A DNA stretch of 64,000 nucleotides from Anaerolineae bacterium (lineage in GTDB: Bacteria; Chloroflexota; Anaerolineae; Aggregatilineales; UBA3940). The DNA is taken from assembly GCA_034435375.1 (NCBI GenBank), contig DAOTXR010000048.1, forward strand, positions 272,984 through 336,983, given 5' to 3'. The translations under genes and the position numbers were made by a program. The notes beneath the pieces were generated by a model. The model saw only the letters and a program-made list of their open reading frames with translations. It was not told the DNA's origin and made no database searches. Positions 1 to 64,000 of this stretch are shown piece by piece (within the stretch, counting starts at the first letter, position 1; each line of letters opens with the position of its first letter).

Positions 1-3000
1 TATCGCATGACATGCCCATATCGCACACCTGGTACGTGAAGGTATCGGGGCCAGTGTAGCCAGGACTCGGCGTATAAGTGATGGCCCCCGTGGCCGGGTT
101 CACTGATGTACTGCCATTTGCTGGCCCACTTGTCACCGTGACGGTGTTTGGCTCAATGTCGCTGTCTGCATCGGTGTCGTTGGCAAGCACGTCGATGATC
201 ACAGGTGTGTCATGTAGTGTTGTTGCCGTGTCGTCATTAGCAACCGGCATGTGAAGCGGTTGCAGAGCATCGACCTCTGAGTCGCTACAGTTGGTGGTGG
301 GTACCGTCAGACGAACCCAACTGTAGGTCCCTGCCGGAGCCACAGCGTCCACATCGATGGCCACGCCGGTGATCAGTGGTGCATAGCCGTACAGCGGTGG
401 GTGCGTCGACGGGATCGACTGCGTATCCGGCTCGCCGGAGGAACCATAGCCCGCAGCCCCGATGTTGGTATTCGCATCAAGTATGCCATCACCCCAGTAG
501 AAGACTTGGTGCCATGGCCCAAAGGCGCTTGTCCCGACCTCGACGATGATGCTGTTCATCACAACTTCAATTCCGTTAAAGTACTCATAGTACACGAGGT
601 CATAGCCAGGGTGAGTCACAATGGTGTTGCCCCCTAGGCTGATGACATACTGCTCGCCGCAAAACATGTTGAGATAAGGGCCGTCCGGCGGGCCGATATC
701 AGGCTCGCCTACTAGAGTGACGATGATGCTCACCACAGCCGTGTCGCACAGGCCGCCTGTGTCGCACACCTGGTACGTGAAGCTGTCGTTGCCCGCATAA
801 CCAGCATTGGGATTGTACTGCACCACCCCCGTTGGCAAAATAGCAGAGATGGTGCCGTTGCTCGGCCCAGCCACGATGGTCACACTAGCCGAATTCAGAT
901 TGCCGTCTATGTCGGTGTCGTTGGCGACCACGTCAATGTCAGTGAGCGTATCCTGCACCACGACCGCTGTATCATCGTTGGCGACTGGTGCGTCGTTCAC
1001 CGGGGTGACGGTCACCGTGACGGTGGCGGTGTCGCACAGGCCGCCTGTGTCGCACACCTGATAGGTGAAGCTATCGGAGCCGTTGAAGTTCAGGTTGGGC
1101 TGGTAGGTGATCTCGCCGGTTGCCGGGTTGATGCTGGTGATAGCGCCATTGCTCGGCCCAGCCACAACAGTCACAGAGGCGGGGTTGATATTGCCCTCAA
1201 TATCGGTGTCGTTAGCCAGCACATTGACAGTGACTGCATTATCCTCGGCGGTTGTCGCTGTGTCGTCGTTGGCGACTGGCGCGTCGTTCACCGGGGTGAC
1301 GGTCACCGTGACGGTGGCGGTGTCGCACAGGCCGCCCGTGTCGCACACCTGATAGGTGAAGCTATCGGAGCCGTTGAAGTTCAGGTTGGGCTGGTAGGTG
1401 ACCTCGCCGGTTGCCGGGTTGATGCTGGTGATAGCGCCATTGCTCGGCCCAGCCACGATGCTGACGCTCGTCGGGTCCAGGTTGCCATCGACATCGGTGT
1501 CGTTGGCCACCACATCCACCGTCACCGCCGTGTCTTCGTTGGTTGTCGCTGCATCGTTGTTGGCGACTGGTGCGTCGTTCACTGGGGTGACGGTCACCGT
1601 GACGGTGGCGGTGTCGCACAGGCCGCCTGTGTCGCACACCTGATAGGTGAAGCTGTCGGAGCCGTTGAAGTTCAGGTTGGGCTGGTAGGTGATCTCGCCG
1701 GTTGCCGGGTTGATGCTGGTGATAGCGCCGTTGCTCGGCCCAGCCACGATGCTGACGCTCGTCGGGTCCAGGTTGCCATCGACATCGGTGTCGTTGGCCA
1801 CCACATCCACCGTCACCGCCGTGTCTTCGTTGGTGGTCGCTGTGTAGTCGTTGGCAACCGGTGCGTCGTTCACCACTCCCACTGTCACATCCACCACTGC
1901 GGTGTCGCACAGCGCGGTCGTATCACACACCTGATAGGTGAAGCTGTCGGAGCCGTTGAAGTTCAGGTTGGGCTGATAGGTGATCTCGCCAGTTGCCGGG
2001 TTGATGCTGGTGATAGCGCCGTTGCTCGGCCCAGCCACGACGCTGACGCTCGTCGGGTCCAGGTTGCCATCAACATCGGTGTCGTTGGCCACCACATCCA
2101 CCGTCACCGCCGTGTCTTCGGGGGTTGTTGTCGAGTCATCGTTGGCGACTGGCGCGTCGTCTATTGCCGTCACGGTCAGCGTCACTACCGCCACATCACA
2201 TGCCCCTACCAGATCGCATACCTGGTAGGTAAAACTGTCCCCACCATTGAAATCTGCATTGGGGAAGTACGTGATCACGTGAGTCACCGGGTTAAGTACC
2301 AGGCTCCCATCGGTTGGCCACGCAATCACTGACAATGTCGTCGGGTCCAGGTTACCGTCCACATCGGTGTCGTTGGCCAGCACCGCGATGGGTACCGAGG
2401 TGTCCTCGTTGGTGGTGGCCGCGTCGTCGTTGGCGACTGGCGCGTCGTTCACCGGGGTGACGGTCACCGTGACGGTGGCGGTGTCGCACAGGCCGCCTGT
2501 GTCGCATACCCGGTAAGTAAAGCTATCAGTTCCGTTAAAATCAGGATCGGGTTGATAGGTAATCTCCCCAGTTGCCGGGTTGATGCCTGCAATCGTACCC
2601 TGGGACGGGGTGATAGTCACTGTGACGGTGGTCGGATCGAGGTTGCCGTCCACATCGGTGTCGTTCGCCACGACGTCGATAACAATGGCTGTGTCTTCAG
2701 GGGTTGAGGCCGCGTCATTGGCGGCCACAGGCGGGCTGTTGCCCACGTTGACCGTCGTGCTGGCCGAAGCTGCGTTGTTCCCACTGTTGGGATCAGGGGT
2801 GCTGGCGGAGACGCTGGCGACACAGTTAATCACTCCAGCGGCGGTGGGCCTGACCACAATGGTGACCGTTACGCTGCTGCCGGAGTTGATGCTGCCTAGC
2901 GAACAGGTCACTGAGGTGCCTGCGCCAGCACAGCTCCCCTGAGTCGAAGTCACTGATACCAGCGCCACCCCCGGCGAGAGCGTGCTGGTCAGGGACACGC

Positions 3001-3634
3001 CCGTTGAGGTATCCGGGCCATTGTTCGTGATGGTGAGGGTGTAAGTGACGTTAATGCCGACCGTTACGGGGTCGGGGGCATCCACCAATCTTAGCGATAG
3101 CTCGGCAGAAGGTGGCGCAGGCGACAGGGTGGCGGTCGGAGTAGGAGAAATTGTAGCGGTTGGCGTGATGGAGGGCGTCACGGTGCGGGGCAGACGAGTG
3201 GGCATTCGGGTGGGAGTGGGCGTCTGAGACGGTGTGACAGTAGGTGACCTAACGATCGGAGTCCCACTTGGAGGTGAGACAGCGGTAGGTTCTGCGGTTT
3301 CAGTGGGCTGAGAGACACTGCCCGACACCGGCGTTGGCCACCAGGGCTGGGCCCCCTGGGCGGCCGCTGTCGCCAGCCCTTGCACATCTAACGCCAGTGA
3401 GGAATACCCCTCCCAACGACGGTAGTCGGCGGCCAGCCGTGACTGGCCGCTCTCGCTCACTCGATGCGGCAGCAGGCCAATGGTCGCCATCCAGGAGCAG
3501 ACACAGACAAAAAACGTGATCAGCGCCACGGCTAGTGGCAAGATCAGCAGCGAACGGTTGCGTTTCTTGCGCTGCCGGTTCGTATCCTGACTCTCAAGGC
3601 TGGTGTTTGTTCCCGTGACCTGCGCGTTATCCAC
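1..3634 (-). CDS. Giant cell-surface repeat protein, N-terminal ~1210 aa only (gene continues beyond position 1): short cytoplasmic tail, one TM anchor, Pro/Thr-rich linker, DUF11-type domain, then at least 8 cadherin-like 'tandem-95' repeats interrupted by one non-repeat insert
   Basis: Absent from the ORF track (no stop inside the window). Manual minus-strand translation is open from GTG 3634..3632 (7 nt after the receiver-gene stop at 3641..3643) to position 1. It reads VDNAQVTGTNTSLESQDTNRQRKKRNRSLLILPLAVALITFFVCVCSW (TM) ... PTPTRMPTRLPRTVTPSITPTATISPTPT ... LVDAPDPVTVGINVTYTLTITNNGPDTSTGVSLTSTL (DUF11-like) ... SPPVAANDAASTPEDTAIVIDVVANDTDVDGNLDP ... FTYQVCDTGGLCDTA. Same repeat type as ORF 10093..14922. 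Start codon choice is uncertain. Confidence 0.85.
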   Translation of the reverse strand, partial: MDNAQVTGTNTSLESQDTNRQRKKRNRSLLILPLAVALITFFVCVCSWMATIGLLPHRVSESGQSRLAADYRRWEGYSSLALDVQGLATAAAQGAQPWWPTPVSGSVSQPTETAEPTAVSPPSGTPIVRSPTVTPSQTPTPTRMPTRLPRTVTPSITPTATISPTPTATLSPAPPSAELSLRLVDAPDPVTVGINVTYTLTITNNGPDTSTGVSLTSTLSPGVALVSVTSTQGSCAGAGTSVTCSLGSINSGSSVTVTIVVRPTAAGVINCVASVSASTPDPNSGNNAASASTTVNVGNSPPVAANDAASTPEDTAIVIDVVANDTDVDGNLDPTTVTVTITPSQGTIAGINPATGEITYQPDPDFNGTDSFTYRVCDTGGLCDTATVTVTVTPVNDAPVANDDAATTNEDTSVPIAVLANDTDVDGNLDPTTLSVIAWPTDGSLVLNPVTHVITYFPNADFNGGDSFTYQVCDLVGACDVAVVTLTVTAIDDAPVANDDSTTTPEDTAVTVDVVANDTDVDGNLDPTSVSVVAGPSNGAITSINPATGEITYQPNLNFNGSDSFTYQVCDTTALCDTAVVDVTVGVVNDAPVANDYTATTNEDTAVTVDVVANDTDVDGNLDPTSVSIVAGPSNGAITSINPATGEITYQPNLNFNGSDSFTYQVCDTGGLCDTATVTVTVTPVNDAPVANNDAATTNEDTAVTVDVVANDTDVDGNLDPTSVSIVAGPSNGAITSINPATGEVTYQPNLNFNGSDSFTYQVCDTGGLCDTATVTVTVTPVNDAPVANDDTATTAEDNAVTVNVLANDTDIEGNINPASVTVVAGPSNGAITSINPATGEITYQPNLNFNGSDSFTYQVCDTGGLCDTATVTVTVTPVNDAPVANDDTAVVVQDTLTDIDVVANDTDIDGNLNSASVTIVAGPSNGTISAILPTGVVQYNPNAGYAGNDSFTYQVCDTGGLCDTAVVSIIVTLVGEPDIGPPDGPYLNMFCGEQYVISLGGNTIVTHPGYDLVYYEYFNGIEVVMNSIIVEVGTSAFGPWHQVFYWGDGILDANTNIGAAGYGSSGEPDTQSIPSTHPPLYGYAPLITGVAIDVDAVAPAGTYSWVRLTVPTTNCSDSEVDALQPLHMPVANDDTATTLHDTPVIIDVLANDTDADSDIEPNTVTVTSGPANGSTSVNPATGAITYTPSPGYTGPDTFTYQVCDMGMSCD
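713..2746. repeat. Seven tandem 291-bp (97-codon) coding repeats; units between about 1004 and 2170 are near-identical at DNA level
   Basis: GGTGACGGTCACCGTGACGGTGGCGGTGTCGCACAGGCCGCC recurs at 1004, 1295, 1586 and 2456 (spacings 291, 291, 870). Manual alignment of units 1295-1585 and 1586-1876 gives roughly a dozen mismatches in 291 nt, only 4 of them in the first ~230 nt. Confidence 0.9.
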
Positions 3635-3640
3635 TTGGCT

Positions 3641-4066
3641 TCAGGCTACCTTGTTGTTCTTCCTGTTGGCCACAGTATTATCCAGAAGGACCTTAAGCTC
3701 GTCGGGGGAGGGCAAGGGTTTGCGAATGAAGAGATCGGGCTTCGCCATGTCTTCAATCAGAGCCTGTTCTTCGGCGTCAAAGCGATAAGCCGTCATGATG
3801 ACTATAACTATCTTGGAGGTGGGTGCCATACTGCGCAGGCGCTGCGCGATCTCATGGCCCTGCGGCCCCGGCATTCGAATGTCAAGCAGAGCGAGTTCGG
3901 GCACCTCGCTGGTTGCGCCGGATTCAATCCTGTCAAGCCAATCCCACGCCTTGTAGCCGTTTTCGAATGACACCGGTGTCAGGTCATCCCACATCATGGT
4001 CATGACCACAGACAGCATCATCCGGATAGATTCATCATCTTCGACCAATAGCCATGTCCGTCCCAT
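3641..4066 (-). CDS. Stand-alone CheY-like response-regulator receiver protein (no output domain)
   Basis: WLLVEDDESIRMML, phospho-acceptor context LALLDIRMPGPQG, IVIVIMTAY, conserved Lys in FIRKPL. The track starts at TTG 4069. ATG 4066 follows a GAAAGG Shine-Dalgarno. Confidence 0.85.
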   Translation of the reverse strand: MGRTWLLVEDDESIRMMLSVVMTMMWDDLTPVSFENGYKAWDWLDRIESGATSEVPELALLDIRMPGPQGHEIAQRLRSMAPTSKIVIVIMTAYRFDAEEQALIEDMAKPDLFIRKPLPSPDELKVLLDNTVANRKNNKVA

Positions 4067-4180
4067 CAAGTTGTACCAACCTTTCCCGAACCGCGATTGC
4101 TACAACTCTCCTGACGGTTCTCATCCACGTAGCCTCTAGCATAAGTGTAGCACAACTTCGTTTGCGCCGACAATGAGGCA

Positions 4181-4217
4181 AAAGTCCCACAAAATCAGGA
4201 GCGGAACTGTCCTGATT
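4181..4217 (-). terminator. Possible weak intrinsic terminator between kinase and receiver genes
   Basis: 8-bp stem AATCAGGA/TCCTGATT (4193-4200 / 4210-4217) with a 9-nt loop. On the minus strand it is followed by TTGTGGGACTTTT. The U-tract is poor. Confidence 0.3.
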
Positions 4218-4267
4218 GACCTACGAGACTCCAGCTTGTGGTGACAATATGACTCTGGGCTGCTGTA

Positions 4268-6487
4268 CTAGCCGAGGTTGGCGTCGTATGGCAACGTCAC
4301 TGTCAGTTCAGTGCCTTCGCCCTGCTTGCTCCAGATGTCAACCTGGCCACCGTGGGCTTGGATCACCTTAGCTACGACGAAAAGCCCCAACCCTGCCCCA
4401 CGCACATCGATCAATGCGCCATCCGGCGTGACAGGATATCCACGATAGAACTGCTCAAATACGCGGGGCAGGTCACGAGGAGAGATGCCCACGCCAGAAT
4501 CGCGCACACGCACCACCCAAGTGGTATTCTCGCTATCTACACTGATCGTGACCTTGCCGCCCGGCAGTGTATAGGTGCAGGCATTGTTGACCAGATGTTT
4601 GAAAGCCCACTGCAGACGATCTCTGTCGCCTTCGTAGGGATTGAGCTGCCCAAAGCTAACCTGCACATCCAGGTTCTTGGATCGGATCATATCCTGATGT
4701 TCATCGACGACTGCCTGGATCATCTCCCGAATGTCAACCGGGCCGGGGGTGATTTCAAGGCCGCCACGGATCATCTGGGCCACGTCGAGCATTTGGGTGA
4801 TCAGACGGTTGAGCACCCCAGTCTGAGAAGCCGCTAGATCGATGAAGTGACGTGGACGGGCGCTCTCCTCACTCATCGTTGCCTTGGCTAAATCCACATA
4901 GCCCTTGATCGCTGTGAGCGGTGTATACAGTTCGTGAGACATCTGCATGATGAAGGCTGTCCGCATGCGCTCGTTGAGCACTTGATCGGTGACGTCGCGG
5001 AGAGTAACTACTACACCGATCTCTTCACCAGTAACTGTGTGAACAGGTGCTGCCAGCGCCTCGATCCAGCGGTTGTCCATCTCCACCCGCTGGCGAGCCT
5101 GATCGCCGCGCAAGAAGCGCGTCACGAGCCTAGACAGCTCAGTCAGCCACAGGTTCTGATCGGACATAATGATCTCATGCGCGACAGGATTCGAGCGAGC
5201 AATAGTGCCGTCGGGCAAGATCACCACCACCCCGTCGCCAGTGGACATAAGCACAGCGCTCAGGAAAGCCGTTTCCTTTTCCTGCTCCTCGTAAGCCTGT
5301 CTCAGCGCCTGGGTCTGCGCATCGAGCTTATGAGTCATGGCGTCGAATGTCAGACCGAGCACGCCGATCTCATCTGACGTCCGGACGCCACTGCGCTGGC
5401 TTAGGTCGCCTGCCCTGACAGCTTCGGCAACCTCGGCTAACTTCTGGATCGGTGCGGACAGGTTTCTGGCGACTACGTAGCCGATGACCACCACCATAGC
5501 CGCCACAAGCGCAAAAATGACCCCCAGCGTATTGCGGTTGGTGGTGATCAGTGTGCTGATGATTGTCGTCGGATAGGCGATGCCAAGTATACCCAATGTG
5601 TCACGTCTGATTTTAAGGGGGATGTAGGCCACCTGGAACTGCCGCTCATTAACGGTGATTTCCCTCAGAACTGTGCTTGTCTCCGCGCTTGCGAGGGCTT
5701 CATTGTATGTTTCAGGCTGAATTTTCAGGCTTTCCAGGCTTGCCTCGCCTACCAGCACAAAAGTCGTCTCTAGAACCTGGCCATCCACTTGGTATAGAGT
5801 CAGGTCAGCCAGCACGTTGGATTTGGTCTGCAGAAGAACCTGCTTCATCGGCGAACCGATAGCCACCACACCGACCAACTCACCACCCGAATCGCGGACG
5901 GGAGCAGCGGTCATCATGATGATGTCCCCATCCACGGTGATGATCCCGGCATACTTGTCGCCAAATTCGTCGGTTCTCCCCTCAAGTACAGGCGCTATCA
6001 TCGGCAATACACTTAAGTCCTGATCGACAAACGACCCTACCACGTAGTCAGTAGCCGTCTGCCGGACATCAGCCAGGGCAGTGCCATGCTTGTCCAGCGC
6101 TAGCAACATGTAGGCATCCTGGTTGGCAGCCAGCCCAAGCAGAGTATCGGTGAGAAAAGCGCTGTCGCCATCCCTGAAAGCCTCCGGCACGCCCAACGTG
6201 AACACCACCAGTCGTAGCATCTCCAGGTGTGTTTGCTCCCAATTGACGATGCTGTCACTTGCCGAGCGGCTGGTCTCGATGAGCTGGTTGGTGAGGCGGT
6301 CCTGAGCACTCGAGGCCACTAGGCGAGTGACGATGAATGTGCCACCAGAGGCCACCAAAGCAGTAACGATCAGGAACGGCAGGACGATCTTATTGCGGAT
6401 ACTGCCGAAGATAAACCGTCTGAGTCCTGTGGGAGACCAGTCTGTAGTGTCCTGTTGGGCTGTATTCGCCATCTTTAATATATTCAA
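4268..6487 (-). CDS. Membrane sensor histidine kinase (TM - ~270-aa extracytoplasmic sensor - TM - HAMP - PAS-like - HisKA - HATPase_c)
   Basis: H-box MSHELYTPLTAIKGYVDLA. HAMP-like PIQKLAEVAEAVRAGDLSQR..DEIGVLGLTFDAMTHKL. N box LVNNACTYT. G boxes RDSGVGISPRDLPRVFEQFYRG and GAGLGLFVVAKVIQAHGG. TM helices IVLPFLIVTALVASGGTFIVT and LGVIFALVAAMVVVIGYVVA. Confidence 0.92.
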   Translation of the reverse strand: MNILKMANTAQQDTTDWSPTGLRRFIFGSIRNKIVLPFLIVTALVASGGTFIVTRLVASSAQDRLTNQLIETSRSASDSIVNWEQTHLEMLRLVVFTLGVPEAFRDGDSAFLTDTLLGLAANQDAYMLLALDKHGTALADVRQTATDYVVGSFVDQDLSVLPMIAPVLEGRTDEFGDKYAGIITVDGDIIMMTAAPVRDSGGELVGVVAIGSPMKQVLLQTKSNVLADLTLYQVDGQVLETTFVLVGEASLESLKIQPETYNEALASAETSTVLREITVNERQFQVAYIPLKIRRDTLGILGIAYPTTIISTLITTNRNTLGVIFALVAAMVVVIGYVVARNLSAPIQKLAEVAEAVRAGDLSQRSGVRTSDEIGVLGLTFDAMTHKLDAQTQALRQAYEEQEKETAFLSAVLMSTGDGVVVILPDGTIARSNPVAHEIIMSDQNLWLTELSRLVTRFLRGDQARQRVEMDNRWIEALAAPVHTVTGEEIGVVVTLRDVTDQVLNERMRTAFIMQMSHELYTPLTAIKGYVDLAKATMSEESARPRHFIDLAASQTGVLNRLITQMLDVAQMIRGGLEITPGPVDIREMIQAVVDEHQDMIRSKNLDVQVSFGQLNPYEGDRDRLQWAFKHLVNNACTYTLPGGKVTISVDSENTTWVVRVRDSGVGISPRDLPRVFEQFYRGYPVTPDGALIDVRGAGLGLFVVAKVIQAHGGQVDIWSKQGEGTELTVTLPYDANLG

Positions 6488-6565
6488 CCTGTCTCAGAAA
6501 CCATTCCAGCGCTGCTACAGGTATAGCTGCAAATGCCAAATAGTGCCACCATAAGAGTTACCCAG

Positions 6566-8416
6566 TCAGGGCTGTTGAGCCAGATTCACGGTCCATCTGT
6601 CAAAACGCAGTGGCCCAGCGTGAGACGGGTAAACTGCTAGCCAGGGCTGAATCGCCAGGAGACGAGCATGGAAGTAAAGCGGGATTACTGGCATTTCCCC
6701 ATTCGACCCGAAGAGAGCTTCCTCAGCATCCGCATAAAGTTGGCTGCGTACTTCCACATCGCGCTCAGTTGCTGCGTTGAATATTTGCTGGTCAACTGGA
6801 GTGCAAGCCCGCTCTTGGCCCAGGTAGGCATGGGGGAACAAGTCGCGGCAGGCAAAGATGTCGGCCAGCCAGTGTTGGGCATCAGGATAGTCAGCCTGCC
6901 AGCCGAGCAGAATCAGTCCAGGCTGTTCAGCGACATCGGCAAAGGGCTGACGAAGCGCCGCATAGAGATCGGGCAACGACTGCTCCTCAACGATGAAGAC
7001 GCCGCTGCAGCCAAGGGTATCCTCCCACTGCCTCACGATCAGGCCGACCAGCGGTATAGATACAGGGAAGGCATTGTCCGTCCACACTGTGATGGGCGGC
7101 AGGCCATTACAGGCTGGATAGCCAGCCTGCGCCAATGTTGCTCGTGCCGCTTCAGGATTGTGACCAGCACTGACCTCCTCGTACTGAGGTGCAGCGGCCA
7201 TTCCCGGCGGGATGGCGGTGAGTGCCGGTATTCCCGCCTGGCCACTGGCTGCCAGCACATCTCGGATCAGCGAGTCCCTATCAAGAGCGAGCGACAGCGC
7301 CCGCCGTATGTCTGGTTGGTCGAGTGGGGGTATGTTGTGCGAAACGACGAGCATTGCCACCGCTGGCTGGGCCAACAATCGATAGGCCGGGTCGCCACTG
7401 GACAGGGCAGAAGCGATCTCAGCCGCAGGAATGGCTGTAAGATCGAGAGACCCTGCCTTCCAGGCAGAGAGGGCACCCTCGCCAGCAGTGTCAAATGTAA
7501 TCTGCACCACGCCAACATTGCCGCTGCGCTCTAGAGGCCAGTGCTCGTTGGCGATCAGGGTGTAGCCTTCATCAGCAGGGATCGATGGCTGGACAGCGTA
7601 TGGCCCACTTGTCCAGATGACGTTCGGACGAGTCCACTCACTACCTGCCGCCTCGATCAACTCTGGCGGCACGGGGCGTAGCATGGGAATGGTAAGAACG
7701 GAAGGGAAATATGCCGCTTCGGCGACCAGGGTGAACTCGACCGTCAGATCGTCGAGCGCACGCACCCCTATCGTCTGCTCCACTGTCTCAGACGTCAGGG
7801 CAGCCGGATCCTGCTGGTGCACTTCCTGGCAACCGCGTATTGCGAAAATACCTGGCTGCCAGCCCAACAATGCACCTGAGTCGGCGCGACAGGCCCGCTG
7901 CACTGCAAACACCACATCCTCAGCGGTCACCGGGCGGACTCGCGTCTGCCCAGTGTCGGGGTCGAAGCGGATCCAGAATACGTCGTCACGCAACGAGATG
8001 CGCCATGTCAGACCATCGTCTGAGGGTTTCCATTCTGTTGCCAACGCTGGTTCGACAAGCCCGGTATCTGGATCAAGTTGGGCCAGACCGATAAAGAGGT
8101 TCTCCACCAGATCATTAGCACTGGCATCCAGCGGGGTCACTAGCACTGGGTCGAGGTTGGCGGGTGGTTGGCCCAGGTCGATCCTGGCAATGCCCCACTC
8201 GTCTGACCCAGGGGTCGGCGGAGAAAGCTCCCCAGCCTGAGCTGGCGTCGAGATGGCTGTGGCCCCTGTTCTTATCTCGGGGAGAGTGGCCACCGGGACT
8301 TCAGCAGTTCCAGGCGACGTTGTCCCTATCCCGCAGGCAGATAGACACACAACACTATACACCAACGTGATAGCGAAGATGATGGCGCTGCGTAACGTAA
8401 GATGTCGGTTGCCCAC
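6566..8416 (-). CDS. ABC-type substrate-binding lipoprotein, family 5 (peptide/nickel type); no permease or ATPase genes adjacent
   Basis: Lipoprotein-type signal AITLVYSVVCLSACG. SBP_bac_5-like core LATEWKPSDDGLTWRISLRDDVFW, TSGPYAV, LGWQADYPDAQHWL. GTG start. Confidence 0.8.
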   Translation of the reverse strand: MGNRHLTLRSAIIFAITLVYSVVCLSACGIGTTSPGTAEVPVATLPEIRTGATAISTPAQAGELSPPTPGSDEWGIARIDLGQPPANLDPVLVTPLDASANDLVENLFIGLAQLDPDTGLVEPALATEWKPSDDGLTWRISLRDDVFWIRFDPDTGQTRVRPVTAEDVVFAVQRACRADSGALLGWQPGIFAIRGCQEVHQQDPAALTSETVEQTIGVRALDDLTVEFTLVAEAAYFPSVLTIPMLRPVPPELIEAAGSEWTRPNVIWTSGPYAVQPSIPADEGYTLIANEHWPLERSGNVGVVQITFDTAGEGALSAWKAGSLDLTAIPAAEIASALSSGDPAYRLLAQPAVAMLVVSHNIPPLDQPDIRRALSLALDRDSLIRDVLAASGQAGIPALTAIPPGMAAAPQYEEVSAGHNPEAARATLAQAGYPACNGLPPITVWTDNAFPVSIPLVGLIVRQWEDTLGCSGVFIVEEQSLPDLYAALRQPFADVAEQPGLILLGWQADYPDAQHWLADIFACRDLFPHAYLGQERACTPVDQQIFNAATERDVEVRSQLYADAEEALFGSNGEMPVIPLYFHARLLAIQPWLAVYPSHAGPLRFDRWTVNLAQQP

Positions 8417-8686
8417 GCGATTCTACACCCCCGCAGGCAGTTCTAGGCCATTCTCTACCACATCCATGGGCAAACTGCCTATGCTACCGTTTTAGCATAT
8501 ACGGCAGCGTGGGACAACAGCAGAAGTATCACCTATGACCGGATGTAAGACGCGGTCAATTGGGCCAATCGCGCAGAATGCTTCGCCCCAAGCCGATCAA
8601 GCATTTTATCGGAGGTTTCTCAAGACACTCCTCCGCCGAAATCTCGGGGTCGACCCCAAATAATATCTCAGGCAAATGCCCAATGC

Positions 8687-9856
8687 TTAACCGGAGGAAA
8701 GCTCAAGCGTGCTAGTCGTCAGGATTTTGAGCGGAAATAACAATCTGGTTGCATAGGCTACCCTATCCTCGTCGGGAAGCCCAGGGTTCAGCCTCAACAC
8801 GATCTTCAATGCAAGGTTAATCTGGGCTTGCTCGAGCCTGCGCTCCGGCGTATTCTGGTCAACTGGGCGGATCGTGCCGGTCACCAAAGCGGCTTTTGTC
8901 TCGACCTCCGAGGGTGGTTTGTCTTTCACGGTGGGGGGGTGAGCTGACTCTACAGCAGGTCTTTCAGCTTCTGATTTGGATGCCTCATCTGTCTTTGGCG
9001 TCTCGTCCTTAGCAGGAGGACTCCCCACCGCTTTCTCACTCTGGGCCTGGCTGGCAATCTGTGCAGCGTGTTCTCTGCGCCAGGGAATCACGAAATCCCG
9101 GACCATCTGGATAGCATCTCTGGCGCCGTCGAGACTGACACCGATAGGCGCATTGAGTTTGACGGCACTGATAGTGTTGATACCGATCTGCCGGTGCCCC
9201 TGCATTTTTATTTCCTCAATGATGTACTGCAGGTCGACAAGGGCCTGCAGGTAGGGAGTCACTGTGGTGGCAAGGTGGTACGGCGTGAGTATCTGTCGCT
9301 GGACGGATTGGCTACCCATCTCAACCAGAAACAGGATCTCTTCCTCGGAAGCGCTGCCGGAGTGAAAGTAGACGTATAGCTTGAACTGCCCCAACCGAAT
9401 CTGATCCCCACTGCGCAGAGGATAGGATTTGCCGGGGACCAGCCGGGCCTCATTGACCCACGTTCCATTGGTGCTGTTTAGATCCTGGATAGAGCAGGCA
9501 TCGCCTGTAAAGTTGAGTCGTGCGTGCTGCCGGGACACACCCATGTCCCCCACATCATACTTGGCCAGATCCAGGACGTTTTCAGGGGATCCGACCACTT
9601 TACGACCCAGGATCACCTCCTGACTACCTTGGATGATAACCGGATCATCGACACCCGAAATGAACAGCGCCAGGACGCTGGCAGGAAGCCCAGCCACCCG
9701 GTCCAGATGTTTGGGGGGTTCTGTGATATCCGGCTGAGGAGAGGTGACGGGCCGGGTAGTGTCGGGGATAGTGCTGAAGGGCTTGCCGCAATATGCACAA
9801 TGGGTTGCATCAACCTTGTTCTTGCGATGACAATATGAGCAGAACTTGCCACTCAT
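8687..9856 (-). CDS. Zinc-ribbon + FHA domain protein with ~200-aa uncharacterised C-terminal region
   Basis: N-terminal CSYCHRKNKVDATHCAYCGKPF (CxxC..CxxC). FHA core VILGRK...DMGVSRQHARLNFTGDACSIQDLNSTNGTWVNEARL..GDQIRLGQFKLYVYF. Confidence 0.88.
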   Translation of the reverse strand: MSGKFCSYCHRKNKVDATHCAYCGKPFSTIPDTTRPVTSPQPDITEPPKHLDRVAGLPASVLALFISGVDDPVIIQGSQEVILGRKVVGSPENVLDLAKYDVGDMGVSRQHARLNFTGDACSIQDLNSTNGTWVNEARLVPGKSYPLRSGDQIRLGQFKLYVYFHSGSASEEEILFLVEMGSQSVQRQILTPYHLATTVTPYLQALVDLQYIIEEIKMQGHRQIGINTISAVKLNAPIGVSLDGARDAIQMVRDFVIPWRREHAAQIASQAQSEKAVGSPPAKDETPKTDEASKSEAERPAVESAHPPTVKDKPPSEVETKAALVTGTIRPVDQNTPERRLEQAQINLALKIVLRLNPGLPDEDRVAYATRLLFPLKILTTSTLELSSG

Positions 9857-10092
9857 GGTAGAACCTTTCTAAATGGCCCCAAACGTCAAAGAGACTCATC
9901 CCCTACCACCCTTAGCCCGCACCCCATTCCACCTGATCGGGCGGTCGGTACAGGATCATAGCAAATTTGATGCCAGAGAGCACATCTGCTCCAGCTCCAA
10001 TATAATGGGCAGCCGGAAGCAACTGCTATCTGCAGCGGATCTTACTCGTTTGCAATCTCAGAGAAGCCATTAACCAGCAAGCGGGGATGGAT

Positions 10093-13000
10093 TCAGATTT
10101 GACTGTGAAGGGCGGCCTTCTTTCTGGCTTCTCGCTCCTCATGCCGGTACCATGTCAACAGCACAGCAAACCACAGGATCAACATCAGGAAGGCAATTCC
10201 TACAATGCACTGCAAAGCTGGCAGGCAGAACTCCGTGTTGCCCAGGCTGACACATACCAGACTCGTCCGCCTCCAGCTCGCTGGCCCTGGCGCGCCGCCA
10301 GAGGGAGACGACTCCGGTCCAGACTCGGCTGAGGCTGGGGCTGTACCTCCTCCGGCGCCCTCCATGCCGACTTCCGGTCCCTTAGGCGAGTTCTTACCAA
10401 ACGACGACAACCCACCACTCTCCCCCGGCGCGAGAGCGAGGTCACCACAGGATGTCACTGGCGCAATGCCATCGGCGCTCAGTGTAGCGCAGGCAGTAAT
10501 TTTGCCGCCTGGCGCAGCATCAGTGGCAAGAATCTGAAAGCTCACCGTTACCACTTCATTGGGGGCCAGTGTATCCAGATGCACCTGGGCCTGATTAGGG
10601 GAGAGCGTCACCAGGCCACGCGGAAGCGTGCCACCGACAATCACGCCCGGTTCAGAGATCGTAACCTCAAACGTCACGTTGGTGAGGGTGTCGTCGCTGG
10701 TGTTGCTCAGGGTGGTTGTCAGGTTGGTAACTCCGCCCTCCGTGGTCTGCTGAACATCCGGAAGCACCTCTACGGCCAGAGGGCTATCCGAAGGTGTGGT
10801 ATCTCCGCTTTCTCCTTCCTCACCGCCCGCCTCCGCTTCGCTGGAGTCTGAAGGTGAGGTGTCCGGAGCGGTGGATGCTGGCGGGGTAGCCCCGGATGAT
10901 GGCGGAGTCCGGGTAGGTTCGCTGGCGGCCCTGACAGACACACTCACCAGGGCAGTGTCGCACAGGTTCGTGGCATCGCATACCTTATAAGTGAAACTAT
11001 CGCTGCCGCTGAAACCACGGTTGGGTGTATAGATGACTGCCCCCACTCCATCGACTGTTGTGCTTCCGTTGCCCGCAGGGATGGTCATCGTGACCGTGCC
11101 AGGGGCAAGATTGCCGTCCACGTCACTGTCATTGGCAACCACATTGATGGTGGTAGGCACACCTGGAGGTGCGGTGGCCGTGTCATCTTTAGCTGTCGGC
11201 GGATCATCGACTGGCGTGACCGTCACTGATACAGTAGCTGAGGTACACAGGCCGCCTGTGTCGCACACCCGATAGGTGAAGCGGTCGGTACCATTAAAGT
11301 TGCGGTCGGGTGTGTAAGTGATAGCTCCCGTGGATGTGTTGACCGACGTTCTGCCTTTTGCCGCTGTTGCTGTCACCGTCACTGTGCTAGGTGAGAGGTT
11401 ATTCTCAGCATCGGCGTCGTTAGACAGCACATTGATGGTCACACTTTTGTCTTCAGTGGTCGTCGCGGTGTCGCTGCTGGCGGACGGAGCCGTGTTGGCA
11501 GCAGCTGCATTGATGGTGATACTCACCGTGGCCGTAGCGCATGCCCCGGATGCATCACACACGCGGTAGGTGAAGGTATCAGCACCCACATACCCAACGC
11601 TGGGCGTATAGGTCACAGCGCCAGTTGTGGTGTTGACTGAGGTGGTGCCGTGTGCCGGCGCTCCGGTCACCGTCACTGAGCTAGCAAGCAGATTGCCATC
11701 TATGTCCGTATCGTTGGCCAGCACGTTGATCGTGACCGCCGTACCCTCGGTCGTCGTGGTCGAGTCGGTGGTCGCCACCGGCGGGTCGTTGACTGCGTTG
11801 ACCGTGACTCCGACCTGGGCCGTGGCGCAGTGGGCATCAGTATCACACACTCGATAGGTGAAGGAGTTACTGCCGAAGAAGTTAGCTCTGGGCGTGTACG
11901 TGATCGCACCAGTGGTCGAGTTGACTGTGGTCGTGCCGTTGGCGGGTGGAACGGTCACTGAGACAGTCCCACCGGGCATGATGGGGCCATCCGGGTCACT
12001 GTCATTGGCCAGCACGTTGATGACAACCGCTGTGTCTTCATTGGTCGTGGCCGTGTCATTGACAGCCACCGGTCCGCCGTCATCCACAGAGAGCACCGTC
12101 ACGCTGACTGTAGCGGTGTCGCATAGCCCCAGCATATCGCATAGCCTGTAGGTGAAACTGTCGCTGCCGTAAAAGCCAGCAGCAGGCGTATAGGTGATCG
12201 CGCCCGTAGCAGGGACTATGGAGGCCGAACCATGGGCTGGTGTAGTCGCCAGGGACACCCAACTGGGCTGCGGCGGCCTTTCAGCATTGCTGTCATTGGC
12301 CAGCACGTTGATGGTCACAGGCGTGTCTTCATTGGTCGTGGCCGTGTCATCGTTGGCGACAGGCGGGTCGTTGACGGAGGTCACTGTCACCGAGACATTA
12401 GCCGTGTCGCAGGCGCCCGCTGCATCACACACCTGGTAAGTGAAAGCATCCTGAGGGGGACTGTTGAAGTTCAGGTTGGGCAGGTAGGTGATCGCTCCTG
12501 TCGTCGCATTGATGCCAGTGATTGTCCCATGCGATGGCCCACTTGTCACCGTGACGGCACCGCCTGGCATGAGAGGGCCATCTGGGTCGCTATCGTTGGA
12601 CAGCACATTGATGACGACAGCCGTGTCCTCATTCGTGGTAGCTGAGTCGTTTGCGGCTATCGGAGGGTCGTTCACGGCAACTACTGTAATGCTGACGGTA
12701 GCCATGCCGCACAGGCCGCCTGCGTCGCACACCCGATAGGTGAAGCTGTCCGACCCGTTGTAGTTACCATTGGGAGTGTAGGTCACAGCTCCTGTCGCCG
12801 GGTTAACCCCCGTGCTGCCATTGGCAGGGCCACTCATCACTGTGACAGTGCCGCCTGGCATGATGGGACCTTCTACATCGCTGTCATTGGCCAGCACAGC
12901 GATCACGACAGCGCTGTCCTCGTTGGTCGTGGCCGTGTCATTGTTAGCTGTGGGCGGATCGTTGACAGCATTGACGTTCACGCTGACCGTGGCCGTATCA

Positions 13001-14922
13001 CATGCACCGGCGCTGTCGCACGCTTCGTAAACAAAGGTATCACTGCCGTTAAAGTTCAAGACTGGCGTATAGGTGATGGCGCCTGTGCTTGGGTTAACCG
13101 ATGTACTGCCGTGTGCAGGTCCGCTGATCACTCTGACTGTGCTGGCCAGCGGCCCACCATCTTCTACGTCGGAGTCGTTGCCCAGCACGTTGATAACAAC
13201 AGCTGTGTCCTCGTTAGTCGTGGCTGTGTCGTCGTTGACAAGCGGGGGGTTGTTTAGAATAAGTGTGACATTGACAGCCACACTGGCTGTAGCGCACAGC
13301 AAAGTCGCATCACACACCTGGTACGTAAAGGCATCTGGGCCGGTGTAGCCAGGACTTGGTGTATAGGTGATGGCCCCAGTGGTTGGATTCACCGAGGTGC
13401 TACCACTCGTCGGACCACTGGTCACCGCGACAGTGCCCCCCGGCATGAGAGGGCCATCCGGGTCGCTGTCGTTCGCCAGCACGTTGATCACAACTGGCGT
13501 GTCGATGGTCGTGGATGCGGAGTCATTAATAGCTACCGGAGCATCATCCACTGCGACGACTGTCACACTCACTGCGGCTTCGCTGGAGCAGGCTCCTCCC
13601 GAATCGCACGCCTGATAGGTGAAGCTGTCCGCGCCGTTGAAATTGGACGCAGGCGTGTAGGTCACCTGGCCTGTGGTGCCGTTGACCGATGTGCTCCCGT
13701 GGGCTGGGCTGCTCATCACCGCGACAGTGCCACCTGGCATGATGGGACCTTCCGGGTCGCTGTCGTTCGCCAGCACGTCGATAGCTACAGCAGTGTCCTC
13801 GCTTGTGGTGGCCGAGTCATCCCCTGCCAGCGGCGGATCGTTCACTGCCGTGACTGACACAGTCACGCTGGCGTTTGAACATGCACCACCTCCGTCACAC
13901 ACCTGGTAGTCGAAGGTGTCTCCACCGTAGAAGTTAGCAGCTGGGGTGTAGGTGACGGCCCCCGTGGTTGGATTGACCGTCGTGCCTCCATTGGCCGGAC
14001 CGCTGATGACAGCCACCGAACCGGGTATAAGCGTCCCTTCCACATCGCTGTCGTTCGCCAGCACGTTGACTACGACGGCAATATCTTCATTCGTGGTAGC
14101 CGAGTCATTGGCAGCCAGAGGCGGATCGTTCACTGCGTTGATGGTCACGCTGACCGTGGCTGTGTCGCACAGGCCACCTAGATCGCACACCTGGTAGACA
14201 AAACTATCGGAACCATAGATGTTGAGGTTAGGCGTGTAGGTGACGGCCCCTGTTGCCGGGTTCACGGATGTGGTGCCATTCGCAGGTGCACTTGTCACCT
14301 GGGTTGTGCTCGGATCGAGGTTGGGTAGCCCGTCAGGGTCGGTGTCGTTGGCCAGGACATCGATGATGGCTGCCACATCCTCGTCAGTCGTGGCTGTGTC
14401 GTCGTTGGCCGCTGGTGGACTGTTGCCGGGATCGAAGGTGATGCTGCACGTCCCCTGGTCGGTGGTGAAGCCAATGGAAAAGGGTCCATTAACGCTGCTG
14501 ATCCCAGTAGTAAAGGTAAGCACCAGGGTCGTATTGGTTGAGCCGCCGATGGACGTATCTGTGATGTTCGCAGTGATAGGGCCTGGGCCTGCAATGCCGC
14601 CAGGTTGGTTCCAAACTGTGTTTCCAGACGGGAGGCTAACAGTCTCCAGTTTTGTGGAGTTCCCCCAAGAGATCTGAAGCTCTTGGACTACGACCAGCGA
14701 TGGATCGTTGTTCCTGATGTATATAGTGATGCTCTTGTTGGTTGGCTCTCCAAGCGCGTTGCCCCTGTAGACCATCGAGCAGCTCGACGCCTGGGCAACA
14801 ATGGAAAACATGCCACCTAGTATACCGGCAAGCACCATGATCAGCGGCAGTGCAATACCGATATGCCAGGGGCGCTTAATAATACTTGTCACGAAGCCTC
14901 GCTTATGCACGGCCTCTGACAA
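10093..14922 (-). CDS. 1609-aa cell-surface protein with 12 cadherin-like 'tandem-95' repeats, a DUF11/CARDB-like module and a C-terminal TM anchor
   Basis: N-terminal signal/anchor IALPLIMVLAGILGGMFSIVAQA. 12 repeats of the form NDPPxAxxDxATTxEDTAVxINVLxNDSDxxG ... YTP..G.DSFTY.VCD..G.C..A. Ser/Pro/Thr/Glu-rich linker, then TNLTTTLSNTSDDTLTNVTFEVTISEPG. C-terminus CIVGIAFLMLILWFAVLLTWY followed by RHEEREARKK. TTG start 8 nt after AGGGAG. Confidence 0.93.
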   Translation of the reverse strand: MSEAVHKRGFVTSIIKRPWHIGIALPLIMVLAGILGGMFSIVAQASSCSMVYRGNALGEPTNKSITIYIRNNDPSLVVVQELQISWGNSTKLETVSLPSGNTVWNQPGGIAGPGPITANITDTSIGGSTNTTLVLTFTTGISSVNGPFSIGFTTDQGTCSITFDPGNSPPAANDDTATTDEDVAAIIDVLANDTDPDGLPNLDPSTTQVTSAPANGTTSVNPATGAVTYTPNLNIYGSDSFVYQVCDLGGLCDTATVSVTINAVNDPPLAANDSATTNEDIAVVVNVLANDSDVEGTLIPGSVAVISGPANGGTTVNPTTGAVTYTPAANFYGGDTFDYQVCDGGGACSNASVTVSVTAVNDPPLAGDDSATTSEDTAVAIDVLANDSDPEGPIMPGGTVAVMSSPAHGSTSVNGTTGQVTYTPASNFNGADSFTYQACDSGGACSSEAAVSVTVVAVDDAPVAINDSASTTIDTPVVINVLANDSDPDGPLMPGGTVAVTSGPTSGSTSVNPTTGAITYTPSPGYTGPDAFTYQVCDATLLCATASVAVNVTLILNNPPLVNDDTATTNEDTAVVINVLGNDSDVEDGGPLASTVRVISGPAHGSTSVNPSTGAITYTPVLNFNGSDTFVYEACDSAGACDTATVSVNVNAVNDPPTANNDTATTNEDSAVVIAVLANDSDVEGPIMPGGTVTVMSGPANGSTGVNPATGAVTYTPNGNYNGSDSFTYRVCDAGGLCGMATVSITVVAVNDPPIAANDSATTNEDTAVVINVLSNDSDPDGPLMPGGAVTVTSGPSHGTITGINATTGAITYLPNLNFNSPPQDAFTYQVCDAAGACDTANVSVTVTSVNDPPVANDDTATTNEDTPVTINVLANDSNAERPPQPSWVSLATTPAHGSASIVPATGAITYTPAAGFYGSDSFTYRLCDMLGLCDTATVSVTVLSVDDGGPVAVNDTATTNEDTAVVINVLANDSDPDGPIMPGGTVSVTVPPANGTTTVNSTTGAITYTPRANFFGSNSFTYRVCDTDAHCATAQVGVTVNAVNDPPVATTDSTTTTEGTAVTINVLANDTDIDGNLLASSVTVTGAPAHGTTSVNTTTGAVTYTPSVGYVGADTFTYRVCDASGACATATVSITINAAAANTAPSASSDTATTTEDKSVTINVLSNDADAENNLSPSTVTVTATAAKGRTSVNTSTGAITYTPDRNFNGTDRFTYRVCDTGGLCTSATVSVTVTPVDDPPTAKDDTATAPPGVPTTINVVANDSDVDGNLAPGTVTMTIPAGNGSTTVDGVGAVIYTPNRGFSGSDSFTYKVCDATNLCDTALVSVSVRAASEPTRTPPSSGATPPASTAPDTSPSDSSEAEAGGEEGESGDTTPSDSPLAVEVLPDVQQTTEGGVTNLTTTLSNTSDDTLTNVTFEVTISEPGVIVGGTLPRGLVTLSPNQAQVHLDTLAPNEVVTVSFQILATDAAPGGKITACATLSADGIAPVTSCGDLALAPGESGGLSSFGKNSPKGPEVGMEGAGGGTAPASAESGPESSPSGGAPGPASWRRTSLVCVSLGNTEFCLPALQCIVGIAFLMLILWFAVLLTWYRHEEREARKKAALHSQI
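10935..14421. repeat. 12 diverged tandem coding repeats of ~291-300 bp (tandem-95 type)
   Basis: The protein-level periodicity is described above. The regular series of ~81-aa antisense ORFs in the track (11033, 11318, 11627 ... 14240) mirrors the period. Confidence 0.85.
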
Positions 14923-14927
14923 TCACA

Positions 14928-16184
14928 TCACTCCCTACTTAACTGCAGGGTCGTCACATTGCCAACACTATCTGTTGCTTTAATTATAATCACATTTGAT
15001 TCAACCGCGAACTCAATTTCAAAGTAGCCGCTGGCATCCACCGTCACTGTCTGGCCATCCACCGTGACAATGGTACCGGGTTCCGTTTGTCCGCTGATCT
15101 TGACTGTGGACCCGACAGGTGGGAGCGCGGCAGGGCTAAGCAGCGCCAGAGGCGGCGGTGTGATGTCGCCACTCTGCGGCTGGACGTTGAGAGGCTGCCC
15201 AACAGCTGCCGTAACCTCTTCACCCTGGCGCACGTCCACCATCTGTTCGCCCAACTGGACGGCCACAATGCCCTCGTCGACGGCTACATAGGTGGCGTCG
15301 TCGCTAAGCACGCCCACCAGGAATGCAGTGCCCCGCACCGAAGCCGTTGAAGACGGCGTGCTGATCTGGAATGTCTCGTCAGCGCCTAGCAGTCGCCGCA
15401 CCCGGCTATACACGCTCCCTGCCAGCAGTCTCAACTGTACTTGGCTGGAGCCGGCGCCCGACGTCCGGAGCGTTGCCAGATCAACCGTGGCCCCTTCGTA
15501 CAGCTCCACGGTGCTGCCATCTGCCATGCGCAGCTGCGCTGTCGAACCAGGGCCAAGCACGATCGCATCGCTCTCCCGGATCGTGATCGCGCCACCTGCC
15601 GGGATCACCGTCTGAGTGCGAGTAGAGAACAACACCAGTATCGGTCTGGCCTGGGTGATGGTCGCCTGGCCTGCCGAGACCACTAACGTAGCATCGGCGC
15701 GAGTGGCTGGCTGGGCGAGAAAAGCGACCGCAGCGACAAAGATCACAGCGAGTAGAGCAATCCCCACTGCTAATATCCGACGATTCAACATGATCCCCTC
15801 CCATATACCTGGTTTTCTGACTATTCCGGACCCGTGGACGCTTGAAGCTCGTCCCAGACTGGAGACTTCCACTCTCTCAGCCTGATGCACGAACCGGGCG
15901 AGCGTCTCTCTGTCGACGCCAACGTAAGCCGCAATCTGCGCCACGTCTCTGGTGTAACGCAACCCATGCGTTGGGCGCCGACACAGCGCCAGCTTGGCAA
16001 GCTGCACAACATCGATGTGCAGCATTGTCGCAATCTGCTCCCAACTCAGATTTTCGGCCCTCCGATATCCTCCAATGAGTGAAGCCAGAAGCCGTCTATT
16101 TTGCTCGGCTCGTTGGGCCATTGTGATCAACAACTCATCTCCCATTTTGTATGCTGCCCTTCCCGACAGGCTGCTTTGCCCCAT
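14928..16184 (-). CDS. Membrane-tethered regulator: N-terminal HTH-like segment, one TM helix, extracytoplasmic FecR domain, C-terminal Ig-like domain
   Basis: HTH-like LSWEQIATMLHIDVVQLAKLALCRRP. TM ILAVGIALLAVIFVAAVAFLA. FecR-like GSTAQLRMADGSTVELYEGATVDL...FQISTPSSTASVRGTAFLV. Ig-like tail VKISGQTEPGTIVTVDGQTVTVDASGYFEIEF. The stop lies 5 nt before the adhesin start. An alternative start is ATG 16145. Confidence 0.8.
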   Translation of the reverse strand: MGQSSLSGRAAYKMGDELLITMAQRAEQNRRLLASLIGGYRRAENLSWEQIATMLHIDVVQLAKLALCRRPTHGLRYTRDVAQIAAYVGVDRETLARFVHQAERVEVSSLGRASSVHGSGIVRKPGIWEGIMLNRRILAVGIALLAVIFVAAVAFLAQPATRADATLVVSAGQATITQARPILVLFSTRTQTVIPAGGAITIRESDAIVLGPGSTAQLRMADGSTVELYEGATVDLATLRTSGAGSSQVQLRLLAGSVYSRVRRLLGADETFQISTPSSTASVRGTAFLVGVLSDDATYVAVDEGIVAVQLGEQMVDVRQGEEVTAAVGQPLNVQPQSGDITPPPLALLSPAALPPVGSTVKISGQTEPGTIVTVDGQTVTVDASGYFEIEFAVESNVIIIKATDSVGNVTTLQLSRE

Positions 16185-16457
16185 TGGTGAGATGTCTCTA
16201 GCACCTCTAACCTCGACGTGCTATCTTGCGCGCCAACTGTACTGAGATGACTTTATTCCGGTTAGAACCTGCTCCTCTAAATCAGATAGTGGGTTGAATA
16301 CAGCCGCTCATCCAGCTTGATGGCCTCTTGCATAGAGTTCCAGACCCACTGCCGAAGTTCGACAGCGAACCCAAGCTCCTGCGCCGGGTTGCTGGTAGAA
16401 TAGAACCTCATGGGAGAAACAGCCTAACATCACATGCGCGCAGGCAGGGGGATGAGC

Positions 16458-17093
16458 ATGACACGCCTCTATGACATCAGCCGAACGATCTCGCCGACAC
16501 TGTCTGTGTGGCCGGGCGACACTCCCTTCTCGTTCAAGCAATTGCTTAGCCTGGAGCAGGGAGACTCCGTCAATCTGACCACGCTTACACTCAGCGCGCA
16601 CACCGGCAGCCATGCCGATGCTCCCTGGCACTGCGATGCAGAGGGGGCGCACCCAGCAGATGTGCCTCTCGAAAAATACCTTGGATTGGCTCACGTGATC
16701 TCAATTGCACGGAGGCACGGTGGCATCGTCCCGGCGGATTTTCAGGGGCGTGACCTCCTGGGTGTGCAGCGATTGCTGATCCACACCTGGGTGAGTGACC
16801 TAGCCGACGACGCCTGGCCTGAGGATTTTCCCTATCCTACTATCGATCTGATCGACTGGCTTGCGGCGCAGGGCATAGTGCTGTTGGGGACAGATACACC
16901 TTCCATGGATAGCTTCGATAGTGTTGAACTCGCCTGCCATCACAGGCTGAACCTACACGGCATTGCCAGCCTGGAGTCGTTGCGCCTGTGTGGTGTCCCT
17001 GACGGCATATATGAGCTGATCGCGCTGCCACTCAAAATCGCTGGCGTGTGCGGCAGCCCAGTGAGGGCAGTGCTGAGATCTTTCGCCTCGTGA
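16458..17093 (+). CDS. kynB: Cyclase-family arylformamidase (kynurenine formamidase-like)
   Basis: WPGDTPF and HTGSHADAPWH (HxGxHxDxPxH-type) motifs. The track start is 16434, but ATG 16458 lies 7 nt after AGGGGG. Confidence 0.75.
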   Translation: MTRLYDISRTISPTLSVWPGDTPFSFKQLLSLEQGDSVNLTTLTLSAHTGSHADAPWHCDAEGAHPADVPLEKYLGLAHVISIARRHGGIVPADFQGRDLLGVQRLLIHTWVSDLADDAWPEDFPYPTIDLIDWLAAQGIVLLGTDTPSMDSFDSVELACHHRLNLHGIASLESLRLCGVPDGIYELIALPLKIAGVCGSPVRAVLRSFAS

Positions 17094-17138
17094 GGAGGAG
17101 CAGCAACGCCCCAATAGAGCGCAGCGTGCAGTCCTGTT

Positions 17139-17882
17139 TCAGTCACCCGACTGAGCCTCGCCCTCTTCTTCGACAAAACGCAACACGCGAAACACTTCGG
17201 CGTAAGCGCAGCCATGTGCTCTGCCTCTCTCGGCAGCCCACTCGCGAACCCATTCGCCCGCTTCCGGCCCCACCTGTGACCGGTGACACAGCAACGCCTC
17301 GATCTTACGATCGATAGTCCCGGAGATGTCCACGAAGGTGGTCGGGTGAAGGGTGAGCGTCAGGTAAAGCTCTTTCACATCGTGCGGCTCGTACCCCTCC
17401 TCAATCAACTCGGGGAAAATAGGGCGCGTGCCCGCGCTGGGGAACACGGCGTAGAGTGCTGCCTCACCTGCCGCACGATGGTCAGGATGGTTGATGTACC
17501 CTTCGTTCACCAGGACCGTGGTTGGATCCTGGCAGACAACACGATCGGGGCGCACCTCACGGATCAGGCGCGTCAGGTCACGCCGCAGGGCCAGGGTAGG
17601 CTCCAATATGCCGTCGGGATAGCCCAGGAACCGGACATCTCTCACCCCCACGATCTCAGCTGCTGCACACTGTTCAGCCTGACGTTGTCTGGCAAGGGCC
17701 TTGAGATCGACTCCTGGCTCATTGCTGCCTGCTGCCCCGTCGGTGACGATGCCATACGTCACCTGCGCACCTTCGGCTACCCAGCATGCCACACTCCCTG
17801 CACAGCCAAACTCGATGTCGTCGGGATGGGCGACAATGACCAAGATGCGTTTGGAAGCCTTTTCAGGGGGTTTCTGATCCAT
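17139..17882 (-). CDS. PIG-L/LmbE-family N-acetylglucosaminyl deacetylase
   Basis: ILVIVAHPDDIEFGCAGSVA and INHPDH motifs. The track start is 17924. ATG 17882 has a GGAGA Shine-Dalgarno and the longer form has none. Confidence 0.8.
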   Translation of the reverse strand: MDQKPPEKASKRILVIVAHPDDIEFGCAGSVACWVAEGAQVTYGIVTDGAAGSNEPGVDLKALARQRQAEQCAAAEIVGVRDVRFLGYPDGILEPTLALRRDLTRLIREVRPDRVVCQDPTTVLVNEGYINHPDHRAAGEAALYAVFPSAGTRPIFPELIEEGYEPHDVKELYLTLTLHPTTFVDISGTIDRKIEALLCHRSQVGPEAGEWVREWAAERGRAHGCAYAEVFRVLRFVEEEGEAQSGD

Positions 17883-18049
17883 GTCAGGTTGTCTCCAGAG
17901 TCGGTAATCGAAGTGCCTGTTCATAACAGGGTGTGTATTGTGGCAGTGATTGTATCATCTGAGGTGGTGTCGTTCACCTGGCGCGTAGGCAGCAAAGGTG
18001 GCATGATCAACCTACTAGCTAAGCGCCTACCCCAGAAAGTCGGGCAGAT

Positions 18050-19396
18050 ATGGACCTGTTTGAGCAGAGCCGCCAGGAGCAGTTTAAGCGTGAAGCGCCA
18101 CTTGCATACCGGCTGCGTCCGCGCAATTTTGACGAGTTTGTAGGACAGGAGCATATTGTCGGACCAGGCAGGCTGCTGCGCCGAGCGATTGAGGCTGATC
18201 GCCTGACATCGGTTATCCTGTGGGGGCCTGCTGGAACGGGCAAGACAACACTTGCCAGCATTGTCTCCGAACACACCGCCAGCCACTTTGAGACTATGAG
18301 CGCGGTTCTGGCAGGGGTCAAGGAGCTACGCGAGATCGTTGATGCGGCCAAAGAGCGCCGTAAGCTGTACGGTCAGCGCACGGTGTTATTCATCGATGAG
18401 ATCCACCGCTGGAACAAAGCCCAGCAGGATGCGCTTCTTCCCTATGTTGAGGAGGGTTTGATCATCCTGATTGGGGCGACGACTGAAAACCCGTACTTTG
18501 AGGTCATCAGGCCACTTCTGAGCCGCTCGCGTGTCTTCGAGCTTAAACCACTTACTGCCGACCAAATCCGTGATATCATCCAGCGCGCCCTGACCGATAA
18601 GGACCGTGGCTTTGGGTTCCGGCGCATCACGATCGATGAGGATGCCCTTGAGCATCTGGTGCGCATGGCAGATGGCGATGCCCGCAGCGCGCTCAATGCG
18701 CTCGAATTGGCTGTGCTGACCACGCCGCCTGGGGGAGACGGCGCAATCCACATTGACCTGATGGTTGCCCAGGAGAGCATCCAAAAGCGGGCTGTGCATT
18801 ACGACAGCGGTGGTGATGAGCACTACGACACGATCAGTGCCTTCATTAAATCGATACGCGGATCGGACCCAGATGCAGCTCTGTTCTGGCTGGGCAAGAT
18901 GATCATCGCAGGGGAGGACCCGCGCTTCATCATGCGTCGCCTGCTGATCCTGGCGGGTGAGGACATTGGACTGGCCGACCCGATGGGGATCGTCGTTGCC
19001 AGTGCCTGCGCCCGGGCCTTCGAATGGACCGGGTTGCCGGAGGGCGTGTATCACCTAGCTCTGGCTACACTGTACTTGGCCACTGCCCCCAAGAGCAACA
19101 GCGTGGGGGCTGTTTTTGAGGCAATGAGGATCGTTGAGGGTGGGGCCAGCACCGAAGTTCCGCTGCATCTGCGCACCAGCCCTCGCGACCGCACTGCCGA
19201 TCACCCGACCTACAAGTATCCTCACGTCTACCCGAACCACTTTGTTAGACAGCAATACCTGCCTGATGAGTTAGTCGATCAGCGCTGGTACCGCCCTTCC
19301 AATCTGGGCTATGAGCAGCAGATCGCAGCCTGGCTGGAGCACCTGATGGGCGAGAGTAGTGGGGGTGCAGGAAAGCCGGAGGACATAGCCAAGTAA
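18050..19396 (+). CDS. rarA: Replication-associated recombination protein A (AAA+ ATPase)
   Basis: Walker A WGPAGTGKTTLA, Walker B VLFIDEIHRWNKAQQDALLP, and the MgsA-type C-terminal domain HYDTISAFIKSIRGSDPDAALFWL. Confidence 0.93.
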   Translation: MDLFEQSRQEQFKREAPLAYRLRPRNFDEFVGQEHIVGPGRLLRRAIEADRLTSVILWGPAGTGKTTLASIVSEHTASHFETMSAVLAGVKELREIVDAAKERRKLYGQRTVLFIDEIHRWNKAQQDALLPYVEEGLIILIGATTENPYFEVIRPLLSRSRVFELKPLTADQIRDIIQRALTDKDRGFGFRRITIDEDALEHLVRMADGDARSALNALELAVLTTPPGGDGAIHIDLMVAQESIQKRAVHYDSGGDEHYDTISAFIKSIRGSDPDAALFWLGKMIIAGEDPRFIMRRLLILAGEDIGLADPMGIVVASACARAFEWTGLPEGVYHLALATLYLATAPKSNSVGAVFEAMRIVEGGASTEVPLHLRTSPRDRTADHPTYKYPHVYPNHFVRQQYLPDELVDQRWYRPSNLGYEQQIAAWLEHLMGESSGGAGKPEDIAK

Positions 19397-19596
19397 TGCT
19401 TCTGGCGTGATTCCATGCCAGGGAGGAGACAGCCGCTTCAACGATGTGATCGCCGACCCCGTGGGCCCGCATGTGGGGCATGATCGCTTTGTCAAGCAGC
19501 GAGATTCGAGCCAGTCCAGTTTGTAGGTCTACTGCGCGTTGCGCTGCCGGGTTACGGGGACTGATCTCGCCAGCGGCTAGGCTGATCAGCTATAGG

Positions 19597-22509
19597 CTAT
19601 TGCTCATCTCTTACCAGCCGGAACCCGATCAGTTGAACCCTCGCTTGCGGTTCACCTGGGCGGCGCTGCGTGCAGTGGATGTTCTGCCGCAAGCTGTCGT
19701 AGGCTCCACCTCGCAGGACACGCGGCCCGGGAGCAGTCAGGTCCTCACGTCCATCCTCAGACTGATAAGGGTAGCCCAGCATCAGGCTACTACACCACTC
19801 CCACACATTGCCGGCCATGTCGTAGATGCCTTCGGGGGTTTTGTCATGTGGAAAGATGCCAACCGCTGTTGTCTGCCCAACGCCGGCTTCACGGGCATTG
19901 GCGACATCGTCGCTGGCCCGACTTCCAAAGGGATATCTTCGATGCTCCAGACCGGCTGCTGCTCGTTCCCACTCTGCCTCGGTCGGCAGGCGGTAGGGTC
20001 TGCCGGTCTTTTTCTTTAGCCAGTTTGCGTAGGCCACCGCTTCATACCAGGTGACTCCCACTACGGGCCGGTTAGCAGTTCCCCATACAGGATCGTAGGC
20101 GTAGCCGCCCGGTTCACCAGCACGTTTACGCCACTCCCACCCTGCGCTCGTCCAATATTCTGATCGACGGTACCCACCGTCCTCAATAAAGGCGCGGAAC
20201 TGAGCGTTGGTCACCGGGAAGCGGGCCATCTGAAAGGGCTTGAGCGACACAGGGCACCGCTCTCCCTCATCGCCTATCTCGTAAGGTCCTCCTGAGATGG
20301 GCACCATCTCCGGTTCCAAGGAGCACACGCCAGGGCGAGGATCGCCCAGCCAGCCGAGCACGTCAGCGGCCTGGGCTCGCTCGATGGGCGTCAGATGCCC
20401 GCCTGTGACCAGAGCAACCAGTTGGTTGATGACCTGCAGCACAATGCGCTTGCCGACATATTCATCCTGCTCGGCTGCCGGACGACCTACAATAGCTAAC
20501 ATCTCTGCTGCCCACCACACCAAACGCCACCCGGCAGAGTCAGAGGGTGGAGCAGGAGGACACAACAGGCTAATGGCATCTAGAGGAATGTGGACGTTCT
20601 GTTGGTTGTAAACTAGGTGGCCCACTGCCAACAACAGCACTTCGTGCCAGATGTCGCCCTGGGTCGCCAGCCGGGCCACCCGACGCGCAAAGTCCCTGTC
20701 GGTGACCAAGTGCCGTCCGGCCAGAAACTCTTGGAACCCTCGGTGCAAGAAGGCGTAAGTCTGCTCACCCCGGCCATCCCTTCCACGGCTGACCAGCAAC
20801 CCGGCCTGTGCCTCGATGTACTCGCAGAACTTCTGCGCTTTGCCCCAATCGCCATCCAGGTAGATTTGTAGAATGCGCAGCACGTCGGCCTGAGGGATAT
20901 TGGCTGCCAGAGCTTGTTGGTCTTGTGTGCTGTGGGCGTGGAAAGCCACCTCGCACAGCCCATTGACCAGCCGCTCCTCGCGAGTCTGAAGCTGATCAAG
21001 GATACCTGGTTCCCATCCACCTGTGGCGAGCCGCTTAGTGCGCTGCCATTCCCACAGCAGCAGTTTCACACAGTCGTCGTACAGGCGGGCGCGCTCGCGC
21101 GGCAGTGTACCTTTGTAGGTGTGCACGAGGGCCATTACAGTCAGCAGCATGGGGTTCTGGGCCAGGTCGTGCAGGTGACGGGTAGCGTTACGCAGTTCCT
21201 CGGCCTTGACCTTTGCAAGACGTTCGCTCAAGTATCCTAGGCGAGCCAGATTGTTGTACCAGTGCTCGACGAATGTGTCGATGCTCTGCTGGCTCAGCGG
21301 CGCCAGTGTGACCGCTGGGAAGCTGGTCAACTGCCAGGCTGGATCGGTGTAAGACAGCACGCGGCAGGCGACAATGAACTGACTGCGTGGATAGCGGTCG
21401 GCAAAGTCAGTCACCGCATCCCGCACGATCTGGCGCAGCGGCGCCACCGTGATCTCATCTAGACCGTCAAAAAGCACCAGGCATAATCCGCGGTTGAGCA
21501 GGTCCAGGATACGACCGGCAAAGTCGCCCAGGTTGCGCTCAGCTAGCTGAGTTGTGATGTGAGACCAAACCATCGAGGCCGTACCACGCCGGGCATCTGG
21601 CGGGATGCTGCGCACAAAGTCGCGCAGATCGATCCTCACCGGCAGGAGCACCTCCCGCTTCCAGGTCACTGCCTTACGACGCCCCTGGCGGGGAACGGTG
21701 AGGCGCTCCAGATAGCCCCGCTTAGGGTATAGGCGTGCCCCGGCCAGACACAGTGTCAGAAAGTTGAGGAAGGTGGTCTTCCCTGATCCTGGATCACCGA
21801 GGATCACCAGCCGGCGATTGCGCAGGACGGCATCCAGGGCCGGCACCGGGACGCGGTCATCGAAGCCGTCTCGCTGTCGCAGTGCAGCCTGGGTTCGCAT
21901 AATGTCCAGCGGGACGTAAATTGTGTCGAGCCGGACATCCAGCGCCGAACGATCAGGCGAAGCCATATCCAGATTCAGCTCACCTAGCGGGATGCGATTA
22001 GCCACAGTGATCAGCCACCACAGGTATTCACGTTCCACATCGCTGATGGGGGCATCTTCTGACGGAGTCTGTTTGCCATAGACCAAAGTGTCGACGTGGC
22101 CGATCACCACCTCTCCCCTGAGAATGTCACGCGCGGCCGCCCCGCCGTGGATGACCGATGTGCCTTCGCCGACCACTGCGCCGGGCATCACATCGCCCGT
22201 TGTGTTCGAGTCGCGGCCCGTGACAGGCATCGGAGACGCATCAGGGTGAGGCAAGCGCGGGGGGGCCGAGGGTGCTCTGTCAACCACGTCACGCAATTCG
22301 TCGGCGATGACCATCCGCATCTGATCGATCAGCCGGGAGAGACGATCGTTTTGGTCAGCGCCCTTACCAGCAGCAAGCAGCGCCTCCAGCTCCTTGAGCA
22401 TCTCGCGCAGACGTTCCCGCTCGGAATGGCTCAGGTGTGGTGGATCGAGTGGCTGACCGTCGGAAGGTTGCATTGAGGACGGCCTCCGAACAACAGGCAA
22501 GTTAGACAT
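19597..22509 (-). CDS. STAND NTPase, NACHT-type, with C-terminal FGE-sulfatase (SUMF1) fold domain
   Basis: Pre-NACHT motif EREYLWWLITVANRIPLGELNL...LDTIYVPLDI. Walker A LVILGDPGSGKTTFL (about 21770-21800). Walker B CLVLFDGLDEI. FGE domain (about 19600-20307): RFPVTNAQFRAFIEDGGY, RPVVGVTWYEAVAYANWL, YRLPTEAEWERAAAG, GNVWEWCSS, RVLRGGAY, IGFRLV. The N-terminal ~150 aa is coiled-coil plus a Gly/Val-rich segment with no recognisable enzyme domain. Confidence 0.92.
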   Translation of the reverse strand: MSNLPVVRRPSSMQPSDGQPLDPPHLSHSERERLREMLKELEALLAAGKGADQNDRLSRLIDQMRMVIADELRDVVDRAPSAPPRLPHPDASPMPVTGRDSNTTGDVMPGAVVGEGTSVIHGGAAARDILRGEVVIGHVDTLVYGKQTPSEDAPISDVEREYLWWLITVANRIPLGELNLDMASPDRSALDVRLDTIYVPLDIMRTQAALRQRDGFDDRVPVPALDAVLRNRRLVILGDPGSGKTTFLNFLTLCLAGARLYPKRGYLERLTVPRQGRRKAVTWKREVLLPVRIDLRDFVRSIPPDARRGTASMVWSHITTQLAERNLGDFAGRILDLLNRGLCLVLFDGLDEITVAPLRQIVRDAVTDFADRYPRSQFIVACRVLSYTDPAWQLTSFPAVTLAPLSQQSIDTFVEHWYNNLARLGYLSERLAKVKAEELRNATRHLHDLAQNPMLLTVMALVHTYKGTLPRERARLYDDCVKLLLWEWQRTKRLATGGWEPGILDQLQTREERLVNGLCEVAFHAHSTQDQQALAANIPQADVLRILQIYLDGDWGKAQKFCEYIEAQAGLLVSRGRDGRGEQTYAFLHRGFQEFLAGRHLVTDRDFARRVARLATQGDIWHEVLLLAVGHLVYNQQNVHIPLDAISLLCPPAPPSDSAGWRLVWWAAEMLAIVGRPAAEQDEYVGKRIVLQVINQLVALVTGGHLTPIERAQAADVLGWLGDPRPGVCSLEPEMVPISGGPYEIGDEGERCPVSLKPFQMARFPVTNAQFRAFIEDGGYRRSEYWTSAGWEWRKRAGEPGGYAYDPVWGTANRPVVGVTWYEAVAYANWLKKKTGRPYRLPTEAEWERAAAGLEHRRYPFGSRASDDVANAREAGVGQTTAVGIFPHDKTPEGIYDMAGNVWEWCSSLMLGYPYQSEDGREDLTAPGPRVLRGGAYDSLRQNIHCTQRRPGEPQARVQLIGFRLVRDEQ

Positions 22510-22584
22510 GGCTGCATCTTACCTCGCTTTTGCCGGCAGACGTACTTCCCTCTAAAATAGTTGCCATCCCTAAAGGAGTCTCTA

Positions 22585-23088
22585 ATGTCAGACAAACCTG
22601 ATCCTAATCCAAATGACGAAAAAGAGGAAGTCGAAGAGAAGGGCTATGCCGTTGGTGGAGATCATATTGTGGTGCAGGGAGATGTAGGTGTAGGAGCCAG
22701 CATTGGACGGGGCTATGTTCAGGCAGATTACATCGCAGGGCGCGATTTGATCATTGCTACGGATGAAGTCCCGAAGGCCGACGACAAGAAGCAGTTTGCT
22801 GACCTCATGATCAAGCTGCGCGATCTGATCATCAAGGCTCACCAAGCCGGTGAACTCAGTGAACGCACTGCCAAAAAAGCGTTAGGGCATCTGGCTACGA
22901 CAGCCGAGCTGGTTGCAAAAGAAGAAAAGCCACCCAAAAACCAGATCTTGAGCCGGCTTCAGTACGTAGCCGACGTGCTCGATGCCGCGGTGGACTACTT
23001 GAGCACGAGCGGCGGCGCTGCCCGGGTGGTACTCCAGGCGCTGCCTATCGCGACACTGTTGATCAAGATCGCCAGCCGCTTATTCTGA
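22585..23088 (+). CDS. Hypothetical 167-aa protein between the two STAND genes (acidic N-terminus, short Gly/Val-rich beta-like segment, helical C-terminal half with hydrophobic tail)
   Basis: ATG 22585 lies 6 nt after AAGGAG (22573-22578). Visibly more AT-rich than its neighbours. Sequence MSDKPDPNPNDEKEEVEEKGYAVGGDHIVVQGDVGVGASIGRGYVQADYIAGRDLII...VVLQALPIATLLIKIASRLF. No family recognised. The stop overlaps the 3' end of the convergent gene by 9 nt. Confidence 0.6.
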   Translation: MSDKPDPNPNDEKEEVEEKGYAVGGDHIVVQGDVGVGASIGRGYVQADYIAGRDLIIATDEVPKADDKKQFADLMIKLRDLIIKAHQAGELSERTAKKALGHLATTAELVAKEEKPPKNQILSRLQYVADVLDAAVDYLSTSGGAARVVLQALPIATLLIKIASRLF

Positions 23089-26000
23089 TTCGGCGCGTGC
23101 TGGCAAACGAGGGATAGCAGGCCGCGCACGCTCAACGATCCAGTTCAGCGCCCACAGCAGTTCATCCTGAGCGCGGCTCTCGGCCTCCCACGAGGCATGG
23201 GGCGTAAGCTCCACCAGTGCGTCGGCTACGTCGCGTGCCACAGCTAGCATGTCCTCGCCGCTCAGGGGGGGATCGGGCAGGTTGCGGATCAGATGGCCCA
23301 GCGTAATGGCAGCCGCGCGGCGTACCTCTCCCGTCCCATTCTTGAGGTGCTCCCGTAGAATATGTAGCGTGTTCGACCCGACCGTGCGGGCATGGGCCAG
23401 GCTACGCAGGGCGGCTGCACGCACATGCGGGCTTTCGGCGGGGTTGGTTGCATCAAGCAGAATCTGTAGAACGGCTGAAGTGTTGTCCAGGGCTTGGCCC
23501 AAGACCTCCAGTGCTAGTGCCCGCAAACCAACCGCTGCCCGTCGGGCCTGGCTCGATCCAAACTCGCGCTGTACGGCCAGGTCCATGACGTGGTTGATCA
23601 CTTCTGGCGGGAGTGGTGCATGCGCCTGGAGACAGGCCACTATCTCTCGGCCAGCATTTTCCCAATGGGTGCGCAGCGCTTGCACCAGAACCAGCAACGC
23701 CTGATTGGATAGGCCACGCAACGCAGCCAGCGCCCGGATTGCCTTCAGCCCAATGGGATGGTCGGGCATGGCAGCCAGCGCCATCAGGTAGTCGATGATC
23801 TCAGGACCAGGATCCTTAAGGTGCCGGATTGTCTCCAGCGTTGTCTCACGCACGAGCATCTCGCGATCGCTCAGGAGCACATATAGCGCATGGCGAAGAT
23901 CGTCATTCAGTTCCGGGACATGACGGAGCGCCGCTGCCACTGCTCGCCGCACATGATAGATTGGATCGCTGATCATGTGGGCCAGCGCATGTGTTGCTTG
24001 GGCTGATCTCCAACCCTTGCGGGCCAGCGGCTCAACCACCGCTGCCCGAACACTGTCTGCCGGGTCATCCAGCCGCTCCACCAACGCAGCCAGCACCTCT
24101 GGCGTTTCATTGCGGCAGGTGCCCAACGCCATTGCCGCTGCCAGGCGAACACCCACATCCGGATCGTCAGTCCATCGCGCAAGTTGGCTGATAACTCCAG
24201 AAGGCAGCTCAATCGGACGGGCCAGGGCGTTGATTGCCATCACACGCACTGGCGGCTCAGCCTCGGCAATGGCCCGGCAGATTGCTGCCATTGCATCGTC
24301 TGGCAGGTTCGAGACGTTGGCCAGCGTGTCGACTGCCCTCTGCCTGATCACAGGGTCATCATCGTCCAGCAACCGTAGCAACTCACCAACTACCTGGGGC
24401 GGTAGCGACCCAGCCTGTTTGAGCCGCCTCAGGCTCACCCGTCGCCTGACTGGGTCGTCGCTGTGCAGGAAGTCAACCCACATGTTCAGGACCTCGTAAG
24501 GGATCGGCGCTGCAGCTTCGAGCGTCCGCTGGCTGGCTGTGCACACCTGCTCATCGGGATCGGAGGTGAGCATCAATAGCAGTACATAAGCCTCTCGAGA
24601 TAGGCTGCCGACGCGGCCCAAAGCTTCCACGATGGCACGTCGCACCAGCAGCGGAGCTTCACGCCCATGCGCCACCAGTGCATCGCGCCCCTCGACTAAG
24701 TGGGCAGGCCAGAACGTCACAGCATCAGCAGCAAATGCCTGGATGTGCTCGTCCGGTGCGGCGAGGTTGTCGATAGCGATCTGCAACGCGCGATGGCTAG
24801 CCGGTGTGCCATTCAGATTGACCAGGTGACGGCGAGCGCGGTCGTAGATCAGGCTGAACCGTCCCAGACTGTCCCGATCCCCTTCCAGCCACAGCTGCAT
24901 CAGTTGTCTGACGATCTCGCGCGTCAACTCTGCACGCACCTCGACGCCGCTGCCCAGTAGCCGGGCTGCAAAGAACAGATCGCGCTTGAGCAGCGACTCG
25001 AAGGGACTGGAGGCATGTCCAAACTGGGCTGCCCGCTCACCACGGGCGAGGATTGCTGCCTCAACCAACTCGGTCGCGTCATCCACTGATCGAAGTGAAG
25101 TGAAGCCCACAGCCAATGTGATGACCTCATCCCAGCGCGGATCGTGCAGGCGCTCACGGATGCGTTGTGCAGCCAACCGATAGCTGGAGACTAAGTAGCG
25201 TGCCGCGAAGTACTCCTGAAGCCCGTGATAAATGAAGCCATAGCGCTGGGGAGCTAGCTCGATCAACACGCCGGAATGTACGCGCATCCGACCCAGAAAG
25301 TCCCCAATCGCGTCGCTTACCTGCTGTGGCGATGCCTCCGGATGCATCTGGCTCCAGATCCGCCCCAGGATCTCGCGCAGCTCGTGCTCGCGCAGCATTC
25401 CGGTCGGGCGTGAAGCCTGCATCCAGAAGGCTAGCTCAGCAAGCAGAGGAGTCGCCTCCTGCTCCAGCACCGACGGCGGACTGGTGGAACCTTGGGGCAG
25501 CCGCCACTCGCGGATCAGGGCCTCAGCTACCGTCTGGTAGATGGCCACCTGTTGGGGGACAAGTACCATCCCCGGATGGAATACGCCCACCAGCATCCGC
25601 AAGAGCAGAGGATTGCTGCCCAGCGTGTACAGACGTGGATTGCCTGTGATCTGGCGGGCCAGGGCTAGCGTATCCGAGTGGGCTTGACGCAGGACCTCGT
25701 CATCGCCCACCAGGGGGCGCTGGACTCGGGTCAGTGTCAGCTTCCAGCGCAGCAACAGGGAGTTGATCTGGCTACGCTCCAAAGGCTGAATGATATACGC
25801 AGCAAAATCGCGAGGAAGTGGCGTCGTGTGATAGCCTACGAACCGACTGGTGACAACAGTGCGGTTCCCCGTGGCCCGCCAGCCCATCGACGCCTCAGTG
25901 ATGCTGGCCACCAACATTCGCCGTTGGTCGTCACTGGCTGCCTGGTCGAGGCCATCCAGCAGTAGGAGGCACTGTCCATTTTCGATCAGCGCCGCAAGCA

Positions 26001-27156
26001 GCGATCCAACCCCCTCGTCGCCGGTAAGCTCAATGGCAGTCCGCAGCATGAAATCTTCAAGCGTCTCGTCGGCATGATGATCCTCAACAAAGTCAGCCAG
26101 GTCGATATAGATCGGAAGGGGACGAGTCAGCCTAAAGTTGCGGGCGGTGCCCTCTCCGCCTTCAGGCGATGGACTGCCAGGCTGAGATTCCAACAGGATG
26201 CGGGCATGCTCAAAGACGAGATGGCGCAGCAACGTAGTCTTGCCTGCCCCACTGTCACCCAGGATAAGCACCTGGGGGTGATGGGTAAGCACCTCGTTTA
26301 CCATCTCGCCAGTACAGTTTTCCAGCTCGCGGTAGCCCAATGGCTCGCGAAAGGTTCTCAACTCTGAGTCTTCATGCCCAGCAAGCTGATACCGCATGTA
26401 ATAGACGGGCTTATCATAGGCCGAGAGTGGTACCAGGCGTAGAGGGATATATACGTCGCTTAAGGGAACCGTAGTGTGAACGCTGCGCGGGTACCCGCGC
26501 GGGTCAATGTGACCGATCCGCTCGCTGCATGCCGTGAGGTAAGCTGTAAGTGTGGCCTCGTTGAAGTGTCCACTGTGCAGAGCCGCCAGGTTTATCCCCG
26601 CTGGGCGTGCGGAGGCTGGTTCTCTTACAGGCAGGGCTTCGAGCAAATGCAGGATCTCTTCACAGACAAACAAATCTTCGAAGACAGGAGTCTGATCGAT
26701 CAGGCATTGCTCCACGATGTCCATGAAGGTCTGCATGGGGATGATCCAGTCTCCCCACGAGCGTGGCAGAGTTCGTCCTGTCTCGATTGTCACGGAACGT
26801 TGCAGCTCAGGATATATATCCCACAGCGCATCCGCTGCGCCCTGGAACCCGAAAAGGAAAGCTTGCCATAGACCTTCGGTGAAGGGGCGTTGTGCTGAGC
26901 CACTGTAACGCAGTAGATCGGCAAAGTGCTCCAGCCAACGTTCGTGCGTGGCTGCATAGCTGCGGAACTCATCCTGAGCTTGATCAAAGGCAGCTGGCAG
27001 ATCGCTGTTTTCAAGTGAGTCCTGAAGCCAATGCTCGACTATCACATAGGCCGTTGAATCCAGAGCATCTCCGTAGTCACGGGCACGCTCAAATAAGGAT
27101 TCCAACAGCCGTGTCCCAGCCTGACTTAAGGCCGTCGTGATTAGCGAGATGGGCAT
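23080..27156 (-). CDS. STAND NTPase, NACHT-type, with ~230-aa helical N-terminal domain and long C-terminal HEAT-repeat array
   Basis: VPLSDVYIPLRLVPL pre-NACHT motif. Walker A VLILGDSGAGKTTLLRHL. Walker B CLLLLDGLDQA. At least 10 HEAT/PBS-lyase-type repeats (about 23169-24669), e.g. DDPVRRRVSLRRL, DDDPVIRQRAVDTLANV, EPPVRVMAINALAR, DDPDVGVRLAAAMALG, DDPADSVRAAVVEPLAR, DPIYHVRRAVAAALRHV. Confidence 0.92.
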   Translation of the reverse strand: MPISLITTALSQAGTRLLESLFERARDYGDALDSTAYVIVEHWLQDSLENSDLPAAFDQAQDEFRSYAATHERWLEHFADLLRYSGSAQRPFTEGLWQAFLFGFQGAADALWDIYPELQRSVTIETGRTLPRSWGDWIIPMQTFMDIVEQCLIDQTPVFEDLFVCEEILHLLEALPVREPASARPAGINLAALHSGHFNEATLTAYLTACSERIGHIDPRGYPRSVHTTVPLSDVYIPLRLVPLSAYDKPVYYMRYQLAGHEDSELRTFREPLGYRELENCTGEMVNEVLTHHPQVLILGDSGAGKTTLLRHLVFEHARILLESQPGSPSPEGGEGTARNFRLTRPLPIYIDLADFVEDHHADETLEDFMLRTAIELTGDEGVGSLLAALIENGQCLLLLDGLDQAASDDQRRMLVASITEASMGWRATGNRTVVTSRFVGYHTTPLPRDFAAYIIQPLERSQINSLLLRWKLTLTRVQRPLVGDDEVLRQAHSDTLALARQITGNPRLYTLGSNPLLLRMLVGVFHPGMVLVPQQVAIYQTVAEALIREWRLPQGSTSPPSVLEQEATPLLAELAFWMQASRPTGMLREHELREILGRIWSQMHPEASPQQVSDAIGDFLGRMRVHSGVLIELAPQRYGFIYHGLQEYFAARYLVSSYRLAAQRIRERLHDPRWDEVITLAVGFTSLRSVDDATELVEAAILARGERAAQFGHASSPFESLLKRDLFFAARLLGSGVEVRAELTREIVRQLMQLWLEGDRDSLGRFSLIYDRARRHLVNLNGTPASHRALQIAIDNLAAPDEHIQAFAADAVTFWPAHLVEGRDALVAHGREAPLLVRRAIVEALGRVGSLSREAYVLLLMLTSDPDEQVCTASQRTLEAAAPIPYEVLNMWVDFLHSDDPVRRRVSLRRLKQAGSLPPQVVGELLRLLDDDDPVIRQRAVDTLANVSNLPDDAMAAICRAIAEAEPPVRVMAINALARPIELPSGVISQLARWTDDPDVGVRLAAAMALGTCRNETPEVLAALVERLDDPADSVRAAVVEPLARKGWRSAQATHALAHMISDPIYHVRRAVAAALRHVPELNDDLRHALYVLLSDREMLVRETTLETIRHLKDPGPEIIDYLMALAAMPDHPIGLKAIRALAALRGLSNQALLVLVQALRTHWENAGREIVACLQAHAPLPPEVINHVMDLAVQREFGSSQARRAAVGLRALALEVLGQALDNTSAVLQILLDATNPAESPHVRAAALRSLAHARTVGSNTLHILREHLKNGTGEVRRAAAITLGHLIRNLPDPPLSGEDMLAVARDVADALVELTPHASWEAESRAQDELLWALNWIVERARPAIPRLPARAESE

Positions 27157-27251
27157 TCGGATTGGCTCTTTCCGATCACCGATCTAGGGCAAGTTCTCCT
27201 CAAAACCTGCCCCGATCATGTTATGCTGTTTAAGGTTTCTGGCCTGTGCCG

Positions 27252-27279
27252 TTCTGCATGTGTTTTGCTTTGTTATAAT
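27252..27279 (+). promoter_or_regulatory. Putative sigma-70-type promoter in the AT-rich divergent spacer
   Basis: TTCTGC (27252-27257), 16-nt spacer, TATAAT (27274-27279), 57 nt upstream of GTG 27336. Pattern match only. Confidence 0.35.
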
Positions 27280-27335
27280 TGCGTTTGTGATGATATACTA
27301 ATCTGCAAATTTTCGAAACTCAATGGGCTCCACTC

Positions 27336-28199
27336 GTGGACTCTGTCGAATTCTGGCCCTACCTGCTGATTCTGCCTGCCCTTGTGCTGGGGACGCTCTT
27401 GGCACATCTATGGCACGTGTGGCGTCAGCGCGCATTGCGAGGCCAAACCGACAGGACTCATGCTCTTGCCTCAAAACGCCACGAACTCCGGACAGGCGAA
27501 GCAGAACTGGTCAGCATCGAGTCACGCCTGATGATCCTGAATCAACAGATTGCTGCGGCGCGGCGCAATCTGGAAGAACAAGAGGCCGAATACAAACGCA
27601 TCCTGCTATCCCTTGACGAGCACCATGCCTCGCTCCAGAACGCTCACAGGGCTTTGCGCAACGTGCAGCAAAACCTGTCAAATGAACGGTCTAGGACCGA
27701 TACAATACTGACCGATATCGATGCCAGCATCGAAGAGCTTGACATGCTGACTCAGCTCAGCGAGACCTACAACACCAAGATCGCCCGTCTTACTCAGCAG
27801 GTTCAGTGGCAAGACGGCGAACTACAAATGCTACGTCAAGCAGTGAAGGCTAAGACCTCCGAGATCGACGAAGCTCGAGCCCTGATCGAACAGCGCGAGA
27901 CAGAACTCCGACGGCTTATTCGTCAGCGTCAACAGCGCGAAGCCGATATCGCAAGAGTCCGTCAGCAGATCATCCAGAGAAATGAGGAACTCCGCAGGCT
28001 GCTTGAATTTCAGGAGCAAGGTGGCCAGACTCTTGAAACCTCTCCCGCTTTTCTGGCGCGGAGCAGCCAAATTGACGTGACGCCTCCTCCGCGTCCCATG
28101 CTGCTCTCAGGGAATGCGATTGACATGGGCGGCAAAGCCGGCCCACTAGACCCCCAGGACGACATTAGTGATGACACCGTAGCGCTCGGTCCCAGTTGA
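27336..28199 (+). CDS. Membrane-anchored long coiled-coil protein, function unknown
   Basis: N-terminal TM FWPYLLILPALVLGTLLAHLW. About 200 aa of heptad-like Q/E/R/L-rich sequence (EAELVSIESRLMILNQQIAAARRNLEEQEAEYKRIL...RQRQQREADIARVRQQIIQRNEELRRLL). Pro/Asp-rich tail. GTG start. Confidence 0.7.
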   Translation: MDSVEFWPYLLILPALVLGTLLAHLWHVWRQRALRGQTDRTHALASKRHELRTGEAELVSIESRLMILNQQIAAARRNLEEQEAEYKRILLSLDEHHASLQNAHRALRNVQQNLSNERSRTDTILTDIDASIEELDMLTQLSETYNTKIARLTQQVQWQDGELQMLRQAVKAKTSEIDEARALIEQRETELRRLIRQRQQREADIARVRQQIIQRNEELRRLLEFQEQGGQTLETSPAFLARSSQIDVTPPPRPMLLSGNAIDMGGKAGPLDPQDDISDDTVALGPS

Positions 28200-28617
28200 T
28201 ATACCAGCCCATTCAGTTGTTCTTCGAAGACAAAGCCCACAGGCCTTCGACTGAGCTTCGTGGCAGCGCCCCGCCCTTAGAGGTATCTCATCGACTATAA
28301 TGGCCGGTAACTATGGCCGTTATAGGCCGCATAACTAGTCTACAATAAAAGAATGGGCTTGTCCATATTGCGGCCATTCCGGGAGTGATAACATGAAAAC
28401 GGCCTGAAGGCGGAAGCTCGATAGACTTTAGGAGAGAGCAACAAGCGAGACCCTGCAAGGACAGGCAGATTACACACTCTGGTACCCTCTGGGCAGGTGA
28501 ATAGCTATGGGTAAGGATGTGCTATACTAGTGTCTGGCGAATGCGTTTTCAGCAGACGCTAAGTAGTAACGTGCGCCTCTCTTTGATCGGGTCCTCTGGG
28601 CCACTAGGGAGCGTGTC

Positions 28618-29532
28618 ATGGCTGACCAGCCCGGCAAGCCCACAGTTCAAGATTCTCTTGACCTCGAAGCTGCGATAGACCGCGTTCGGGAAAGCCTGGC
28701 TGAAATGGACCAGGCGCTTGAGATCACTTTTCAGACATTTGCTGACAAGGGCATAAAGCCTACCTTTCATCTGCCCCATGCCCAGCTCAAGGTTCGTAAT
28801 CGCCTCTCTGACGCACGGCAGGCTGCCAGGAGGATCGCGGCCCAGCTCGAGCGGCTCAATGGTCTGATTCGCATCACGGCGCTGATTACTTCGACTTTGG
28901 AGACCAACCAGGTGTTGGAAGACGTGATGGACACTGTCATCACGCTGACAGGGGCTGAGAGAGCCTATCTGATGGTGTACAACGATGCCAGGCAATTGGA
29001 AATCCGCGCTGCGCGCAACTGGGATCAGGAGTCGTTGAGCGACTCGGATATAGGGCTGAGCAGAAGTGTGGTGAATGCTGTCATCGAAAGCGGTGAACCC
29101 ATCATCACCACCAATGCCCAGGCCGACGAGCGTTTCTCCGGGCAAGCGAGCATTGTTATGCAGAAGCTGCGCTCCATCGTCTGCGTTCCATTGACGCTGG
29201 CCGGGAAGGTTGTCGGCGTGTTGTATGCGGACAACCGTCTCCAGCAGGCAGTCTTCTCCCAGGACCTGATCCCTGTCCTGACGGCATTTGGCACCCAGGC
29301 GGCCATTGCCATCACCAACGCCCACATGTTCGGGCGGGTCAAAGAGGAGCTGGCTCACGCCCAACATGTGATCCAGCAGCTGCAGATCGAGATCGACAGA
29401 GAGCGAGTCGATGCCCAGGTCACGCAGATCACCGAGTCGGGCTATTTCCAAGAGTTGGCCGAAGCAGCCAAGGAGCTGCGTCGGCGACGCAAGAGCGAGC
29501 AACAACAGAGCAACCAACCACAGAACGAGTAA
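28618..29532 (+). CDS. GAF-domain protein flanked by coiled-coil segments, no output domain
   Basis: GAF core VLEDVMDTVITLTGAERAYLMVYN...EPIITTNAQADERFSGQASIVMQKLRSIVCVPLTLAGKVVGVLYADNR. Preferred over the fully overlapping antisense ORF 28549..29574. Confidence 0.82.
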   Translation: MADQPGKPTVQDSLDLEAAIDRVRESLAEMDQALEITFQTFADKGIKPTFHLPHAQLKVRNRLSDARQAARRIAAQLERLNGLIRITALITSTLETNQVLEDVMDTVITLTGAERAYLMVYNDARQLEIRAARNWDQESLSDSDIGLSRSVVNAVIESGEPIITTNAQADERFSGQASIVMQKLRSIVCVPLTLAGKVVGVLYADNRLQQAVFSQDLIPVLTAFGTQAAIAITNAHMFGRVKEELAHAQHVIQQLQIEIDRERVDAQVTQITESGYFQELAEAAKELRRRRKSEQQQSNQPQNE

Positions 29533-29662
29533 TCCCATGGCCTCCCCAGCACCGCCATCTCTGTACACGTACAACCCGCCATGTCTAGGAACGTATAGAT
29601 AGGTACAAAAGCTCGTCTCTCATCATTGTTTAGAATAGCGTAACACTTTAAAGGACAACACT

Positions 29663-30472
29663 ATGCGTAGAGATGGCATTTTCTGGGGAACGTTTCTTGT
29701 GCTCGTGGGAGGACTGTTCTTGCTCAACACCCTGGGGATTGTCAGAGCCAATGCCTGGGGGCTGATCTGGCCGCTGCTGCTGATCTTGGCCGGAGTGTGG
29801 ATCCTGATCGGTATCTCTGGCATGGCTGGCAAGGCCGAGGTGCAGACCGAGCAGGTGACTGTGCCACTTGATGGCGCTGAGACAGCTCATGTCACTCTCG
29901 TCCACAGTGTCGGGCCGGTTGTCATGGCTGGCGGCACAGAACCGGGGGTGTTGATCAGTGGGAGCTTTGGCGGAGGGTTGAAGTACCACGCTGAGCGCGA
30001 GGGCGCCACGCAGCACCTCAAGATGAAGATGCCAGACATGGGTTTTCCGGTTTTCTGGCCATGGGGGTCATGGGGCACTGGCCTGAAGTGGAACTTCCGG
30101 GTGAATCAGAACGTGCCGCTGTCACTGCGAGTCAAGGGAGGGGCAGGGCCTATCGATCTGGACATGCGTGATCTGCGCCTCACCAGCCTGAGGGTGGATG
30201 GCGGAATAGGCACCTCCACCATGACGATGCCCGCCCAGGCCGGCCACACGACCGTCGACCTTGATGCCGGAGTCGGCACAGTGACGATCCGTGTCCCGGA
30301 GGGTGTTGCGGCACGGATCCAGGCCACGCCTGGCCTGGGCACGCTGTCAGTCAACCAGAGCCGTTTCCCGCAGATGGGCCAGAACGTGCACCAGTCACCC
30401 GGCTACGAGACAGCGAAGAACAGGATCGAGCTTCGGATCAAAGGTGGAGTTGGCACTATCGCGGTAAGCTAG
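29663..30472 (+). CDS. LiaF-like membrane protein (two-TM N-terminal region plus beta-rich toast-rack-type C-terminal domain)
   Basis: FWGTFLVLVGGLFLLNTLGI and WGLIWPLLLILAGVWILIGI TM pair. C-terminal repetitive VKGGAGPIDLDM..LRVDGGIGTSTMTMP..VDLDAGVGTVTIRVPEG..ELRIKGGVGTIAV. Confidence 0.7.
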   Translation: MRRDGIFWGTFLVLVGGLFLLNTLGIVRANAWGLIWPLLLILAGVWILIGISGMAGKAEVQTEQVTVPLDGAETAHVTLVHSVGPVVMAGGTEPGVLISGSFGGGLKYHAEREGATQHLKMKMPDMGFPVFWPWGSWGTGLKWNFRVNQNVPLSLRVKGGAGPIDLDMRDLRLTSLRVDGGIGTSTMTMPAQAGHTTVDLDAGVGTVTIRVPEGVAARIQATPGLGTLSVNQSRFPQMGQNVHQSPGYETAKNRIELRIKGGVGTIAVS

Positions 30473-30497
30473 CAACGCTGTCATGGGCACCATCGGG

Positions 30498-30534
30498 CCG
30501 GGATCGACAGAGGTCGATTCCGGTCTGCTTCCTT
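30498..30534 (+). terminator. Probable intrinsic terminator after the LiaF-like gene
   Basis: CCGGGATCGAC-AGAG-GTCGATTCCGG (10 of 11 bp pair) followed by TCTGCTTCCTT. Confidence 0.5.
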
Positions 30535-30684
30535 AGCAAGGGGTGGCCTCGAGTCGTCATGAGCTGGCCGAATGGCCCTTTCGGCAGTCGGACCTATCTG
30601 GTTTCCCGCTGGTTTTTCCCGCACCACAAACGTATACTGGAGACAACCTACACGACCGCAGGGATTCTGAGGAGCCAGATACCT

Positions 30685-31638
30685 ATGGGTACGCGAGTGA
30701 GCTTTGAAGCAGCCTATCTCAAGCTACTCGCTGAGGGCGAACTCGACAGACGGGCTGAGCAGGCTCTGGAACACCTCAGGGCGTGCGATCTCTGCGCATG
30801 GCATTGCAAGATCGACCGCAGCATCGGGCGGTTGGGGATCTGCAAAACTTCGCGTCGGGCGAAGGTTTCGTCGTTCTTCCCACACATGGGAGAAGAGAGT
30901 CCTCTCACCGGCACACGCGGTTCTGGCACGATCTTCTTTGCGCACTGCAATATGCGCTGTCAGTTCTGCCAGAACTACGAACTCAGCGCCCTGGGCGAAG
31001 GCAGCATCTGTGACGCATCGGATATGGCTAACATGATGCTCGCCTTACAGCACATGGGCTGTCATAACATCAATCTGGTCTCGCCCTCGCACGTCGTTGC
31101 ACAGTTCCTCGAGGCGCTGGCTATCGCCGCCAAGAAGGGATTGAACCTGCCCATTGTCTACAACACTGGCGGTTACGACTCGCTGGAGGCATTGCAGATA
31201 CTTGATGGCGTCATTGATATCTACATGCCCGATATGAAGTATAGCAACGCTGCTATAGCCCGAAAGTACAGCCAGATCAAAGATTACCCTATCCACAACC
31301 AGATCGCTGTGCGCGAGATGCACCGTCAGGTGGGTGACTTGGTGATAGACGAACGAGGCATTGCACAACGTGGGCTGCTGGTGCGGCACCTCGTCCTGCC
31401 AGGCGGGCTAGCTGGCACACGCGAGATCATGCGCTTTCTGGCCGAAGAAATTTCACGCGATACGTACATCAACATCATGGGGCAATATCGCCCAGAGTAC
31501 AAGGCCCGTGTCGAGGACATGGGGCCGCTCAGCCGGAGGGTGACTGTCGAGGAGATCGCCGAAGCTTACGACATGGCACGTGCCGTGGGCTTGCATCGCT
31601 TTGACGAGCGCCCCAGGTCCCACTGGATCGTGTTCTAG
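30685..31638 (+). CDS. Radical SAM protein, PflX-like (pyruvate formate-lyase activase homologue family)
   Basis: CX3CX2C cluster FFAHCNMRCQFCQNYELS. N-terminal AYLKLLAEGELDRRAEQALEHLRACDLCAWHCKIDR..GICK typical of this family. ATG 30685 lies 10 nt after GAGGAG (track start 30559). Confidence 0.85.
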   Translation: MGTRVSFEAAYLKLLAEGELDRRAEQALEHLRACDLCAWHCKIDRSIGRLGICKTSRRAKVSSFFPHMGEESPLTGTRGSGTIFFAHCNMRCQFCQNYELSALGEGSICDASDMANMMLALQHMGCHNINLVSPSHVVAQFLEALAIAAKKGLNLPIVYNTGGYDSLEALQILDGVIDIYMPDMKYSNAAIARKYSQIKDYPIHNQIAVREMHRQVGDLVIDERGIAQRGLLVRHLVLPGGLAGTREIMRFLAEEISRDTYINIMGQYRPEYKARVEDMGPLSRRVTVEEIAEAYDMARAVGLHRFDERPRSHWIVF

Positions 31639-32528
31639 GGGGTTACCTCCAGTTCTGCCTGGAGGTTGCCTTCGGCGTCGAGAAGCTGCACGGTGTCGCC
31701 TGGCTCCCACACTGCTGTACCCAGTCCCCAGTAAAGGTCAAGGGCAGTGTCCTCTCCAACGCCCGAATGAACTACCACAGCGCCTTGGGGAAACAGATTG
31801 AACTGTGGGAAGACATATCGCATGCCTTGACCATTGGTCAGTGTCCAGCCTTCGAGCCGCGCCACTGACGATCCCTCGTTGATGATCTCGACCGACTCAG
31901 TGGTCACGTCGCCTGGGTCAAGCACCCGTGCGATCCGGACCCTTACCACGCCAGGCGGCAAGGGAGTGGCCGTGGCAATCGGGGTGGGGATATTTCGGGT
32001 GGGGACCAGTGTAGGAGTGGGTGACAGGGTGGATGTCGGTGTGGGGATGCCGCACACCGGAATCACGACCTGCTGGCCAACAGACAGAAGGTCAGAGTTG
32101 AAGTTTGGATCGAGCAAGCGATTGATCGCTGCTACATCGTCTACGGATACACCGTAGGCTGTCGCAATGGCACCCAGTGTCTCTCCACTCTGCACCACGT
32201 GTACAGGGTTCTCACAGGGTGACAAGCCTTCCGTGCTATCGGAGGGTGTCACCTCGCTGTCTGCCGAGACTTCAGCCGAGCCTGCCCCAGCACCGACAGG
32301 CTGCGCCATCCGTGGGGGAATCAACGCAGTGCTGCTGTAGGTGGGCAGCATGATATACTCCGGTCCCTGTTGTCGATCCCAGAAGTACAACACCAGCAGT
32401 GTAACCAGCAACGACACGATCGCCGGAACGACGATCAGCGTGAGAACAGTGCGCCGTCGAAACATGCTCTTCCCTGCCCTTGTGTGCCAAGTCGATACCA
32501 GCGCCGGCCCACTTTGGCTGGCTGCCAC
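31635..32528 (-). CDS. Membrane-anchored LysM + lamin-tail-domain (LTD) protein
   Basis: TM VLTLIVVPAIVSLLVTLLVLYFW. LysM HVVQSGETLGAIATAYGVSVDDVAAINRL..LSVGQQVVIP. LTD-like ESVEIINEGSSVARLEGWTLTNGQGMRYVFPQFNLFPQGAVVVHSG. Confidence 0.8.
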   Translation of the reverse strand: MAASQSGPALVSTWHTRAGKSMFRRRTVLTLIVVPAIVSLLVTLLVLYFWDRQQGPEYIMLPTYSSTALIPPRMAQPVGAGAGSAEVSADSEVTPSDSTEGLSPCENPVHVVQSGETLGAIATAYGVSVDDVAAINRLLDPNFNSDLLSVGQQVVIPVCGIPTPTSTLSPTPTLVPTRNIPTPIATATPLPPGVVRVRIARVLDPGDVTTESVEIINEGSSVARLEGWTLTNGQGMRYVFPQFNLFPQGAVVVHSGVGEDTALDLYWGLGTAVWEPGDTVQLLDAEGNLQAELEVTP

Positions 32529-33174
32529 CTTGGGTTATCGTAGCACATCATCTTTGAATTGACTATGTGTCCGGGTGAGGTTATCTCCAGCCGAGGGCGG
32601 GCGTAGAGAGGATCGCAGCATGAACAAGGACATACCTATGTCAGCACACCCTCTGCTGGAGACTTTAACCTGTGTAGCGGAGCGATCGAATTGCATAGGT
32701 CGTTAGGGCAGGATAACCTGACAGCACACAAGGGGTCAGAGCCGCTTATTGCACAAGGTTATCGGTTAGCGCCACACGACTCTCGGATGATGAGTTCAAT
32801 GGGCAGCAGAACTGACGCTGGTGGGCGCTCCGGGAAATCGCGCTGCGAGATCACAAACTGCATCGCTGCGCGGCAGCAGCTCAATTAAAGATCACGGCTG
32901 ACAGTTTCAAAGTGGAATCCTCCATGTAGACCACGTTATCCATCCGCTCGACCATTCAAGCCACGCGATTTCCAGAGGTTTGTCCAAATTGGAGAGTGTC
33001 TAACAGAGTGGATATGGAGGGCTAAAATCGCCTGACCCGTTAACACCATGACTACCCTTTTGAGCACTCCCCAAATTGGCCGCCTTGTTCAGGTTTTCGC
33101 TTTATGATAGACTGGCTGTACTCATGGGGGGATAGGACAAGCTGAACTAGGTCCAATGAGAGAGGGGTGTTATC

Positions 33175-33822
33175 ATGGCAGGTGTCAGCCATTACGTCAA
33201 GCAGGAGATGATCCGTCTCAAGGAAGAGAATGAGGCGCTACGCGAAGAAGTCATAACTCTGCGCCAATACATCGACTCGATCCAGGCACTGATGGAAGCC
33301 GTTGAGCAGCTCAGTCCCAGCGCTGAGATCATGCCTATGCTGGATCGGATTCTGTTCAACGCTCTGACTGTCATCAATGCGCAGGAAGGCTCGCTGCTCG
33401 TGCTGGACGAGGAAAAGGATGAACTGGTGTTTGTTCTGGTTCGGGGGAGCGTCGAGCAGCAGCTCAGGGGGCGGCGGATGCCGGCCAGCAAGGGAATCGC
33501 GGGCTGGATCGTCAAAAACAGGAAACCAACCATCGTCAACAATGCTTCTGCCGACGACCGATTCTATGCTGGGATTGACCGGGCCCTGAATTTCGAGACC
33601 AGGTCCATTCTCGGCGCGCCTATCATGGGCGGAGGTCGTGTTCTCGGCGTTATCGAAGTAGTGAACAAACGCAACGGTCTTCCCTTTAACGAGACCGACC
33701 AGTCGTTGTTGACGTTGCTGTGCCGCGTCGCAGGTGAGATCCTGTACGTCATGCTCCAGCAAGATGAGCGGGAGGCAGCAGGCAAGGAGAGCCCTGCCCC
33801 AGCTCAGACGCCACCGGCCTAG
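33175..33822 (+). CDS. Coiled-coil + GAF-domain protein, no output domain
   Basis: N-terminal heptads EMIRLKEENEALREEVITLRQYIDSIQALMEAVEQL. GAF core GSLLVLDEEKDELVFVLVRG..GIAGWIVKNRKPTIVNNASADDRFY..TRSILGAPIMGGGRVLGVIEVVNK. Confidence 0.82.
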   Translation: MAGVSHYVKQEMIRLKEENEALREEVITLRQYIDSIQALMEAVEQLSPSAEIMPMLDRILFNALTVINAQEGSLLVLDEEKDELVFVLVRGSVEQQLRGRRMPASKGIAGWIVKNRKPTIVNNASADDRFYAGIDRALNFETRSILGAPIMGGGRVLGVIEVVNKRNGLPFNETDQSLLTLLCRVAGEILYVMLQQDEREAAGKESPAPAQTPPA

Positions 33823-33919
33823 AACACCTGGCCCGATGCACTTAAGTGTCCGATCGGTAGCATCTTGGTCAGACCCTTAAGGATCAGCATCTGGTTGGAC
33901 CAGAGATCGCACATTGTAG

Positions 33920-33942
33920 AGGGGCAGAGCTTGCCCCTTTTC
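33920..33942 (+). terminator. Intrinsic terminator
   Basis: AGGGGCA-GAGCT-TGCCCCT stem-loop followed by TTTT. Confidence 0.55.
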
Positions 33943-33979
33943 CCCATAAGTCAAATCATACCGTCTCCAGGAGCCAGGG

Positions 33980-35050
33980 ATGCAGTTTGATGTGGCTATA
34001 GTGGGGTTCGGTCATGTCGGGCGGGCGCTGGCCGAGCTGATCATTGCCAAGACAGATACATTGGCACGTGACTACGGCCTCAACTTGCGGGTCATCGGGA
34101 TCAGCACATCCCACCACGGCCACGTGATAGACACGGGGGGTATCCATCTGCGCACCGCGCTGGATGCTCTACGCTACAATGCCCAGCTTGAGGGCTTGCA
34201 TCACGGCCTGCCAGTACACAGCACGGAGCAGTTCATTGCCGAATGCCCTGCTGACTTGATCTTTGAGTGTATCCCTACCAACCCTTACGATGGTCAGCCT
34301 GCGTTGGGCTTGGCCCATCGTATTCTGGACAAGGGCATGCATCTGGTCACGGCTAATAAAGGTCCGGTGGCGTTTGGCTACCGCGAGCTTAGTGCCCTGG
34401 CCATGCAACGAGGCGTCGGCTTCTTTTGTGAGTCGACGGTGATGGATGGGGCTCCCGTGCTGGGTATCGCGCGTGAAGGACTGCCCGGTGTGCAGGTCAA
34501 CCGTATTCGGGGCATCTTAAACAGCACCACCAACTACATTCTGACGCTTATGGAGCAGAAGGGGCTGAAATTCGACCAAGCTCTCCGATCCGCACAGGCA
34601 ATTGGCATTGCTGAGGCCGATCCATCGCTGGACATTGACGGCTGGGATGCAGCTATCAAGACCATCATCCTGGCCAACATTATGATGGGTTCTGACCTGC
34701 GTCCGCTAGATGTGGATCGTCAGGGCATTCGCGAGGTGACACTGGACGCTGTGCAGGCTGCTGCGGCAGCAGGCCAACGCATCCGGCTGATATGCGAAGC
34801 CGTCCGTGAGGCCGATGGCAGGGTCTCGGCGCGTGTCAGCCCGCAATGGTTATCTATGGGAAATGCGCTGGCAGGCGTCAGCGGGACATCCAGTATCGTC
34901 GAGATCGAGACTGACGTACTGCCCCGTCTTGTGCTGATCGAGCATGATCCCGGTCCTGTTACGACAGCCTACGGGATGCTAGCAGACATGATCAACATCG
35001 TGCGCGGACGCCATTTGGCCGGGTTCGTCCGGCTGCCGGAGGTCTCGTGA
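33980..35050 (+). CDS. hom: Homoserine dehydrogenase (short form, no ACT domain)
   Basis: Rossmann VAIVGFGHVGRALAELI, TANKGPVA, and catalytic-domain pattern ESTVMDGAPV...ILNSTTNYIL...EADPSLDIDGWDAAIK. Confidence 0.85.
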   Translation: MQFDVAIVGFGHVGRALAELIIAKTDTLARDYGLNLRVIGISTSHHGHVIDTGGIHLRTALDALRYNAQLEGLHHGLPVHSTEQFIAECPADLIFECIPTNPYDGQPALGLAHRILDKGMHLVTANKGPVAFGYRELSALAMQRGVGFFCESTVMDGAPVLGIAREGLPGVQVNRIRGILNSTTNYILTLMEQKGLKFDQALRSAQAIGIAEADPSLDIDGWDAAIKTIILANIMMGSDLRPLDVDRQGIREVTLDAVQAAAAAGQRIRLICEAVREADGRVSARVSPQWLSMGNALAGVSGTSSIVEIETDVLPRLVLIEHDPGPVTTAYGMLADMINIVRGRHLAGFVRLPEVS

Positions 35051-35149
35051 GCTGCCTAGGGCAGTTGCATGGCATATCAAGCGGTGCTATAGTGCTCTGG
35101 TGAACATGACTGGTTTTGCTTGCCAACACAGCCACCGGAGGCTTATGAA

Positions 35150-35866
35150 ATGAGGACTGACGCACATCGTGCGCTACTGGGGATTGCGGGCGCCATGGTG
35201 ATTGCCATGTTCATGTCTGGCTGTACATTGACCGGAGCCAATGCCGCGCCGCTGACGCCCGTTGTCACCTACGATATGACAGCCTCTGGCGGCGGTCAGG
35301 GGCAGCAGCTCCCCACGCCGACCGAGATGCCCCTCATTGACGTGTTTGGTACGCAGACCGCCATGGCTCCGACACCCACCGTGGCGCTGCCGACGGTCGA
35401 GGTCACTGATAGCCTGACACCGGGTGTGTTAGTTGAGGGTACACCGGGCGTTGTCGGTGAGGGCACTCCCATGCCCCTTGAGACCCCGTCTGCCGGAGAG
35501 ACTCCCAGTGTAGGTACTCCTGGAGCCTGCCCTGCCACCCATACTGTCCAGGCAGGTGAGAACCTGTTCCGCATCGCCATGCAATATGGATTGACCTACC
35601 AGGCATTGGCAGCAGCCAATGGCATCACCAACCCGGATGCCATCCAGGTAGGAATGGTGCTCAGCATTCCAGGTTGCAGCGGAACGGCAGCCACCTCCGG
35701 CGGAACTGGCACAGGTGACATCCTGTATACCATCCAGGCAGGTGATAACCTGTTCCGCATTGCTCTACGGTATGGGCTGGACTGGCGAGAGCTGGCCACC
35801 TACAACGGTATCAGCAACGCGGACGTTATCGAAGTCGGGCAGGTGATTCGAATCCCGCAGCGGTAA
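35150..35866 (+). CDS. Lipoprotein with two C-terminal LysM domains
   Basis: Lipobox AMVIAMFMSGC. LysM1 HTVQAGENLFRIAMQYGLTYQALAAANGITNPDAIQVGMVLSIP. LysM2 YTIQAGDNLFRIALRYGLDWRELATYNGISNADVIEVGQVIRIP. ATG 35150 follows a GGAGG Shine-Dalgarno (track start 35120). Confidence 0.85.
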   Translation: MRTDAHRALLGIAGAMVIAMFMSGCTLTGANAAPLTPVVTYDMTASGGGQGQQLPTPTEMPLIDVFGTQTAMAPTPTVALPTVEVTDSLTPGVLVEGTPGVVGEGTPMPLETPSAGETPSVGTPGACPATHTVQAGENLFRIAMQYGLTYQALAAANGITNPDAIQVGMVLSIPGCSGTAATSGGTGTGDILYTIQAGDNLFRIALRYGLDWRELATYNGISNADVIEVGQVIRIPQR

Positions 35867-35886
35867 TCATGGAATCTGTAGAGGCG

Positions 35887-35921
35887 AGGCTATTGGCCAT
35901 GGGCCAATAGCCTTTTCGTTT
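35887..35921 (+). terminator. Strong intrinsic terminator
   Basis: Perfect 12-bp stem AGGCTATTGGCC / GGCCAATAGCCT with a 3-nt loop, followed by TTTTCGTTT. Confidence 0.8.
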
Positions 35922-35946
35922 GACTAGGGTCATAGGAGAGGGCAGC

Positions 35947-36492
35947 ATGTCTGGTGAGCGTGTGATCCACAGCGAACACATCTTCGACGGGCGCGTGGTC
36001 CACCTTCGTGTGGACACCATCGCCCGAGAGGATGGGCAGACTTACCAGCGAGAGATCATTCAGCATGCTGGAGCTGTCGCGTTGGTCCCGCTGGACGAGG
36101 CAGGCAATGTGATCCTGGTGCGTCAGTATCGAGCTGGAGTGCAAAAGCACCTTCTGGAGTTACCTGCCGGTGGGCTTGAGCCAGACGAGTCGCGCGAGGA
36201 GTGCGCCCAGCGCGAGCTTCAGGAAGAGGTGGGTTACTATCCAGAGGAGCTGATCGAGCTGGGCAGCTACTACGTGGCCGCTTCGTACACTACCGAACAC
36301 ATCACGATCTACTTGGCGCGTGGCCTGCGCTCCTCGCAGCTTCCCGGTGACATCGACGAGAGTATCACGGTTGAGCGGATGCCGCTCAGGCAGGCGGTTC
36401 ACATGGCCCTCACTAACCAGATCGACGACAGCAAGACGCTGATCGGATTGGTGTGGGCTGCGAATGCTCTGGGTGTGCTATGTGAAGGCTGA
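35947..36492 (+). CDS. Nudix hydrolase (ADP-ribose pyrophosphatase-like)
   Basis: Nudix box GGLEPDESREECAQRELQEEVGY. ATG 35947 follows AGGAGAGGG (track start 35920 would overlap the terminator). Confidence 0.85.
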   Translation: MSGERVIHSEHIFDGRVVHLRVDTIAREDGQTYQREIIQHAGAVALVPLDEAGNVILVRQYRAGVQKHLLELPAGGLEPDESREECAQRELQEEVGYYPEELIELGSYYVAASYTTEHITIYLARGLRSSQLPGDIDESITVERMPLRQAVHMALTNQIDDSKTLIGLVWAANALGVLCEG

Positions 36493-36522
36493 TGAGGCAC
36501 AGAATCACGAGGATCAACAAGA

Positions 36523-36541
36523 CCGTGACAGCGAGTCACGG
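36523..36541. terminator. Possible bidirectional terminator hairpin between convergent genes
   Basis: CCGTGAC-AGCGA-GTCACGG. Both flanks are moderately T-rich on the transcribed strands. Confidence 0.35.
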
Positions 36542-36570
36542 CAACTGCTCGTTATTCTGTCTGACCGGAT

Positions 36571-37068
36571 TTACACGATCACTATCAACGTCTGGTTCTG
36601 CTCCAAGCTGTCACCGGCTCTGACGTTAACCCGCTCGACACGGCCAGCACGCGGGGCCTTAAGCTCGTTTTCCATCTTCATAGATTCCAGAATCACGAGG
36701 TTTGCGCCAGCCTCCACCCTCTGACCGACCTCGACTAGGACAGCCACCACCATGCCCGGCATGGGAGCCTTGATGGCGACTTCACCGGTTTCCGGCACCA
36801 GCGATAGCGATCTTTCTCGCAGCAGCTTGCTGCGCTCGTCGATGACCTGCACCTCATACAGGTTGCCACGCATCAACACCTGCCAGATGCCATTATGCTG
36901 CTCAACCAACGCCTCAAACGACTCGTTGTTCATGAGCAGCGAATATAATCCACTATGGCTCAGCCCGCCGAAGTCAACCGCGATTTCAGTGCCATCAAAG
37001 AGCACCCGGCCCTCATCGCTGATCTCCACCGTATAGATGTCCTCACCTACCACGACCTCGTATTTCAT
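36571..37068 (-). CDS. Biotin carboxyl carrier protein subunit of acyl-CoA carboxylase
   Basis: Biotinyl-lysine motif LVILESMKMENELKAP within a biotin/lipoyl attachment fold. Confidence 0.88.
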   Translation of the reverse strand: MKYEVVVGEDIYTVEISDEGRVLFDGTEIAVDFGGLSHSGLYSLLMNNESFEALVEQHNGIWQVLMRGNLYEVQVIDERSKLLRERSLSLVPETGEVAIKAPMPGMVVAVLVEVGQRVEAGANLVILESMKMENELKAPRAGRVERVNVRAGDSLEQNQTLIVIV

Positions 37069-37118
37069 CTCTTGTCTCCCACAAGCCTAATGCCTTCGAT
37101 GGCCCCATTGCCTTGTGA

Positions 37119-38633
37119 TCAGACACGACGCATCCGGTCCCACCGCCCGATCAACTTCCAGTTGCTGATATCCCGTTCATTGCGCCCGATCACCTGTGCA
37201 GCCTGAAGGCGAGTCTCATGGGCGACCAGCGCTGCCAAAATGGCAGCTATGTCTGGCCTGGGATTAACGCCCTCGTTCATCGAGAAGCGTTCTTCTACGA
37301 AAGTGGTGTCAAACTGGCCTGCGATGAAGCGCGTGCTGTCCAGCAGGTTCTGGTGGAAGGGGATGTTGGTCTTCACGCCCATGATGCGATACTCTGAGAG
37401 CGCCCGCCGCATCCGCAGCAGGGCCTCGCCACGTGTGTCTCCCCAGCAGATCAGCTTGGCGATCATCGGGTCGTAGTAGGGGGTGATGACATCCCCAGTC
37501 GTGACCCCCGAGTCCACACGCACACCCGGACCCGCCGGGATGGTCATGGCAGTGATCTTGCCAATGGAGGGCAGGAAGTTGTTATAGGGATCTTCAGCAT
37601 TGATGCGACATTCAATGGCTGCTCCCTGGATGGTGATCTCCTCCTGGGTATGGCTCAACTTGCGCCCACGGGCAATTCTGATCTGTTCCTTGAGGATATC
37701 CAGGTTGGTCACAAGCTCCGTGACTGGATGCTCAACCTGAAGACGGGTGTTGGCTTCCAGAAAGTAGAAATTGCGATCTTTGTCTACCAGGAATTCAATG
37801 GTCCCGGCGTTAACGTAGTTCACAGCTTTTGCCGCAGCCACGGCCACTGCGCCCATTTTTCGACGCAACTCCTCGTCAACGAACGGGGATGGGGCCTCCT
37901 CCAGCAGCTTCTGATGGCGACGCTGAATCGAGCACTCACGCTCACCTAGATAGATCACGTTGCCCAGACTATCAGCCAGAATCTGAATCTCGATGTGACG
38001 TGCCCCCTGGATCAGCTTTTCCAGGTACACCGAGCCTTCGCCAAAGGCAGCTTCGGCCTCTCGGCGGGCGGCGTGGAGGGCGTTCTCAAAGTCTTCGGGC
38101 CGATCGACCCGGCGCATTCCCTTACCGCCGCCGCCCGCCGTGGCCTTGATCAGCAGGGGATAGCCCACAAAGCCTGCCGCGTGCGCCAGGTCCTCGTCGG
38201 GCAGGTCTAGCTCAGTGCCGGGCACCACCGGCACTCCCGCCGCCTCCACTGTCTTACGCGCAACCACCTTGTCACCCATCGACCCAATTGCCGTCGGTGG
38301 CGGGCCAATGAAGGCGATCCCTTCGTCGATGCATGCCTGGGCGAAATCTGCCCGTTCGGCCAGGAAACCGTACCCTGGGTGGATAGCATCTGCTCCGGAC
38401 TTCCTGGCCACATCCAAGATGCGGTCAATACGTAGGTAGCTGTCGCGGGCGGGCGGCGGCCCAATGTGATAGGCTTCAGTGGCATAGCGGACGTGCATGG
38501 CATTGCGGTCCACGTCAGAATATACGGCCACAGTATCCAGCCCTAGCTCGCGGCAGGCGCGGATGATGCGCACTGCAATCTCGCCCCGGTTGGCGATCAG
38601 GACCTTGCGGAATAGAGTCGGTGTTTCACTCAT
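37119..38633 (-). CDS. accC: Biotin carboxylase subunit
   Basis: KVLIANRGEIAVRIIRACRELG, ATP-grasp GGGGKGMR, EMNTR-type EANTRLQVEHPVTE. ATG 38633 lies 8 nt after AGGGGGAG (track start is GTG 38672). Confidence 0.93.
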   Translation of the reverse strand: MSETPTLFRKVLIANRGEIAVRIIRACRELGLDTVAVYSDVDRNAMHVRYATEAYHIGPPPARDSYLRIDRILDVARKSGADAIHPGYGFLAERADFAQACIDEGIAFIGPPPTAIGSMGDKVVARKTVEAAGVPVVPGTELDLPDEDLAHAAGFVGYPLLIKATAGGGGKGMRRVDRPEDFENALHAARREAEAAFGEGSVYLEKLIQGARHIEIQILADSLGNVIYLGERECSIQRRHQKLLEEAPSPFVDEELRRKMGAVAVAAAKAVNYVNAGTIEFLVDKDRNFYFLEANTRLQVEHPVTELVTNLDILKEQIRIARGRKLSHTQEEITIQGAAIECRINAEDPYNNFLPSIGKITAMTIPAGPGVRVDSGVTTGDVITPYYDPMIAKLICWGDTRGEALLRMRRALSEYRIMGVKTNIPFHQNLLDSTRFIAGQFDTTFVEERFSMNEGVNPRPDIAAILAALVAHETRLQAAQVIGRNERDISNWKLIGRWDRMRRV

Positions 38634-38668
38634 CGTGCTGCTCCCCCTGCTAGATGGGTACTTGCCAT

Positions 38669-40225
38669 TCACAGCGGGATGTTGCCGTGTTTCTTGGGCG
38701 GGTTAGTGTCCCGTTTGTTCTTCAGCACCTCCAACGCGTTGATCAAGCGAGGGCGAGTCTCACGCGGCTCGATCACGTCATCAATGTAGCCGCGTGCAGC
38801 CGCCACGTAAGGGTTGGCAAAACGCTCGCGGTACTGTTCAACCAGTTCATTTCTTCTGGCTACCGGATCCTGCACCTCAGCCAGCTCTTTGCGGAAGATG
38901 ATATTCACTGCCCCATCTGGTCCCATCACGGCGATCTCAGCGCTGGGCCACGCCAGGTTAAGATCGCCCCGAATATGTTTGCTGCTCATCACGTCGTAGG
39001 CACCGCCATAAGCCTTGCGGGTGATCACGGTGATTTTGGGCACGGTCGCCTCGCAGTAGGCATACAGCAGCTTGGCGCCATGCCGGATGATGCCGCCGTG
39101 CTCTTGCGCCACACCGGGCAGGAAACCAGGCACATCCTCGAAGGTAATGATCGGAATGTTGAAGCAGTCGCAGAAGCGGACAAACCGTCCGCCCTTCACC
39201 GAGGCATCGATGTCGAGCACCCCGGCCAGCACTGCCGGTTGGTTGGCAACGATCCCAACGGCATGCCCGCCCAGCCGGGCAAAACCCACCACAATGTTGC
39301 GGGCATAGTGTTCGTGAATCTCGTAGAACTGCCCCCGATCGACGACCATGTGGATCAAGTCCTTCATGTCATAGGGTTTGGTGGGATTGTCGGGGACAAG
39401 GGTGTCGAGTCGCTCATCCATGCGCAACGGGTCATCATCGGTTGGCTCGAATGGGGGATCCTCCAGATTATTCTGAGGAATATAACTCAGCAGCTCGCGG
39501 ATCAGGGCCAGGCAGTCGGTCTCGCTATCGGCAGCTACATGGCTGACGCCGGAGAGAGCGTTGTGCGTCATGGCACCGCCCAATTCTTCGAAAGTCACCT
39601 CTTCGTGAGTAACGGCCTTGACTACATCTGGGCCAGTGATGAACATGTGGCTGGTGTTTTTCACCATAAAGATGAAGTCGGTGAGGGCAGGCGAGTATAC
39701 GGCGCCGCCTGCACACGGGCCCATGATGGCCGAGATTTGGGGGACAACGCCCGATGCCAGAGTGTTGCGCAGAAAAATCTCGGCGTATCCGCCCAACGAA
39801 ACCACTCCTTCCTGGATGCGCGCTCCCCCCGAGTCGTTGAGGCCAATGACAGGCGCACCGGTCTTCATCGCCATGTCCATCACTTTGCAGATTTTTTCGG
39901 CGTGGACCTCCGAGAGGCTGCCGCCGAAGACGGTAAAATCCTGCGAGAAGACGTAAACGAGCCGCCCATTGATGGTTCCCCAGCCGGTTACGACGCTGTC
40001 GCCGGGAATCTGGTTTTCGGGAGCATCCATGCCGAAGTTGCGCTCGCGCTGGAGCACGAACATGTCCAACTCACGAAAGCTCCCCGGATCGAGCAGGATG
40101 TCGAGCCGCTCACGGGCAGTCATCTTGCCACGTTCGTGCTGGCGCTGTGCACGTTCCAGGCCTCCCCCTTGCTGTGCCTGTTTTTTACGCGCACGGAGTT
40201 CCTCGATCTTTGGGTCGATTGTCAT
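38669..40225 (-). CDS. Acyl-CoA (propionyl/methylmalonyl-type) carboxylase carboxyltransferase beta subunit
   Basis: [68 protein letters not shown]. The longer antisense ORF 38654..40369 is rejected. Confidence 0.92.
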
Positions 40226-40677
40226 CTTTCCTGTGTCTCCTTAACCTCCAGCTCTGGCCTGCCCGGCCAGAAAGCATGTCTGATTCGGGGGCGTGTTAGC
40301 ACAAACATCACCAGCGCGCTCAGCAGGATGAGCGCGCCGGTGACAAACAAGAGACGCCCCCGCTCATAGGTCCCTCTGGCGAAGATGGCCTGCTGGACAA
40401 TCGTGGCCAAAGTGTACAACGGAAAGGCTACCAGTGTGGCTCGTCGCGCCCAGCCAGCACACCTCCACAATCCGAACGCCACACCTAGCCAGAATATCCC
40501 CCATACACCGTCCAATGCCATCAGAATTGGCAGGGGGATCGACAGGCTTAAGGACGCCAGCGTTGACCAGCGTGTCAATCCAGCATACACTCCGGCCAAC
40601 TTCACTGCCGATAGTATTAACACCGCCAGAGCCAGCACGGTTACTATGAAAGGCCGTCTGGGCCGCTGATTGGACAT
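40222..40677 (-). CDS. Small 4-TM membrane protein, unknown function
   Basis: Four hydrophobic helices. The stop overlaps the carboxyltransferase start (ATGA). Confidence 0.6.
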
Positions 40678-40695
40678 GGCGCGAATCCGCTGAGG

Positions 40696-41724
40696 TCAGG
40701 GCACCAAGACCAGTTTGCCAAAGACCTGGCCGCTCTCCAGAAGGCGATGTGCTTCAGCAATGTCCTGCATCGGCATCACGCGGTCAATCACAGCCCTAAG
40801 TTTGCCCTCAAAGATCAGACCCATCACTGTGCGGAAGTCCCGATGGGGAGCCATCGTCGAGCCAATGATGCTCAGGTGTTTACCGAAGATCGAGCCAACA
40901 CCAACCCGAGCGTCGTAGCCGCTGGTCCCTCCGACGACCAGCAGCCGCCCGCCACGGGCCAGCGCCCGTAAGTCTGTGGGCCAAGTATCCTGGCCCACAT
41001 TGTCGACGATCACATCCACGCCGCGCTTATGGGTTAGTTGGTAGACAACTTTGCCCCAATCTTCTTTGAGACGGTTGATCAGCACGTCCGCGCCAAGCGC
41101 CTCGGCCCTGGCCAGCTTCTCATCGTTCGACCCAACCACGTATACGGTTGCCCCGGCCAGCTTGGCAATCTGGATCGAGGCGGTATTGACACCTCCCCCC
41201 GCGCCGACGATCAGCACCGTCTCGCCAGCTTTTAACCCACCGCGCGTGATCAGAGAGTGCCAAGCCGTTAGGAAGACAAGCGACGCAGCGGCGCCCTCCT
41301 CAAACGAGATATGGTCGGGCATCTTCAGCGCGTTCCGCTCCGGCACGACGATGTACTCGGCATCGGTGCCGCGCACGTTCTCCCCCAGGATACCTCCCTC
41401 GCGGCACAGATTGTCATGCCCGGCCAGGCAGTCATCGCACCTGCCGCAGCTTGTCGTCCCATTGAGGACCACGCGGTCACCGACTGCCAGTCCAGTGACT
41501 CCCTGCCCCACTTCTGTGACGATCCCAGCGCCGTCCGCGCCGGGAATATGAGGGTATTCAAGCTTGAGTCCCGGCCAGCCGTTGCGCACGAAGATGTCGA
41601 GGCGGTTAAGGGCCGCCGCCTTGATGTTGATCAGCACCTCTCCGTGATCTGGATGAGGCGCATCGAAGTCCCCGTAGGTAAGAACTTCGGGGCCGCCGTG
41701 TTGGTGTAGAAGCACTGCTTTCAT
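40696..41724 (-). CDS. Zinc-type medium-chain alcohol dehydrogenase / quinone oxidoreductase family protein
   Basis: GEVLINIKAAALNRLD, HIPGADGAG, structural-Zn loop CGRCDDCLAGHDNLC, NAD(P) fold VLIVGAGGGVNTASIQIAK. Confidence 0.85.
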   Translation of the reverse strand: MKAVLLHQHGGPEVLTYGDFDAPHPDHGEVLINIKAAALNRLDIFVRNGWPGLKLEYPHIPGADGAGIVTEVGQGVTGLAVGDRVVLNGTTSCGRCDDCLAGHDNLCREGGILGENVRGTDAEYIVVPERNALKMPDHISFEEGAAASLVFLTAWHSLITRGGLKAGETVLIVGAGGGVNTASIQIAKLAGATVYVVGSNDEKLARAEALGADVLINRLKEDWGKVVYQLTHKRGVDVIVDNVGQDTWPTDLRALARGGRLLVVGGTSGYDARVGVGSIFGKHLSIIGSTMAPHRDFRTVMGLIFEGKLRAVIDRVMPMQDIAEAHRLLESGQVFGKLVLVP

Positions 41725-41947
41725 GAGGTCCCTTCACCCTGTGTATAGTCAGAGTTTTCGAGAGCAAGTGTAGTGCTTGTCGGCTGTCAATTACTTCCAG
41801 ATTCATCCACTGCTATGATGCTACCGCTGGTGTTCCACGAAGTGGGGAACTCAATCGCCCTGCCTCCGCCTCCCCGCGCATGGTAAACAGGTTGGGGCTG
41901 AAGTATAATTACAACCCGTGCTTCAGTTCCCCTGGAGAATGGTTGTA

Positions 41948-44560
41948 ATGGATATTGGTATAGTTCGGCCTGTAGACATCAATGAGGAGATGCGCGACTC
42001 ATATCTCGACTATGCGATGAGTGTGATCGTCTCCCGTGCGCTCCCTGACGTCCGTGATGGCCTCAAACCCGTTCACAGGCGGATCCTCTACGCCATGCAT
42101 GACATGGGACTACGTGCCAATGCAGCCTACAAGAAAAGCGCCCGCATCGTGGGCGAGGTGCTCGGCAAGTATCATCCCCACGGTGACGCGGCGGTGTACG
42201 ATGCCATGGCGCGCATGGCGCAGCCTTTTTCGATGCGTTATCCACTGGTCGATGGACAGGGCAACTTCGGCTCCATCGATGGCGACAGTCCGGCAGCCAT
42301 GCGCTACACCGAGGCCCGCCTGGCCGCGCTGGCCGAGACCCTGCTGGAGGACATTGAGAAAGAGACCGTCAGCTTCGTTGACAACTTCGACGGTACACTT
42401 CAGGAACCGCAAGTCCTTCCCGCTCGCTTGCCCAACCTGCTGCTCAACGGCATCTCTGGCATTGCTGTCGGCATGGCGACGAATATCCCGCCCCATAACT
42501 TGCTGGAGATTGCCCAGGCAGTGGGAGGCCTGATCGACCGCATGACTGCTCCTGAAGGAGAGGAGATCGACGAGGAACTCCACGACGTCACGGTTGAAGA
42601 GTTGATGAAATACGTGACAGGGCCAGATTTTCCAACCGGTGGCGTGATTGTTGGCACTGAGGGTATTGTCAACGCTTACGCAACTGGCAAGGGCCGCATC
42701 GTCATGCGGGCCAAGATGCACGTTGAACTGCTGAGCGGCAACCGTTACCGCATCGTCATCACTGAGATGCCCTACCAGGTCAACAAGGCGGGGGTTATCG
42801 AGCGGATCGCCTCGCTGGTGCGTGAAGGACGCATGGATGCGATCTCCGACCTGCGCGATGAGTCTGACCGGCGTGGCATGTCGGTGGTGATCGAACTAAA
42901 GCGCGGCTCGCAGCCTCGCACCGTGATCAACCAGCTGCTGAAGTACACTCCGCTGCAAAGCACGTTCGGCGTGCAAATGCTGGCGCTAGTCAACGGTGAG
43001 CCGCGCCTGCTCTCGCTCAAGGCCGCGTTGCGTCACTACATCTCTCATCGACGCGAGGTTATCGAGCGGCGAACTTACTTTGACCTGGAGCGAGCGCGTC
43101 GACGCGCCCACATCCTGGAAGGGCTGCTGGTTGCCATCGCTAACCTGGATGCCATCATCCGCACCATCCGCCAAAGCCCAGATGCCGAAGAAGCTCGCAA
43201 CCGCCTTATGCTGACCTACAAGCTGAGCGAGGCTCAGGCTCAAGCCATCCTCGATATGCAGTTGCGCCGCTTGGCAGCGCTGGAGCGGCAGAAGATCGAA
43301 GATGAGTACCAGTCGTTGCTGAAGTTGATCGGCGAGCTTGAGGATCTGTTAGCTCATCCCAAGAAGATTCTCTACCAGATCCGCGATGATCTGAACGACC
43401 TGGCTGCCCGATACGGCGACCCTCGCCGTACAGCCATTGTGGCTGGGGCAGAAGAAGAACTGGATGAAGCTGATCTGGTCCCCGATGAAGATGTGCTGAT
43501 TTTTATCACGCGCATGGGATATATCAAGCGTGTCGTGGCTCAGGCGTACCGCACACAGTCCCGAGGTGGCAAAGGCGTCACCGGCATGACTACCCGCGAC
43601 ACAGACGATGTTGAGCACCTGTTCGCTGCTGGATCGCTGGATAGCATCCTCTTCTTTTCCGATAAAGGCAAGGTTTACCAGGAGAAGGCTTACCAGATTC
43701 CTGATGCTGGACGGGCTGCCAAAGGTATCCCGTTGCAAAGCGTGCTGGCGCTCGACCCGGATGAGCGCATCACGGCTGCCGTGGCCGTCCCGTCCTTCGA
43801 AGATGTTGAGTACTGCACCATGGTAACCCGCCTGGGCCGCATCAAGCGCGTCCAGGTGTCGGAGTTTCAGACGGTGCGTCCCAGCGGCTTGGTGGCTATC
43901 ACCCTTGACGAGGGCGATCATCTGGGCTGGGTCAAGCTCACCACCGGTGACCAGGACCTGGTGATCGTAACAGCGCAGGGCATGGCTATTCGCTTCAACG
44001 AAGAGGAGGTCCGGCCCATGGGGCGCAGCGCTGCCGGTGTGAACGCCATTAAGTTGCAAAATGGCGACATCGTGGCAGGCATGGATGTCATCACTGATCC
44101 CACATCGATGCTCTTGGTGGTGACCCAGAACGCCTTTGGCAAGCGTACCCCCATTGATGAATACCCTGTGCAGTCGCGCTACGGAATGGGCGTTCGAACC
44201 CTGGCACGTAACCAGCGCACCGGCGCCATTATCGCCGCTCGCGTAGTCAAACCGGGTGATCACGTGACCCTGATCACGAGTGGAGGAATTGCGCTGCGCA
44301 CGCGCGTGGACGACATCTCGCGCATGGGGCGCAGCACACAGGGTGTGCAATTGATGAATCTGGCCGCTGGCGACCTGTTGGCTTCGGTGGCGCTGCTTGA
44401 GGAGGGGCGCCGTGTTGAACGCGAGCGGGCGCTCCAGGCCCAGCGTTATGAGATCGCTACCAGCCTGGCAGAAGAAGATGCATCTGAGATGCTTCTGCTT
44501 CCTGGTTTGGACGATCCAGAACTGCCAGACAGACCCTCGGACGAAGGACGCTCGGCATGA
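41948..44560 (+). CDS. gyrA: DNA gyrase subunit A
   Basis: [41 protein letters not shown], catalytic-Tyr region [11 protein letters not shown]-terminal beta-pinwheel repeats. ATG 41948 follows GGAGA (track start 41918). Confidence 0.96.
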
Positions 44561-46896
44561 CTGCTTCGCTGGCACTGACCGCAGTCTATCTGATCCTGTT
44601 GGGCATTGCGCTGCAAGGACGTACACGGCGCAATCCTGCCGAAGGTTGGCTGCTGGTCTTCTGTGGCTACTCCACCATGCTGATGGGTCTGCATGCCCTA
44701 ATCTCGGCTGGCGTGGTCACGCTGCCCACTTCTCTTGCCGAACAGTTACTAGCCTTGCTTGGTTTTGTGATCAGTGTGGGTATGGTGGCCATGCTGACGC
44801 TGGCCTACTTGGCGCTGAACCGGCAGATCATGTGGGGCGTGGCCATCCTGATCGTAGTATGGGGAGTGGCCCTGCTCATCGTGGAACTGAGCGGCGCTGC
44901 CCCGTTGCTTGGATCACAACCCTGGGTGGTGGATGCCCTCGGCTCCCAGCAAGTGACGATCGGTTTTGAGGTAGCAGCCCTGGGCTGGATGCTGATCTCG
45001 CTGCTGCTCTTCGTCTTGACTTGGCGAGCCTTCCTCAGCGAACCGCTCCCACTTTATGCGAACCGCATCCTGTTTTGGGCAGCCGTCTCACCCACGTTGC
45101 TCTTCGGCGATGCTCTGACTGCCTGGTCGCGGGCGCCTTGGCACTATGTGGGTTACGGTCTGCGACTGGCCGGCGCCATTGGCGCAGTCTATGCTGTAGT
45201 ATCACATCGCGTGATAGACCTGCGCGAGTTTGTGCGTTGGTTTGTCAGCCGTCTGATCCTGATGGCGGTCACCGGCGCGCTGGTGTTTGGCGGCATCGCG
45301 GTGGTGCTGTACGTGTCACTGCCGGGCCTCGGATCGAACAATCGTTGGATTCTGGGGATCGTTGTGGCAGCTCTCGTAGCGTTGCTGCTGCCGCCCATCA
45401 TGCAGTTCTTTCGCTGGCTGTTGCGGGGTCTTATCAGTCGCGGCCTTACTGATGCTACAGAGGTCATCCGCCTTTACAGCCAGCGCATCAGCGGCGTGAT
45501 TGAGCTGAAAGACCTAGCAGATGCCATCGCCAAAAACATCAATGAGCTGCTCGCCACCCGCCGCGCCCAGATGATCCTGGCCACCCATGTGGAAGATCAC
45601 ATCGTCCTGGAACAAGTCGGCGGTCAATCCGAGGCGGCATCCAGCGCCGTGCTGTCAACTGAGAGTCCAATCTATCGATACTTCATGACGGACAGGCAGC
45701 CGTTGCTCCAGTATGACATCGACTACCACAAAGATTACATCGCGGTCTTGCCCCAGGAACGCCGGTACTTTGCAGCCCTGGAGATGGATATCTACGCCCC
45801 GATTGTGAAGGAAGATCGGCTTATCGGTCTGCTGGCGGTTGGCCCGAAGGTCAACGACGATCCATTCCGGCCCAACGAGATCGAGCTTTTGGAGGCGCTG
45901 GCCAACCAGACTGTAGGCGCTCTGGAGAATGCGCGCTTGGTGAATGACCTGCGTATGCTTAACCAGCGGATCAGTGCACTGAACGAAGACCTGCGCACTA
46001 CTAACGAGCGCCTGCAACTGCTTGATTCGGTGAAGACCGACTTCATTTCAATCGCCTCACATGAGCTGCGTACTCCCCTGACTCAAATCCAGGGCTATGC
46101 TGATCTGCTGATCGAAATGGCCGAACGCAACCTACTCACTCCAGAGGAGCTGTCATCGATCACCAGTAGCTTGAGCAAGGCCAGCCAACGTATGGCTGAC
46201 GTGATCACGTCTATGCTAGACGTATCTCAAATCGACGTAGACAGCATGGATCTCAATTTCGTGGAGACCACTCTGTCCAACATCCTTAAGCTGGCCATAG
46301 AGCCGTATGCCAACCCGATCCATGACCGCAAACAGACCCTGGTGGCACGTGGTCTGCGCAATCTCCCGCCAATCACAGGCGACTATAAGCGCCTAGTGCA
46401 GGCCTTTCAAAACCTGATCACCAATGCCATCAAGTTCACGCCCGATGGGGGCCGGATCGATGTAATTGGTGAGGTCTTTGAGCGTGATGAGCAGGGTCAG
46501 CCGATCAGCTTACGAGTGATGATCAAAGATACGGGTATCGGTATTGACAAAGAGCATCATTCGCTGATCTTTGAGAAATTCTACCGCGTGGGATCGGTGG
46601 CGTTGCATTCTACTGGTACCACCAAGTTCAAAGGAGGCGGCCCTGGCCTGGGCCTGGCAATTGCCAGGGGCATCATCGAGGCCCATGGCGGGCGTATCTG
46701 GGTGGAAAGCGAGGGCCACGACGAAGAAAAATTGCCCGGCAGCACGTTCCATGTCGTTCTGCCGCTGCGCCCGCCCGCGCTCGATGCACAGAAGCGCATC
46801 CAAGAGATCTCTGAAGCCAAGCAAGAAACCATAGTCCATCCCAGTCTGCTGCGCCCGAAGTCATCAGAGGAAGACGACACTATGGAGATCAGCTAG
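44557..46896 (+). CDS. Sensor histidine kinase with ~8-9 N-terminal TM helices, GAF domain, HisKA, HATPase_c
   Basis: The start overlaps the gyrA stop (ATGA). H-box [19 protein letters not shown] box [11 protein letters not shown] boxes [22 protein letters not shown] and [21 protein letters not shown]-like [21 protein letters not shown]. Confidence 0.9.
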
Positions 46897-47021
46897 GGCG
46901 CCCAGGAGTGCTTGATCTGCTATAGATGTCCGGACAGGCGCCCAGGAGGGCCAGTACCTCGGGCCAGCGTTCATCTGCCCAATGGAGCACTTAGCGTCCA
47001 ACTGAGGGTTGTTCTGCAAAG

Positions 47022-47047
47022 GGCAGGTCTTAGACCTGCTCTTTGCT
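47022..47047 (+). terminator. Probable intrinsic terminator after the kinase gene
   Basis: GCAGGTC-TTA-GACCTGC followed by TCTTTGCT. Confidence 0.45.
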
Positions 47048-47161
47048 CAGAGATTAGTACTTGAAACACGCTTGGCGATAGAATCTAGGCAAGTTTGATC
47101 GGGTACCCTGGGCGCATGAGCGCCAAAGCCCCTGATCATGTGGAGGGTAAGGAGAAAAGAT

Positions 47162-47941
47162 GTGAAGCTTGCGATCAGTGGGAAAGGCGGCGTAGGAAAA
47201 ACAACCCTGGCAGCCCTGCTCGCCCAGGTTTATGCCGATGCCGGACGCGATGTACTGGCTGTCGATGCCGACCCTTCGCCGTGCCTGGCCGGCGCGTTGG
47301 GCTTCCCCACCGAGCTGCGGGCACGGCTGCACCCCATCGCCGAGATGGACGAGCTGATTGAGGAGCGAACTGGAGCCAAACCGGGTACCGTGGGCGGATT
47401 CTTCACATTGAACCCACGTGTGGACGACATCCCGGACCGCTTCAGTGTGACACACCGCGGTGTGCGACTGCTGGAGATGGGGTCAGTGGATACAGGAGGA
47501 TCGGGTTGCATCTGCCCTGAGAGCGCCATGCTCAAGACGCTGTTTACTCACCTGCTGTTCCGCAAAGACGACGTGTTGATCCTGGACATGTACGCTGGGG
47601 TTGAGCATCTGGGCCGCGCCACGGTCGATTTTGTGGATGCGATGTTGATCGTCGTCGAGCCTACGCGACGCAGCCTGGGTACCGCTGCACAGATCAAACA
47701 ACTGGCCAACGATATTGGTCTCATGCGCCTGTGGTTGGTGGCCAACAAGGTGCGCAATGGCGATGAAGCTGCCTTCGTTGAGGCTGAGACGCCTGGCGTC
47801 CCAGTGCTAGGGATGCTGCCCGCCGACCTAGCTGTGCAGGAGGCCGACCGATTGGGCCTCCCAGTCTACGACCATGTTCCAGCGCTGCGCCAGGCCGCCG
47901 AGCAGATCGCTCAGCAGTTGGCTGGCGAGATTGCCTCTTAA
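47162..47941 (+). CDS. cooC: CooC/AcsF-type P-loop metallochaperone ATPase (MinD/ParA superfamily), paralogue 1
   Basis: Deviant Walker A ISGKGGVGKTTLAALLA, VDADPSP, metal-binding CxC motif GGSGCICPESAML. GTG 47162 lies 7 nt after AAGGAG (track start 47138). Confidence 0.8.
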   Translation: MKLAISGKGGVGKTTLAALLAQVYADAGRDVLAVDADPSPCLAGALGFPTELRARLHPIAEMDELIEERTGAKPGTVGGFFTLNPRVDDIPDRFSVTHRGVRLLEMGSVDTGGSGCICPESAMLKTLFTHLLFRKDDVLILDMYAGVEHLGRATVDFVDAMLIVVEPTRRSLGTAAQIKQLANDIGLMRLWLVANKVRNGDEAAFVEAETPGVPVLGMLPADLAVQEADRLGLPVYDHVPALRQAAEQIAQQLAGEIAS

Positions 47942-47985
47942 GTGTTTGGCTGCCTTAGATTATAAAAAATCCAGGCAGCTCAGGC

Positions 47986-48028
47986 TTGATGGTTTGATTT
48001 TGTTTGATTTTTAGAATCAGACCATCAA
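47986..48028 (+). other. AT-rich imperfect hairpin in the spacer between the two cooC paralogues
   Basis: Arms TTGATGGTTTGATT (47986-47999) and AATCAGACCATCAA (48015-48028) pair at 13 of 14 positions. The 15-nt loop contains the direct repeat TTTGATTTT. Confidence 0.35.
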
Positions 48029-48079
48029 ATCCTTAAGCAGAACCTGGCCGCACGTAGAATTGGCATTGAGGAGCCACCT

Positions 48080-48868
48080 ATGACAACAACCATCGCACTC
48101 GCAGGCAAGGGCGGCGTCGGTAAGACGACCGTGGCAGGCATGATCATCAAGTACCTAGCTCAGACACAGGCCGGCTCCATCCTGGCAATTGACGCTGACC
48201 CCAGCAGCAACCTCAACATGGTGCTGGGACTGAACCTGGAGTGGACAGTTGGGGACATCCGCGAGGGGCTGCTAGAGCAGGTCAAGTCGTCGCTGACGGC
48301 AGGTGGCGCAGCCATGGGGGCGCTCCCTGGCGGTGTGACCAAGCGCGACTACCTCGACTACGAGATTCGCTCCTCATTGGCTGAGGGCGACCGCTTCGAC
48401 CTGGTCGCCATGGGTCGTTCGGAGGGGCCAGGCTGCTACTGTGCTGTCAATCACAACCTGCGCGAAGTGCTGGATGCCATTAGCAAGAATTATCGTTATA
48501 TCGTGATCGACAATGAAGCAGGCATGGAACACTTGAGCCGCCGAACCACGCGCGATGTGAACCACCTGCTGATCGTTAGCGACCCGACCCAGCGCGGGAT
48601 TGTTGCCGCCGGGCGCATTGCTGCTCTACGCCACGAATTGGATATTGGCGTCGAGAATGCTTATCTGATTCTGAACCGGGTGTCAGGAGAACTGCCTGCG
48701 CCGCTCAGAGCGCAGATCGATACGCTGGACATCCCCTTGCTGGGAACGGTGCCCAACAGCCAAGAACTGGCTGAGTTTGAGTTTAATGGTCGCCCGCTGA
48801 TAGACCTGGGCGACCACTCGCCGGTGTATCAGGCGGTGGCCAGCATGATGCAGCAAATCCTATCGTGA
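48080..48868 (+). CDS. cooC: CooC/AcsF-type P-loop metallochaperone ATPase, paralogue 2
   Basis: LAGKGGVGKTTVAGMIIKYL, IDADPSSNL, CxC motif GPGCYCAVNHNL. GAGGAG Shine-Dalgarno before the ATG. Confidence 0.8.
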   Translation: MTTTIALAGKGGVGKTTVAGMIIKYLAQTQAGSILAIDADPSSNLNMVLGLNLEWTVGDIREGLLEQVKSSLTAGGAAMGALPGGVTKRDYLDYEIRSSLAEGDRFDLVAMGRSEGPGCYCAVNHNLREVLDAISKNYRYIVIDNEAGMEHLSRRTTRDVNHLLIVSDPTQRGIVAAGRIAALRHELDIGVENAYLILNRVSGELPAPLRAQIDTLDIPLLGTVPNSQELAEFEFNGRPLIDLGDHSPVYQAVASMMQQILS

Positions 48869-48872
48869 GGGC

Positions 48873-50006
48873 TTGTATACTTTTCACAGGGGTGTGAGGC
48901 AGGGCCACAGTACTGTGACCACGCCCCTATCGCTTGCGATGACCATGACAGCAGGCTGTGCAGTTTGTGGCCAATCCCCTCCTCTTATGTCCGAGGCGCT
49001 TGGGGTGTGCCCCGAATGCGCTCGCCGCGAGGAAGGCGCACTACGCGCACAAGCAGCTCATGTTCGCTCTCGTCGGCTGTTTGGCCTGCCGGAGGTCCCA
49101 CCTCGTTCCGAGCAGGGCATCCGATGCACATGGTGTGGAAGTGAGTGCCTGATTGGCGAAGGGGAGCGCGGTTTTTGTGGCTTGCGGACGGTCAAGGATG
49201 GCCGGTTGCGCCACATTGCTGGGACGCCACAACGTGGCCTTCTACACTGGTACCGCGATCCACTTCCCACCAACTGCGTTGCTGACTGGGTATGCGCCGG
49301 CCATCGGCAGCACGGAAGGCACAACCTGGCTGTTTTCTATCAGAGTTGCACCCTGGACTGCCTGTATTGCCAGAACTGGCACTACCGGGAAGTGGATGCT
49401 GAGCGCAGCGTTGGAATCGCCGCTGACGAGCTGGCCAGCGCGGCTAACCTCCAGACGTTCTGTGTGTGCTACTTCGGCGGCGATCCGGCCTCGCAGATGG
49501 CCCATGCACTGGTTTCGGCCAAGATGCTGGCAGAACGCGGGGTGGTGGTCTGCTGGGAGACCGCAGGCACCAGCCATCCACGCCTGCTCGATCGGGCCGT
49601 AGAGCTGTCCCTGCACAGCGGGGGCTGCCTCAAGTTCGACCTGAAGGCCTTCACCGAGCCGTTGCATATCGCCTTGACTGGCTTGAGCAACCGCCAGACA
49701 CTGGCCAACTTCACGCGTGCGGCCCGGCGATTTGGCGAACGGTCTGGCTCTCCCCCAATCGTTGCAAGCACGCTGCTGGTGCCTGGCTATGTGGATGCTG
49801 AGGAGGTGAGGCGCATCGCACGCTTCATCGCAGACCAGAACCCAGCGATTCCCTACTCGCTGCTCGGTTTTGCACCCAACTATCTGATGCCCGATCTCCC
49901 TCCTACATCGGTGAGTCACGCCGAAGCCGCCCGGCAAGCTGCCCTTGATGAGGGCTTGCAGAATGTCCATGTCGGCAACCGCCATCTGCTTGGTCGGGAC
50001 TACTGA
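48873..50006 (+). CDS. Radical SAM protein with N-terminal Cys-rich (zinc-ribbon-like) region, PFL-activase/AmmeMemoRadiSam-like family
   Basis: CX3CX2C in AVFYQSCTLDCLYCQNWHYRE. N-terminal CAVCGQ...CPECA and CTWCGSEC...GFCGLR. Start uncertain (TTG 48873 versus ATG 48939). Confidence 0.8.
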   Translation: MYTFHRGVRQGHSTVTTPLSLAMTMTAGCAVCGQSPPLMSEALGVCPECARREEGALRAQAAHVRSRRLFGLPEVPPRSEQGIRCTWCGSECLIGEGERGFCGLRTVKDGRLRHIAGTPQRGLLHWYRDPLPTNCVADWVCAGHRQHGRHNLAVFYQSCTLDCLYCQNWHYREVDAERSVGIAADELASAANLQTFCVCYFGGDPASQMAHALVSAKMLAERGVVVCWETAGTSHPRLLDRAVELSLHSGGCLKFDLKAFTEPLHIALTGLSNRQTLANFTRAARRFGERSGSPPIVASTLLVPGYVDAEEVRRIARFIADQNPAIPYSLLGFAPNYLMPDLPPTSVSHAEAARQAALDEGLQNVHVGNRHLLGRDY

Positions 50007-51058
50007 AGCGTGCAAAGTATCTGGGCAACCTGTGACAACACCTCAATGGCGCGTTCAGCAATGGGGACCGTGGTCGAGCCTAAACCGCAGCTAGGGGTGA
50101 CCAAGCTACAGTGGGCAAACTCCTGGGGGTCGATCTGAATGCCGCGTGCGTGCGCCTTCTCGCTGATCAGCTGGAACCCGGCTTGCAACCGTTCGACAAT
50201 GGCTTCCGGCGATAGACCCAGCAAGGCGTCATTGTTCGGCACAATACCCCATGCTACCACCCCGCCTCGGTCAAGAAAGGCACGCATCTCCGCCGGATAT
50301 AGCGCCAGATGATCGAGAAAGCCAAAGGCATCCAGGCTGAGCACATCGACCCTTGTCTGGAGCAAGACTGACCAGTCCGTGTTAGCACAGCAGTGAACAC
50401 CAGCCTTCGCCCCCTCAGCGTGGATGGCATCAAACACCTCGTTCATCATATCGACGGCCTGCGTCTGCCCCAGGTTGATGAAGGCCGAGCCGAACGATGC
50501 CATGTACGGTTCATCGACGAACAGAATCACGTGAGGGCGCACATCTCGAAGCTGCCTGATCTGCCAGCGGGCATTCATGGCCGAGTTCTTCACCAGAACA
50601 TCAGCCAGCACCTCATGATACAGCACGGCCCGCAGGTCCTGGTCAGTGACTGTCAGCCCAAAACTGATCGGCCCAATGACCTGTCCCTTAATCCAACCGT
50701 TGCCTGCTGGGGGCGTTCGGCGCAGTGTCTCCAGCAGGGCATAAAATCCTGCGGCGTGATCTGGATGTAGCGCAAAGGAGTCCACGTCTTCAGCCAGGTA
50801 TCGCTCGTAGAACGCTTCAACCGCTCCCATCAGATTGCCTGTGGTGTCGAAGATGATCTTCTCTTTGACCTTGTCGACTGTGGCCCCTGGCAGGTGAGGC
50901 CCATATTGGACATAGATACTCTCAAGAAACGTGCGACGTGGGAATTGCGGCCAGGCCGGCACATCGAGTCTGTCGTTCAGCCATTCGCACAGAGCTACAG
51001 GCTCAGTGTGTGGAAAGCTCCCCACGTGTGTGGTCCAGTACCGTGGTGTGAAATCCAT
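50000..51058 (-). CDS. Short 'core' MetE-like zinc methyltransferase (cobalamin-independent methionine synthase catalytic-domain homologue, 352 aa)
   Basis: N-terminal HVGSFPHT (the MetE C-domain begins xxGSFPxT). Zn-ligand contexts GVHCCANTDW and LVTPSCGLG (compare HxC and PDCGL in MetE). No N-terminal folate-binding half. AGGAGA Shine-Dalgarno. Confidence 0.7.
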   Translation of the reverse strand: MDFTPRYWTTHVGSFPHTEPVALCEWLNDRLDVPAWPQFPRRTFLESIYVQYGPHLPGATVDKVKEKIIFDTTGNLMGAVEAFYERYLAEDVDSFALHPDHAAGFYALLETLRRTPPAGNGWIKGQVIGPISFGLTVTDQDLRAVLYHEVLADVLVKNSAMNARWQIRQLRDVRPHVILFVDEPYMASFGSAFINLGQTQAVDMMNEVFDAIHAEGAKAGVHCCANTDWSVLLQTRVDVLSLDAFGFLDHLALYPAEMRAFLDRGGVVAWGIVPNNDALLGLSPEAIVERLQAGFQLISEKAHARGIQIDPQEFAHCSLVTPSCGLGSTTVPIAERAIEVLSQVAQILCTLQ

Positions 51059-51119
51059 CGGTCTGTCTCCTGAAAGATGGCTTCCTAAGGAACGCTCCCG
51101 TGAGTATTCCTGCCGATTC

Positions 51120-51593
51120 TTATCTCCCGGCTTTCAACGCCGTCAGAGCGAGTTGAACGCCGTCTTCGGGGTTGATCCTGATTCTGGCGTCAACAATCTT
51201 TCCTTGCTCGTCAATCACAAAGTGGCTGCGGATCACTCCCATAGTGGTGCGGCCATACGTCGATTTTTCTCCCCACACGCCGTAGGCTGCGGCAATGGCG
51301 TGATCCTCGTCGACCAGCAGTGTGAATGGCAGATTGTACTTAGCCTTGAACTCCCGATGGCTGGCTTGTCCATCTGGGCTGACGCCAAGCACAATGGCAT
51401 TGTGTTCCTCAATGGCCGGGTAGTTGTCACGGAAGCTACAAGCTTGCTTGGTGCAGCCGGGGGTATCGTCTTTGGGATAAAAGTAGAGCACCACGCGCCT
51501 GCCGCGGAGGCTGCTGAGCTTGATCTTCTCGCCTGCATCGGTGAGTGCCTCAAAGTCGGGGGCAAGATCGCCAATCTTAGGTGAGTCGCTCAT
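51120..51593 (-). CDS. bcp: Peroxiredoxin, Bcp type
   Basis: VVLYFYPKDDTPGCTKQACSFRD with the peroxidatic Cys. Confidence 0.92.
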   Translation of the reverse strand: MSDSPKIGDLAPDFEALTDAGEKIKLSSLRGRRVVLYFYPKDDTPGCTKQACSFRDNYPAIEEHNAIVLGVSPDGQASHREFKAKYNLPFTLLVDEDHAIAAAYGVWGEKSTYGRTTMGVIRSHFVIDEQGKIVDARIRINPEDGVQLALTALKAGR

Positions 51594-51675
51594 GCTGATG
51601 ATTTCTCCTTGGTTCTGTACGATTCGTTAAGGAGACTGTATCGTATTTCACCTAGCCTGTCAGCACTCACATCGC

Positions 51676-53550
51676 TCATCTTTGCTCAGCTCGTACTGCC
51701 TCGATGATCTCGGCGATCAGGTCATAACGGCCAAACTGCGGCATCAGATACAGGCCCGCTACCCCCATCTGCCGAAACTGTCCGGCCAGTTCCTGGGCGA
51801 TCCTGACCCCTTCCTGGGGTGCGCTGTCCCCGGCAGCCTCAATGCGAGATCGAATCGCATCGGGGATCACGATGCCAGGCACCTCATTGTGCAGAAAGGC
51901 CGCGTGCCGTGCGCTGTACAGCGGCAGCAGCCCGACCAGCACTGGTATATCGAGTGGGCCATGGAGCGAAGTGTAACGCTCCATGAACTGCCGGTAGGTA
52001 TCCACTTCAAATATCGGCTGCGTGATCAGATAATCGGCTCCGCTGGTCAGTTTCTTGCGCAGTGTCTTGATCTCGTGTTCTGTGTCGGGTGCAGCGAGGT
52101 TCAATGCGCAGCTCACCAGAAAATTCGTCGGCTGCCCGATGCGGTTGCCCCCCCAATCAAGACCCTGGTTCAGATTCTGTTTGATCAATCGCACTAGCCC
52201 GGAGGGCACGATGTCGTAGTTGTCGGCGGCTTCCGGATAGTCGCCAATGTTGGTCGGGTCGCCCATCACAACGAACAGGTTGCGCACGCCCAGCGCGTGC
52301 GCGGCGAGCAGATCGCCCTGGATGCGCAACAGGTTACGGCCACGTGTGGGGAAGTGCAACACCGTGTCGACGCCAGCCCGGCTTGCCAGCAGATGGCATA
52401 CAGCCCACGGACTCATCCGCATCCGTGCCATAGGGCTGTCAGTTACATCGATCACGTCTGCGCCGGCATCGCGCAACATTTGAGCAGCGTGCAAGATTTT
52501 ATCGGCGACAAGGCCGCGTGGAGGCGAGACCTCAACTGCGACGACGAACTCACGGCGGGACAGCTTCTGAGCCAGCGGGCTGGGCGCAGGAGCAGCGATC
52601 TCCTCCTCAGCCGCCTCGGCGGCATAATCAACCATGTGCAGGGTGCTGGCCCGCGCAGGGTTGTCCAGCGCAACACGCATTGCCGCAGTATGTTCAGGTG
52701 TGGTACCGCAGCACCCGCCGACGATAACTACGCCCTCATTGCGCAGCGCCACAGCATAGTCGGCAAAATAGTCTGGTCCAGAGGTGTACATCACACGCCC
52801 ACCGATATTCTCTGGCCAACCGGCATTGGGAATGGCCGATAGATACACTGGCTGGCCCGCTAGAGCAGATTGCATCTGCTTGACGATGCGCATGATCTGC
52901 GCCGGGCCATTGGAGCAGTTGACGCCGATCACGTCCACTTTCAGATTGGCCAATGCACGCGCCACTTGGGCGGGAGTATCGCCCATCAGGGTACGATCGT
53001 CACGAGTGAAGGTCATCTGGGCAATGATGGGCAGGTCACATACATCGTGTGCAGCCCGCACTGCCTCTCCAATCTCGTGCAGGTCTGAGAAGGTCTCCAG
53101 TATCAACACATCGGCTCCTGCCTCACACAGCACCTCGATCTGCTCGCGGAAGGCTTCGTGAGCTTGCTGGGCAGGAACCCGCCCGATTGGTGCCAGTCGC
53201 ACACCCAAGGGCCCTACCGACGCTGCCACATAGACATTTGGCCTGAAGGCAGCTTCGGCAGCCTGCCGGGCCAGCCGGACGCCTGCCCGGTTGATCTCAG
53301 CCAGACGGCTTTCTAGGCCATGCTCGGCCAGCTTAAAACGGTTGGCGCCAAAGGTGTTTGTCTCGATTACCTCAGCACCTGCTTCCAGATACTGACGGTG
53401 GATCCCAAACACGAGAGCGGGCTTGCTGAGGTTAAGCTCGTCGAAGCAGGCCTCCACCGGCACACCGCTGGCGTGCAGCAGTGTGCCCATAGCCCCATCA
53501 GCTAGAATGACTCCCTGCGCAAGCCGTTCCCGGAAAGGTACAGCGCTCAT
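51676..53550 (-). CDS. Bifunctional homocysteine S-methyltransferase domain + 5,10-methylenetetrahydrofolate reductase (YitJ-like)
   Basis: N-terminal half: ILADGAMGTLL, ETNTFGAN, Zn Cys GVNCSNGP and GGCCGTTPEH. C-terminal half is MetF-like: VVAVEVSPPRG, DVIDVTDSPMARMRMS, TRGRNLL, NLFVVMGDP. Confidence 0.88.
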   Translation of the reverse strand: MSAVPFRERLAQGVILADGAMGTLLHASGVPVEACFDELNLSKPALVFGIHRQYLEAGAEVIETNTFGANRFKLAEHGLESRLAEINRAGVRLARQAAEAAFRPNVYVAASVGPLGVRLAPIGRVPAQQAHEAFREQIEVLCEAGADVLILETFSDLHEIGEAVRAAHDVCDLPIIAQMTFTRDDRTLMGDTPAQVARALANLKVDVIGVNCSNGPAQIMRIVKQMQSALAGQPVYLSAIPNAGWPENIGGRVMYTSGPDYFADYAVALRNEGVVIVGGCCGTTPEHTAAMRVALDNPARASTLHMVDYAAEAAEEEIAAPAPSPLAQKLSRREFVVAVEVSPPRGLVADKILHAAQMLRDAGADVIDVTDSPMARMRMSPWAVCHLLASRAGVDTVLHFPTRGRNLLRIQGDLLAAHALGVRNLFVVMGDPTNIGDYPEAADNYDIVPSGLVRLIKQNLNQGLDWGGNRIGQPTNFLVSCALNLAAPDTEHEIKTLRKKLTSGADYLITQPIFEVDTYRQFMERYTSLHGPLDIPVLVGLLPLYSARHAAFLHNEVPGIVIPDAIRSRIEAAGDSAPQEGVRIAQELAGQFRQMGVAGLYLMPQFGRYDLIAEIIEAVRAEQR

Positions 53551-53831
53551 GACAATTCCCCCTCACCTGAGATTCTGATTGAACGTCTGTCGCTTTGCCT
53601 AGTGAAATGCGAAGAATTTACCGTCCCTGGCAGAGTAGAGCAAGTGGTGTGTCACATCGTCCTCAAGAACTCACAGGGCGCCATGGCCCCCAATGAGGGG
53701 GTAAAGTCTAGGGTGGTGTGCGAGGCGGTGAGATGGGCCATCAGAGCCAGGTGCATTCCAACAGAGTCCTAACCACAGTCCACCACATCCTTCGACAACA
53801 TTCCGTGTAGTAAATGAATCCGTAATTTGGG

Positions 53832-53848
53832 CTGAATCCCGGATTCAG
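53832..53848. promoter_or_regulatory. 17-bp perfect palindrome, possible operator
   Basis: CTGAATCC-C-GGATTCAG. It shares the core TCCCGG with the tandem 12-mers 70 bp downstream. Confidence 0.25.
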
Positions 53849-53918
53849 ATACAATTGCTTCCCAATAATCAGCCGACTCCGGGGAAGACAATGCACAATC
53901 CTCATCTGAACATGAGGG

Positions 53919-53942
53919 CATTCCCGGTTTCATTCCCGGTTT
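53919..53942. repeat. Exact tandem duplication of the 12-mer CATTCCCGGTTT, 35 nt upstream of the aminotransferase start
   Basis: CATTCCCGGTTT at 53919-53930 and again at 53931-53942. Confidence 0.9.
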
Positions 53943-53976
53943 GTTGTGGGTGACGTCACAGGGAGTAAGTCCATAT

Positions 53977-55194
53977 ATGAGCATTAGCCAGTTGGCCAAA
54001 TCCATCCGAGAATCGCCCACCCTGGCGCTTAACGAAGAGGCTCGCATCCTGAGGGAGCGAGGAGAGCCTGTCATCAACTTGAGCGTTGGCGAGCCAAAAA
54101 ACAAGACTCCCATTGCGGCCGTCTTAGGTTCGGCAGCCAAACTGAGGGCTGGCGATATCAAATATGTTCCGACCGACGGCCTCCCTTCGCTCAAGAAGGC
54201 CATTATCCGTTATACAGAGGAGAACTATGACCGACTACCGGCGCCAGAGAACGTGATCGTCTCCACGGGTGCCAAACAGTCGCTCTACAATCTTCTGCTC
54301 ACTATCGTCAACCCCCAGGAAGAAGTCATCATCCTGGCTCCCTACTGGGTCAGCTACCCGGAGATGGTCAGGATGGTATACGGGGTGCCGGTAATCGTGA
54401 CGCCGGAGGATGGAACCTTCTATCCACGCATGGAGGAGATCGCGCAGGCGGTCAGCCCTTACACCAGGGCGATTATTGTCAACAGCCCTAATAATCCATC
54501 TGGCGCAGTTTTCCCCGAAGAATTCATCGCCGAGATTGTGGAATTTTGCGAGCGCAAGGGCATCTACCTGATCATGGACGACATCTACCATAAGCTGGTG
54601 TTCGATGGCAAACAGGCAGCTCCTGGCTATCGCTTCACCAACCGCGACCTTGAGAACACGCGGATCATTGTCATCAATGGCGTCTCAAAGCTGTACGGCA
54701 TGACTGGCTTCCGCATCGGCTGGGTGATCGCCAGCCGTAAGCTGGTGGAGGTGATGACCAACGTCCAGGCCCAGACGACCTCCTGCCCGCCAGTAGTGTC
54801 TCAGGCTGCCGCGGAAGGTGCACTGACCGGCGTCCAGAGCGTGGTCGAGCATCTGCGCCTGACTATCCAGAATAACCGCGATGTGATTGTGAGCGAGCTT
54901 GGCACCTTCACCGATATAGAGACCTTCCGCCCAGAGGGAACATTCTATGTTCTGCCCGACTTCCGTGCCTACAATGGCGACTCAGTAGCGCTAGCCAACT
55001 TTTTGCTCAAGAAAGCCCTGGTTGTGACCGTGCCGGGCAAGGAGTTCGGTGCAGAGGGGCACCTGCGGCTTAGCTTCTCTGGCTCGGTGAAGGAAATCAC
55101 GGAGGGGATCGACCGCATCAAGTGGGCTCTGGATCCAAACGCTCCGAACGAGATTTACATCGGCGACCGCAAGATGATCCGGGATTGGCTGTAG
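53977..55194 (+). CDS. Class-I pyridoxal-phosphate aminotransferase (aspartate aminotransferase-like)
   Basis: NLSVGEP, NSPNNPSGAV, PLP-lysine context GVSKLYGMTGFRIGW, LRLSF. ATG 53977 (track start 53941). Confidence 0.88.
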   Translation: MSISQLAKSIRESPTLALNEEARILRERGEPVINLSVGEPKNKTPIAAVLGSAAKLRAGDIKYVPTDGLPSLKKAIIRYTEENYDRLPAPENVIVSTGAKQSLYNLLLTIVNPQEEVIILAPYWVSYPEMVRMVYGVPVIVTPEDGTFYPRMEEIAQAVSPYTRAIIVNSPNNPSGAVFPEEFIAEIVEFCERKGIYLIMDDIYHKLVFDGKQAAPGYRFTNRDLENTRIIVINGVSKLYGMTGFRIGWVIASRKLVEVMTNVQAQTTSCPPVVSQAAAEGALTGVQSVVEHLRLTIQNNRDVIVSELGTFTDIETFRPEGTFYVLPDFRAYNGDSVALANFLLKKALVVTVPGKEFGAEGHLRLSFSGSVKEITEGIDRIKWALDPNAPNEIYIGDRKMIRDWL

Positions 55195-55205
55195 GAGATG
55201 CTGTT

Positions 55206-56864
55206 ATGTACAACCTGCTGAACATCAAGACGCCCACCCAGGAACAAGCATCTGATCTCAAGAGCGACTATGGATTGGCCAACCACGGCCTGACCAACCT
55301 GAACACCGTTTACTGGAACCTGCCAGAAGAAGCCCTCTATGAGGAGATCATCTTCCGCCGTGAGGGTCGCATTACTCACCAAGGGCCGATCGTGGTCAAC
55401 ACCGGCGCCTTTACGGCTCGGGCTGCACAGGACAAATACATTGTGCGCGAACCAACCAGCGAAGATCACGTGTGGTGGGGCGAGTACAACCGCCCTGTCA
55501 GCGCAGACAAGTTCGATGAGACATTCAGCCGCCTACAGGGTTTTCTGCAGGGGCGCGATCTATTCGTCCAGGATTGCTATGTAGGCGCTGATCCAGAGCA
55601 TCGGATGCCGATCCGCATCATTACAGAGTATGCCTGGCACAGCCTGTTTGCTCGCAACATGTTCATTGCCCCGCGATCGCGCGAGGAATACCGCCTTCAT
55701 GTCCCCGACTTTACTGTGCTGGCTGTGCCTTCCTTCAAAGCTTTTGAGCCAATCGATGGTACCCGCACCAGCACCTTCATCATCCTCAACTTTGACAAGC
55801 GGCTATGCATCATTGGCAACACGGCCTATGGCGGTGAGATCAAGAAGTCAGTGTTCACGGTGATGAACTACTTGCTGCCATTGGAAGGCGTGATGACTAT
55901 GCACTGTTCAGCCAACATAGGCCAGGATGACGACGTGGCGCTGTTTTTTGGCCTGTCTGGTACAGGCAAAACCACTCTCTCGGCGGATCCAAACCGTGGG
56001 TTGATTGGCGATGATGAGCATGGCTGGAGTGACGAAGGGGTATTTAATTTCGAAGGCGGCTGCTATGCCAAGGTCATCCAGCTCTCGCCCACTGCCGAAC
56101 CGCAGATCCACGCCGCCACGCACCGATTCGGCACCATTCTGGAGAACGTCGTCTACGATCCCACCACACGCCTGATCGATCTGGATGACGGCTCCATCAC
56201 TGAGAATACTCGCGCCTCTTACCCGTTGGAGTTTATCTCGAATGCCATCCCCGACAAGCGAGGCGGGCACCCCAAGAACATTGTAATGCTCACTTGCGAC
56301 GCTCAGGGGGTAATGCCGCCCATCGCTCGCCTGACGCCCGATCAGGCTATGTATCACTTTATCTCCGGCTACACCTCAAAAATAGCGGGAACTGAAATTG
56401 GCCTGGGCGAAGAGCCGGAGATCACGTTCAGCACGTGCTTCGGCGCACCCTTCATGGTGCACAGACCTACTTTCTACGCTGACCTGCTCAAGCGTAAAAT
56501 CCTGCGCTATGGGGTCACCTGCTGGCTGATCAACACCGGCTGGGTCGGCGGCCCCTATGGGGTCGGTAAACGCATCAGCATCCATCACACGCGGGCGTTG
56601 CTGAGTGCGGCCCTGTCGGGCCAGCTTGAAGAAGTAGAGTACTACCAAGACCCCCTTTTCGGGTTCCAGGTACCTACTCACTGCCCTGGCGTCCCCGACA
56701 GCGTGTTATATCCTGCCGAGTCGTGGGCGAGTCAGGATGAATACTGGCGAAAGTATAGACAGCTTGCCAGCCGTTTCATTGACAACTTCAAGAAATTCGC
56801 GGCAGACTGCCCCCAGGAGGTCCGTGAAGCTGGCCCAACCCTCAAGGATGCATCCCTGATTTGA
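55206..56864 (+). CDS. pckA: Phosphoenolpyruvate carboxykinase (ATP)
   Basis: Kinase-1a FFGLSGTGKTTLS, IGDDEHGW, GGCYAK, TGWVGGPYGVGKRISI. ATG 55206 lies 8 nt after AGGAG (track start 55122 overlaps the upstream gene). Confidence 0.94.
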   Translation: MYNLLNIKTPTQEQASDLKSDYGLANHGLTNLNTVYWNLPEEALYEEIIFRREGRITHQGPIVVNTGAFTARAAQDKYIVREPTSEDHVWWGEYNRPVSADKFDETFSRLQGFLQGRDLFVQDCYVGADPEHRMPIRIITEYAWHSLFARNMFIAPRSREEYRLHVPDFTVLAVPSFKAFEPIDGTRTSTFIILNFDKRLCIIGNTAYGGEIKKSVFTVMNYLLPLEGVMTMHCSANIGQDDDVALFFGLSGTGKTTLSADPNRGLIGDDEHGWSDEGVFNFEGGCYAKVIQLSPTAEPQIHAATHRFGTILENVVYDPTTRLIDLDDGSITENTRASYPLEFISNAIPDKRGGHPKNIVMLTCDAQGVMPPIARLTPDQAMYHFISGYTSKIAGTEIGLGEEPEITFSTCFGAPFMVHRPTFYADLLKRKILRYGVTCWLINTGWVGGPYGVGKRISIHHTRALLSAALSGQLEEVEYYQDPLFGFQVPTHCPGVPDSVLYPAESWASQDEYWRKYRQLASRFIDNFKKFAADCPQEVREAGPTLKDASLI

Positions 56865-56935
56865 TCCTGGTCGTCTAGGTCTCAAAGGGGCACGGCAATT
56901 CGCCACAGGCGGCATTGCTGCGCCCTCGTTTCATC

Positions 56936-57178
56936 TCACTGTGCAGTGGGGTGATGCCAGTCGGTACCCAGGGCATCTTGGCCATACCGCCGAATCACGT
57001 GCGAGAGCAGCCGCCCGATATTCCACGCGTCGTCACTGCCCCGCTGATGGGTGCCGTGGAGATCGAGGCCAGCGATCTGCAAAGCCTTCGCCATCCCAAC
57101 CTGGCGATCCAAGCTGTGAAGGCTCTTAAACGGAGCCTTCAGATCGATATGGCGCTCACTGAGTGCGCAGACCAGCAA
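56936..57178 (-). pseudogene. Possible C-terminal remnant of a DEDDh 3'-5' exonuclease (ERI/KapD-like)
   Basis: 80-aa ORF containing an ExoIII-like HGTHQRGSDDAWNIGRLLSHVI (H-x4-D). The frame is closed by TGA 27 nt (9 codons) upstream of the TTG start, so the Exo I/II motifs cannot be present. Confidence 0.3.
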
Positions 57179-57218
57179 GTTGATTCTACACCGACGACCA
57201 TCTAGTCATGGCGGAGTA

Positions 57219-58217
57219 TCATGGCGCAATACCTACTTGTGCAATGGCTTCGAGCAGTGCATTGTGCACAGCGCCATTGGAGGACAGGATGCCACCCTGG
57301 TTGGCGATCCAGGCCCCATCTGAAAAATCAAGTGGACAGCCATGCAGATCGGTGACGCGGCCCCCCGCCTCCTGTACGATCAGCACTCCGGCGGCATGAT
57401 CCCATGCTTTGTGGCGATAGGAAGGGTTGGGTGAGTGGCGCAGGTAGAACTCGGCTCGTCCATCAGCAACCATAGCGTACTTGGCCTGACTGTCGATGTG
57501 CACTGGCGTCCTGCCCACCCCCGCCACCTCGAACACCCGCTGCGAGAAACTGTGATCGGTATGGGTGACCTCGACACTCTCAAGCGCACGGGCTTCGGCC
57601 ATGCTGGACCTGGTTGAAACACGCATTGGACGCACCGGGCCATCACCGGACAATGGTTCAAGGGTCGCTCCCTGGCCATGCACTGCCACCGCCAGCACGC
57701 CACGCGGCTCCGTAGCGCCGCCGGAGCCATATGGCAGCAGCGGGCAGGCCAGCACGCCAACTTTCAACTGGGCATCCACGAGCAGGGCCACAGCAATAGC
57801 AAACTGGTCGCCGCGCAGAAAACCCTTGGTGCCATCGATTGGGTCAACGATCCACACGCGACTCTTGTCGCCATTGCGTCCGTGATCGAGCCAGTCTCGC
57901 ACTTCATCCAGCGACACACTGCGGCCCAGCGCATCGCTAACATGGCGGACAACATGGAGACGCTGTTCGTTGGTGGTCAACTCGTCAAAATCGCTGGCAC
58001 GTTCTTCGGCCAGTATGCCATCAGCGGGGAAGTGCTGTGCCACATGACTCAGCACCACAGCCTGTGCCCCATAGTCCGCCACTGTAACCGGCTCATAACC
58101 GCCCTTCTCCATGCAGGCCAGGCTGGTAATAGTCTCACTGCGGATGGCCAGACATAGCTGCCCAGCCATCCGGGCAGCCTCACGGGCGAGGATACGTTCG
58201 TGTTCGAACGGCATCAT
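57219..58217 (-). CDS. Inositol-monophosphatase-family 3'(2'),5'-bisphosphate nucleotidase (HAL2/CysQ-like)
   Basis: VWIVDPIDGTKGFLRG, FAIAVALL, KAWDHAAGVLIVQEAGG. Confidence 0.85.
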   Translation of the reverse strand: MMPFEHERILAREAARMAGQLCLAIRSETITSLACMEKGGYEPVTVADYGAQAVVLSHVAQHFPADGILAEERASDFDELTTNEQRLHVVRHVSDALGRSVSLDEVRDWLDHGRNGDKSRVWIVDPIDGTKGFLRGDQFAIAVALLVDAQLKVGVLACPLLPYGSGGATEPRGVLAVAVHGQGATLEPLSGDGPVRPMRVSTRSSMAEARALESVEVTHTDHSFSQRVFEVAGVGRTPVHIDSQAKYAMVADGRAEFYLRHSPNPSYRHKAWDHAAGVLIVQEAGGRVTDLHGCPLDFSDGAWIANQGGILSSNGAVHNALLEAIAQVGIAP

Positions 58218-58261
58218 GAGATTGTCTCCTACGCAGGGAAGTGAGGGAAGATAGCCGTATG

Positions 58262-59095
58262 CTATAGGCGCTCATCCAGCCACGCGATCAGATCGGTCAG
58301 AACCTGAGCCTGCTCTGGTTCGTTGAAGACCTCATGGTATAGTCCATCATAGATTTTAAGGGTCTTGTCGGCAGCCTGCGCTGCCTCATAGAACCTTGCC
58401 GAGCCGGAAGGTGCAGCAATCCTATCGCTACTACCATGCATCATAAGGATCGGCAGATGCAAATCGCCTGCGCGTGCCAGCGTCTCGGTTTGGGCAGACA
58501 GGATGACCAGCGCTCCCCGGACATTGACCCGGTTGTGAACCAGAGGATCGCTGGTGTAGGCTGCTACCACCTCAGGGCTACGCGAGATCGCGGAAGGATC
58601 CAGGTCATTGGTAGTCGTCACACCGGGCAAGAACCGGGCGAGCAAGCGCGCCATGGCCAGTTTCGATGGCGCAGGCTGCCATGCCATCTCAAGAAAAGCC
58701 CCGCTGAGCACAACTCCCTTGTATCCTGAGGGGTTGTCTACGGCTACACTGGCTGCGATCAGGCCACCCAACGAGTGCCCACCAAAGAACTGGGGGACCT
58801 GCGTGGCAGTCTGGCGTGCCCCCTCCATCAGAGCAGCCATGTCGCGCCGATACTCGTCCCAGGCCATAAGATGCCCTCGTCTGCCAGGGCTTTTGCCATG
58901 CCCACGCAGATCAACCATGTGAAGACCGTATCCGGCCTTAGCCAGTGCTGCGCCGACGTGATGGTATCGGCCTGAGTGTTCACCGCCGCCGTGTGAGAAG
59001 GCAAGCATCCCCTTAGGTTCTTCGTCAGGCAGCCAGGTTTGTGTATAGAGCGCCAAGCCATCTGCGGTGCTGGTCTGCCCTTCCAGATGACGCAT
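58262..59095 (-). CDS. Alpha/beta hydrolase, lysophospholipase/monoacylglycerol-lipase-like
   Basis: HGGGEHSGRY, nucleophile elbow FGGHSLGGLIA, MMHGSSDRI, YHEVFNE. ATG 59095 is preferred over track start 59203. Confidence 0.82.
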   Translation of the reverse strand: MRHLEGQTSTADGLALYTQTWLPDEEPKGMLAFSHGGGEHSGRYHHVGAALAKAGYGLHMVDLRGHGKSPGRRGHLMAWDEYRRDMAALMEGARQTATQVPQFFGGHSLGGLIAASVAVDNPSGYKGVVLSGAFLEMAWQPAPSKLAMARLLARFLPGVTTTNDLDPSAISRSPEVVAAYTSDPLVHNRVNVRGALVILSAQTETLARAGDLHLPILMMHGSSDRIAAPSGSARFYEAAQAADKTLKIYDGLYHEVFNEPEQAQVLTDLIAWLDERL

Positions 59096-59226
59096 GTCAT
59101 TCTCTCCCAGAGAAACATGAGGGTTGAGTTTGGCTCGCATTAGGCAGAGCAGGTTGTGTCTGTTGGCCACAGTATAGCCCGTCTGCCTAGCCGAGCCAAT
59201 CAAACGGGAATCCGACGAATTGATAT

Positions 59227-59255
59227 TTGAAAACTTACCAAATTTGGGTTATCTT
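59227..59255 (+). promoter_or_regulatory. Putative sigma-70-type promoter with no downstream ORF before a terminator
   Basis: TTGAAA (59227-59232), 17-nt spacer, TATCTT (59250-59255). Confidence 0.35.
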
Positions 59256-59261
59256 AATATT

Positions 59262-59373
59262 AGCGTTGGGCGTTTTGCTCCCGGCCCAAATTAAGAGAAT
59301 GCAGCTCTATGAGCGGCACTCTTTCCCCAAATTGCCCAACGTGATGCCACCCGCCCGGGTGGCACCTCTTTTT
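59262..59373 (+). ncRNA. Candidate ~110-nt small RNA or terminated leader (promoter-to-terminator unit)
   Basis: Bounded by the promoter-like element at 59227-59255 and the intrinsic terminator at 59345-59373. No convincing ORF or Shine-Dalgarno inside. Confidence 0.25.
59345..59373 (+). terminator. Intrinsic terminator on the plus strand without an upstream plus-strand gene
   Basis: TGCCACCC-GCCC-GGGTGGCA (8-bp GC-rich stem) followed by CCTCTTTTT. Confidence 0.65.
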
Positions 59374-59420
59374 GAACGTCTATCACCTCGTGACAGACGG
59401 TATAGAACTCGCAGAATGCC

Positions 59421-59449
59421 TTGTGCCTGTTCTTGCTCACCGCTATACT
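59421..59449 (+). promoter_or_regulatory. Putative promoter of the response regulator/kinase operon
   Basis: TTGTGC, 17-nt spacer, TATACT, 45 nt upstream of ATG 59494. Confidence 0.35.
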
Positions 59450-59493
59450 TCCTCTGTTGAACAAACCATTCGTTTGGGCTTCCTGTAGCATAT

Positions 59494-60180
59494 ATGACTA
59501 CCATCCTGATAGTTGAAGACGAGAAAACCTTACTTGAAACGCTGGCCTACAACCTTGAGCAGGAGGGCTATAAGGTCCTAACTGCCGAGGATGGCGAGGA
59601 AGCGCTCAAGATCGTGCGCCGGAAGAAACCCGACCTGATTGTGTTGGACATCATGCTGCCCGTGCTCGATGGGCTGGCTGTGTGCCGCCTAATCCGCAAA
59701 GACCCAGAGGTGGCGCACATTCCTGTCATCATGCTGACGGCGCGTGGGACCCAGGGCGACAAGATGGTCGGGCTGGACAGTGGCGCAGATGATTATGTCA
59801 CCAAGCCATTTGGTCTTGGCGAATTCCTGGCGCGCATCCGGGCCGTGCTGCGCCGCGTGCCAGGCCGCACCACCTCCAGCACAGAGATTGCGACAGGAGA
59901 CCTCCGCGTAGATGTGTCTGCGCGGCGCGTATATCGGCGTGGTGAGGAAATCCAACTCAGCCATAAGGAATTTGATCTATTAGTAGAACTCATGCGCAAT
60001 CCCGGGGCGGTTCTGTCACGTGACCTGATCCTCTCTCGCGTGTGGGGCTACGACTATTATGGCGACAGTCGCACAGTCGATGTGCACATCCGGTGGCTGC
60101 GTCAGAAGATCGAGGATGATCCCTCGAACCCGCATCACATTGTGACTGTGCGGGGAGTAGGCTATCGTTTCGAGGATTGA
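59494..60180 (+). CDS. OmpR/PhoB-family response regulator
   Basis: ILIVEDEKTL, DLIVLDIMLP, DDYVTKPF, winged-helix VSRDLILSRVWG...RTVDVHIRWLRQKIE...IVTVRGVGYRF. Confidence 0.93.
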   Translation: MTTILIVEDEKTLLETLAYNLEQEGYKVLTAEDGEEALKIVRRKKPDLIVLDIMLPVLDGLAVCRLIRKDPEVAHIPVIMLTARGTQGDKMVGLDSGADDYVTKPFGLGEFLARIRAVLRRVPGRTTSSTEIATGDLRVDVSARRVYRRGEEIQLSHKEFDLLVELMRNPGAVLSRDLILSRVWGYDYYGDSRTVDVHIRWLRQKIEDDPSNPHHIVTVRGVGYRFED

Positions 60181-61343
60181 GACAGGTGTATCTGGTTGCC
60201 ATTGTTGTGCTGTCCATCACGCTGGTGGGGACAGTCGTTGCATGGCAAGTAGCCCATCGCCGCCTGGTTGCCGAGCGTGCCCGCAGCGACGAGCTGACCC
60301 GGCGGCTGGGCGATCAGCAGGCTCTGGAGATGCGCTCTGCCGGCTTGCTTGCACTGAGCGAGGCGGCCTACAACGCCCTAATCGTTGTGGATCGCGATCG
60401 TCGAGTGATCCATATGAACAGCGCAGCTTGCTCCCTGTTCGCCTGCGATACCTACAACACGGACATTACACTCATGACCCTCACCCGCAGTTACGATCTG
60501 GACCACGTGGTCGATCAGGTACTGCAGGACGGTGAGCCGGTCGACCTACAGATTGCAATCCGGGCAGTCGCGTACCGTGTCCGGGCACAGCGCACTGAGA
60601 CGCCGGCAGGACATATGGTCGCGATAGCTTTGGAGGATGTTAGTGAGCTGCTGAGACTGGGTCGCGCTCGGCGTGATATGGTGGCTAACATCTCTCACGA
60701 ACTGCGCACTCCGATTGCTTCAATTCGGCTGCTCGTTGACACTCTGCTCAGGGAAGAGATGTGCCCAGACAAAGAGTGCACAGAGCGGCTCCATAAGATC
60801 GCCGCAGAGGCTGACATCCTTCAGCAGATGGCTCAGGAGCTGCTCGACTTGTCGATGATCGAGTCGGGACGAGCCGAGTTCATCTTTAGGCCAGTTAAAC
60901 TGCGCGACATCGTCGCCGAGGTAGCTGACCAGTACACTGAGCAGGCGGAGCGCAAAAAGTTAACCCTGGAGAGGCATGTGTCACGCCACCTGGTGGTGCT
61001 GGCTGATGCCCAGCAGCTTCGTCGTGTGCTGAGCAATCTAGTACACAATGCCATCAAGTTTACACCCTCACATGGTACGATCGATATCTCGGCCAATATG
61101 GTTGAAGACAGAGTGCTGATAGCTGTGACAGATTCCGGCCCTGGCATTTCGCCAGAGGAACGTGAGCGGGTGTTTGAACGATTTTACCGGGGCGACCGCG
61201 CCCGCAGGAGCAGCGGGACCGGGCTTGGGCTGGCCATCGCCAAGCACATTGTCGAGGCGCATGGTGGCACGATCTGGGTCGAGGATTCACCCAAGCCCCC
61301 AGGCGCTCGCGTGTGCTTTACCCTAACGTTGGGGGCTGAGTGA
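60177..61343 (+). CDS. PhoR-like sensor histidine kinase (TM, PAS-like, HisKA, HATPase_c)
   Basis: The start overlaps the regulator stop. H-box SHELRTPIASIRLLVDTL, N box LVHNAIKFTP, G boxes TDSGPGISPEERERVFERFYRG and GTGLGLAIAKHIVEAHGG. Confidence 0.9.
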   Translation: MRQVYLVAIVVLSITLVGTVVAWQVAHRRLVAERARSDELTRRLGDQQALEMRSAGLLALSEAAYNALIVVDRDRRVIHMNSAACSLFACDTYNTDITLMTLTRSYDLDHVVDQVLQDGEPVDLQIAIRAVAYRVRAQRTETPAGHMVAIALEDVSELLRLGRARRDMVANISHELRTPIASIRLLVDTLLREEMCPDKECTERLHKIAAEADILQQMAQELLDLSMIESGRAEFIFRPVKLRDIVAEVADQYTEQAERKKLTLERHVSRHLVVLADAQQLRRVLSNLVHNAIKFTPSHGTIDISANMVEDRVLIAVTDSGPGISPEERERVFERFYRGDRARRSSGTGLGLAIAKHIVEAHGGTIWVEDSPKPPGARVCFTLTLGAE

Positions 61344-61375
61344 CTCTCCCCCTTCAGGGTCTAAGCCTATACCAG

Positions 61376-61410
61376 GGCCGCCAGACTATGACATATGGCG
61401 GCCTTTTCTG
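61376..61410 (+). terminator. Intrinsic terminator after the kinase gene
   Basis: GGCCGCCA / TGGCGGCC 8-bp stem with a 12-nt loop, followed by TTTTCTGTTGT. Confidence 0.7.
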
Positions 61411-61542
61411 TTGTGATCGTACACAACTAAACGCAGCAAGTTGGCTTACAATGGATCTAGGAGCATACAAGGCCTGTCGCAGCTAAGTACACTGGAATAG
61501 CTTGAGGTCGCATACCCTTTCACGTCTGGAGGAAAGCCAGGC

Positions 61543-62964
61543 ATGTTCAAAACGCTCAACGAGGCCCAGCGTTATGTCACCGAGCACGGGATCAGAATGA
61601 TCGATCTCAAATTCTGTGACCTGTGGGGACGCTGGCATCACCTGACCCTGCCATCCAGCCAGTTTACCTCTGACTTGATGGAGAATGGCATTGGCTTCGA
61701 TGGATCAGCCGTGGGGCTGAAGAGTGTCAAAGCAGGCGACATGGTGCTGGTGCCCGATCTCGCCACCGGAACAGATGACCCGTTCTGGCAGGTCCCCACG
61801 CTGAGTTTCATCTGCACCACGCTGGAAGCTGACACACATGTAGCGTTTGCCAATGACCCTCGGAACGTTGCCCTGCGCGCTGAGTCTTACTTGCGTGAGA
61901 CTGACATCGCTGACGAGAGTCGCTGGGGTCCGGAGTTTGAATTCTACGTATTCGACGAAGTGAGCTTCGATAACAGCGTCAACCGCGCCTGTTACCGTCT
62001 TGAATCCAAAGAGGCCGACTGGAACTGCGCCGAGGGAGGACACGGGCACTATATCCCGTTGCACGGCGGTTATCACGCCATCCCACCCAAAGACCAGCTC
62101 TTCCAGCTCCGCTCTGAGATGGCCCTACTGTTAGAGTCGATGGGGGTACCGGTCAAATATCACCATCATGAGGTTGGTGGGCCGGGCCAGTGCGAGATCG
62201 AGACACCGATGGTGGGATTGGTCCCAGCGGGCGACATGACGATGATCATCAAATATGTCACGAAAATGGTCGCCCACCGTCACGGCCAGACGGTGACGTT
62301 TATGCCCAAGCCTCTCTACGGTGAGGCGGGCAGCGGTATGCACTTTCATCAGCACCTGTTCAAGAACGGCATCAATGTCTTTTACGACGCAGACGGCTAT
62401 GGCTGTCTGAGCCAGACTGCACTCTACTACATCGGAGGGCTGCTGGCCCACGGCGCGGCAGTGCTGGCCCTGACCAACCCCAGCACCAACTCTTACCGCC
62501 GTCTGGTGCCAGGCTTTGAAGCGCCGGTCAATGCCTTCTTCTCCCTGGGCAACCGCAGCGCCGCGATCCGCATCCCCAAGTATGCTTGCCAGCCTGATGC
62601 CGCTCGAATTGAGTTCCGTCCACCTGATGCCACCTGCAACGCATACCTGGCGCTGGCAGCGCAGTTGATGGCAGGATTGGACGGCATCGAGCAGCGGATC
62701 GACCCGGCTGAGGCTGGCTTCGGCCCGATTGACCAGAACATCTTTGCCTGGACAGATGAACAGCGGGCGAAGATTCGGCAACTCCCTGGCTCGCTAGATG
62801 AGGCCCTCGACGCCTTGGAGGGAGATCATGAGTTCCTGCTCAAAGGTGGGGTGTTCAGCCCGGAGATGATCCAGCAGTGGATTGATTACAAACGCAAGAT
62901 CGAGGCTTACGAGGTCAGAAATCGACCGCATCCCTATGAAGTAGCCCTGTATTTCGATGTATAA
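61543..62964 (+). CDS. glnA: Glutamine synthetase, type I
   Basis: GPEFEFYVFD, ATP site KPLYGEAGSGMHFHQ, NSYRRLVPGFEAP, AAIRIP, IEFRPPDATCNAYLALAA. No adenylylation-loop NLYDLP motif seen. Confidence 0.95.
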   Translation: MFKTLNEAQRYVTEHGIRMIDLKFCDLWGRWHHLTLPSSQFTSDLMENGIGFDGSAVGLKSVKAGDMVLVPDLATGTDDPFWQVPTLSFICTTLEADTHVAFANDPRNVALRAESYLRETDIADESRWGPEFEFYVFDEVSFDNSVNRACYRLESKEADWNCAEGGHGHYIPLHGGYHAIPPKDQLFQLRSEMALLLESMGVPVKYHHHEVGGPGQCEIETPMVGLVPAGDMTMIIKYVTKMVAHRHGQTVTFMPKPLYGEAGSGMHFHQHLFKNGINVFYDADGYGCLSQTALYYIGGLLAHGAAVLALTNPSTNSYRRLVPGFEAPVNAFFSLGNRSAAIRIPKYACQPDAARIEFRPPDATCNAYLALAAQLMAGLDGIEQRIDPAEAGFGPIDQNIFAWTDEQRAKIRQLPGSLDEALDALEGDHEFLLKGGVFSPEMIQQWIDYKRKIEAYEVRNRPHPYEVALYFDV

Positions 62965-63169
62965 AAGCTAGGTGGTGTGTTCGAATCGACATCATCCCCA
63001 CATCGCTGCTAGCAGTAGCTCTTGGCCTACTGGCAGTGCTCCCCGTTGGCCCTTAGCCTTATTCGGATTGGCCCCCTGTTGTCCGGAGTTCATCCGCAAC
63101 GCAAAATGCCGATGCATGGGTGTAGAGCAATCGTCCAAATCACAGCCACAACCAGGAGGAAACGCTGGA

Positions 63170-63481
63170 ATGTATGGTTATCCGCCCCCTCAACCGCCAA
63201 TGCACTACCGTCCTGAGAAAAGCTATCTTGGCGAGGCGCTGCTAACGCTGATCCTGTACTACCTTGGTTTCGGTGTCATTGGCCTGATTGCCAACATCAT
63301 CTTTCTCAGCAACGCCAACCGTGACGAGCGCATGGGCATGCTCATCCGCAACAAGGGGTGCCTTCAGATCCTGCTGTGGATACATATCATCGGAATGGTG
63401 ATCGGCTGCATTGCCCTGATCGCTCTCTTGGCGACAGGCACACTGGCTGCGATCATGGGAGCGGCCTCAGGTGGTTACTAA
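63170..63481 (+). CDS. Small membrane protein with Pro-rich N-terminus, two or three TM helices
   Basis: ATG 63170 follows AGGAGG. MYGYPPPQPPMHY... LLTLILYYLGFGVIGLIANIIFL ... ILLWIHIIGMVIGCIALIALLATG. The upstream part of track ORF 62972.. has no support. Confidence 0.6.
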   Translation: MYGYPPPQPPMHYRPEKSYLGEALLTLILYYLGFGVIGLIANIIFLSNANRDERMGMLIRNKGCLQILLWIHIIGMVIGCIALIALLATGTLAAIMGAASGGY

Positions 63482-63568
63482 CCAATAGTGCTAGTTTGAC
63501 ATAAACACCGGGTTCCCCAAAGCTGCAAGTTGCGAAGCCAACAGCAAAAGGAGACCCCCGTGAGTACG

Positions 63569-63688
63569 ATGGATTTTATCACCGAACTGCTTTGCCGCAT
63601 CGACGATGTGACGAGGAATGTACCCAGGCATAGTCAGGCGAACCTGTATCCGAGCGAGATTGGAGAGTGTCTAAAAGCATGCACCTAG
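63569..63688 (+). mobile_element. Possible degraded N-terminal fragment of an IS982-like transposase gene
   Basis: AAGGAG Shine-Dalgarno, then MDFITELLCRIDDVTRNVPRHSQANLYPSEI, which resembles the ELFCxVDD-type N-terminus of IS982-like transposases as I recall it. The frame stops after 39 codons and downstream frames are broken. No inverted repeats identified. Confidence 0.25.
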
Positions 63689-64000
63689 GAAGTCGCTGAG
63701 GTGAGCGGGGCAAGCAGGGAAATGCTGACGGTAGAGTTGGCGCTGGCTCCCTGCCTCCGTCTGCCCTGATTTCACTGGATGTTCTTGCGTGTGGCGCTTC
63801 GGACATGTCATGCCATGAGCATCTCACCTATCCAGACTTTTGGGCATTTGGGCACTCCCTCGTTGACTCGCTGCATACCTATTGCTATAATCTTAACCTA
63901 GAAGGTACACTTTATTTCGGCGGTGGGAAATGAGTCCCATGACTTTATGCCTTTGCACATGTCTTGGGCGGGGGCGCTGTCACCCTCGCTTAAGGCGATA

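Follow-up and report, generated by a model that had tools for sequence, protein, structure and literature searches.

A four-gene NACHT cassette of filamentous Anaerolineae and a candidate amyloid-type receptor/effector pair within it

In a 64,000-nucleotide stretch of Anaerolineae DNA (the window), two large genes for NACHT-type NTPases, here termed A and B, lie on the reverse strand with a small gene, S, between them on the opposite strand and a gene for a predicted membrane-anchored coiled-coil protein, C, beyond B. An earlier, sequence-only reading took the two NTPases for sensors of a candidate conflict or defence system that may share S and/or C as a trans-acting effector or adaptor. The locus raises the question of whether the four genes belong together and, if so, which of the NTPases is tied to S, and in what type of process.

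The four genes and their conservation

All four genes are real rather than chance ORFs, because other genomes hold an orthologue of each, with 42-61% identity; their coordinates agree with those first read from the ORF list. Every close orthologue of A whose contig is long enough stands in the layout A(-) S(+) B(-) C(+), with gene order and strands unchanged. This amounts to about 10 distinct Anaerolineae loci with several different flanking contexts (the window, L003/L016, L005, L007, L011, L012, L014, L017, L018 and L019); across cassettes, A is 55-61% identical, S 38-59%, B 50-61% and C 37-46%. The sequence-only reading had asked whether homologues of the four genes co-occur and whether the locus is strictly syntenic in relatives; the genes form a fixed cassette in other genomes, and the flanks differ from genome to genome, so the locus is not strictly syntenic. 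A-S-B-C is one module conserved in filamentous Anaerolineae, to which the small ORF belongs, as had been proposed. The cassette has OsmC as a neighbour in 7 of 10 genomes and so has probably descended, for the most part, vertically. More remote NACHT-FGE relatives of A (at most 39% identity), 492 of which were confirmed in GTDB genomes, were without S, B and C in the 80 fetched loci whose neighbourhoods were checked.

Gene A (19597..22509, reverse strand) encodes an NLR-like protein of 970 residues, assigned from its ORF, from Pfam matches to NACHT and FGE-sulfatase and from more than 60 full-length orthologues at 47-61% identity. The public gene call begins 12 codons downstream of the true start, 22509, and an MSNLPxxR N-terminus is kept among the orthologues. 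The N-terminal helical/coiled region (residues 1-96; 22222..22509, reverse strand) gives no Pfam match and is the fastest-evolving part of the protein, with 22% identity among orthologues. The NACHT module (residues 232-419; 21253..21816, reverse strand) scores 30.1 bits against a Pfam cutoff of 26.7 and carries Walker A GDPGSGKT (238) and Walker B LVLFDGLDE (344), with a YVPL motif at 198. The C-terminal FGE-sulfatase (C-type-lectin-like) sensor domain (residues 732-967; 19609..20316, reverse strand), described at the outset as a complete fold, matches the Pfam profile over its full length (positions 2-255 of 255, E 8e-47). This domain is probably not a catalytic FGE; in the PDB it matches ToxD, CalU17 and EgtB better than it does catalytic FGEs, and after GGAY it has a single Cys, itself not conserved.

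Gene B (23080..27156, reverse strand; ORF, Pfam and orthologues, the latter present in every cassette at 50-61% identity) encodes a NACHT-HEAT NLR-like protein of 1358 residues. Its NACHT module (residues ~291-480; 25717..26286, reverse strand) scores 28.7 bits in Pfam, with motifs YIPL (236), GDSGAGKT (300) and LLLLDGLDQ (397). The Pfam results bear out the assignment of both large genes to the NACHT-clade STAND NTPases, with an FGE-type arm in one and a HEAT arm in the other; the NTPase motifs that had been described as common to both hold as written for A, with YVPL and DGLDE, whereas B has YIPL and DGLDQ instead. The pre-NACHT and NACHT parts of A and B are of one subtype, at ~25% identity. 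The HEAT-repeat array of B (residues ~837-1296; 23269..24648, reverse strand) matches Pfam HEAT_2 in six stretches (E 1e-33), and a self-built repeat HMM finds six strong and about six degenerate 33-residue units over residues 837-1295; the earlier count of at least 10 repeats is thus roughly right, although some six of them are degenerate. Conservation in the sensor domains (62% identity for FGE, 52% for HEAT) equals or exceeds that elsewhere in the two proteins. The N-terminal domain of B (residues 1-175; 26632..27156, reverse strand) is, from the alignment, conserved, Trp-rich and helical, and its N-terminus, MPISLITTALSQAG, forms a hydrophobic helix; the domain gave no Pfam or PDB match, has only two database relatives and could not be modelled with confidence by AlphaFold2 (pLDDT 38).

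Gene S (22585..23088, forward strand) encodes 167 residues, or 175 from an alternative start at 22561. As the sequence-only reading had noted, it is AT-richer (GC 0.54 vs 0.60-0.61 for A and B) and has a strong Shine-Dalgarno sequence (AAGGAG, 22573-22578, 6 nt ahead of the ATG at 22585). It has 16 homologues at 45-57% identity and ~30 further S-like representatives, and its place is always between A and B; its 3' end overlaps that of B by 9 bp in the window, and the two 3' ends overlap in most cassettes. A Pfam search with S gave no match. In the protein, an N-terminal Gly/Val motif precedes a predicted four-helix bundle (residues 65-166; 22777..23082, forward strand; helices 65-87, 93-112, 118-142 and 147-166), which AlphaFold2 models at pLDDT 87-96. 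The last helix (residues ~145-166) is hydrophobic in all orthologues (Kyte-Doolittle 1.5-2.0 over 19 residues) and, judged by hydropathy alone, could insert into a membrane. Foldseek searches of the PDB with the bundle returned generic bundles only (best E 0.03); neither Bell nor HeLo nor a solved structure of any other kind was detectably similar.

Gene C (27336..28199, forward strand) encodes 287 residues, read from the ORF and its hydropathy as an N-terminal TM helix (Kyte-Doolittle 1.94 over 19 residues), a ~200-residue coiled coil and a conserved DVTPxxRPxL tail, so the original description of a TM-anchored coiled-coil protein divergent from B stands. Orthologues of C (37-46% identity) adjoin B wherever the contig extends beyond B, and family searches gave coiled-coil-type matches only, e.g. 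coiled-coil noise in Pfam. The divergent A/S intergenic region (22510..22584, 75 bp) contains, besides the S Shine-Dalgarno sequence, a promoter-like site (22530-22558, forward strand) that is a weak match of a kind not more numerous than expected by chance. The divergent, AT-richer B/C region (27157..27335, 179 bp) contains a promoter-like site with a TG extended -10 (27270-27299, forward strand), which is a consensus match only.

A motif common to A and S

On profile evidence, residues 97-133 of A (22111..22221, reverse strand), which lie after the N-terminal helical/coiled region and before the pre-NACHT region, and residues 22-58 of S (22648..22758, forward strand; consensus VGGDHIVIgGDVGpGAnIGRGSVxADYIAGGDL) are the same Gly/Val-rich motif of ~35 residues, in a receptor-side and a partner-side copy. 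The S family aligns with the A N-termini in hhalign at a probability of 97.9% (E 3.8e-13, 35 columns), with a score of 78.7 versus 34-37 for reversed-sequence controls; the controls still reach E ~1e-5, the forward match being 8 orders of magnitude better. Of two HMMs, the one made from S alone detects A N-termini (down to E 5e-11) and the one made from A alone detects S proteins (down to E 2e-12); neither gave any other match below E 0.01 among 14,433 ORFs. The motif-coding regions of the two genes have no DNA-level similarity. The motif is enriched in G (2.3-2.5x), V (1.6-1.8x), I (1.8-2.7x) and N (~3x) and depleted in L (0.17-0.19x) and in P, and in S it is predicted to be disordered (pLDDT <50 in the AlphaFold2 monomer model). 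The window's own pair of copies is only 29% identical, and covariation of the S and A motifs within loci was not significant across 10 cassettes (permutation p = 0.11), both of which speak against the amyloid-type pairing proposed below. The Gly/Val-rich stretch of A and the small ORF appear as separate items in the sequence-only reading, where it went unnoticed that they hold the same motif.

Remote NACHT-FGE relatives have effector-type N-termini (TIR_2, CHAT, DUF4062 or metallophosphatase), and therefore the motif of A occupies the effector position. Searches of Pfam, NCBIfam and PADLOC turned up no enzymatic effector domain in A, S, B or C, in line with the first description of the two NTPases.

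An exhaustive profile search gave 126 relatives of the S module, in many of which the motif-plus-bundle is C-terminal, behind EAD7, EAD1, TCAD2, caspase, CHAT or DUF4062. EAD7, which has been described as an effector-recruiting domain (PMC7159879), is fused to the module in 32 of 125 relatives, and motif and bundle are always inherited as a unit, also when so fused. Longer relatives contain arrays of GDx(V/I)xGDK-type repeats resembling those of beta-solenoids. In one Chloroflexi locus (L098) an EAD7-motif-bundle protein (P0170) is encoded 25 bp upstream of an NB-ARC/TPR NLR with the motif at its extreme N-terminus; in another (L105), the gene downstream of P0192 is cut off by the contig end after 91 residues, and its N-terminus has a motif that has diverged in a different way and leads into a pre-NOD sequence of NB-ARC type, as in L098. 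Within-pair motif identity is 49% and 47%, respectively, the highest value for every member, and the two are independent loci with pair-specific matching motifs.

A proposed amyloid-type pair

The likeness of the A/S arrangement to the amyloid-type NLR/effector pairs HET-S/NWD2, BASS/Bell and Bab/Agp, the last of which employs amyloid-motif signalling in antiphage abortive infection (10.1101/2024.11.07.622273), leads us to give about an even chance that the cassette is built around a pair of this kind. The length, composition and one-copy-each arrangement of the motif match published amyloid signalling pairs, as does the pair-specific divergence in L098 and L105; the composition is that reported for amyloid signalling sequences of bacteria (10.1101/2020.01.06.895854), apart from Q, which shows no enrichment. 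The layout, by contrast, departs from that of canonical pairs: the A motif is internal, after ~95 residues, whereas that of canonical pairs is at the extreme N-terminus, and S is divergent from A, unlike the 91% of published pairs that are collinear (10.1101/2020.01.06.895854).

By analogy with these systems, we infer templating, membrane attack and an immune or cell-death outcome. The C-terminal lectin-like domain of the NACHT receptor A would bind a conserved ligand, and ligand- and NTP-driven oligomerisation would gather the Gly/Val/Asn-rich motif copies just upstream of NACHT, which may take on a stacked beta fold (cross-beta or beta-solenoid). This fold would template the matching N-terminal motif of S, disordered at rest, and its conversion would free or rearrange the four-helix bundle, such that the hydrophobic C-terminal helix might attack the membrane, leading to cell death or growth arrest; since the bundle has no detectable similarity to known structures, the membrane step is read from hydropathy alone. 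B and C would be obligatory co-inherited partners, most likely a second receptor and its membrane partner or a regulator.

Other readings and the biological role

It is possible, at rather less than even chance, that the cassette serves signalling specific to the lineage of filamentous Anaerolineae and answers to a conserved endogenous ligand, e.g. in stress or damage sensing or in developmental cell death in filaments, and is not an anti-phage or conflict system; this reading concerns biological role and is compatible with either of the rival mechanisms considered below. None of the four proteins matched a PADLOC system, the cassette's neighbours in the window have housekeeping functions (e.g. 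MgsA, gyrA, acyl-CoA carboxylase and PEPCK), and the sensors are among the best conserved parts, unlike arms-race sensors; these results do not uphold the defence role first proposed. The OsmC adjacency, the lack of DGR diversification (no template repeat was found in the window) and the absence of the cassette from viral contigs point in the same direction. By contrast, a conflict system would be the typical setting for the domains joined to the S module (EAD7, caspase, CHAT, DUF4062 and TCAD2) and for the N-terminal TIR_2, CHAT and metallophosphatase variants of NACHT-FGE proteins. Related EAD7-module/NLR pairs have ParAB and P22-antirepressor genes as neighbours, a context like that of a mobile element, and a CHAT-TPR gene adjoins A in L003. 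Overall, the case for immunity is weak.

That A and B are parallel sensors feeding one shared trans component, S and/or C, i.e. two inputs and one output, appears unlikely. Co-inheritance of the four genes in fixed order in ~10 genomes, the S/B overlap, the common NACHT subtype and the lack of an enzymatic effector in both A and B are consistent with it, but the S-matching motif is present only in A, B having no match to either motif HMM, and the B N-terminus, compared by profile with S, with C and with the N-terminal part of A ahead of its pre-NACHT region, gave no match. The conserved 175-residue N-terminal domain of B, in effector position, could moreover be an integrated effector. The proposal that S serves both NTPases thus finds nothing that ties S to B, and that of C as effector or adaptor finds no support beyond its conserved position, C having no profile similarity to S or to the N-terminal regions of A and B.

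We consider it similarly doubtful that the motif is a homotypic adaptor or oligomerisation element (EAD- or Death-like, or a short beta-helix) instead of an amyloid, with S an adaptor or scaffold tethering A to the membrane, C or B rather than an executioner. Inheritance of motif and bundle as a unit even with EAD7, itself an adaptor, the dissimilarity of the bundle to known pore-forming domains and the solenoid-like arrays of longer relatives argue for such a role; the predicted disorder of the motif in the monomer argues against it, as do the resemblance to published amyloid signalling pairs in length, composition and NLR-plus-small-neighbour arrangement and the pair-specific divergence in L098 and L105. 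A chance juxtaposition of four unrelated genes, with a motif similarity that merely reflects low complexity, as the compositional bias of the motif and the reversed controls might suggest, is effectively refuted by the margin over those controls, the reciprocal specificity of the S and A HMMs and a gene order kept in ~10 genomes at 40-60% identity despite differing flanks.

The best reading of the cassette in filamentous Anaerolineae remains that of an amyloid-type pair, and suggests that S is a new effector with inverted topology.

A Gly/Val-rich motif common to A and S

The Gly/Val-rich stretch on the N-terminal side of the NACHT domain of A (the NACHT and FGE-sulfatase gene at 19597-22509, minus strand; 970 aa ORF) is the same motif as the N-terminus of S, the small gene at 22585-23088 on the plus strand (167 aa ORF; 175 aa from an upstream TTG), a connection that the sequence-only reading overlooked. 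The motif extends over some 35 residues (A aa 97-133; S aa 22-58), with the consensus VGGDHIVIgGDVGpGAnIGRGSVxADYIAGGDL in the S family and gDsIxVgGdvgPGAnVGxGtvxxGgvAGRDxv in the A family. Profile-profile alignment of 16 S with 50 A N-termini gave an hhalign probability of 97.9% (E 3.8e-13, 35 columns), with a score of 78.7 in the forward direction compared with 34-37 for reversed-sequence controls. Among the 14,433 ORFs of 95 loci and the window, an HMM built only from S picked up A N-termini, down to E 5e-11, one built only from A picked up S proteins, down to E 2e-12, and neither matched anything else at E < 0.01. G, V, I and N are over-represented in the motif and L and P under-represented; except that Q is not enriched here, this is the composition reported for bacterial amyloid signaling sequences (10.1101/2020.01.06.895854). 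Since detection by the HMMs is both specific and reciprocal, the possibility that the motif is mere low complexity was rejected. The window's own S/A motif pair is only 29% identical, and over 10 cassettes the two motifs did not co-vary significantly within loci (p = 0.11), in what is a weak test, with an imperfect fixed MAFFT register. No repeat was found between the motif-coding DNA of A and that of S, nor an inverted repeat linking them.

In an AlphaFold2 model made with a 16-sequence alignment, S aa 8-61, which include the motif, have pLDDT values below 50, and aa 65-166 form a four-helix bundle (pLDDT 87-96). The last helix, with the consensus ALPIAALLIKIAxRxF, is hydrophobic in all orthologues (Kyte-Doolittle 1.5-2.0 over 19 residues). 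Foldseek comparison of S with the PDB returned generic bundles only, and Pfam (E up to 10), NCBIfam, PADLOC and a PDB sequence profile search assigned no family to S or to the N-termini of A and B.

Searched exhaustively with HMMER against 1.84 billion representatives, the S profile gave 126 relatives, about 30 of which are S-like proteins of 160-170 aa, while many others are longer proteins with the motif and bundle (the S module) at the C terminus. The N-terminal parts of the longer relatives comprise EAD7 (32 of 125), EAD1 (3), TCAD2 (2), caspase (3), CHAT (1) and DUF4062 (1) domains, EAD7 having been described as recruiting effectors into NTPase conflict systems (Kaur et al. 2020, PMC7159879). 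A caspase-motif-bundle protein is encoded near an nSTAND1 NTPase and an EAD7 protein, and all S-module members seen are unannotated or described only as 'hypothetical protein'. A further relative, P0224 (L099, 82-1443, in the MAG GCA_034435135.1), combines an N-terminal TM segment with the Gly/Val motif and an FGE-sulfatase domain but is without NACHT; its gene adjoins an S-methyltransferase/MTHFR gene like that at 51676-53550 of the window.

The S module recurs beside NLRs with matching motifs. At loci L096-L098, the gene of P0170, an EAD7-motif-bundle protein, is collinear with that of an NB-ARC/TPR protein, which it precedes by 25 bp; the motif is IHGNVIGGVVGGGSVQAENIAGRDI in P0170 and MTEESSPTEQTNFQGNVTGSAVGGGTVNAHNIAGRDI at the start of the L098 NB-ARC/TPR protein. 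At L105 the motif of the relative P0192 is GGNVIGNLGDGDFNNEGQIAMGDI and the next gene, which is partial because the contig stops after 91 aa, starts with DGNVIGNLGDGNFTNTGQIASGNI followed by pre-NB-ARC sequence resembling that of the L098 NLR. Within-pair motif identity (49% at L098 and 47% at L105) is the highest for all four sequences, and such pair-specific matching is as expected of receptor/effector signaling motifs. Both pairs have the canonical form, unlike A and S, with the motif at the extreme N-terminus of the NLR and with collinear genes. The EAD7-motif-bundle genes at L096-L098 (4700-10200) and L103-L104 lie directly downstream of ParA/ParB and near a P22_AR_N antirepressor-like gene; at L096-L098 an SDR gene stands between ParA/ParB and the EAD7-motif-bundle gene, which is followed by the paired NB-ARC/TPR NLR, and at L104 no gene is called downstream. 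The ParA/ParB and antirepressor-like neighbors suggest a plasmid or prophage setting for these EAD7-module relatives.

The two NTPases and the membrane coiled-coil protein

The other two genes of the cassette are B (NACHT and HEAT; 23080-27156, minus strand, 1358 aa ORF) and C (TM and coiled coil; 27336-28199, plus strand, 287 aa ORF with a GTG start), all four ORFs lying where the sequence-only reading had placed them. NACHT domains score 30.1 bits in A (aa 232-419) and 28.7 bits in B relative to a Pfam cutoff of 26.7. That reading had also assigned a pre-NACHT YVPL motif, a P-loop and a DGLDE Walker B to both proteins; these elements are present in both, with small corrections for B. Thus, A has YVPL, Walker A GDPGSGKT at 238 and Walker B LVLFDGLDE at 344, whereas B has YIPL, GDSGAGKT at 300 and LLLLDGLDQ at 397. 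With a score above the Pfam gathering value, a Walker A of the form GxxGxGK[TS] and a Walker B of the form hhhhDGLD[EQ] as the defining characters, A and B are NACHT-clade STAND NTPases (NLR-like). The layout is tripartite in each, i.e. coil plus motif, NACHT and FGE in A, and helical domain, NACHT and HEAT in B. The proposed FGE-sulfatase domain of A is indeed complete (aa 732-967; PF03781, E 8e-47, profile positions 2-255 of 255). Pfam finds six HEAT_2 stretches in B, and a repeat HMM built from B itself gives six strong and about six degenerate 33-aa units over aa 837-1295. Pfam gave zero matches for S and coiled-coil noise only for C.

The best PDB relatives of the A FGE domain are non-FGE members of the fold (ToxD, CalU17 and EgtB), and where catalytic FGEs have a Cys pair, in a C-terminal GGS(F/Y)xC...C segment, the family consensus LRGGAYDSxRxxIHCTQRR holds a single Cys, which lies outside the columns conserved at at least 90%. 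The domain is probably a binding domain. No DGR template was seen, as no repeat of the final 504 nt of A exceeds 26 nt across the 64-kb window. Among eight cassettes, identity in A is 22% for the N-terminal coil, 32% for the motif, 60% for NACHT and 62% for FGE, and in B it is 47% for the N-terminal domain, 55% for NACHT and 52% for HEAT; the sensors are not the fastest-evolving regions of either protein.

The N-terminal domain of B (175 aa) is conserved, Trp-rich and helical; no relatives were detected in Pfam or the PDB, and a word-indexed search gave 2 homologous proteins only. AlphaFold2 modeling of B aa 1-285, with a three-sequence alignment, gave an unusable model (pLDDT 38.5). The B N-terminus, MPISLITTALSQAG, in which Gly14 is present in 8 of 10 sequences, looks by eye like the 'MEPIS' N-terminal helix reported for Bell, Hell, Bab, Avs2 and some bNACHT proteins, which we regard as a lead. 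C consists of a TM helix, a long coiled coil and a conserved DVTPxxRPxL tail. The C orthologues at L017 (4068-5120) and L019 (3800-4936) continue into a further C-terminal domain (~60-80 aa; IPGLxxLYAxQLxxxGIxxFRxLA...) that weakly matches HHH_5 (E 0.0016; HhH-like) and is missing in the window copy.

With respect to expression signals, S is AT-richer than its neighbors (GC 0.54 vs 0.60-0.61 for A and B) and has the Shine-Dalgarno sequence AAGGAG 6 nt ahead of its ATG, both as the sequence-only reading had it; the A-S gene spacing is 75 bp. The public gene call of A begins at Met13 (958 aa), the additional upstream part being 22474-22509. The upstream N-terminus, MSNLPVVR, is kept in orthologues as MxNLPxxR, and because of this conservation the start at 22509, giving 970 aa, is probably correct. 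The convergent 3' ends of S and B overlap by 9 bp in the window (23080-23088) and by 21-60 bp in seven cassettes (L003, L005, L007, L011, L014, L017 and L019), with a gap only in L018; the conserved overlap could couple the expression of both genes or cause interference between them. The B/C intergenic region (27157-27335) is AT-richer than its surroundings; within it TGTTATAAT, at 27262-27270, fits an extended -10 element and a promoter scanner places a TG-preceded site with its end at 27299. The two elements are upstream of the GTG start of C.

Conservation and genomic setting of the cassette

More than 60 full-length relatives of A are available at 47-61% identity, all from Anaerolineae-type MAGs, whereas close homologues of S number only 16 and are located on the same contigs as A homologues. 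DNA around the S and A homologues was fetched and searched by tblastn with all four proteins, which upheld the proposal that they form one locus: wherever a close A orthologue has enough contig, it is accompanied by S, B and C with order and orientation unchanged. There are ~10 distinct cassette loci (the window, L003/L016, L005, L007, L011, L012, L014, L017, L018 and L019; coverage of L012 stops inside B, before C), with identities of 55-61% for A, 38-59% for S, 50-61% for B and 37-46% for C. Many of the more remote NACHT-FGE proteins carry a different domain at the N-terminus (TIR_2, CHAT, DUF4062, zinc ribbon or metallophosphatase). A scan confirmed 492 NACHT-FGE relatives in many phyla. 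Loci were fetched for the best 80 of these, 76 of which are remote (at most 39% identity), and S, B and C are absent from all of these 76.

The cassette is not strictly syntenic; its flanks vary, with at least six contexts, and no flanking ORF of the window is in common with any other cassette locus. An OsmC-family gene (69-76% identity among the loci compared) adjoins C in 7 of 10 cassettes (L005, L007, L011, L014, L017, L018 and L019) and is missing at that position in the window and L003, the tenth cassette being L012, whose contig stops short of it; it is either a marker of the ancestral cassette position or a fifth gene in loose linkage. The cassette comes across as an old module, inherited for the most part vertically, with a constant internal order in changing surroundings.

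The window itself is ordinary chromosome, with genes for MgsA, PIG-L, cyclase, GAF, LiaF-like, radical SAM and gyrA products, together with acyl-CoA carboxylase subunits, homoserine dehydrogenase, PEPCK and histidine kinases. Scans of the window for tRNAs and Rfam families gave nothing, and a search of viral contigs turned up neither S-like nor P0170-like genes. A 1609-aa protein encoded at 10093-14922 (minus strand) has 12 tandem Big_9/Cadherin_4/Cadherin_5 units; a FecR-domain gene (14928-16184, minus) lies directly upstream of its gene and an FHA-domain gene (8687-9856, minus) downstream, and 8687-16184 is possibly a surface-adhesin operon. At L003 (MAG GCA_016926255.1) a gene for a 1015-aa TPR-CHAT protein (4008-7055) immediately adjoins the A orthologue at its 3' end; CHAT likewise figures among the fusion partners of the S module.

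Relationship to known systems and proposed role

The BASS/Bell pairs (Dyrka et al. 2020, 10.1101/2020.01.06.895854) are like A and S in that an NLR-like NTPase has a motif in common with an adjacent small helical protein, in that this motif is short, rich in G, V, I and N, poor in L and P and on the N-terminal side of the NOD, in that it is disordered and lies beside a helical bundle with one hydrophobic helix, and in that the hosts are filamentous (multicellular) bacteria. As judged from sequence, A and S have the character by which such pairs are recognized, i.e. the same short motif in an NLR, N-terminal to its NOD, and in the product of the adjacent gene. Two defining features of the BASS/Bell and Bab/Agp systems are lacking, namely a C-terminal effector motif with a Bell domain, and an N-terminal NLR motif with collinear genes. 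S runs from an N-terminal motif to a C-terminal bundle in which the hydrophobic helix is the last, whereas Bell proteins have the reverse order with the hydrophobic helix first, and no sequence or fold similarity between S and Bell/HeLo was detected. The motif of A is internal, after about 95 residues, rather than at the extreme N-terminus; the A and S genes are divergent, not collinear; the motif is longer (~35 vs about 25 aa); the NLR arm is FGE, not TPR or WD; and the cassette has two more conserved genes, B and C.

Bab/Agp of E. coli, which has the BASS11 motif and acts in antiphage abortive infection (Ibarlosa et al. 2024, 10.1101/2024.11.07.622273), provides experimental precedent for a sensor activating an adjacent small helical executioner via a common amyloid motif. 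The Agp sensor is, however, a TPR-GreA/B-PIN protein and not an NLR, unlike A, and the motif of Bab is C-terminal while that of S is N-terminal. BASS11 has been reported with EAD7, CHAT, NACHT and NB-ARC (10.1101/2024.11.07.622273), the same partners as found for the S module, a match which is suggestive only. The fungal NWD2/HET-S system likewise combines a NACHT receptor, with an R0 motif, with a neighboring gene product via a common motif, by templating, and the HET-S effector, like S, has a helical bundle and an unstructured motif, its hydrophobic helix being released on conversion. It differs in being eukaryotic, in having an N-terminal HeLo domain and a C-terminal prion-forming domain with two pseudorepeats, and in being without the second NLR and coiled-coil partner present in the cassette.

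The order of N-terminal output, NACHT and C-terminal sensor is common to A, B, Avs/bNACHT proteins and STANDs with FGE sensors, and FGE-sulfatase-like sensor domains have been explicitly reported in prokaryotic STANDs as a class (PMC13581612; 10.1101/2022.07.19.500537). Unlike Avs/bNACHT systems, A and B have no fused enzymatic effector, their sensors are conserved and not diversifying, and there is no defense island around the locus. PADLOC-DB v2 gave no match to Avs, bNACHT or any other system, with only P-loop-level (E 0.004 or weaker) and coiled-coil matches; the antiphage_EruA model (NCBIfam NF058535, cutoff 1000 bits) gave partial, NACHT-only matches of 39 bits for A and 20.5 bits for B, and no paper naming EruA together with NACHT was found in the literature searched. 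The EAD-coupled conflict systems are connected by S relatives fused to EAD7, EAD1, TCAD2, caspase and CHAT; they are enriched in multicellular bacteria and list FGS/FGE domains and HEAT arrays among their components (Kaur et al. 2020, PMC7159879). The cassette, however, is without an EAD, vWA, MoxR or GTPase component, with putative coupling by the Gly/Val motif in place of EADs; searches of the four proteins turned up no EAD, EAD7 being present only in remote S relatives. Nor did the template search of the window link its FGE domain to a DGR, unlike the DGR-diversified FGE/CLec sensor systems. The cassette is not a member of any PADLOC system, EruA, the DGR-linked FGE systems or the EAD-coupled systems. 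Animal NAIP/NLRC4 and plant sensor/helper pairs, like A and B, are linked, co-inherited NLR genes, one with a signaling element; A and B are only ~25% identical in the NACHT region, and the likeness is by analogy only.

The best-supported interpretation is that A and S are an NLR/effector pair of the amyloid-signaling type. Conservation of the cassette, specificity of the motif, the architecture of S, and recurrence of its module with matched NLRs and effector-recruiting domains are established. By analogy with HET-S/NWD2, BASS/Bell and Bab/Agp, oligomerization of A would cluster its motif, which would template the disordered motif of S; the S bundle would then change state and expose its hydrophobic last helix, and membrane attack and the final outcome are likewise envisaged from those systems.

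A serious possibility is that the cassette has a non-immune role in endogenous signaling, in favor of which are the conserved sensors and the housekeeping context. As a rival to amyloid signaling, the motif and S may act as a non-amyloid adaptor. The support for amyloid-type behavior, from BASS-like composition and the predicted disorder of the monomer, is only indirect. A further rival is the model of the sequence-only reading, in which A and B feed one output, with S and/or C serving both NTPases. Inheritance clearly places B and C within the module, but profile comparison gave no support for the proposed link, B and C having no profile similarity to S or to the N-terminal region of A; by hhalign, the B N-terminus resembled none of S, C and the N-terminus of A, and C resembled neither S nor A, the one exception being the pre-NACHT region common to A and B.

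The amyloid-type pairing of A and S can be extended to a previously undescribed two-receptor cell-death or signaling machine of filamentous Anaerolineae, which we consider improbable when taken as a whole. The lectin-type NACHT receptor A would activate, by prion-like templating, a new executioner class, with S as a mirror image of HET-S/Bell in which the motif precedes the four-helix bundle and the last, hydrophobic helix is tail-anchor-like, while B, with its NACHT-HEAT architecture and MEPIS-like N-terminus, would form a membrane platform or checkpoint with C. Because the sensors are conserved and inheritance is vertical, the response may be to a conserved endogenous or damage signal, rather than to fast-evolving phage proteins, with developmental or altruistic cell death within filaments as a possible outcome. 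In that case the S module, as fused to EAD7, caspase or CHAT, would represent a widespread and so far unrecognized effector family of Chloroflexi NLR and conflict systems.

NLR-associated amyloid signaling is established in fungi. In bacteria we know of one experimental example, Bab/Agp, and to our knowledge bacterial NLR/Bell-type pairs are still described as being of unknown function. In the literature searched, the motif-bundle effector family, its pairing with a NACHT-FGE receptor and the fixed four-gene, dual-NLR cassette appear to be undescribed. The cassette would add a NACHT receptor with an FGE lectin-like sensor coupled to its partner by an amyloid-type motif, and a new effector module, comprising the motif and then a four-helix bundle with a hydrophobic last helix, which is also present as fusions to EAD7, caspase, CHAT and DUF4062 in other Chloroflexi-type systems. 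The strict co-inheritance of a second NLR and a membrane coiled-coil protein is a hint of bacterial NLR pairing and, if the sensors recognize an endogenous signal, the cassette would have a bearing on the regulation of cell death in multicellular bacteria.

Follow-up and report, generated by a model that had tools for sequence, protein, structure and literature searches.

A candidate amyloid-type link between an NLR and its neighbouring effector, the latter with a putative membrane-directed domain in mirror-image order

Fungal, animal, and bacterial immunity have in common the templating of amyloid assembly from an NLR onto a separately encoded killer protein. Among bacteria, this mode of activation has so far been tied almost entirely to Bell-type domains that carry a C-terminal motif. 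Ten families of such motifs, named BASS, have been described, each spanning about 25 residues with an abundance of G, N, Q, V, and I (Dyrka et al., 2020, bioRxiv 10.1101/2020.01.06.895854). For some, the effector holds pseudo-repeats where the NLR has a single copy, as for HET-s and BASS1/6. The corresponding gene pairs belong to multicellular bacteria and 91% of the described pairs are collinear, the two genes lying close together or overlapping (Dyrka et al., 2020, 10.1101/2020.01.06.895854).

Two further bodies of work are close to the present case. In Escherichia coli, Bab and Agp, which share the BASS11 motif, form an abortive-infection system, and killing depends on the hydrophobic helix at the N-terminus of a small bundle (Ibarlosa et al., 2024, bioRxiv 10.1101/2024.11.07.622273). 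BASS11 is also reported together with EAD7, TIR, CHAT, NACHT, and NB-ARC (Ibarlosa et al., 2024, 10.1101/2024.11.07.622273). On the receptor side, passages of Kaur, Burroughs, Iyer, and Aravind (2020, 2021; PMC7159879, PMC8195603) describe “FGS” receptors made up of a STAND NTPase and an FGE-sulfatase domain, the N-terminal EADs of which recruit separately encoded effectors homotypically. The passages of these two articles matched by keyword (PMC7159879, PMC8195603) name no four-helix-bundle effector domain.

Here we describe a small gene lodged between two STAND NTPase genes in a 64,000-nucleotide stretch of an Anaerolineae genome (hereafter, the window). [quoted passage not shown] The pattern fits NLR-associated amyloid signalling, a paradigm that the initial annotation of this DNA had not named. 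On balance, we lean towards an NLR and an effector that are coupled through an amyloid-type motif, the effector domain being new, probably directed to the membrane, and placed in mirror-image order. The features of the locus are collected in Table 1.

Table 1. Features of the small gene and of its neighbours, with positions counted from the first nucleotide of the window.
Feature	Position	Strand	Basis and remarks
NACHT-FGE-sulfatase STAND NTPase P0002, 970 aa	19597..22509	-	Pfam NACHT 5e-7, FGE-sulfatase 7.8e-47; divergent from P0001
NLR-side motif copy, residues 95-135 of P0002	22105..22227	-	hhalign; after a helical hairpin (residues 28-78), before the NACHT domain
Promoter-like site (-35/-10 type)	22530..22558	+	Consensus scan, 9/12 matches; weak; upstream of P0001, inside the 75-bp divergent intergenic region
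Shine-Dalgarno sequence AAAGGAG	22572..22578	+	6 nt 5' of the ATG at 22585; read directly from the sequence
Small gene P0001, 167 aa	22585..23088	+	Translation; leader, beta motif, C-terminal four-helix bundle
Polar/acidic leader, residues 1-21	22585..22647	+	AF2 pLDDT about 40-47
Gly/Val/Ile-rich beta-type motif, type 1, residues 22-57	22648..22755	+	Ends in an Ala-Gly-Arg-Asp core
C-terminal four-helix bundle, residues 65-166	22777..23082	+	AF2 pLDDT 86-96 from residue 71 (mean 92)
Terminal hydrophobic helix H4, residues 147-166, then C-terminal Phe167	23023..23082	+	Kyte-Doolittle
NACHT-HEAT STAND NTPase P0003, 1358 aa	23080..27156	-	Pfam NACHT and HEAT_2; convergent with P0001
Fourth module gene, 287 aa	27336..28199	+	ORF and translation; N-terminal TM helix, then a long coiled coil

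The small ORF is a genuine gene under selection. It runs from the ATG at 22585 to a stop codon that ends at 23088. As the initial annotation had pointed out, it encodes 167 residues and is AT-richer, with a GC content of 0.52 vs. 0.60-0.65 in the flanks. A search of 5.8 billion proteins yielded seven full-length homologues with 45-57% identity, and those that are named come from Anaerolineae-type Chloroflexota MAGs. Forty columns of the alignment are invariant. Comparison of two orthologues gives a dN/dS of 0.13, with purifying selection on both the motif and the C-terminal domain; for the motif (residues 22-57), pN is 0.065 vs. a pS of 0.447. The gene is present as a single copy in its own genome and is rare, since it occurs in five of the 401 genomes sampled from its class. 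An opposite-strand ORF of 85 aa (22588-22845) is taken as spurious, since conservation follows the plus-strand frame.

P0001 consists of three parts. Residues 1-61, motif included, are disordered in the AF2 monomer model (pLDDT about 40), and the start of the leader is conserved in the close subfamily, where Met1, Pro5, and Asp6 are invariant in the alignment. The bundle that follows is predicted by AF2, from the seven-sequence alignment, to be made of helices 65-87, 93-112, 118-142, and 147-166. The last of these, H4, is the sole hydrophobic helix of the protein (mean Kyte-Doolittle value 1.34); its best 19-residue window reaches 1.68, in line with the amphipathic or hydrophobic C-terminal helix noted in the initial annotation. 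No match for P0001 was obtained in Pfam, NCBIfam, or PADLOC. The predicted structure of the bundle was also searched. Foldseek against the PDB returned nothing at E≤0.001. VIA-align gave generic helical bundles only, the top Z of 13.8 lying in a range common for helical models. In the ESM Atlas, a search by shape retrieved unnamed clusters and YicC-like C-terminal domains at a TM of about 0.5, and a search by features retrieved unnamed clusters, with DUF4404 and TCAD2 below 0.9. None of these structure searches, carried out with a predicted model, names a function for the bundle, and its fold is generic.

Profile searches with the bundle alone reveal a wider family. Among 1.84 billion representatives, 177 clusters match at E≤1e-3 and 109 at E≤1e-10. 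The domain lies at the very end of the proteins, three residues or less from the C-terminus in 150 out of 157. Within the family, conservation is highest in H4, with 1.80 bits per column vs. 1.20-1.57 in the other helices; Pro154, Leu159, Ala163, and Phe167 are near-invariant. The median hydrophobicity of H4 in the family is 1.57, which is borderline for a membrane span, and this helix could simply be involved in core packing within the four-helix bundle. Judged by these profiles, the bundle appears to be a new domain family, annotated by none of the domain libraries consulted (Pfam, NCBIfam, PADLOC).

Members of sufficient length carry, directly before the bundle, a Gly-rich segment of beta type, of which there are two kinds. 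Type 1, the kind found in the window, has three short hydrophobic stretches separated by glycines, with an Ala-Gly-(Gly/Arg)-Asp core at its end. Its consensus, drawn from 43 motifs, follows an alternating pattern in which Gly, Val, Ile, Ala, Asn, and Asp predominate. Type 2 is made of two pseudo-repeats with a short helix between them, and the effectors of this type carry two pseudo-repeats vs. one copy in the NLR. Longer members of the family have additional domains: EAD7 is found at the N-terminus in 38 of 72, and others have EAD1, EAD8, caspase, TIR, or DUF4062. The fusions with EAD7, EAD1, EAD8, caspase, and TIR locate this module among the effector-layer components of conflict systems. 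According to Pfam, neither P0001 nor P0002 has an EAD match. When longer proteins were searched with the motif profile through a word index, only effector-side members of the family were recovered, and neither NLRs nor Bab-like proteins were found.

The small gene belongs to a four-gene module. Its order is the NACHT-FGE gene (minus strand), the small gene (plus), the NACHT-HEAT gene (minus, overlapping the 3' end of the small gene), and a gene of 269-365 codons (plus). The divergent genes of P0001 and P0002 are separated by 75 bp, and the stop end of the P0001 gene overlaps the convergent P0003 gene by 9 nt (23080-23088), as had been noted before. This order and these orientations are kept in six genomes (the window, L002/3, L004/5, L006-8, L015, and L021), the outer flanks of which differ. 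The fourth position is filled by a gene of 269-365 codons in all the orthologous loci, and the database matches of its product are of the coiled-coil type only. P0003 has no copy of the motif, and the N-terminus of the NACHT-HEAT protein shows no similarity either to P0001 or to the product of the fourth gene. The motif partner of P0001 is the divergent NACHT-FGE protein only, and not the NACHT-HEAT protein. As to PADLOC, the NLRs give P-loop noise only.

The initial annotation had quoted a Gly/Val-rich segment from each of the two divergent proteins, and both segments are present, at residues 24-57 of P0001 and 105-139 of P0002. It had called their similarity weak. This judgement holds for pairwise comparison: BLASTP of the window pair gives a non-significant E of 0.14, and in a six-frame Smith-Waterman comparison the NLR does not rise above composition-preserving shuffles. 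It does not hold at the profile level. With seven small proteins on one side and four NLR N-termini on the other, hhalign gives an E of 1.1e-5 (probability 82%) and pairs residues 21-56 of P0001 with residues 95-130 of the NLR over 35 columns. The E is 1.9e-5 for 41 effector-side motifs, the window being left out, against six NLR N-termini, and 1.6e-4 for a looser set-up with 43 motifs. The match spans 32-35 columns in these comparisons, almost without gaps. The profile-profile similarity to the NLR N-terminus that had been put forward as a check is thus significant. The window pair is the weakest of the pairs; one cognate orthologous pair taken alone already reaches a BLASTP E of 5e-6.

The same relationship was examined genome-wide, by searching the 44,792 six-frame ORF segments of the 4.2-Mb genome with HMMs. 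An effector-side HMM of 43 homologous motifs, built without the window, ranks the small ORF first (6e-14) and the adjacent NLR second (residues 98-120, E 0.052), the next match having an E of 2.9. Conversely, an NLR-side HMM built from five other NLR motifs ranks the window NLR first (4.6e-8) and the small ORF second (E 0.14), with the next match at 2.3. Each of these E-values is marginal alone; that the adjacent gene appears as the best non-self match in both directions is not. The effector HMM also singles out the neighbouring NLR in two orthologous loci, L015 and L021, with locus-level E-values of 0.023 and 2.5e-4.

On the NLR side, the motif copy forms a conserved island in a variable and gapped linker. 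Gly110, Gly114, Gly116, Gly122, Gly123, and Ala125 are invariant, and in the window lineage these six residues are in register with the effector motif. The motif region of P0002 is disordered in its AF2 model. Pair-specific co-variation was not detected among six close orthologous pairs, as 185 of the 720 permutations were as good. Complex prediction for residues 14-64 of P0001 and 88-148 of the NLR, with alignments, gave a score of 0.00 in both runs; made without controls, it is neutral on binding.

Other members of the family make it possible to follow the pairing across loci. We scanned about 8 kb of flank on either side by six-frame Smith-Waterman comparison against composition-preserving shuffles. 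In L003, L006, L013, L014, and L016/L017, the effector motif finds its best match in the N-terminus of the adjacent NLR. Two of these loci carry window-type effectors next to a NACHT-FGE protein (L003, score 72 vs. 38+-5 for the shuffles; L006, 61 vs. 42+-4). Two others carry effectors made of EAD7, a type-1 motif, and the bundle: in L013, the partner is a co-directional, overlapping NB-ARC-type NLR whose N-terminus copies the motif (94 vs. 42+-5), and in L016/L017 it is an NB-ARC NLR (87 vs. 38+-4). L014 combines a type-2 effector with a 1091-aa NACHT-FGE protein in which a single copy of the repeat lies around residue 180 (71 vs. 49+-5). Hence, effector and NLR switch motif type jointly, the bundle remaining homologous.

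A sixth locus, L025, is of a different kind. It associates an EAD7-bearing effector with an NB-ARC/TPR NLR (62 vs. 21.6+-3.9, reached by 0 of 1000 shuffles), and the first 26 residues of this NLR match a separate Gly-Asp-Lys repeat located upstream of the type-1 motif of the effector. The type-1 motif itself, beside the bundle, is without an NLR counterpart. As this locus shows, a single effector can bear more than one motif. Because the type-1 motif is unmatched in the NLR, it may therefore serve the bundle itself and not the coupling.

Overall, every homologue with enough flank adjoins a STAND NTPase bearing a matching motif, and the genomic context proposed as a check in the initial annotation is the one observed. 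No partner can be seen in L018, L019, L022, L023, and L024, whose contigs are too short. The arrangement of the pair varies with distance. The window and all six orthologous loci have the two genes in divergent orientation. Among distant relatives, the pair is collinear and abutting in L013, L014, L016/17, and L025, and the NLR copy is located at the N-terminus in L013, L016/17, and L025. The earlier suggestion of an adaptor or effector that is homotypically coupled to the NTPase N-terminus finds in silico support in the conservation of the ORF, the shared motif, and the conserved adjacency. The refuting conditions that had been set on conservation, profile similarity, and context are not borne out.

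Taken as an NLR-effector pair of the amyloid type, the locus could work as follows. P0001 would be the downstream effector of the divergent NACHT-FGE receptor, and the coupling would be ensured by the shared Gly/Val/Ile-rich beta motif of about 35 residues. The FGE-sulfatase-type C-terminal domain of the NLR would sense a ligand, as passages of Kaur et al. (2020, 2021) lead us to infer. Oligomerization of the NACHT domain would then cluster the motif copies carried by the NLR (residues 95-135). By analogy with HET-S/NWD2, Bell-BASS, and Bab/Agp, the clustered copies could turn into a cross-beta structure and template the otherwise disordered motif of P0001 (residues 22-57). Finally, the four-helix bundle would be destabilized or oligomerized and the conserved hydrophobic C-terminal helix freed, which would allow membrane insertion and cell killing. 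A broader proposal, which we put forward tentatively and as somewhat less than probable, is that the bundle with its terminal hydrophobic helix represents an unnamed amyloid-triggered membrane-executioner domain. This domain would follow, independently and in mirror image, the logic of HeLo, Bell, and Babybell; multicellular bacteria, Chloroflexota among them, would use it behind NACHT-FGE and NB-ARC receptors, and three or more interchangeable motif types would act as addresses.

Other explanations of the shared motif have to be weighed. It may mediate an ordinary one-to-one contact, for example by beta-strand addition, instead of amyloid templating, and P0001 would then be a regulator or an adaptor and not a templated killer. 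It could inhibit or guard the N-terminus of the NACHT-FGE protein, bridge it to the second NLR, or use H4 as a tail anchor tethering the receptor complex to the membrane. We regard this main rival as rather unlikely, even if a shared motif and a conserved adjacency suit any homotypic contact equally well and the module does hold a second NLR and a membrane coiled-coil protein. The fused relatives are read differently on the two sides. Where EAD7 (38 of 72), caspase, or TIR stands ahead of the motif and the bundle, the bundle need not be the effector; however, EAD7 recruits effectors according to the passages of Kaur et al., so that what follows EAD7 would be the effector. The motif is internal in both proteins and not at a free end, which speaks for a plain contact. 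On the other hand, richness in Gly/Asn/Val/Ile, a span of about 30-35 residues, disorder of the monomer, and the pseudo-repeats of type 2 are listed hallmarks of amyloid signalling motifs. Moreover, the terminal hydrophobic helix is the most conserved one, as in Bab, where such a helix is needed for killing. At the other extreme, the likeness may have arisen by chance between two Gly-rich, low-complexity linkers, P0001 being functionally unrelated to the STAND genes. Both segments are indeed compositionally biased and the pairwise similarity within the window is not significant, but composition-preserving shuffles are exceeded in five other loci, the profile E is about 1e-5, and the two adjacent genes are each other's best match genome-wide. 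With synteny kept in six genomes and a motif type that switches in step in effector and NLR, we consider chance to be highly improbable.

The type-1 motif may also be a part of the effector module itself, an element by which the bundle assembles or inhibits itself, and its likeness to the NLR linker of this lineage would be secondary. Coupling to the NLR would then rely on co-expression, on another surface, or on EADs or other motifs in the relatives. The position of the beta motif directly before the bundle, in the members long enough to show it, speaks for this possibility, together with L025, where the NLR N-terminus matches the Gly-Asp-Lys repeat and not the type-1 motif, and with the lack of pair-specific co-variation among close orthologues. 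Yet, what the NLR N-terminus reproduces in L013 and L016/L017 is the type-1 motif itself (scores of 94 and 87 vs. about 40), and the NLR copy of the window lineage stands out as a conserved island whose six invariant residues are in register with the effector motif. A motif devoted to its own module therefore seems to us quite improbable, and amyloid-type coupling of P0001 to P0002 remains the reading that we prefer.

The locus points to a second effector family, with 177 sequence clusters, an inverted topology, internal motifs, and EAD7, caspase, or TIR fusions in relatives. If this reading is true, the search space for NLR-effector amyloid systems would be widened, and the idea of a cross-beta switch that frees a terminal helix would receive an independent test. 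The family would also provide a plausible output for the NACHT-FGE receptors, which are widespread but effector-less.

Comparison with known systems shows both shared features and differences. As in BASS/Bell systems, a small helical-bundle protein is encoded beside an NLR gene, and a short, apparently G/N/V/I-rich motif is common to the effector and to the region of the NLR that precedes the NOD. Some effectors are pseudo-repeated vs. a single NLR copy, and the systems belong to multicellular lineages, Chloroflexota included. A short motif shared by the products of adjacent genes, which defines BASS pairs, is found in P0001 and P0002 at the profile level. The geometry, however, sets the locus apart from every BASS pair described and counts against the amyloid reading. 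In contrast to BASS effectors, whose motif is C-terminal, the window motif stands before the effector domain (residues 22-57 of 167). The NLR copy is located near residue 95, after a helical hairpin, whereas the BASS NLR motif is at the extreme N-terminus. Furthermore, the genes are divergent here and mostly collinear in the described pairs, and the sensor is an FGE-sulfatase domain instead of TPR or WD repeats. None of three hexamers that typify the type-1 motif occurs in the published sequence sets of BASS1-10; by eye, the Ala-Gly-Arg-Asp core resembles the core of BASS1.

The effector domain itself does not appear to be Bell-like, and Pfam, whose models cover HeLo, HeLo-like, and SesA, gives no match to any of these three in P0001 at E≤1. 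In Bell, HeLo, and Babybell domains, the hydrophobic helix is N-terminal, bears an acidic residue at position 2-3, and lies in a cup formed by the remaining helices, and the motif is C-terminal. In P0001, on the contrary, the bundle is C-terminal, the hydrophobic helix comes last (147-166), and the N-terminus is polar and disordered. The relative placement is nevertheless the same, since in HeLo, Bell, and Babybell, as in P0001, the hydrophobic helix occupies the end that is far from the motif. Among the receptors, the closest architecture is that of the STAND-FGS proteins in the passages of Kaur et al. (2020, 2021), which share the NACHT-FGE organization. Of the 72 longer relatives of P0001, 38 start with EAD7. 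P0001 and P0002 differ from what these passages describe in having no EAD, with the short beta motif in its place.

The HET-S/NWD2 pair of Podospora anserina comes from another kingdom, has no sequence relation with the present proteins, and shows the opposite domain order, the membrane helix of HeLo being N-terminal. It nevertheless associates a NACHT receptor having one motif copy before the NACHT domain with an adjacent gene for a helical pore-forming effector that bears a matching motif. Its two effector pseudo-repeats vs. one in the NLR are seen here in the type-2 relatives. In Bab, the Babybell domain is N-terminal and the motif C-terminal, and the sensor Agp is a TPR-GreA/B-PIN protein and not an NLR. 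The company of BASS11 largely matches that of the bundle family (EAD7, TIR, NACHT, and NB-ARC), with a caspase-type domain here instead of CHAT. As a lead drawn from the published positions only, Ile87, Gly88, Ser89, Val90, Asp99, Asn100, and four Gly breakers of BASS11 appear to fit the type-1 consensus in register. The hydrophobic terminal helix is the most conserved part in Bab as in the bundle family. Finally, a small helical cell-death protein activated by its neighbour via a shared amyloid motif is what Bab and Agp exemplify, and what we propose for the gene pair of the window.

Six genomes keep the small gene within a four-gene module (19597-28199 in the window, and the close orthologous loci L002-L008, L015 and L021). 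The module contains two STAND NTPases with unlike sensor arms, FGE-sulfatase in one (NACHT-FGE) and HEAT in the other (NACHT-HEAT), and each of them is divergently paired with its own small unannotated gene. Of these two divergent pairs, only that of NACHT-FGE and the small ORF has the motif in common. On the NACHT-HEAT side, the fourth gene encodes a protein matched only by coiled-coil-type entries, namely the coiled-coil regions of LmuB/JetC in PADLOC and, below the cut-off, OVT1 in Pfam. Comparison of this product with the N-terminus of NACHT-HEAT revealed no similarity. The fourth gene product could be a membrane-side partner of this second NLR. In a feature search, the N-terminal 280 residues of NACHT-HEAT scored 0.96 against NNH3/NNH1, families of the “NACHT N-terminal helical domain”, a resemblance to be taken as a lead only.

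In the close subfamily of the small gene (alignment A1), the start peptide (22585-22647) is conserved: Met1 is followed by a variable residue, Asp/Asn, Lys, Pro5, Asp6 and then Ser/Thr-Asn, and the three numbered residues are invariant. A comparison of L004 with L006 over the first 32 codons gives a pS of 0.025, hardly any synonymous change, for a pN of 0.112, which is the reverse of the pattern in the remaining gene. This reversal may reflect a constraint at the nucleotide level beside the shared promoter, or it may be due to chance, the sample being small. At the other end, convergent overlap with the NACHT-HEAT gene is kept across loci, its length being variable, and no terminator-like hairpin was found in the window.

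Convergent overlaps of the small gene with the NACHT-HEAT gene, and the fourth gene of the module
Feature	Locus	Coordinates	Strand	Description
Convergent overlap	Window	23080-23088		9 nt
Convergent overlap	L002	8463-8495		33 nt
Convergent overlap	L004/L006	8481-8540		60 nt
Convergent overlap	L021	8415-8504		90 nt
Fourth module gene	Window	27336-28199	+	One TM helix, ~200 residues of coiled coil, Pro/Asp-rich tail

In some members of the bundle family, which lie on contigs of insufficient length to reveal a partner, a caspase (Peptidase_C14), DUF4062 or TIR domain precedes the motif and the bundle (P0047, P0042, P0158; L018, L019). Two assemblies contain the same effector, P0035, and differ in the NLR downstream of it: in L016 (7727-9836) this NLR is split into two called pieces, one of 165 aa and a TPR piece of 556 aa, and in L017 (2908-4284) it is a 459-aa open frame in which no gene is called. 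The mismatch suggests that at least one of the two versions is affected by a frameshift, by decay or by an error of assembly.

In L025 (6001-9231; GCA_020634245.1), the effector has a Gly-Asp-Lys repeat, and it is this repeat, not the type-1 motif adjoining the bundle, to which the NB-ARC/TPR NLR is similar at its N-terminus, so one effector can hold two different motif modules. The same repeats occur in several further family members (for example, P0136, P0148 and P0072). Finally, type-2 effectors (~50 clusters; L014:712-4866; P0015, P0016) carry two pseudo-repeats with a short helix between them, and in L014 the NACHT-FGE partner has a single motif copy near residue 180. This 2:1 arrangement is the same as that of r1 and r2 of HET-s with respect to R0 of NWD2.

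Follow-up and report, generated by a model that had tools for sequence, protein, structure and literature searches.

Three co-directional genes on the minus strand, encoding proteins of 624, 157 and 352 amino acids (yitJ-like, bcp and mesB), were examined within the window, the whole 64-kb stretch of DNA that was analysed (Table 1). They are separated by spacers of 82 nt and then 61 nt, and in this order their ATG codons are preceded by the Shine-Dalgarno-like AG-rich sites GGTGAGGGGG, AAGGAG and AGGAG. No terminator-like site was found in either spacer; the sole minus-strand match lay within bcp, and the number of matches was that expected by chance. Neither the yitJ–bcp nor the bcp–mesB spacer folded better than shuffled sequence. 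The ORF, motif and terminator scans thus bear out an earlier reading of this DNA (the sequence-only reading), which had described three co-directional genes with short spacers, Shine-Dalgarno sites and no terminators between them. Because the yitJ–bcp spacer contains a weak promoter-like match, a single transcript for yitJ, bcp and mesB is only plausible. In the region upstream of yitJ (folding z-score, +0.44), no riboswitch was found at Rfam gathering thresholds or at E ≤ 1, where one chance snoRNA match was the only hit.

Table 1. Features at the mesB locus, with positions in the window
Feature	Position	Strand	Basis
CooC A, P-loop ATPase of the CooC type (267 aa) with a CxC motif, C124-I-C126	47138..47941	+	Pfam CbiA
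CooC B, P-loop ATPase of the CooC type (262 aa) with a CxC motif, C119-Y-C121; gene converges on mesB	48080..48868	+	Pfam CbiA
Radical-SAM protein, PflA/AmmeMemoRadiSam-like	48873..50006	+	Pfam Radical_SAM, 42 bits
mesB, predicted zinc-dependent homocysteine methyltransferase, 352 aa, MesB family (core-MetE)	50000..51058	-	BLASTP, phmmer, profile, AF2, Foldseek
Codon C324 in PSCGLG, equivalent to MetE C726 (fourth zinc ligand)	50087..50089	-	Alignment, local BLASTP
Codon D243, at the place of the third zinc ligand of MetE, E665; characterised MesB also has Asp	50330..50332	-	Alignment, hhalign
Codons H222-C223-C224; H222 and C224 equivalent to MetE H641 and C643 (zinc ligands)	50387..50395	-	24-sequence alignment, hhalign, codons read off the DNA
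Codon D182 in VDEP, equivalent to MetE D599 (homocysteine amino group ligand)	50513..50515	-	Alignment, hhalign
Codon S14, equivalent to MetE S433 (homocysteine carboxylate ligand)	51017..51019	-	Alignment, local BLASTP
bcp/prxQ, thioredoxin-dependent thiol peroxidase, 157 aa	51120..51593	-	Pfam, NCBIfam
yitJ-like, 624-aa fusion of MetH-type homocysteine-binding Zn methyltransferase (16-294) and MTHFR (328-617)	51676..53550	-	Pfam, NCBIfam
yitJ 5' leader with the divergent intergenic region	53551..53940	-	Rfam, folding

In Pfam, the 624-aa protein matches S-methyl_trans with 249 bits and MTHFR with 113 bits. It also matches NCBIfam PRK08645 (678 bits; cutoff, 453), and its zinc-binding Cys triad, Cys212 and Cys280/Cys281, is present. 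The 157-aa protein matches Pfam AhpC-TSA (146 bits) and NCBIfam PRK09437 (142.5 bits; cutoff, 140) and retains both C47 and C52 of a PGC47-x4-C52 motif. The identities first proposed, a YitJ-type fusion for the first gene, Bcp for the second and a protein with MetE-like zinc-ligand contexts for the third, were confirmed at their coordinates. A suggested role of the peroxiredoxin in guarding Zn-thiolate sites is without comparative support, because bcp adjoins mesB in none of 81 other loci and its insertion between yitJ and mesB is specific to the lineage at hand. Bcp is best read as an ordinary thiol peroxidase that landed there in one lineage.

The 352-aa protein has no match in Pfam, NCBIfam or PDB sequences. 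The characterised MesB of Dehalococcoides mccartyi, used as a control, likewise has no Pfam match, so the missing Pfam annotation is a database blind spot and not a sign of novelty. This control sequence was retrieved by means of the published cloning primers (forward primer exact, reverse primer matching at 19 of 20 bases at the stop codon) and encodes 343 aa with Trp69, in agreement with the published description. BLASTP of the 352-aa protein against it gave 37% identity over 330 residues (239 bits, E = 4e-81), and the phmmer score of 246 bits lies 73 bits above the 173-bit MesB cutoff, the strict threshold with which Price et al. separate functional orthologues (PMC7857596). A profile of the family gave D. 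mccartyi MesB a score of 326 bits, against 0.2 bits for E. coli MetE. On these sequence comparisons, the 352-aa gene is an ordinary new member of the described MesB family rather than a new kind of enzyme, because its product falls within that family.

Each of the MetE hallmarks pointed out previously was found in the protein: HVGSFP (residues 11-16), VHCC (221-224) and PSCGLG (322-327). The HCDC zinc ligands and the Ser/Asp homocysteine ligands are invariant in an alignment of 24 family members. Their register against E. coli MetE was supplied by hhalign of the family (E = 0.021) for H222, C224, D243 and D182, and local BLASTP aligns residues 320-348 with 722-750 and residues 5-21 with 424-440. 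An Asp at the position of MetE Glu665 is stated for characterised MesB by Price et al. (PMC7857596). An AF2 model of the protein (pLDDT 83, pTM 0.88) was compared with the PDB using Foldseek, and the best 15 matches were all MetE (E about 1e-7, TMq 0.50-0.58), in keeping with the earlier description of a single-barrel, MesA-D type homologue of the MetE catalytic domain that lacks the folate-binding half. The relationship of the organism to Chloroflexota, the absence of Pfam and NCBIfam matches, and the presence of the M. mazei methyltransferase 4ay8 among the fold matches would also fit a non-catalytic MesB-like protein of the Chloroflexales type, or another branch of the UROD/MetE superfamily such as the MtaA-type methylcobamide:CoM methyltransferases. 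This identity is exceedingly improbable and was rejected on the conservation of the HCDC ligands, which are present in the 352-aa protein and all 24 aligned relatives, whereas FSHG, YCDQ or YREQ replaces HCDC in the non-catalytic Chloroflexales homologues (Price et al., PMC7857596). In addition, 4ay8 ranks well below the MetE structures (E = 7e-4 versus about 1e-7).

Searches for methyl-donor genes by tblastn found no AcsC, AcsD, ACS, CODH or MetH in the 64-kb window, which likewise has no genes for AcsE or for the corrinoid iron-sulfur protein, CoFeSP. Together with Pfam scans of 27 window ORFs, among them every larger one save two long reading frames (1609 and 1358 aa), they uphold the earlier observation that the window has no corrinoid, B12-binding or DUF1852 gene. 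Across the family, CODH/ACS or CoFeSP genes lie within 10 kb of mesB relatives in 19 of 81 non-redundant loci, 14 of which have acsC or acsD. Where identity to the 352-aa protein is at least 55% and at least 5 kb of flank is available on both sides, a Wood-Ljungdahl-related gene lies within 6 kb in 11 of 16 loci. Six close Anaerolineae relatives share the order mesB-HMA-CODH-ACS-CBS-acsD-acsC, and family members 59-64% identical to the 352-aa protein directly adjoin CODH/ACS/acsCD. The loci with mesB and the CooC pair, whose layout is nearest to the window (L009, L013, L014, L015 and L022-L024), contain no CODH/ACS within 10 kb. Neighbours of mesB related to methionine include metH followed by yitJ (L030-L032, with a full-length metH immediately downstream of mesB), mtnA (nearby in 11 loci) and metG (L034). 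Genes for YitJ or other S-methyl_trans proteins are found near mesB in 6 other loci, and linkage of YitJ or MetH to mesB recurs in a few lineages.

No curated model attains its cutoff for either CooC-like ATPase. Orthologues of CooC A (83-86% identity) lie near mesB in L009, L013, L014, L022 and L023, and those of CooC B (75-79% identity) adjoin mesB in L009, L014, L015 and L022-L024. CODH loci with a CooC-type gene directly upstream were found in Clostridia and LCP-89; identity to these CooC proteins is 48-56% for CooC A (L042, L045, L047) and 37% for CooC B (L063). The established role of CooC-type proteins is Ni insertion for CODH. Because the same type lies directly upstream of CODH elsewhere, context and motif indicate that the pair are probably Ni-insertion or Wood-Ljungdahl maturation factors for CODH and ACS and not a new partner. 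The radical-SAM protein, whose ORF is convergent with mesB and overlaps it by 7 nt at the 3' ends, scores below all curated cutoffs (TIGR04337, 79 bits versus a cutoff of 220). Relatives of its gene lie near mesB in only two other loci (L015 and L085), and the protein is probably unrelated to MesB function. The public gene call for it begins at position 49005 of the window, which gives 333 aa.

The sequence-only reading had raised the possibility of a further variant with another methyl donor or partner, possibly the CooC/radical-SAM module. Such a fifth core methionine synthase, with a donor or partner that is neither CoFeSP nor DUF1852 and perhaps involves any of three neighbours (the CooC pair, the radical-SAM protein, the YitJ fusion), would be compatible with the lack of corrinoid and DUF1852 genes in the window and with the 6 loci that place yitJ or other S-methyl_trans genes near mesB. 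It would also fit the synteny of mesB with the CooC pair, which is kept in at least seven Anaerolineae loci without CODH/ACS within 10 kb and in which CooC identity (75-86%) exceeds that of MesB (57-62%). We consider it very unlikely, however. By its MesB score and HCDC signature the protein clusters within a characterised family, an outcome that the sequence-only reading had itself named, together with a partner encoded elsewhere in the genome, as counting against novelty, and this membership, the linkage of close family members to CODH/ACS and CoFeSP genes, and the occurrence of both CooC types directly upstream of CODH leave a new methyl-donor variant unsupported. The scarcity of radical-SAM relatives near mesB also speaks against it, and absence from a 64-kb window is weakly informative for a genome of several Mb.

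The reading that we favour, at a probability of roughly 78%, is a MesB-family core methionine synthase that depends on a methyl-corrinoid, with CoFeSP encoded outside the window as the likely donor. The enzyme is predicted to be a single TIM barrel that binds zinc via H222, C224, D243 and C324 and holds homocysteine by S14 and D182; the zinc-activated thiolate of homocysteine would be methylated from methyl-corrinoid rather than methyl-folate. Methylcobalamin is the only methyl donor demonstrated for MesB, in vitro only, and CoFeSP as the donor in vivo is a prediction from comparative genomics (PMC7005905; PMC7857596). By analogy with other family members, the methyl groups would here most likely come, in the cell, from methylated CoFeSP (AcsC/AcsD), a Wood-Ljungdahl protein whose genes would lie beyond the window. 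The MTHFR domain of the YitJ-type protein would form 5-methyl-THF, AcsE would move the methyl group onto CoFeSP, and the two convergent CooC-like ATPases would probably insert Ni into CODH and ACS. Its host may have other methionine synthases, and MesB is not necessarily the chief one, because the N terminus of the YitJ-type protein contributes a second, MetH-type homocysteine methyltransferase domain and some relatives have a full metH beside mesB. Both of these features would equally suit a true MesB enzyme that is redundant or is a specialised methyl-corrinoid:thiol methyltransferase, which could drain or recycle the methyl groups of a corrinoid protein or act on another thiol while methionine comes from MetH, MetE or the YitJ N-terminal domain; other functions are considered possible for MesB homologues whose genomes also encode other methionine synthases (Price et al., PMC7857596). 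Such a specialised role is nonetheless unlikely given the invariance of the Ser/Asp homocysteine ligands and all four zinc ligands, a score above the strict cutoff for functional orthologues, and the methionine-related neighbours of mesB (yitJ, metH, mtnA and metG).

The characterised relative of the enzyme favoured here is MesB/core-MetE of D. mccartyi (cbdbA481/DET0516; Deobald et al. 2020, PMC7005905; Price et al. 2021, PMC7857596). Both are single-domain proteins of ~345 aa with HCDC ligands in which Asp replaces Glu665, Ser and Asp as homocysteine ligands, no Pfam match, and a family-level link to the CoFeSP of the Wood-Ljungdahl pathway. Unlike D. mccartyi, which belongs to the Dehalococcoidia, the host here is an Anaerolineae-type Chloroflexota MAG, and its protein is a predicted enzyme. 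The gene here follows a yitJ-type MTHFR fusion and bcp, whereas that of D. mccartyi, in which MTHFR is wholly absent, sits in a SAM-metabolism operon (PMC7005905; PMC7857596). [quoted passage not shown] The oxygen-dependent MesD, which acts with MesX (DUF1852), is also a short, folate-independent MetE-like catalytic domain. Unlike that system, the window has no DUF1852 gene, the family profile found no PDB sequence at E ≤ 10 even though the MesD structure 3RPD, to which Price et al. refer (PMC7857596), is in that database, and the genomic context of the family is one of anaerobic Wood-Ljungdahl genes rather than genes typical of aerobes. The 624-aa protein has the two-domain architecture and zinc-binding Cys triad of Bacillus subtilis YitJ (homocysteine S-methyltransferase/MTHFR, PRK08645). 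B. subtilis yitJ is a member of the S-box regulon, whereas here no S-box/SAM riboswitch lies upstream and bcp and then mesB follow downstream. Although the window differs from CooC/AcsF settings in having no CODH or ACS gene, its two ATPases resemble these Ni-insertion proteins in their MinD-type P-loop, their CxC metal-binding motif and their occurrence as two paralogues, as in acs operons.

Three co-directional minus-strand ORFs make up the yitJ-bcp-mesB cluster and lie exactly where the sequence-only reading had placed them, with spacers of 82 nt between yitJ and bcp and 61 nt between bcp and mesB. The 624-aa product is of the YitJ type: it contains S-methyl_trans (residues 16–294) and MTHFR (residues 328–617) domains by Pfam, scores 678 bits with the NCBIfam model of bifunctional homocysteine S-methyltransferase/MTHFR (PRK08645; cutoff 453), and carries the MetH-type zinc cysteines C212, C280, and C281. 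The 157-aa product is a Bcp/PrxQ peroxiredoxin, scoring 142.5 bits with the thioredoxin-dependent thiol peroxidase model (PRK09437; cutoff 140), with both the peroxidatic C47 (in PGC) and, five residues on, the resolving C52. An AG-rich Shine-Dalgarno-like sequence could be read upstream of all three ORFs, and a terminator scan of both spacers found no terminator-like site, as had been proposed. Promoter and terminator scan totals equalled chance expectation, with nothing exceeding it; the spacers and leader folded no better than shuffled sequence, and no Rfam family, including SAM or B12 riboswitches, was found in the whole window or, at a relaxed E-value, in the leader. The three genes may be co-transcribed. 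At their 3' ends, mesB and the convergent radical-SAM ORF share 7 nt (window 50000–50006), so that neither strand has space for a terminator between the two genes. Homoserine is a precursor of methionine and threonine; a homoserine dehydrogenase gene lies ~15 kb from the cluster on the opposite strand and is probably unlinked to it.

Coordinates and residue correspondences of the features discussed (L-numbers are related loci compared with the window)
Feature	Location	Strand	Basis or remark
YitJ-type fusion, 624 aa	window 53550..51676	-	ORF call, Pfam, NCBIfam
Bcp/PrxQ peroxiredoxin, 157 aa	window 51593..51120	-	ORF call, NCBIfam
MesB, 352 aa	window 51058..50000	-	ORF call, MesB comparison
S14 of 352-aa protein	E. 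coli MetE S433		local match to MetE 424-440 (BLAST)
D182 of 352-aa protein	E. coli MetE D599		DEP motif alignment (local BLAST/hhalign)
H222 of 352-aa protein	E. coli MetE H641		local BLAST/hhalign
C224 of 352-aa protein	E. coli MetE C643		local BLAST/hhalign
D243 of 352-aa protein	E. coli MetE E665		local BLAST/hhalign
C324 of 352-aa protein	E. coli MetE C726		local BLAST/hhalign
CooC-A, 267 aa	window 47138..47941	+	
CooC-B, 262 aa	window 48080..48868	+	
Radical-SAM ORF	window 48873..50006	+	
Homoserine dehydrogenase gene	window 33980-35050	+	
NACHT/FGE-sulfatase protein, 970 aa	window 19597-22509	-	
Long ORF, 1609 aa	window 10093-14922	-	
Long ORF, 1358 aa	window 23080-27156	-	
D. mccartyi MesB ORF	L087:3349-4380	-	published primer match
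mesB then directly metH (1173 aa, all five domains) + yitJ-type gene	L030:10503-15894	+	also L031, L032
Acetyl-CoA synthase (AcsB/CdhC) gene	L004:13828-17721	+	
HMA-domain protein	L038:8362-8769		example
c8	L036:8657-9925	+	also L011, L012, L024, L028, L039, L040

Four core methionine synthase families have been defined by Price et al. (PMC7857596), who assigned proteins to MesB if they scored 173 bits or more with D. mccartyi DET0516 and also applied a looser cutoff of 130 bits. In the characterised MesB, Asp replaces MetE Glu665, giving the zinc-ligand set HCDC, and Trp69 is also mentioned (Price et al., PMC7857596). Here, either HCDC or HCEC was accepted as equivalent to MetE H641, C643, E665, and C726. 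A D. mccartyi MesB reference was recovered by searching a metagenome collection with the gene-specific 20-mer of a cbdbA481 cloning primer listed in the supplementary material to Deobald et al. (PMC7005905); it is a strain variant of cbdbA481 on metagenome contig L087 and not the DET0516 entry itself. The ORF encodes 343 aa, starting with MTKTDF, ending with KHGTV, and having Trp at position 69, and the reverse primer matches its end in 19 of 20 bases. A second primer match, on L086, was a chance match in an unrelated membrane protein, and the cluster names of 343–345-aa family representatives pointed to Methanomassiliicoccales and MAGs and not to Dehalococcoides.

The 352-aa window protein shares 37% identity with the L087 MesB over 330 residues (BLASTP, 239 bits, E 4e-81) and scores 246 bits against it in phmmer, above the 173-bit MesB cutoff, as do all 282 of the 282 full-length family proteins examined. 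A profile of the family gives MesB 326 bits versus 0.2 bits for E. coli MetE. The HVGSFP, VHCC, and PSCGLG motifs pointed out earlier are all present, and in an alignment of 24 sequences, H222, C223, C224, D243, C324, S14, and D182 are invariant. Among these, H222, C224, D243, and C324 form the HCDC zinc-ligand set, whereas S14 and D182 occupy the positions of the MetE homocysteine ligands Ser433 and Asp599; hhalign against the single E. coli MetE sequence gave weak statistics (E 0.021) and served solely for residue register. The protein has one domain, in keeping with a single barrel of about 340–390 aa lacking the folate-binding N-terminal domain. Its AlphaFold2 model (pLDDT 83, pTM 0.88) has MetE crystal structures as all of its top 15 Foldseek matches (E 3e-7 to 1e-4, TMq 0.50–0.58). 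The core-MetE-like identity suggested at the outset is thus borne out by score, zinc ligands, homocysteine ligands, and barrel, and by sequence, the protein is another member of MesB, a family described in 2020–2021. Because it agrees with MesB on every point of membership that could be tested, the idea that it represents a further variant of core methionine synthase is not supported. The protein is predicted to have MesB activity.

The window protein has no Pfam match even at E<=10, no NCBIfam match, and no match in a PDB sequence search with either the single sequence or the family profile. These nulls first hinted at novelty, a reading that falls away because the characterised D. mccartyi MesB likewise has zero Pfam matches. 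The missing annotation is a database blind spot and not the mark of a new family. Neither Pfam-A nor NCBIfam has any model that detects MesB, so that the more than 5,000 homologues are mostly called "hypothetical protein" or are named inconsistently; some bear the JGI name "methionine synthase II." Over 5,200 matches to the family were found in a database of 5.8 billion proteins, mostly from Chloroflexota/Anaerolineae MAGs, and an exhaustive profile search returned 2,161 clusters at 50% identity. The family occurs in 598 or more GTDB species genomes, across Chloroflexota, Clostridia, Elusimicrobiota, Planctomycetota, Omnitrophota, Acidobacteriota, and others, and it is also found in Methanomassiliicoccales archaea. 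Methionine synthase will wrongly be reported missing in pathway reconstructions of Chloroflexota and many candidate phyla. This annotation gap in Pfam and NCBIfam is a useful by-product of the analysis, as is the wider comparative support for a link between MesB and the corrinoid iron-sulfur protein CoFeSP (AcsC/AcsD).

For 82 loci, all ORFs located up to 6 kb from the family gene were clustered, and recurrent clusters were then annotated. The commonest neighbours were CooC-like ATPases (17), CODH, ACS, and MtnA (11 each), followed by S-methyl_trans proteins (7), AcsD, and PanB (6 each). By tblastn, CODH/ACS or CoFeSP genes lie within 10 kb in 19 of 81 non-redundant loci, 14 of these 19 having acsC or acsD. 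When the comparison is limited to the 16 loci that reach 55% identity to the window protein and extend for 5 kb or more to either side, a Wood-Ljungdahl-related gene is present within 6 kb in 11. Six close Anaerolineae relatives share the order mesB, small HMA protein, CODH, ACS, CBS protein, acsD, acsC, to which L004 adds RACo. The HMA-domain protein of these Anaerolineae Wood-Ljungdahl clusters (130–169 aa; L004, L007, L008, L016, L025, and L038) always lies between mesB and the CODH gene and may be a metallochaperone. The 1297-aa acetyl-CoA synthase of L004 carries an intein that includes a LAGLIDADG homing-endonuclease domain; the sister assembly, L005, has two ORF calls for this gene.

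A yitJ-type gene is repeatedly linked to mesB, but in a minority of loci, and bcp adjoins mesB only in the window's own lineage among the neighbourhoods surveyed. Three loci (L030–L032) have mesB-metH-yitJ clusters with a full-length, B12-binding MetH, which speaks against MesB being the only methionine synthase in every case. Stand-alone S-methyl_trans proteins of 286–290 aa occur near mesB in L040, L047, and L061; mtnA is near mesB in 11 loci, and metG in L034. In seven Anaerolineales loci, the gene immediately upstream of mesB and co-directional with it, in most cases preceded by panB, encodes a soluble protein of ~420 aa, c8, with 66–73% identity and no Pfam, NCBIfam, or PDB sequence match; it is absent from the window and could be a functional partner of MesB or a mere syntenic neighbour. 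In four loci from Omnitrophota and Planctomycetia (L062, L073, L076, and L077), mesB is followed by hypF-like, hypD, and hypE-like hydrogenase maturation genes and a 4Fe-4S dicluster protein in place of Wood-Ljungdahl genes.

The sequence-only reading had also offered the convergent CooC/radical-SAM module as a possible partner of MesB. CooC-A and CooC-B are distinct paralogues (31% mutual identity), each with a CxC motif and P-loop, and neither attains the cutoff of any curated model. Five further Anaerolineae loci carry CooC-A orthologues (83–86% identical) close to mesB, and CooC-B orthologues (75–79% identical) adjoin mesB in six loci; in the same genomes, both ranges are above that of MesB (57–62%). 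The pair still adjoins mesB even where CODH/ACS is absent within 10 kb. In L042, L045, and L047, the gene immediately preceding CODH encodes a CooC with 48–56% identity to CooC-A; the CooC upstream of CODH in L063 shares 37% identity with CooC-B. CooC/AcsF nickel-insertion ATPases are recognised by a MinD-type P-loop and CxC metal motif and by being encoded with CODH/ACS, and acs gene clusters normally hold two such paralogues, cooC and acsF. By analogy with these clusters, the window pair is read as putative CODH and ACS nickel-insertion factors, and this would be indirect evidence for Wood-Ljungdahl enzymes somewhere in the genome. The radical-SAM protein, which is PflA/AmmeMemoRadiSam-like, falls below every curated cutoff; its relatives are found near mesB in two other loci only, and thus no functional tie to MesB is seen. 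With CooC types that sit upstream of CODH elsewhere and a radical-SAM gene that is rarely near mesB, the module finds no support as a MesB partner.

The window itself has no corrinoid, B12-binding, DUF1852, or CODH/ACS gene, as first reported, by tblastn with AcsC, AcsD, ACS, CODH, and MetH and by Pfam scans of 27 ORFs, among them all larger ones except two of 1609 and 1358 aa. These two lie near a gene for a 970-aa protein with a NACHT NTPase domain and, at its C terminus, an FGE-sulfatase domain. [quoted passage not shown] 2021. By analogy with the linked loci, CoFeSP would be the methyl donor in this organism and is presumably encoded elsewhere in this genome. In the proposed route, the MTHFR domain of YitJ would make 5-methyl-THF, AcsE would hand its methyl group to CoFeSP, and MesB would take the methyl from methyl-Co(III) and attach it to homocysteine activated by zinc; the N-terminal domain of YitJ would be a second homocysteine methyltransferase, and Bcp an unrelated peroxidase, locally inserted. 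The loci most like the window, with mesB and the CooC pair, have no CODH/ACS within 10 kb, and in such lineages (the window, L009, L013–L015, and L022–L024), the genome might lack CoFeSP, with MesB using a different donor, possibly YitJ-fed, and the CooC-like proteins even being metallochaperones for MesB and not for CODH/ACS. No positive evidence speaks for a donor other than CoFeSP; we consider this reading very improbable, and donation by CoFeSP is preferred.

Among known systems, canonical cobalamin-independent MetE has tandem barrels, Meth_synt_1 (folate-binding) and Meth_synt_2 (PF01717), in ~750 aa, and is ruled out by the 352-aa length of the window protein, by the lack of a Pfam match, and by the family-profile score of E. 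coli MetE. The MesD/MesX system consists of a MesD of the ACIAD3523 type with a DUF1852 (MesX) partner gene; it is excluded by the lack of DUF1852 among the scanned window ORFs and by the absence of any PDB sequence match at E<=10, the MesD structure included. Non-catalytic MesB-like proteins of Chloroflexales carry FSHG, YCDQ, or YREQ and are excluded by the intact, invariant HCDC of the window protein. A "MetE-fusion" from Phaeocystis is not relevant, its architecture being PKS/PP-binding/CzcO and not HcyMT/MTHFR. The gene order mesB-CODH-ACS-acsCD is the MesB–CoFeSP linkage proposed by Price et al. (PMC7857596), here documented for bacteria belonging to several phyla. Spanning multiple phyla, the neighbourhood survey is independent support for the predicted pairing of MesB with the Wood-Ljungdahl corrinoid protein.
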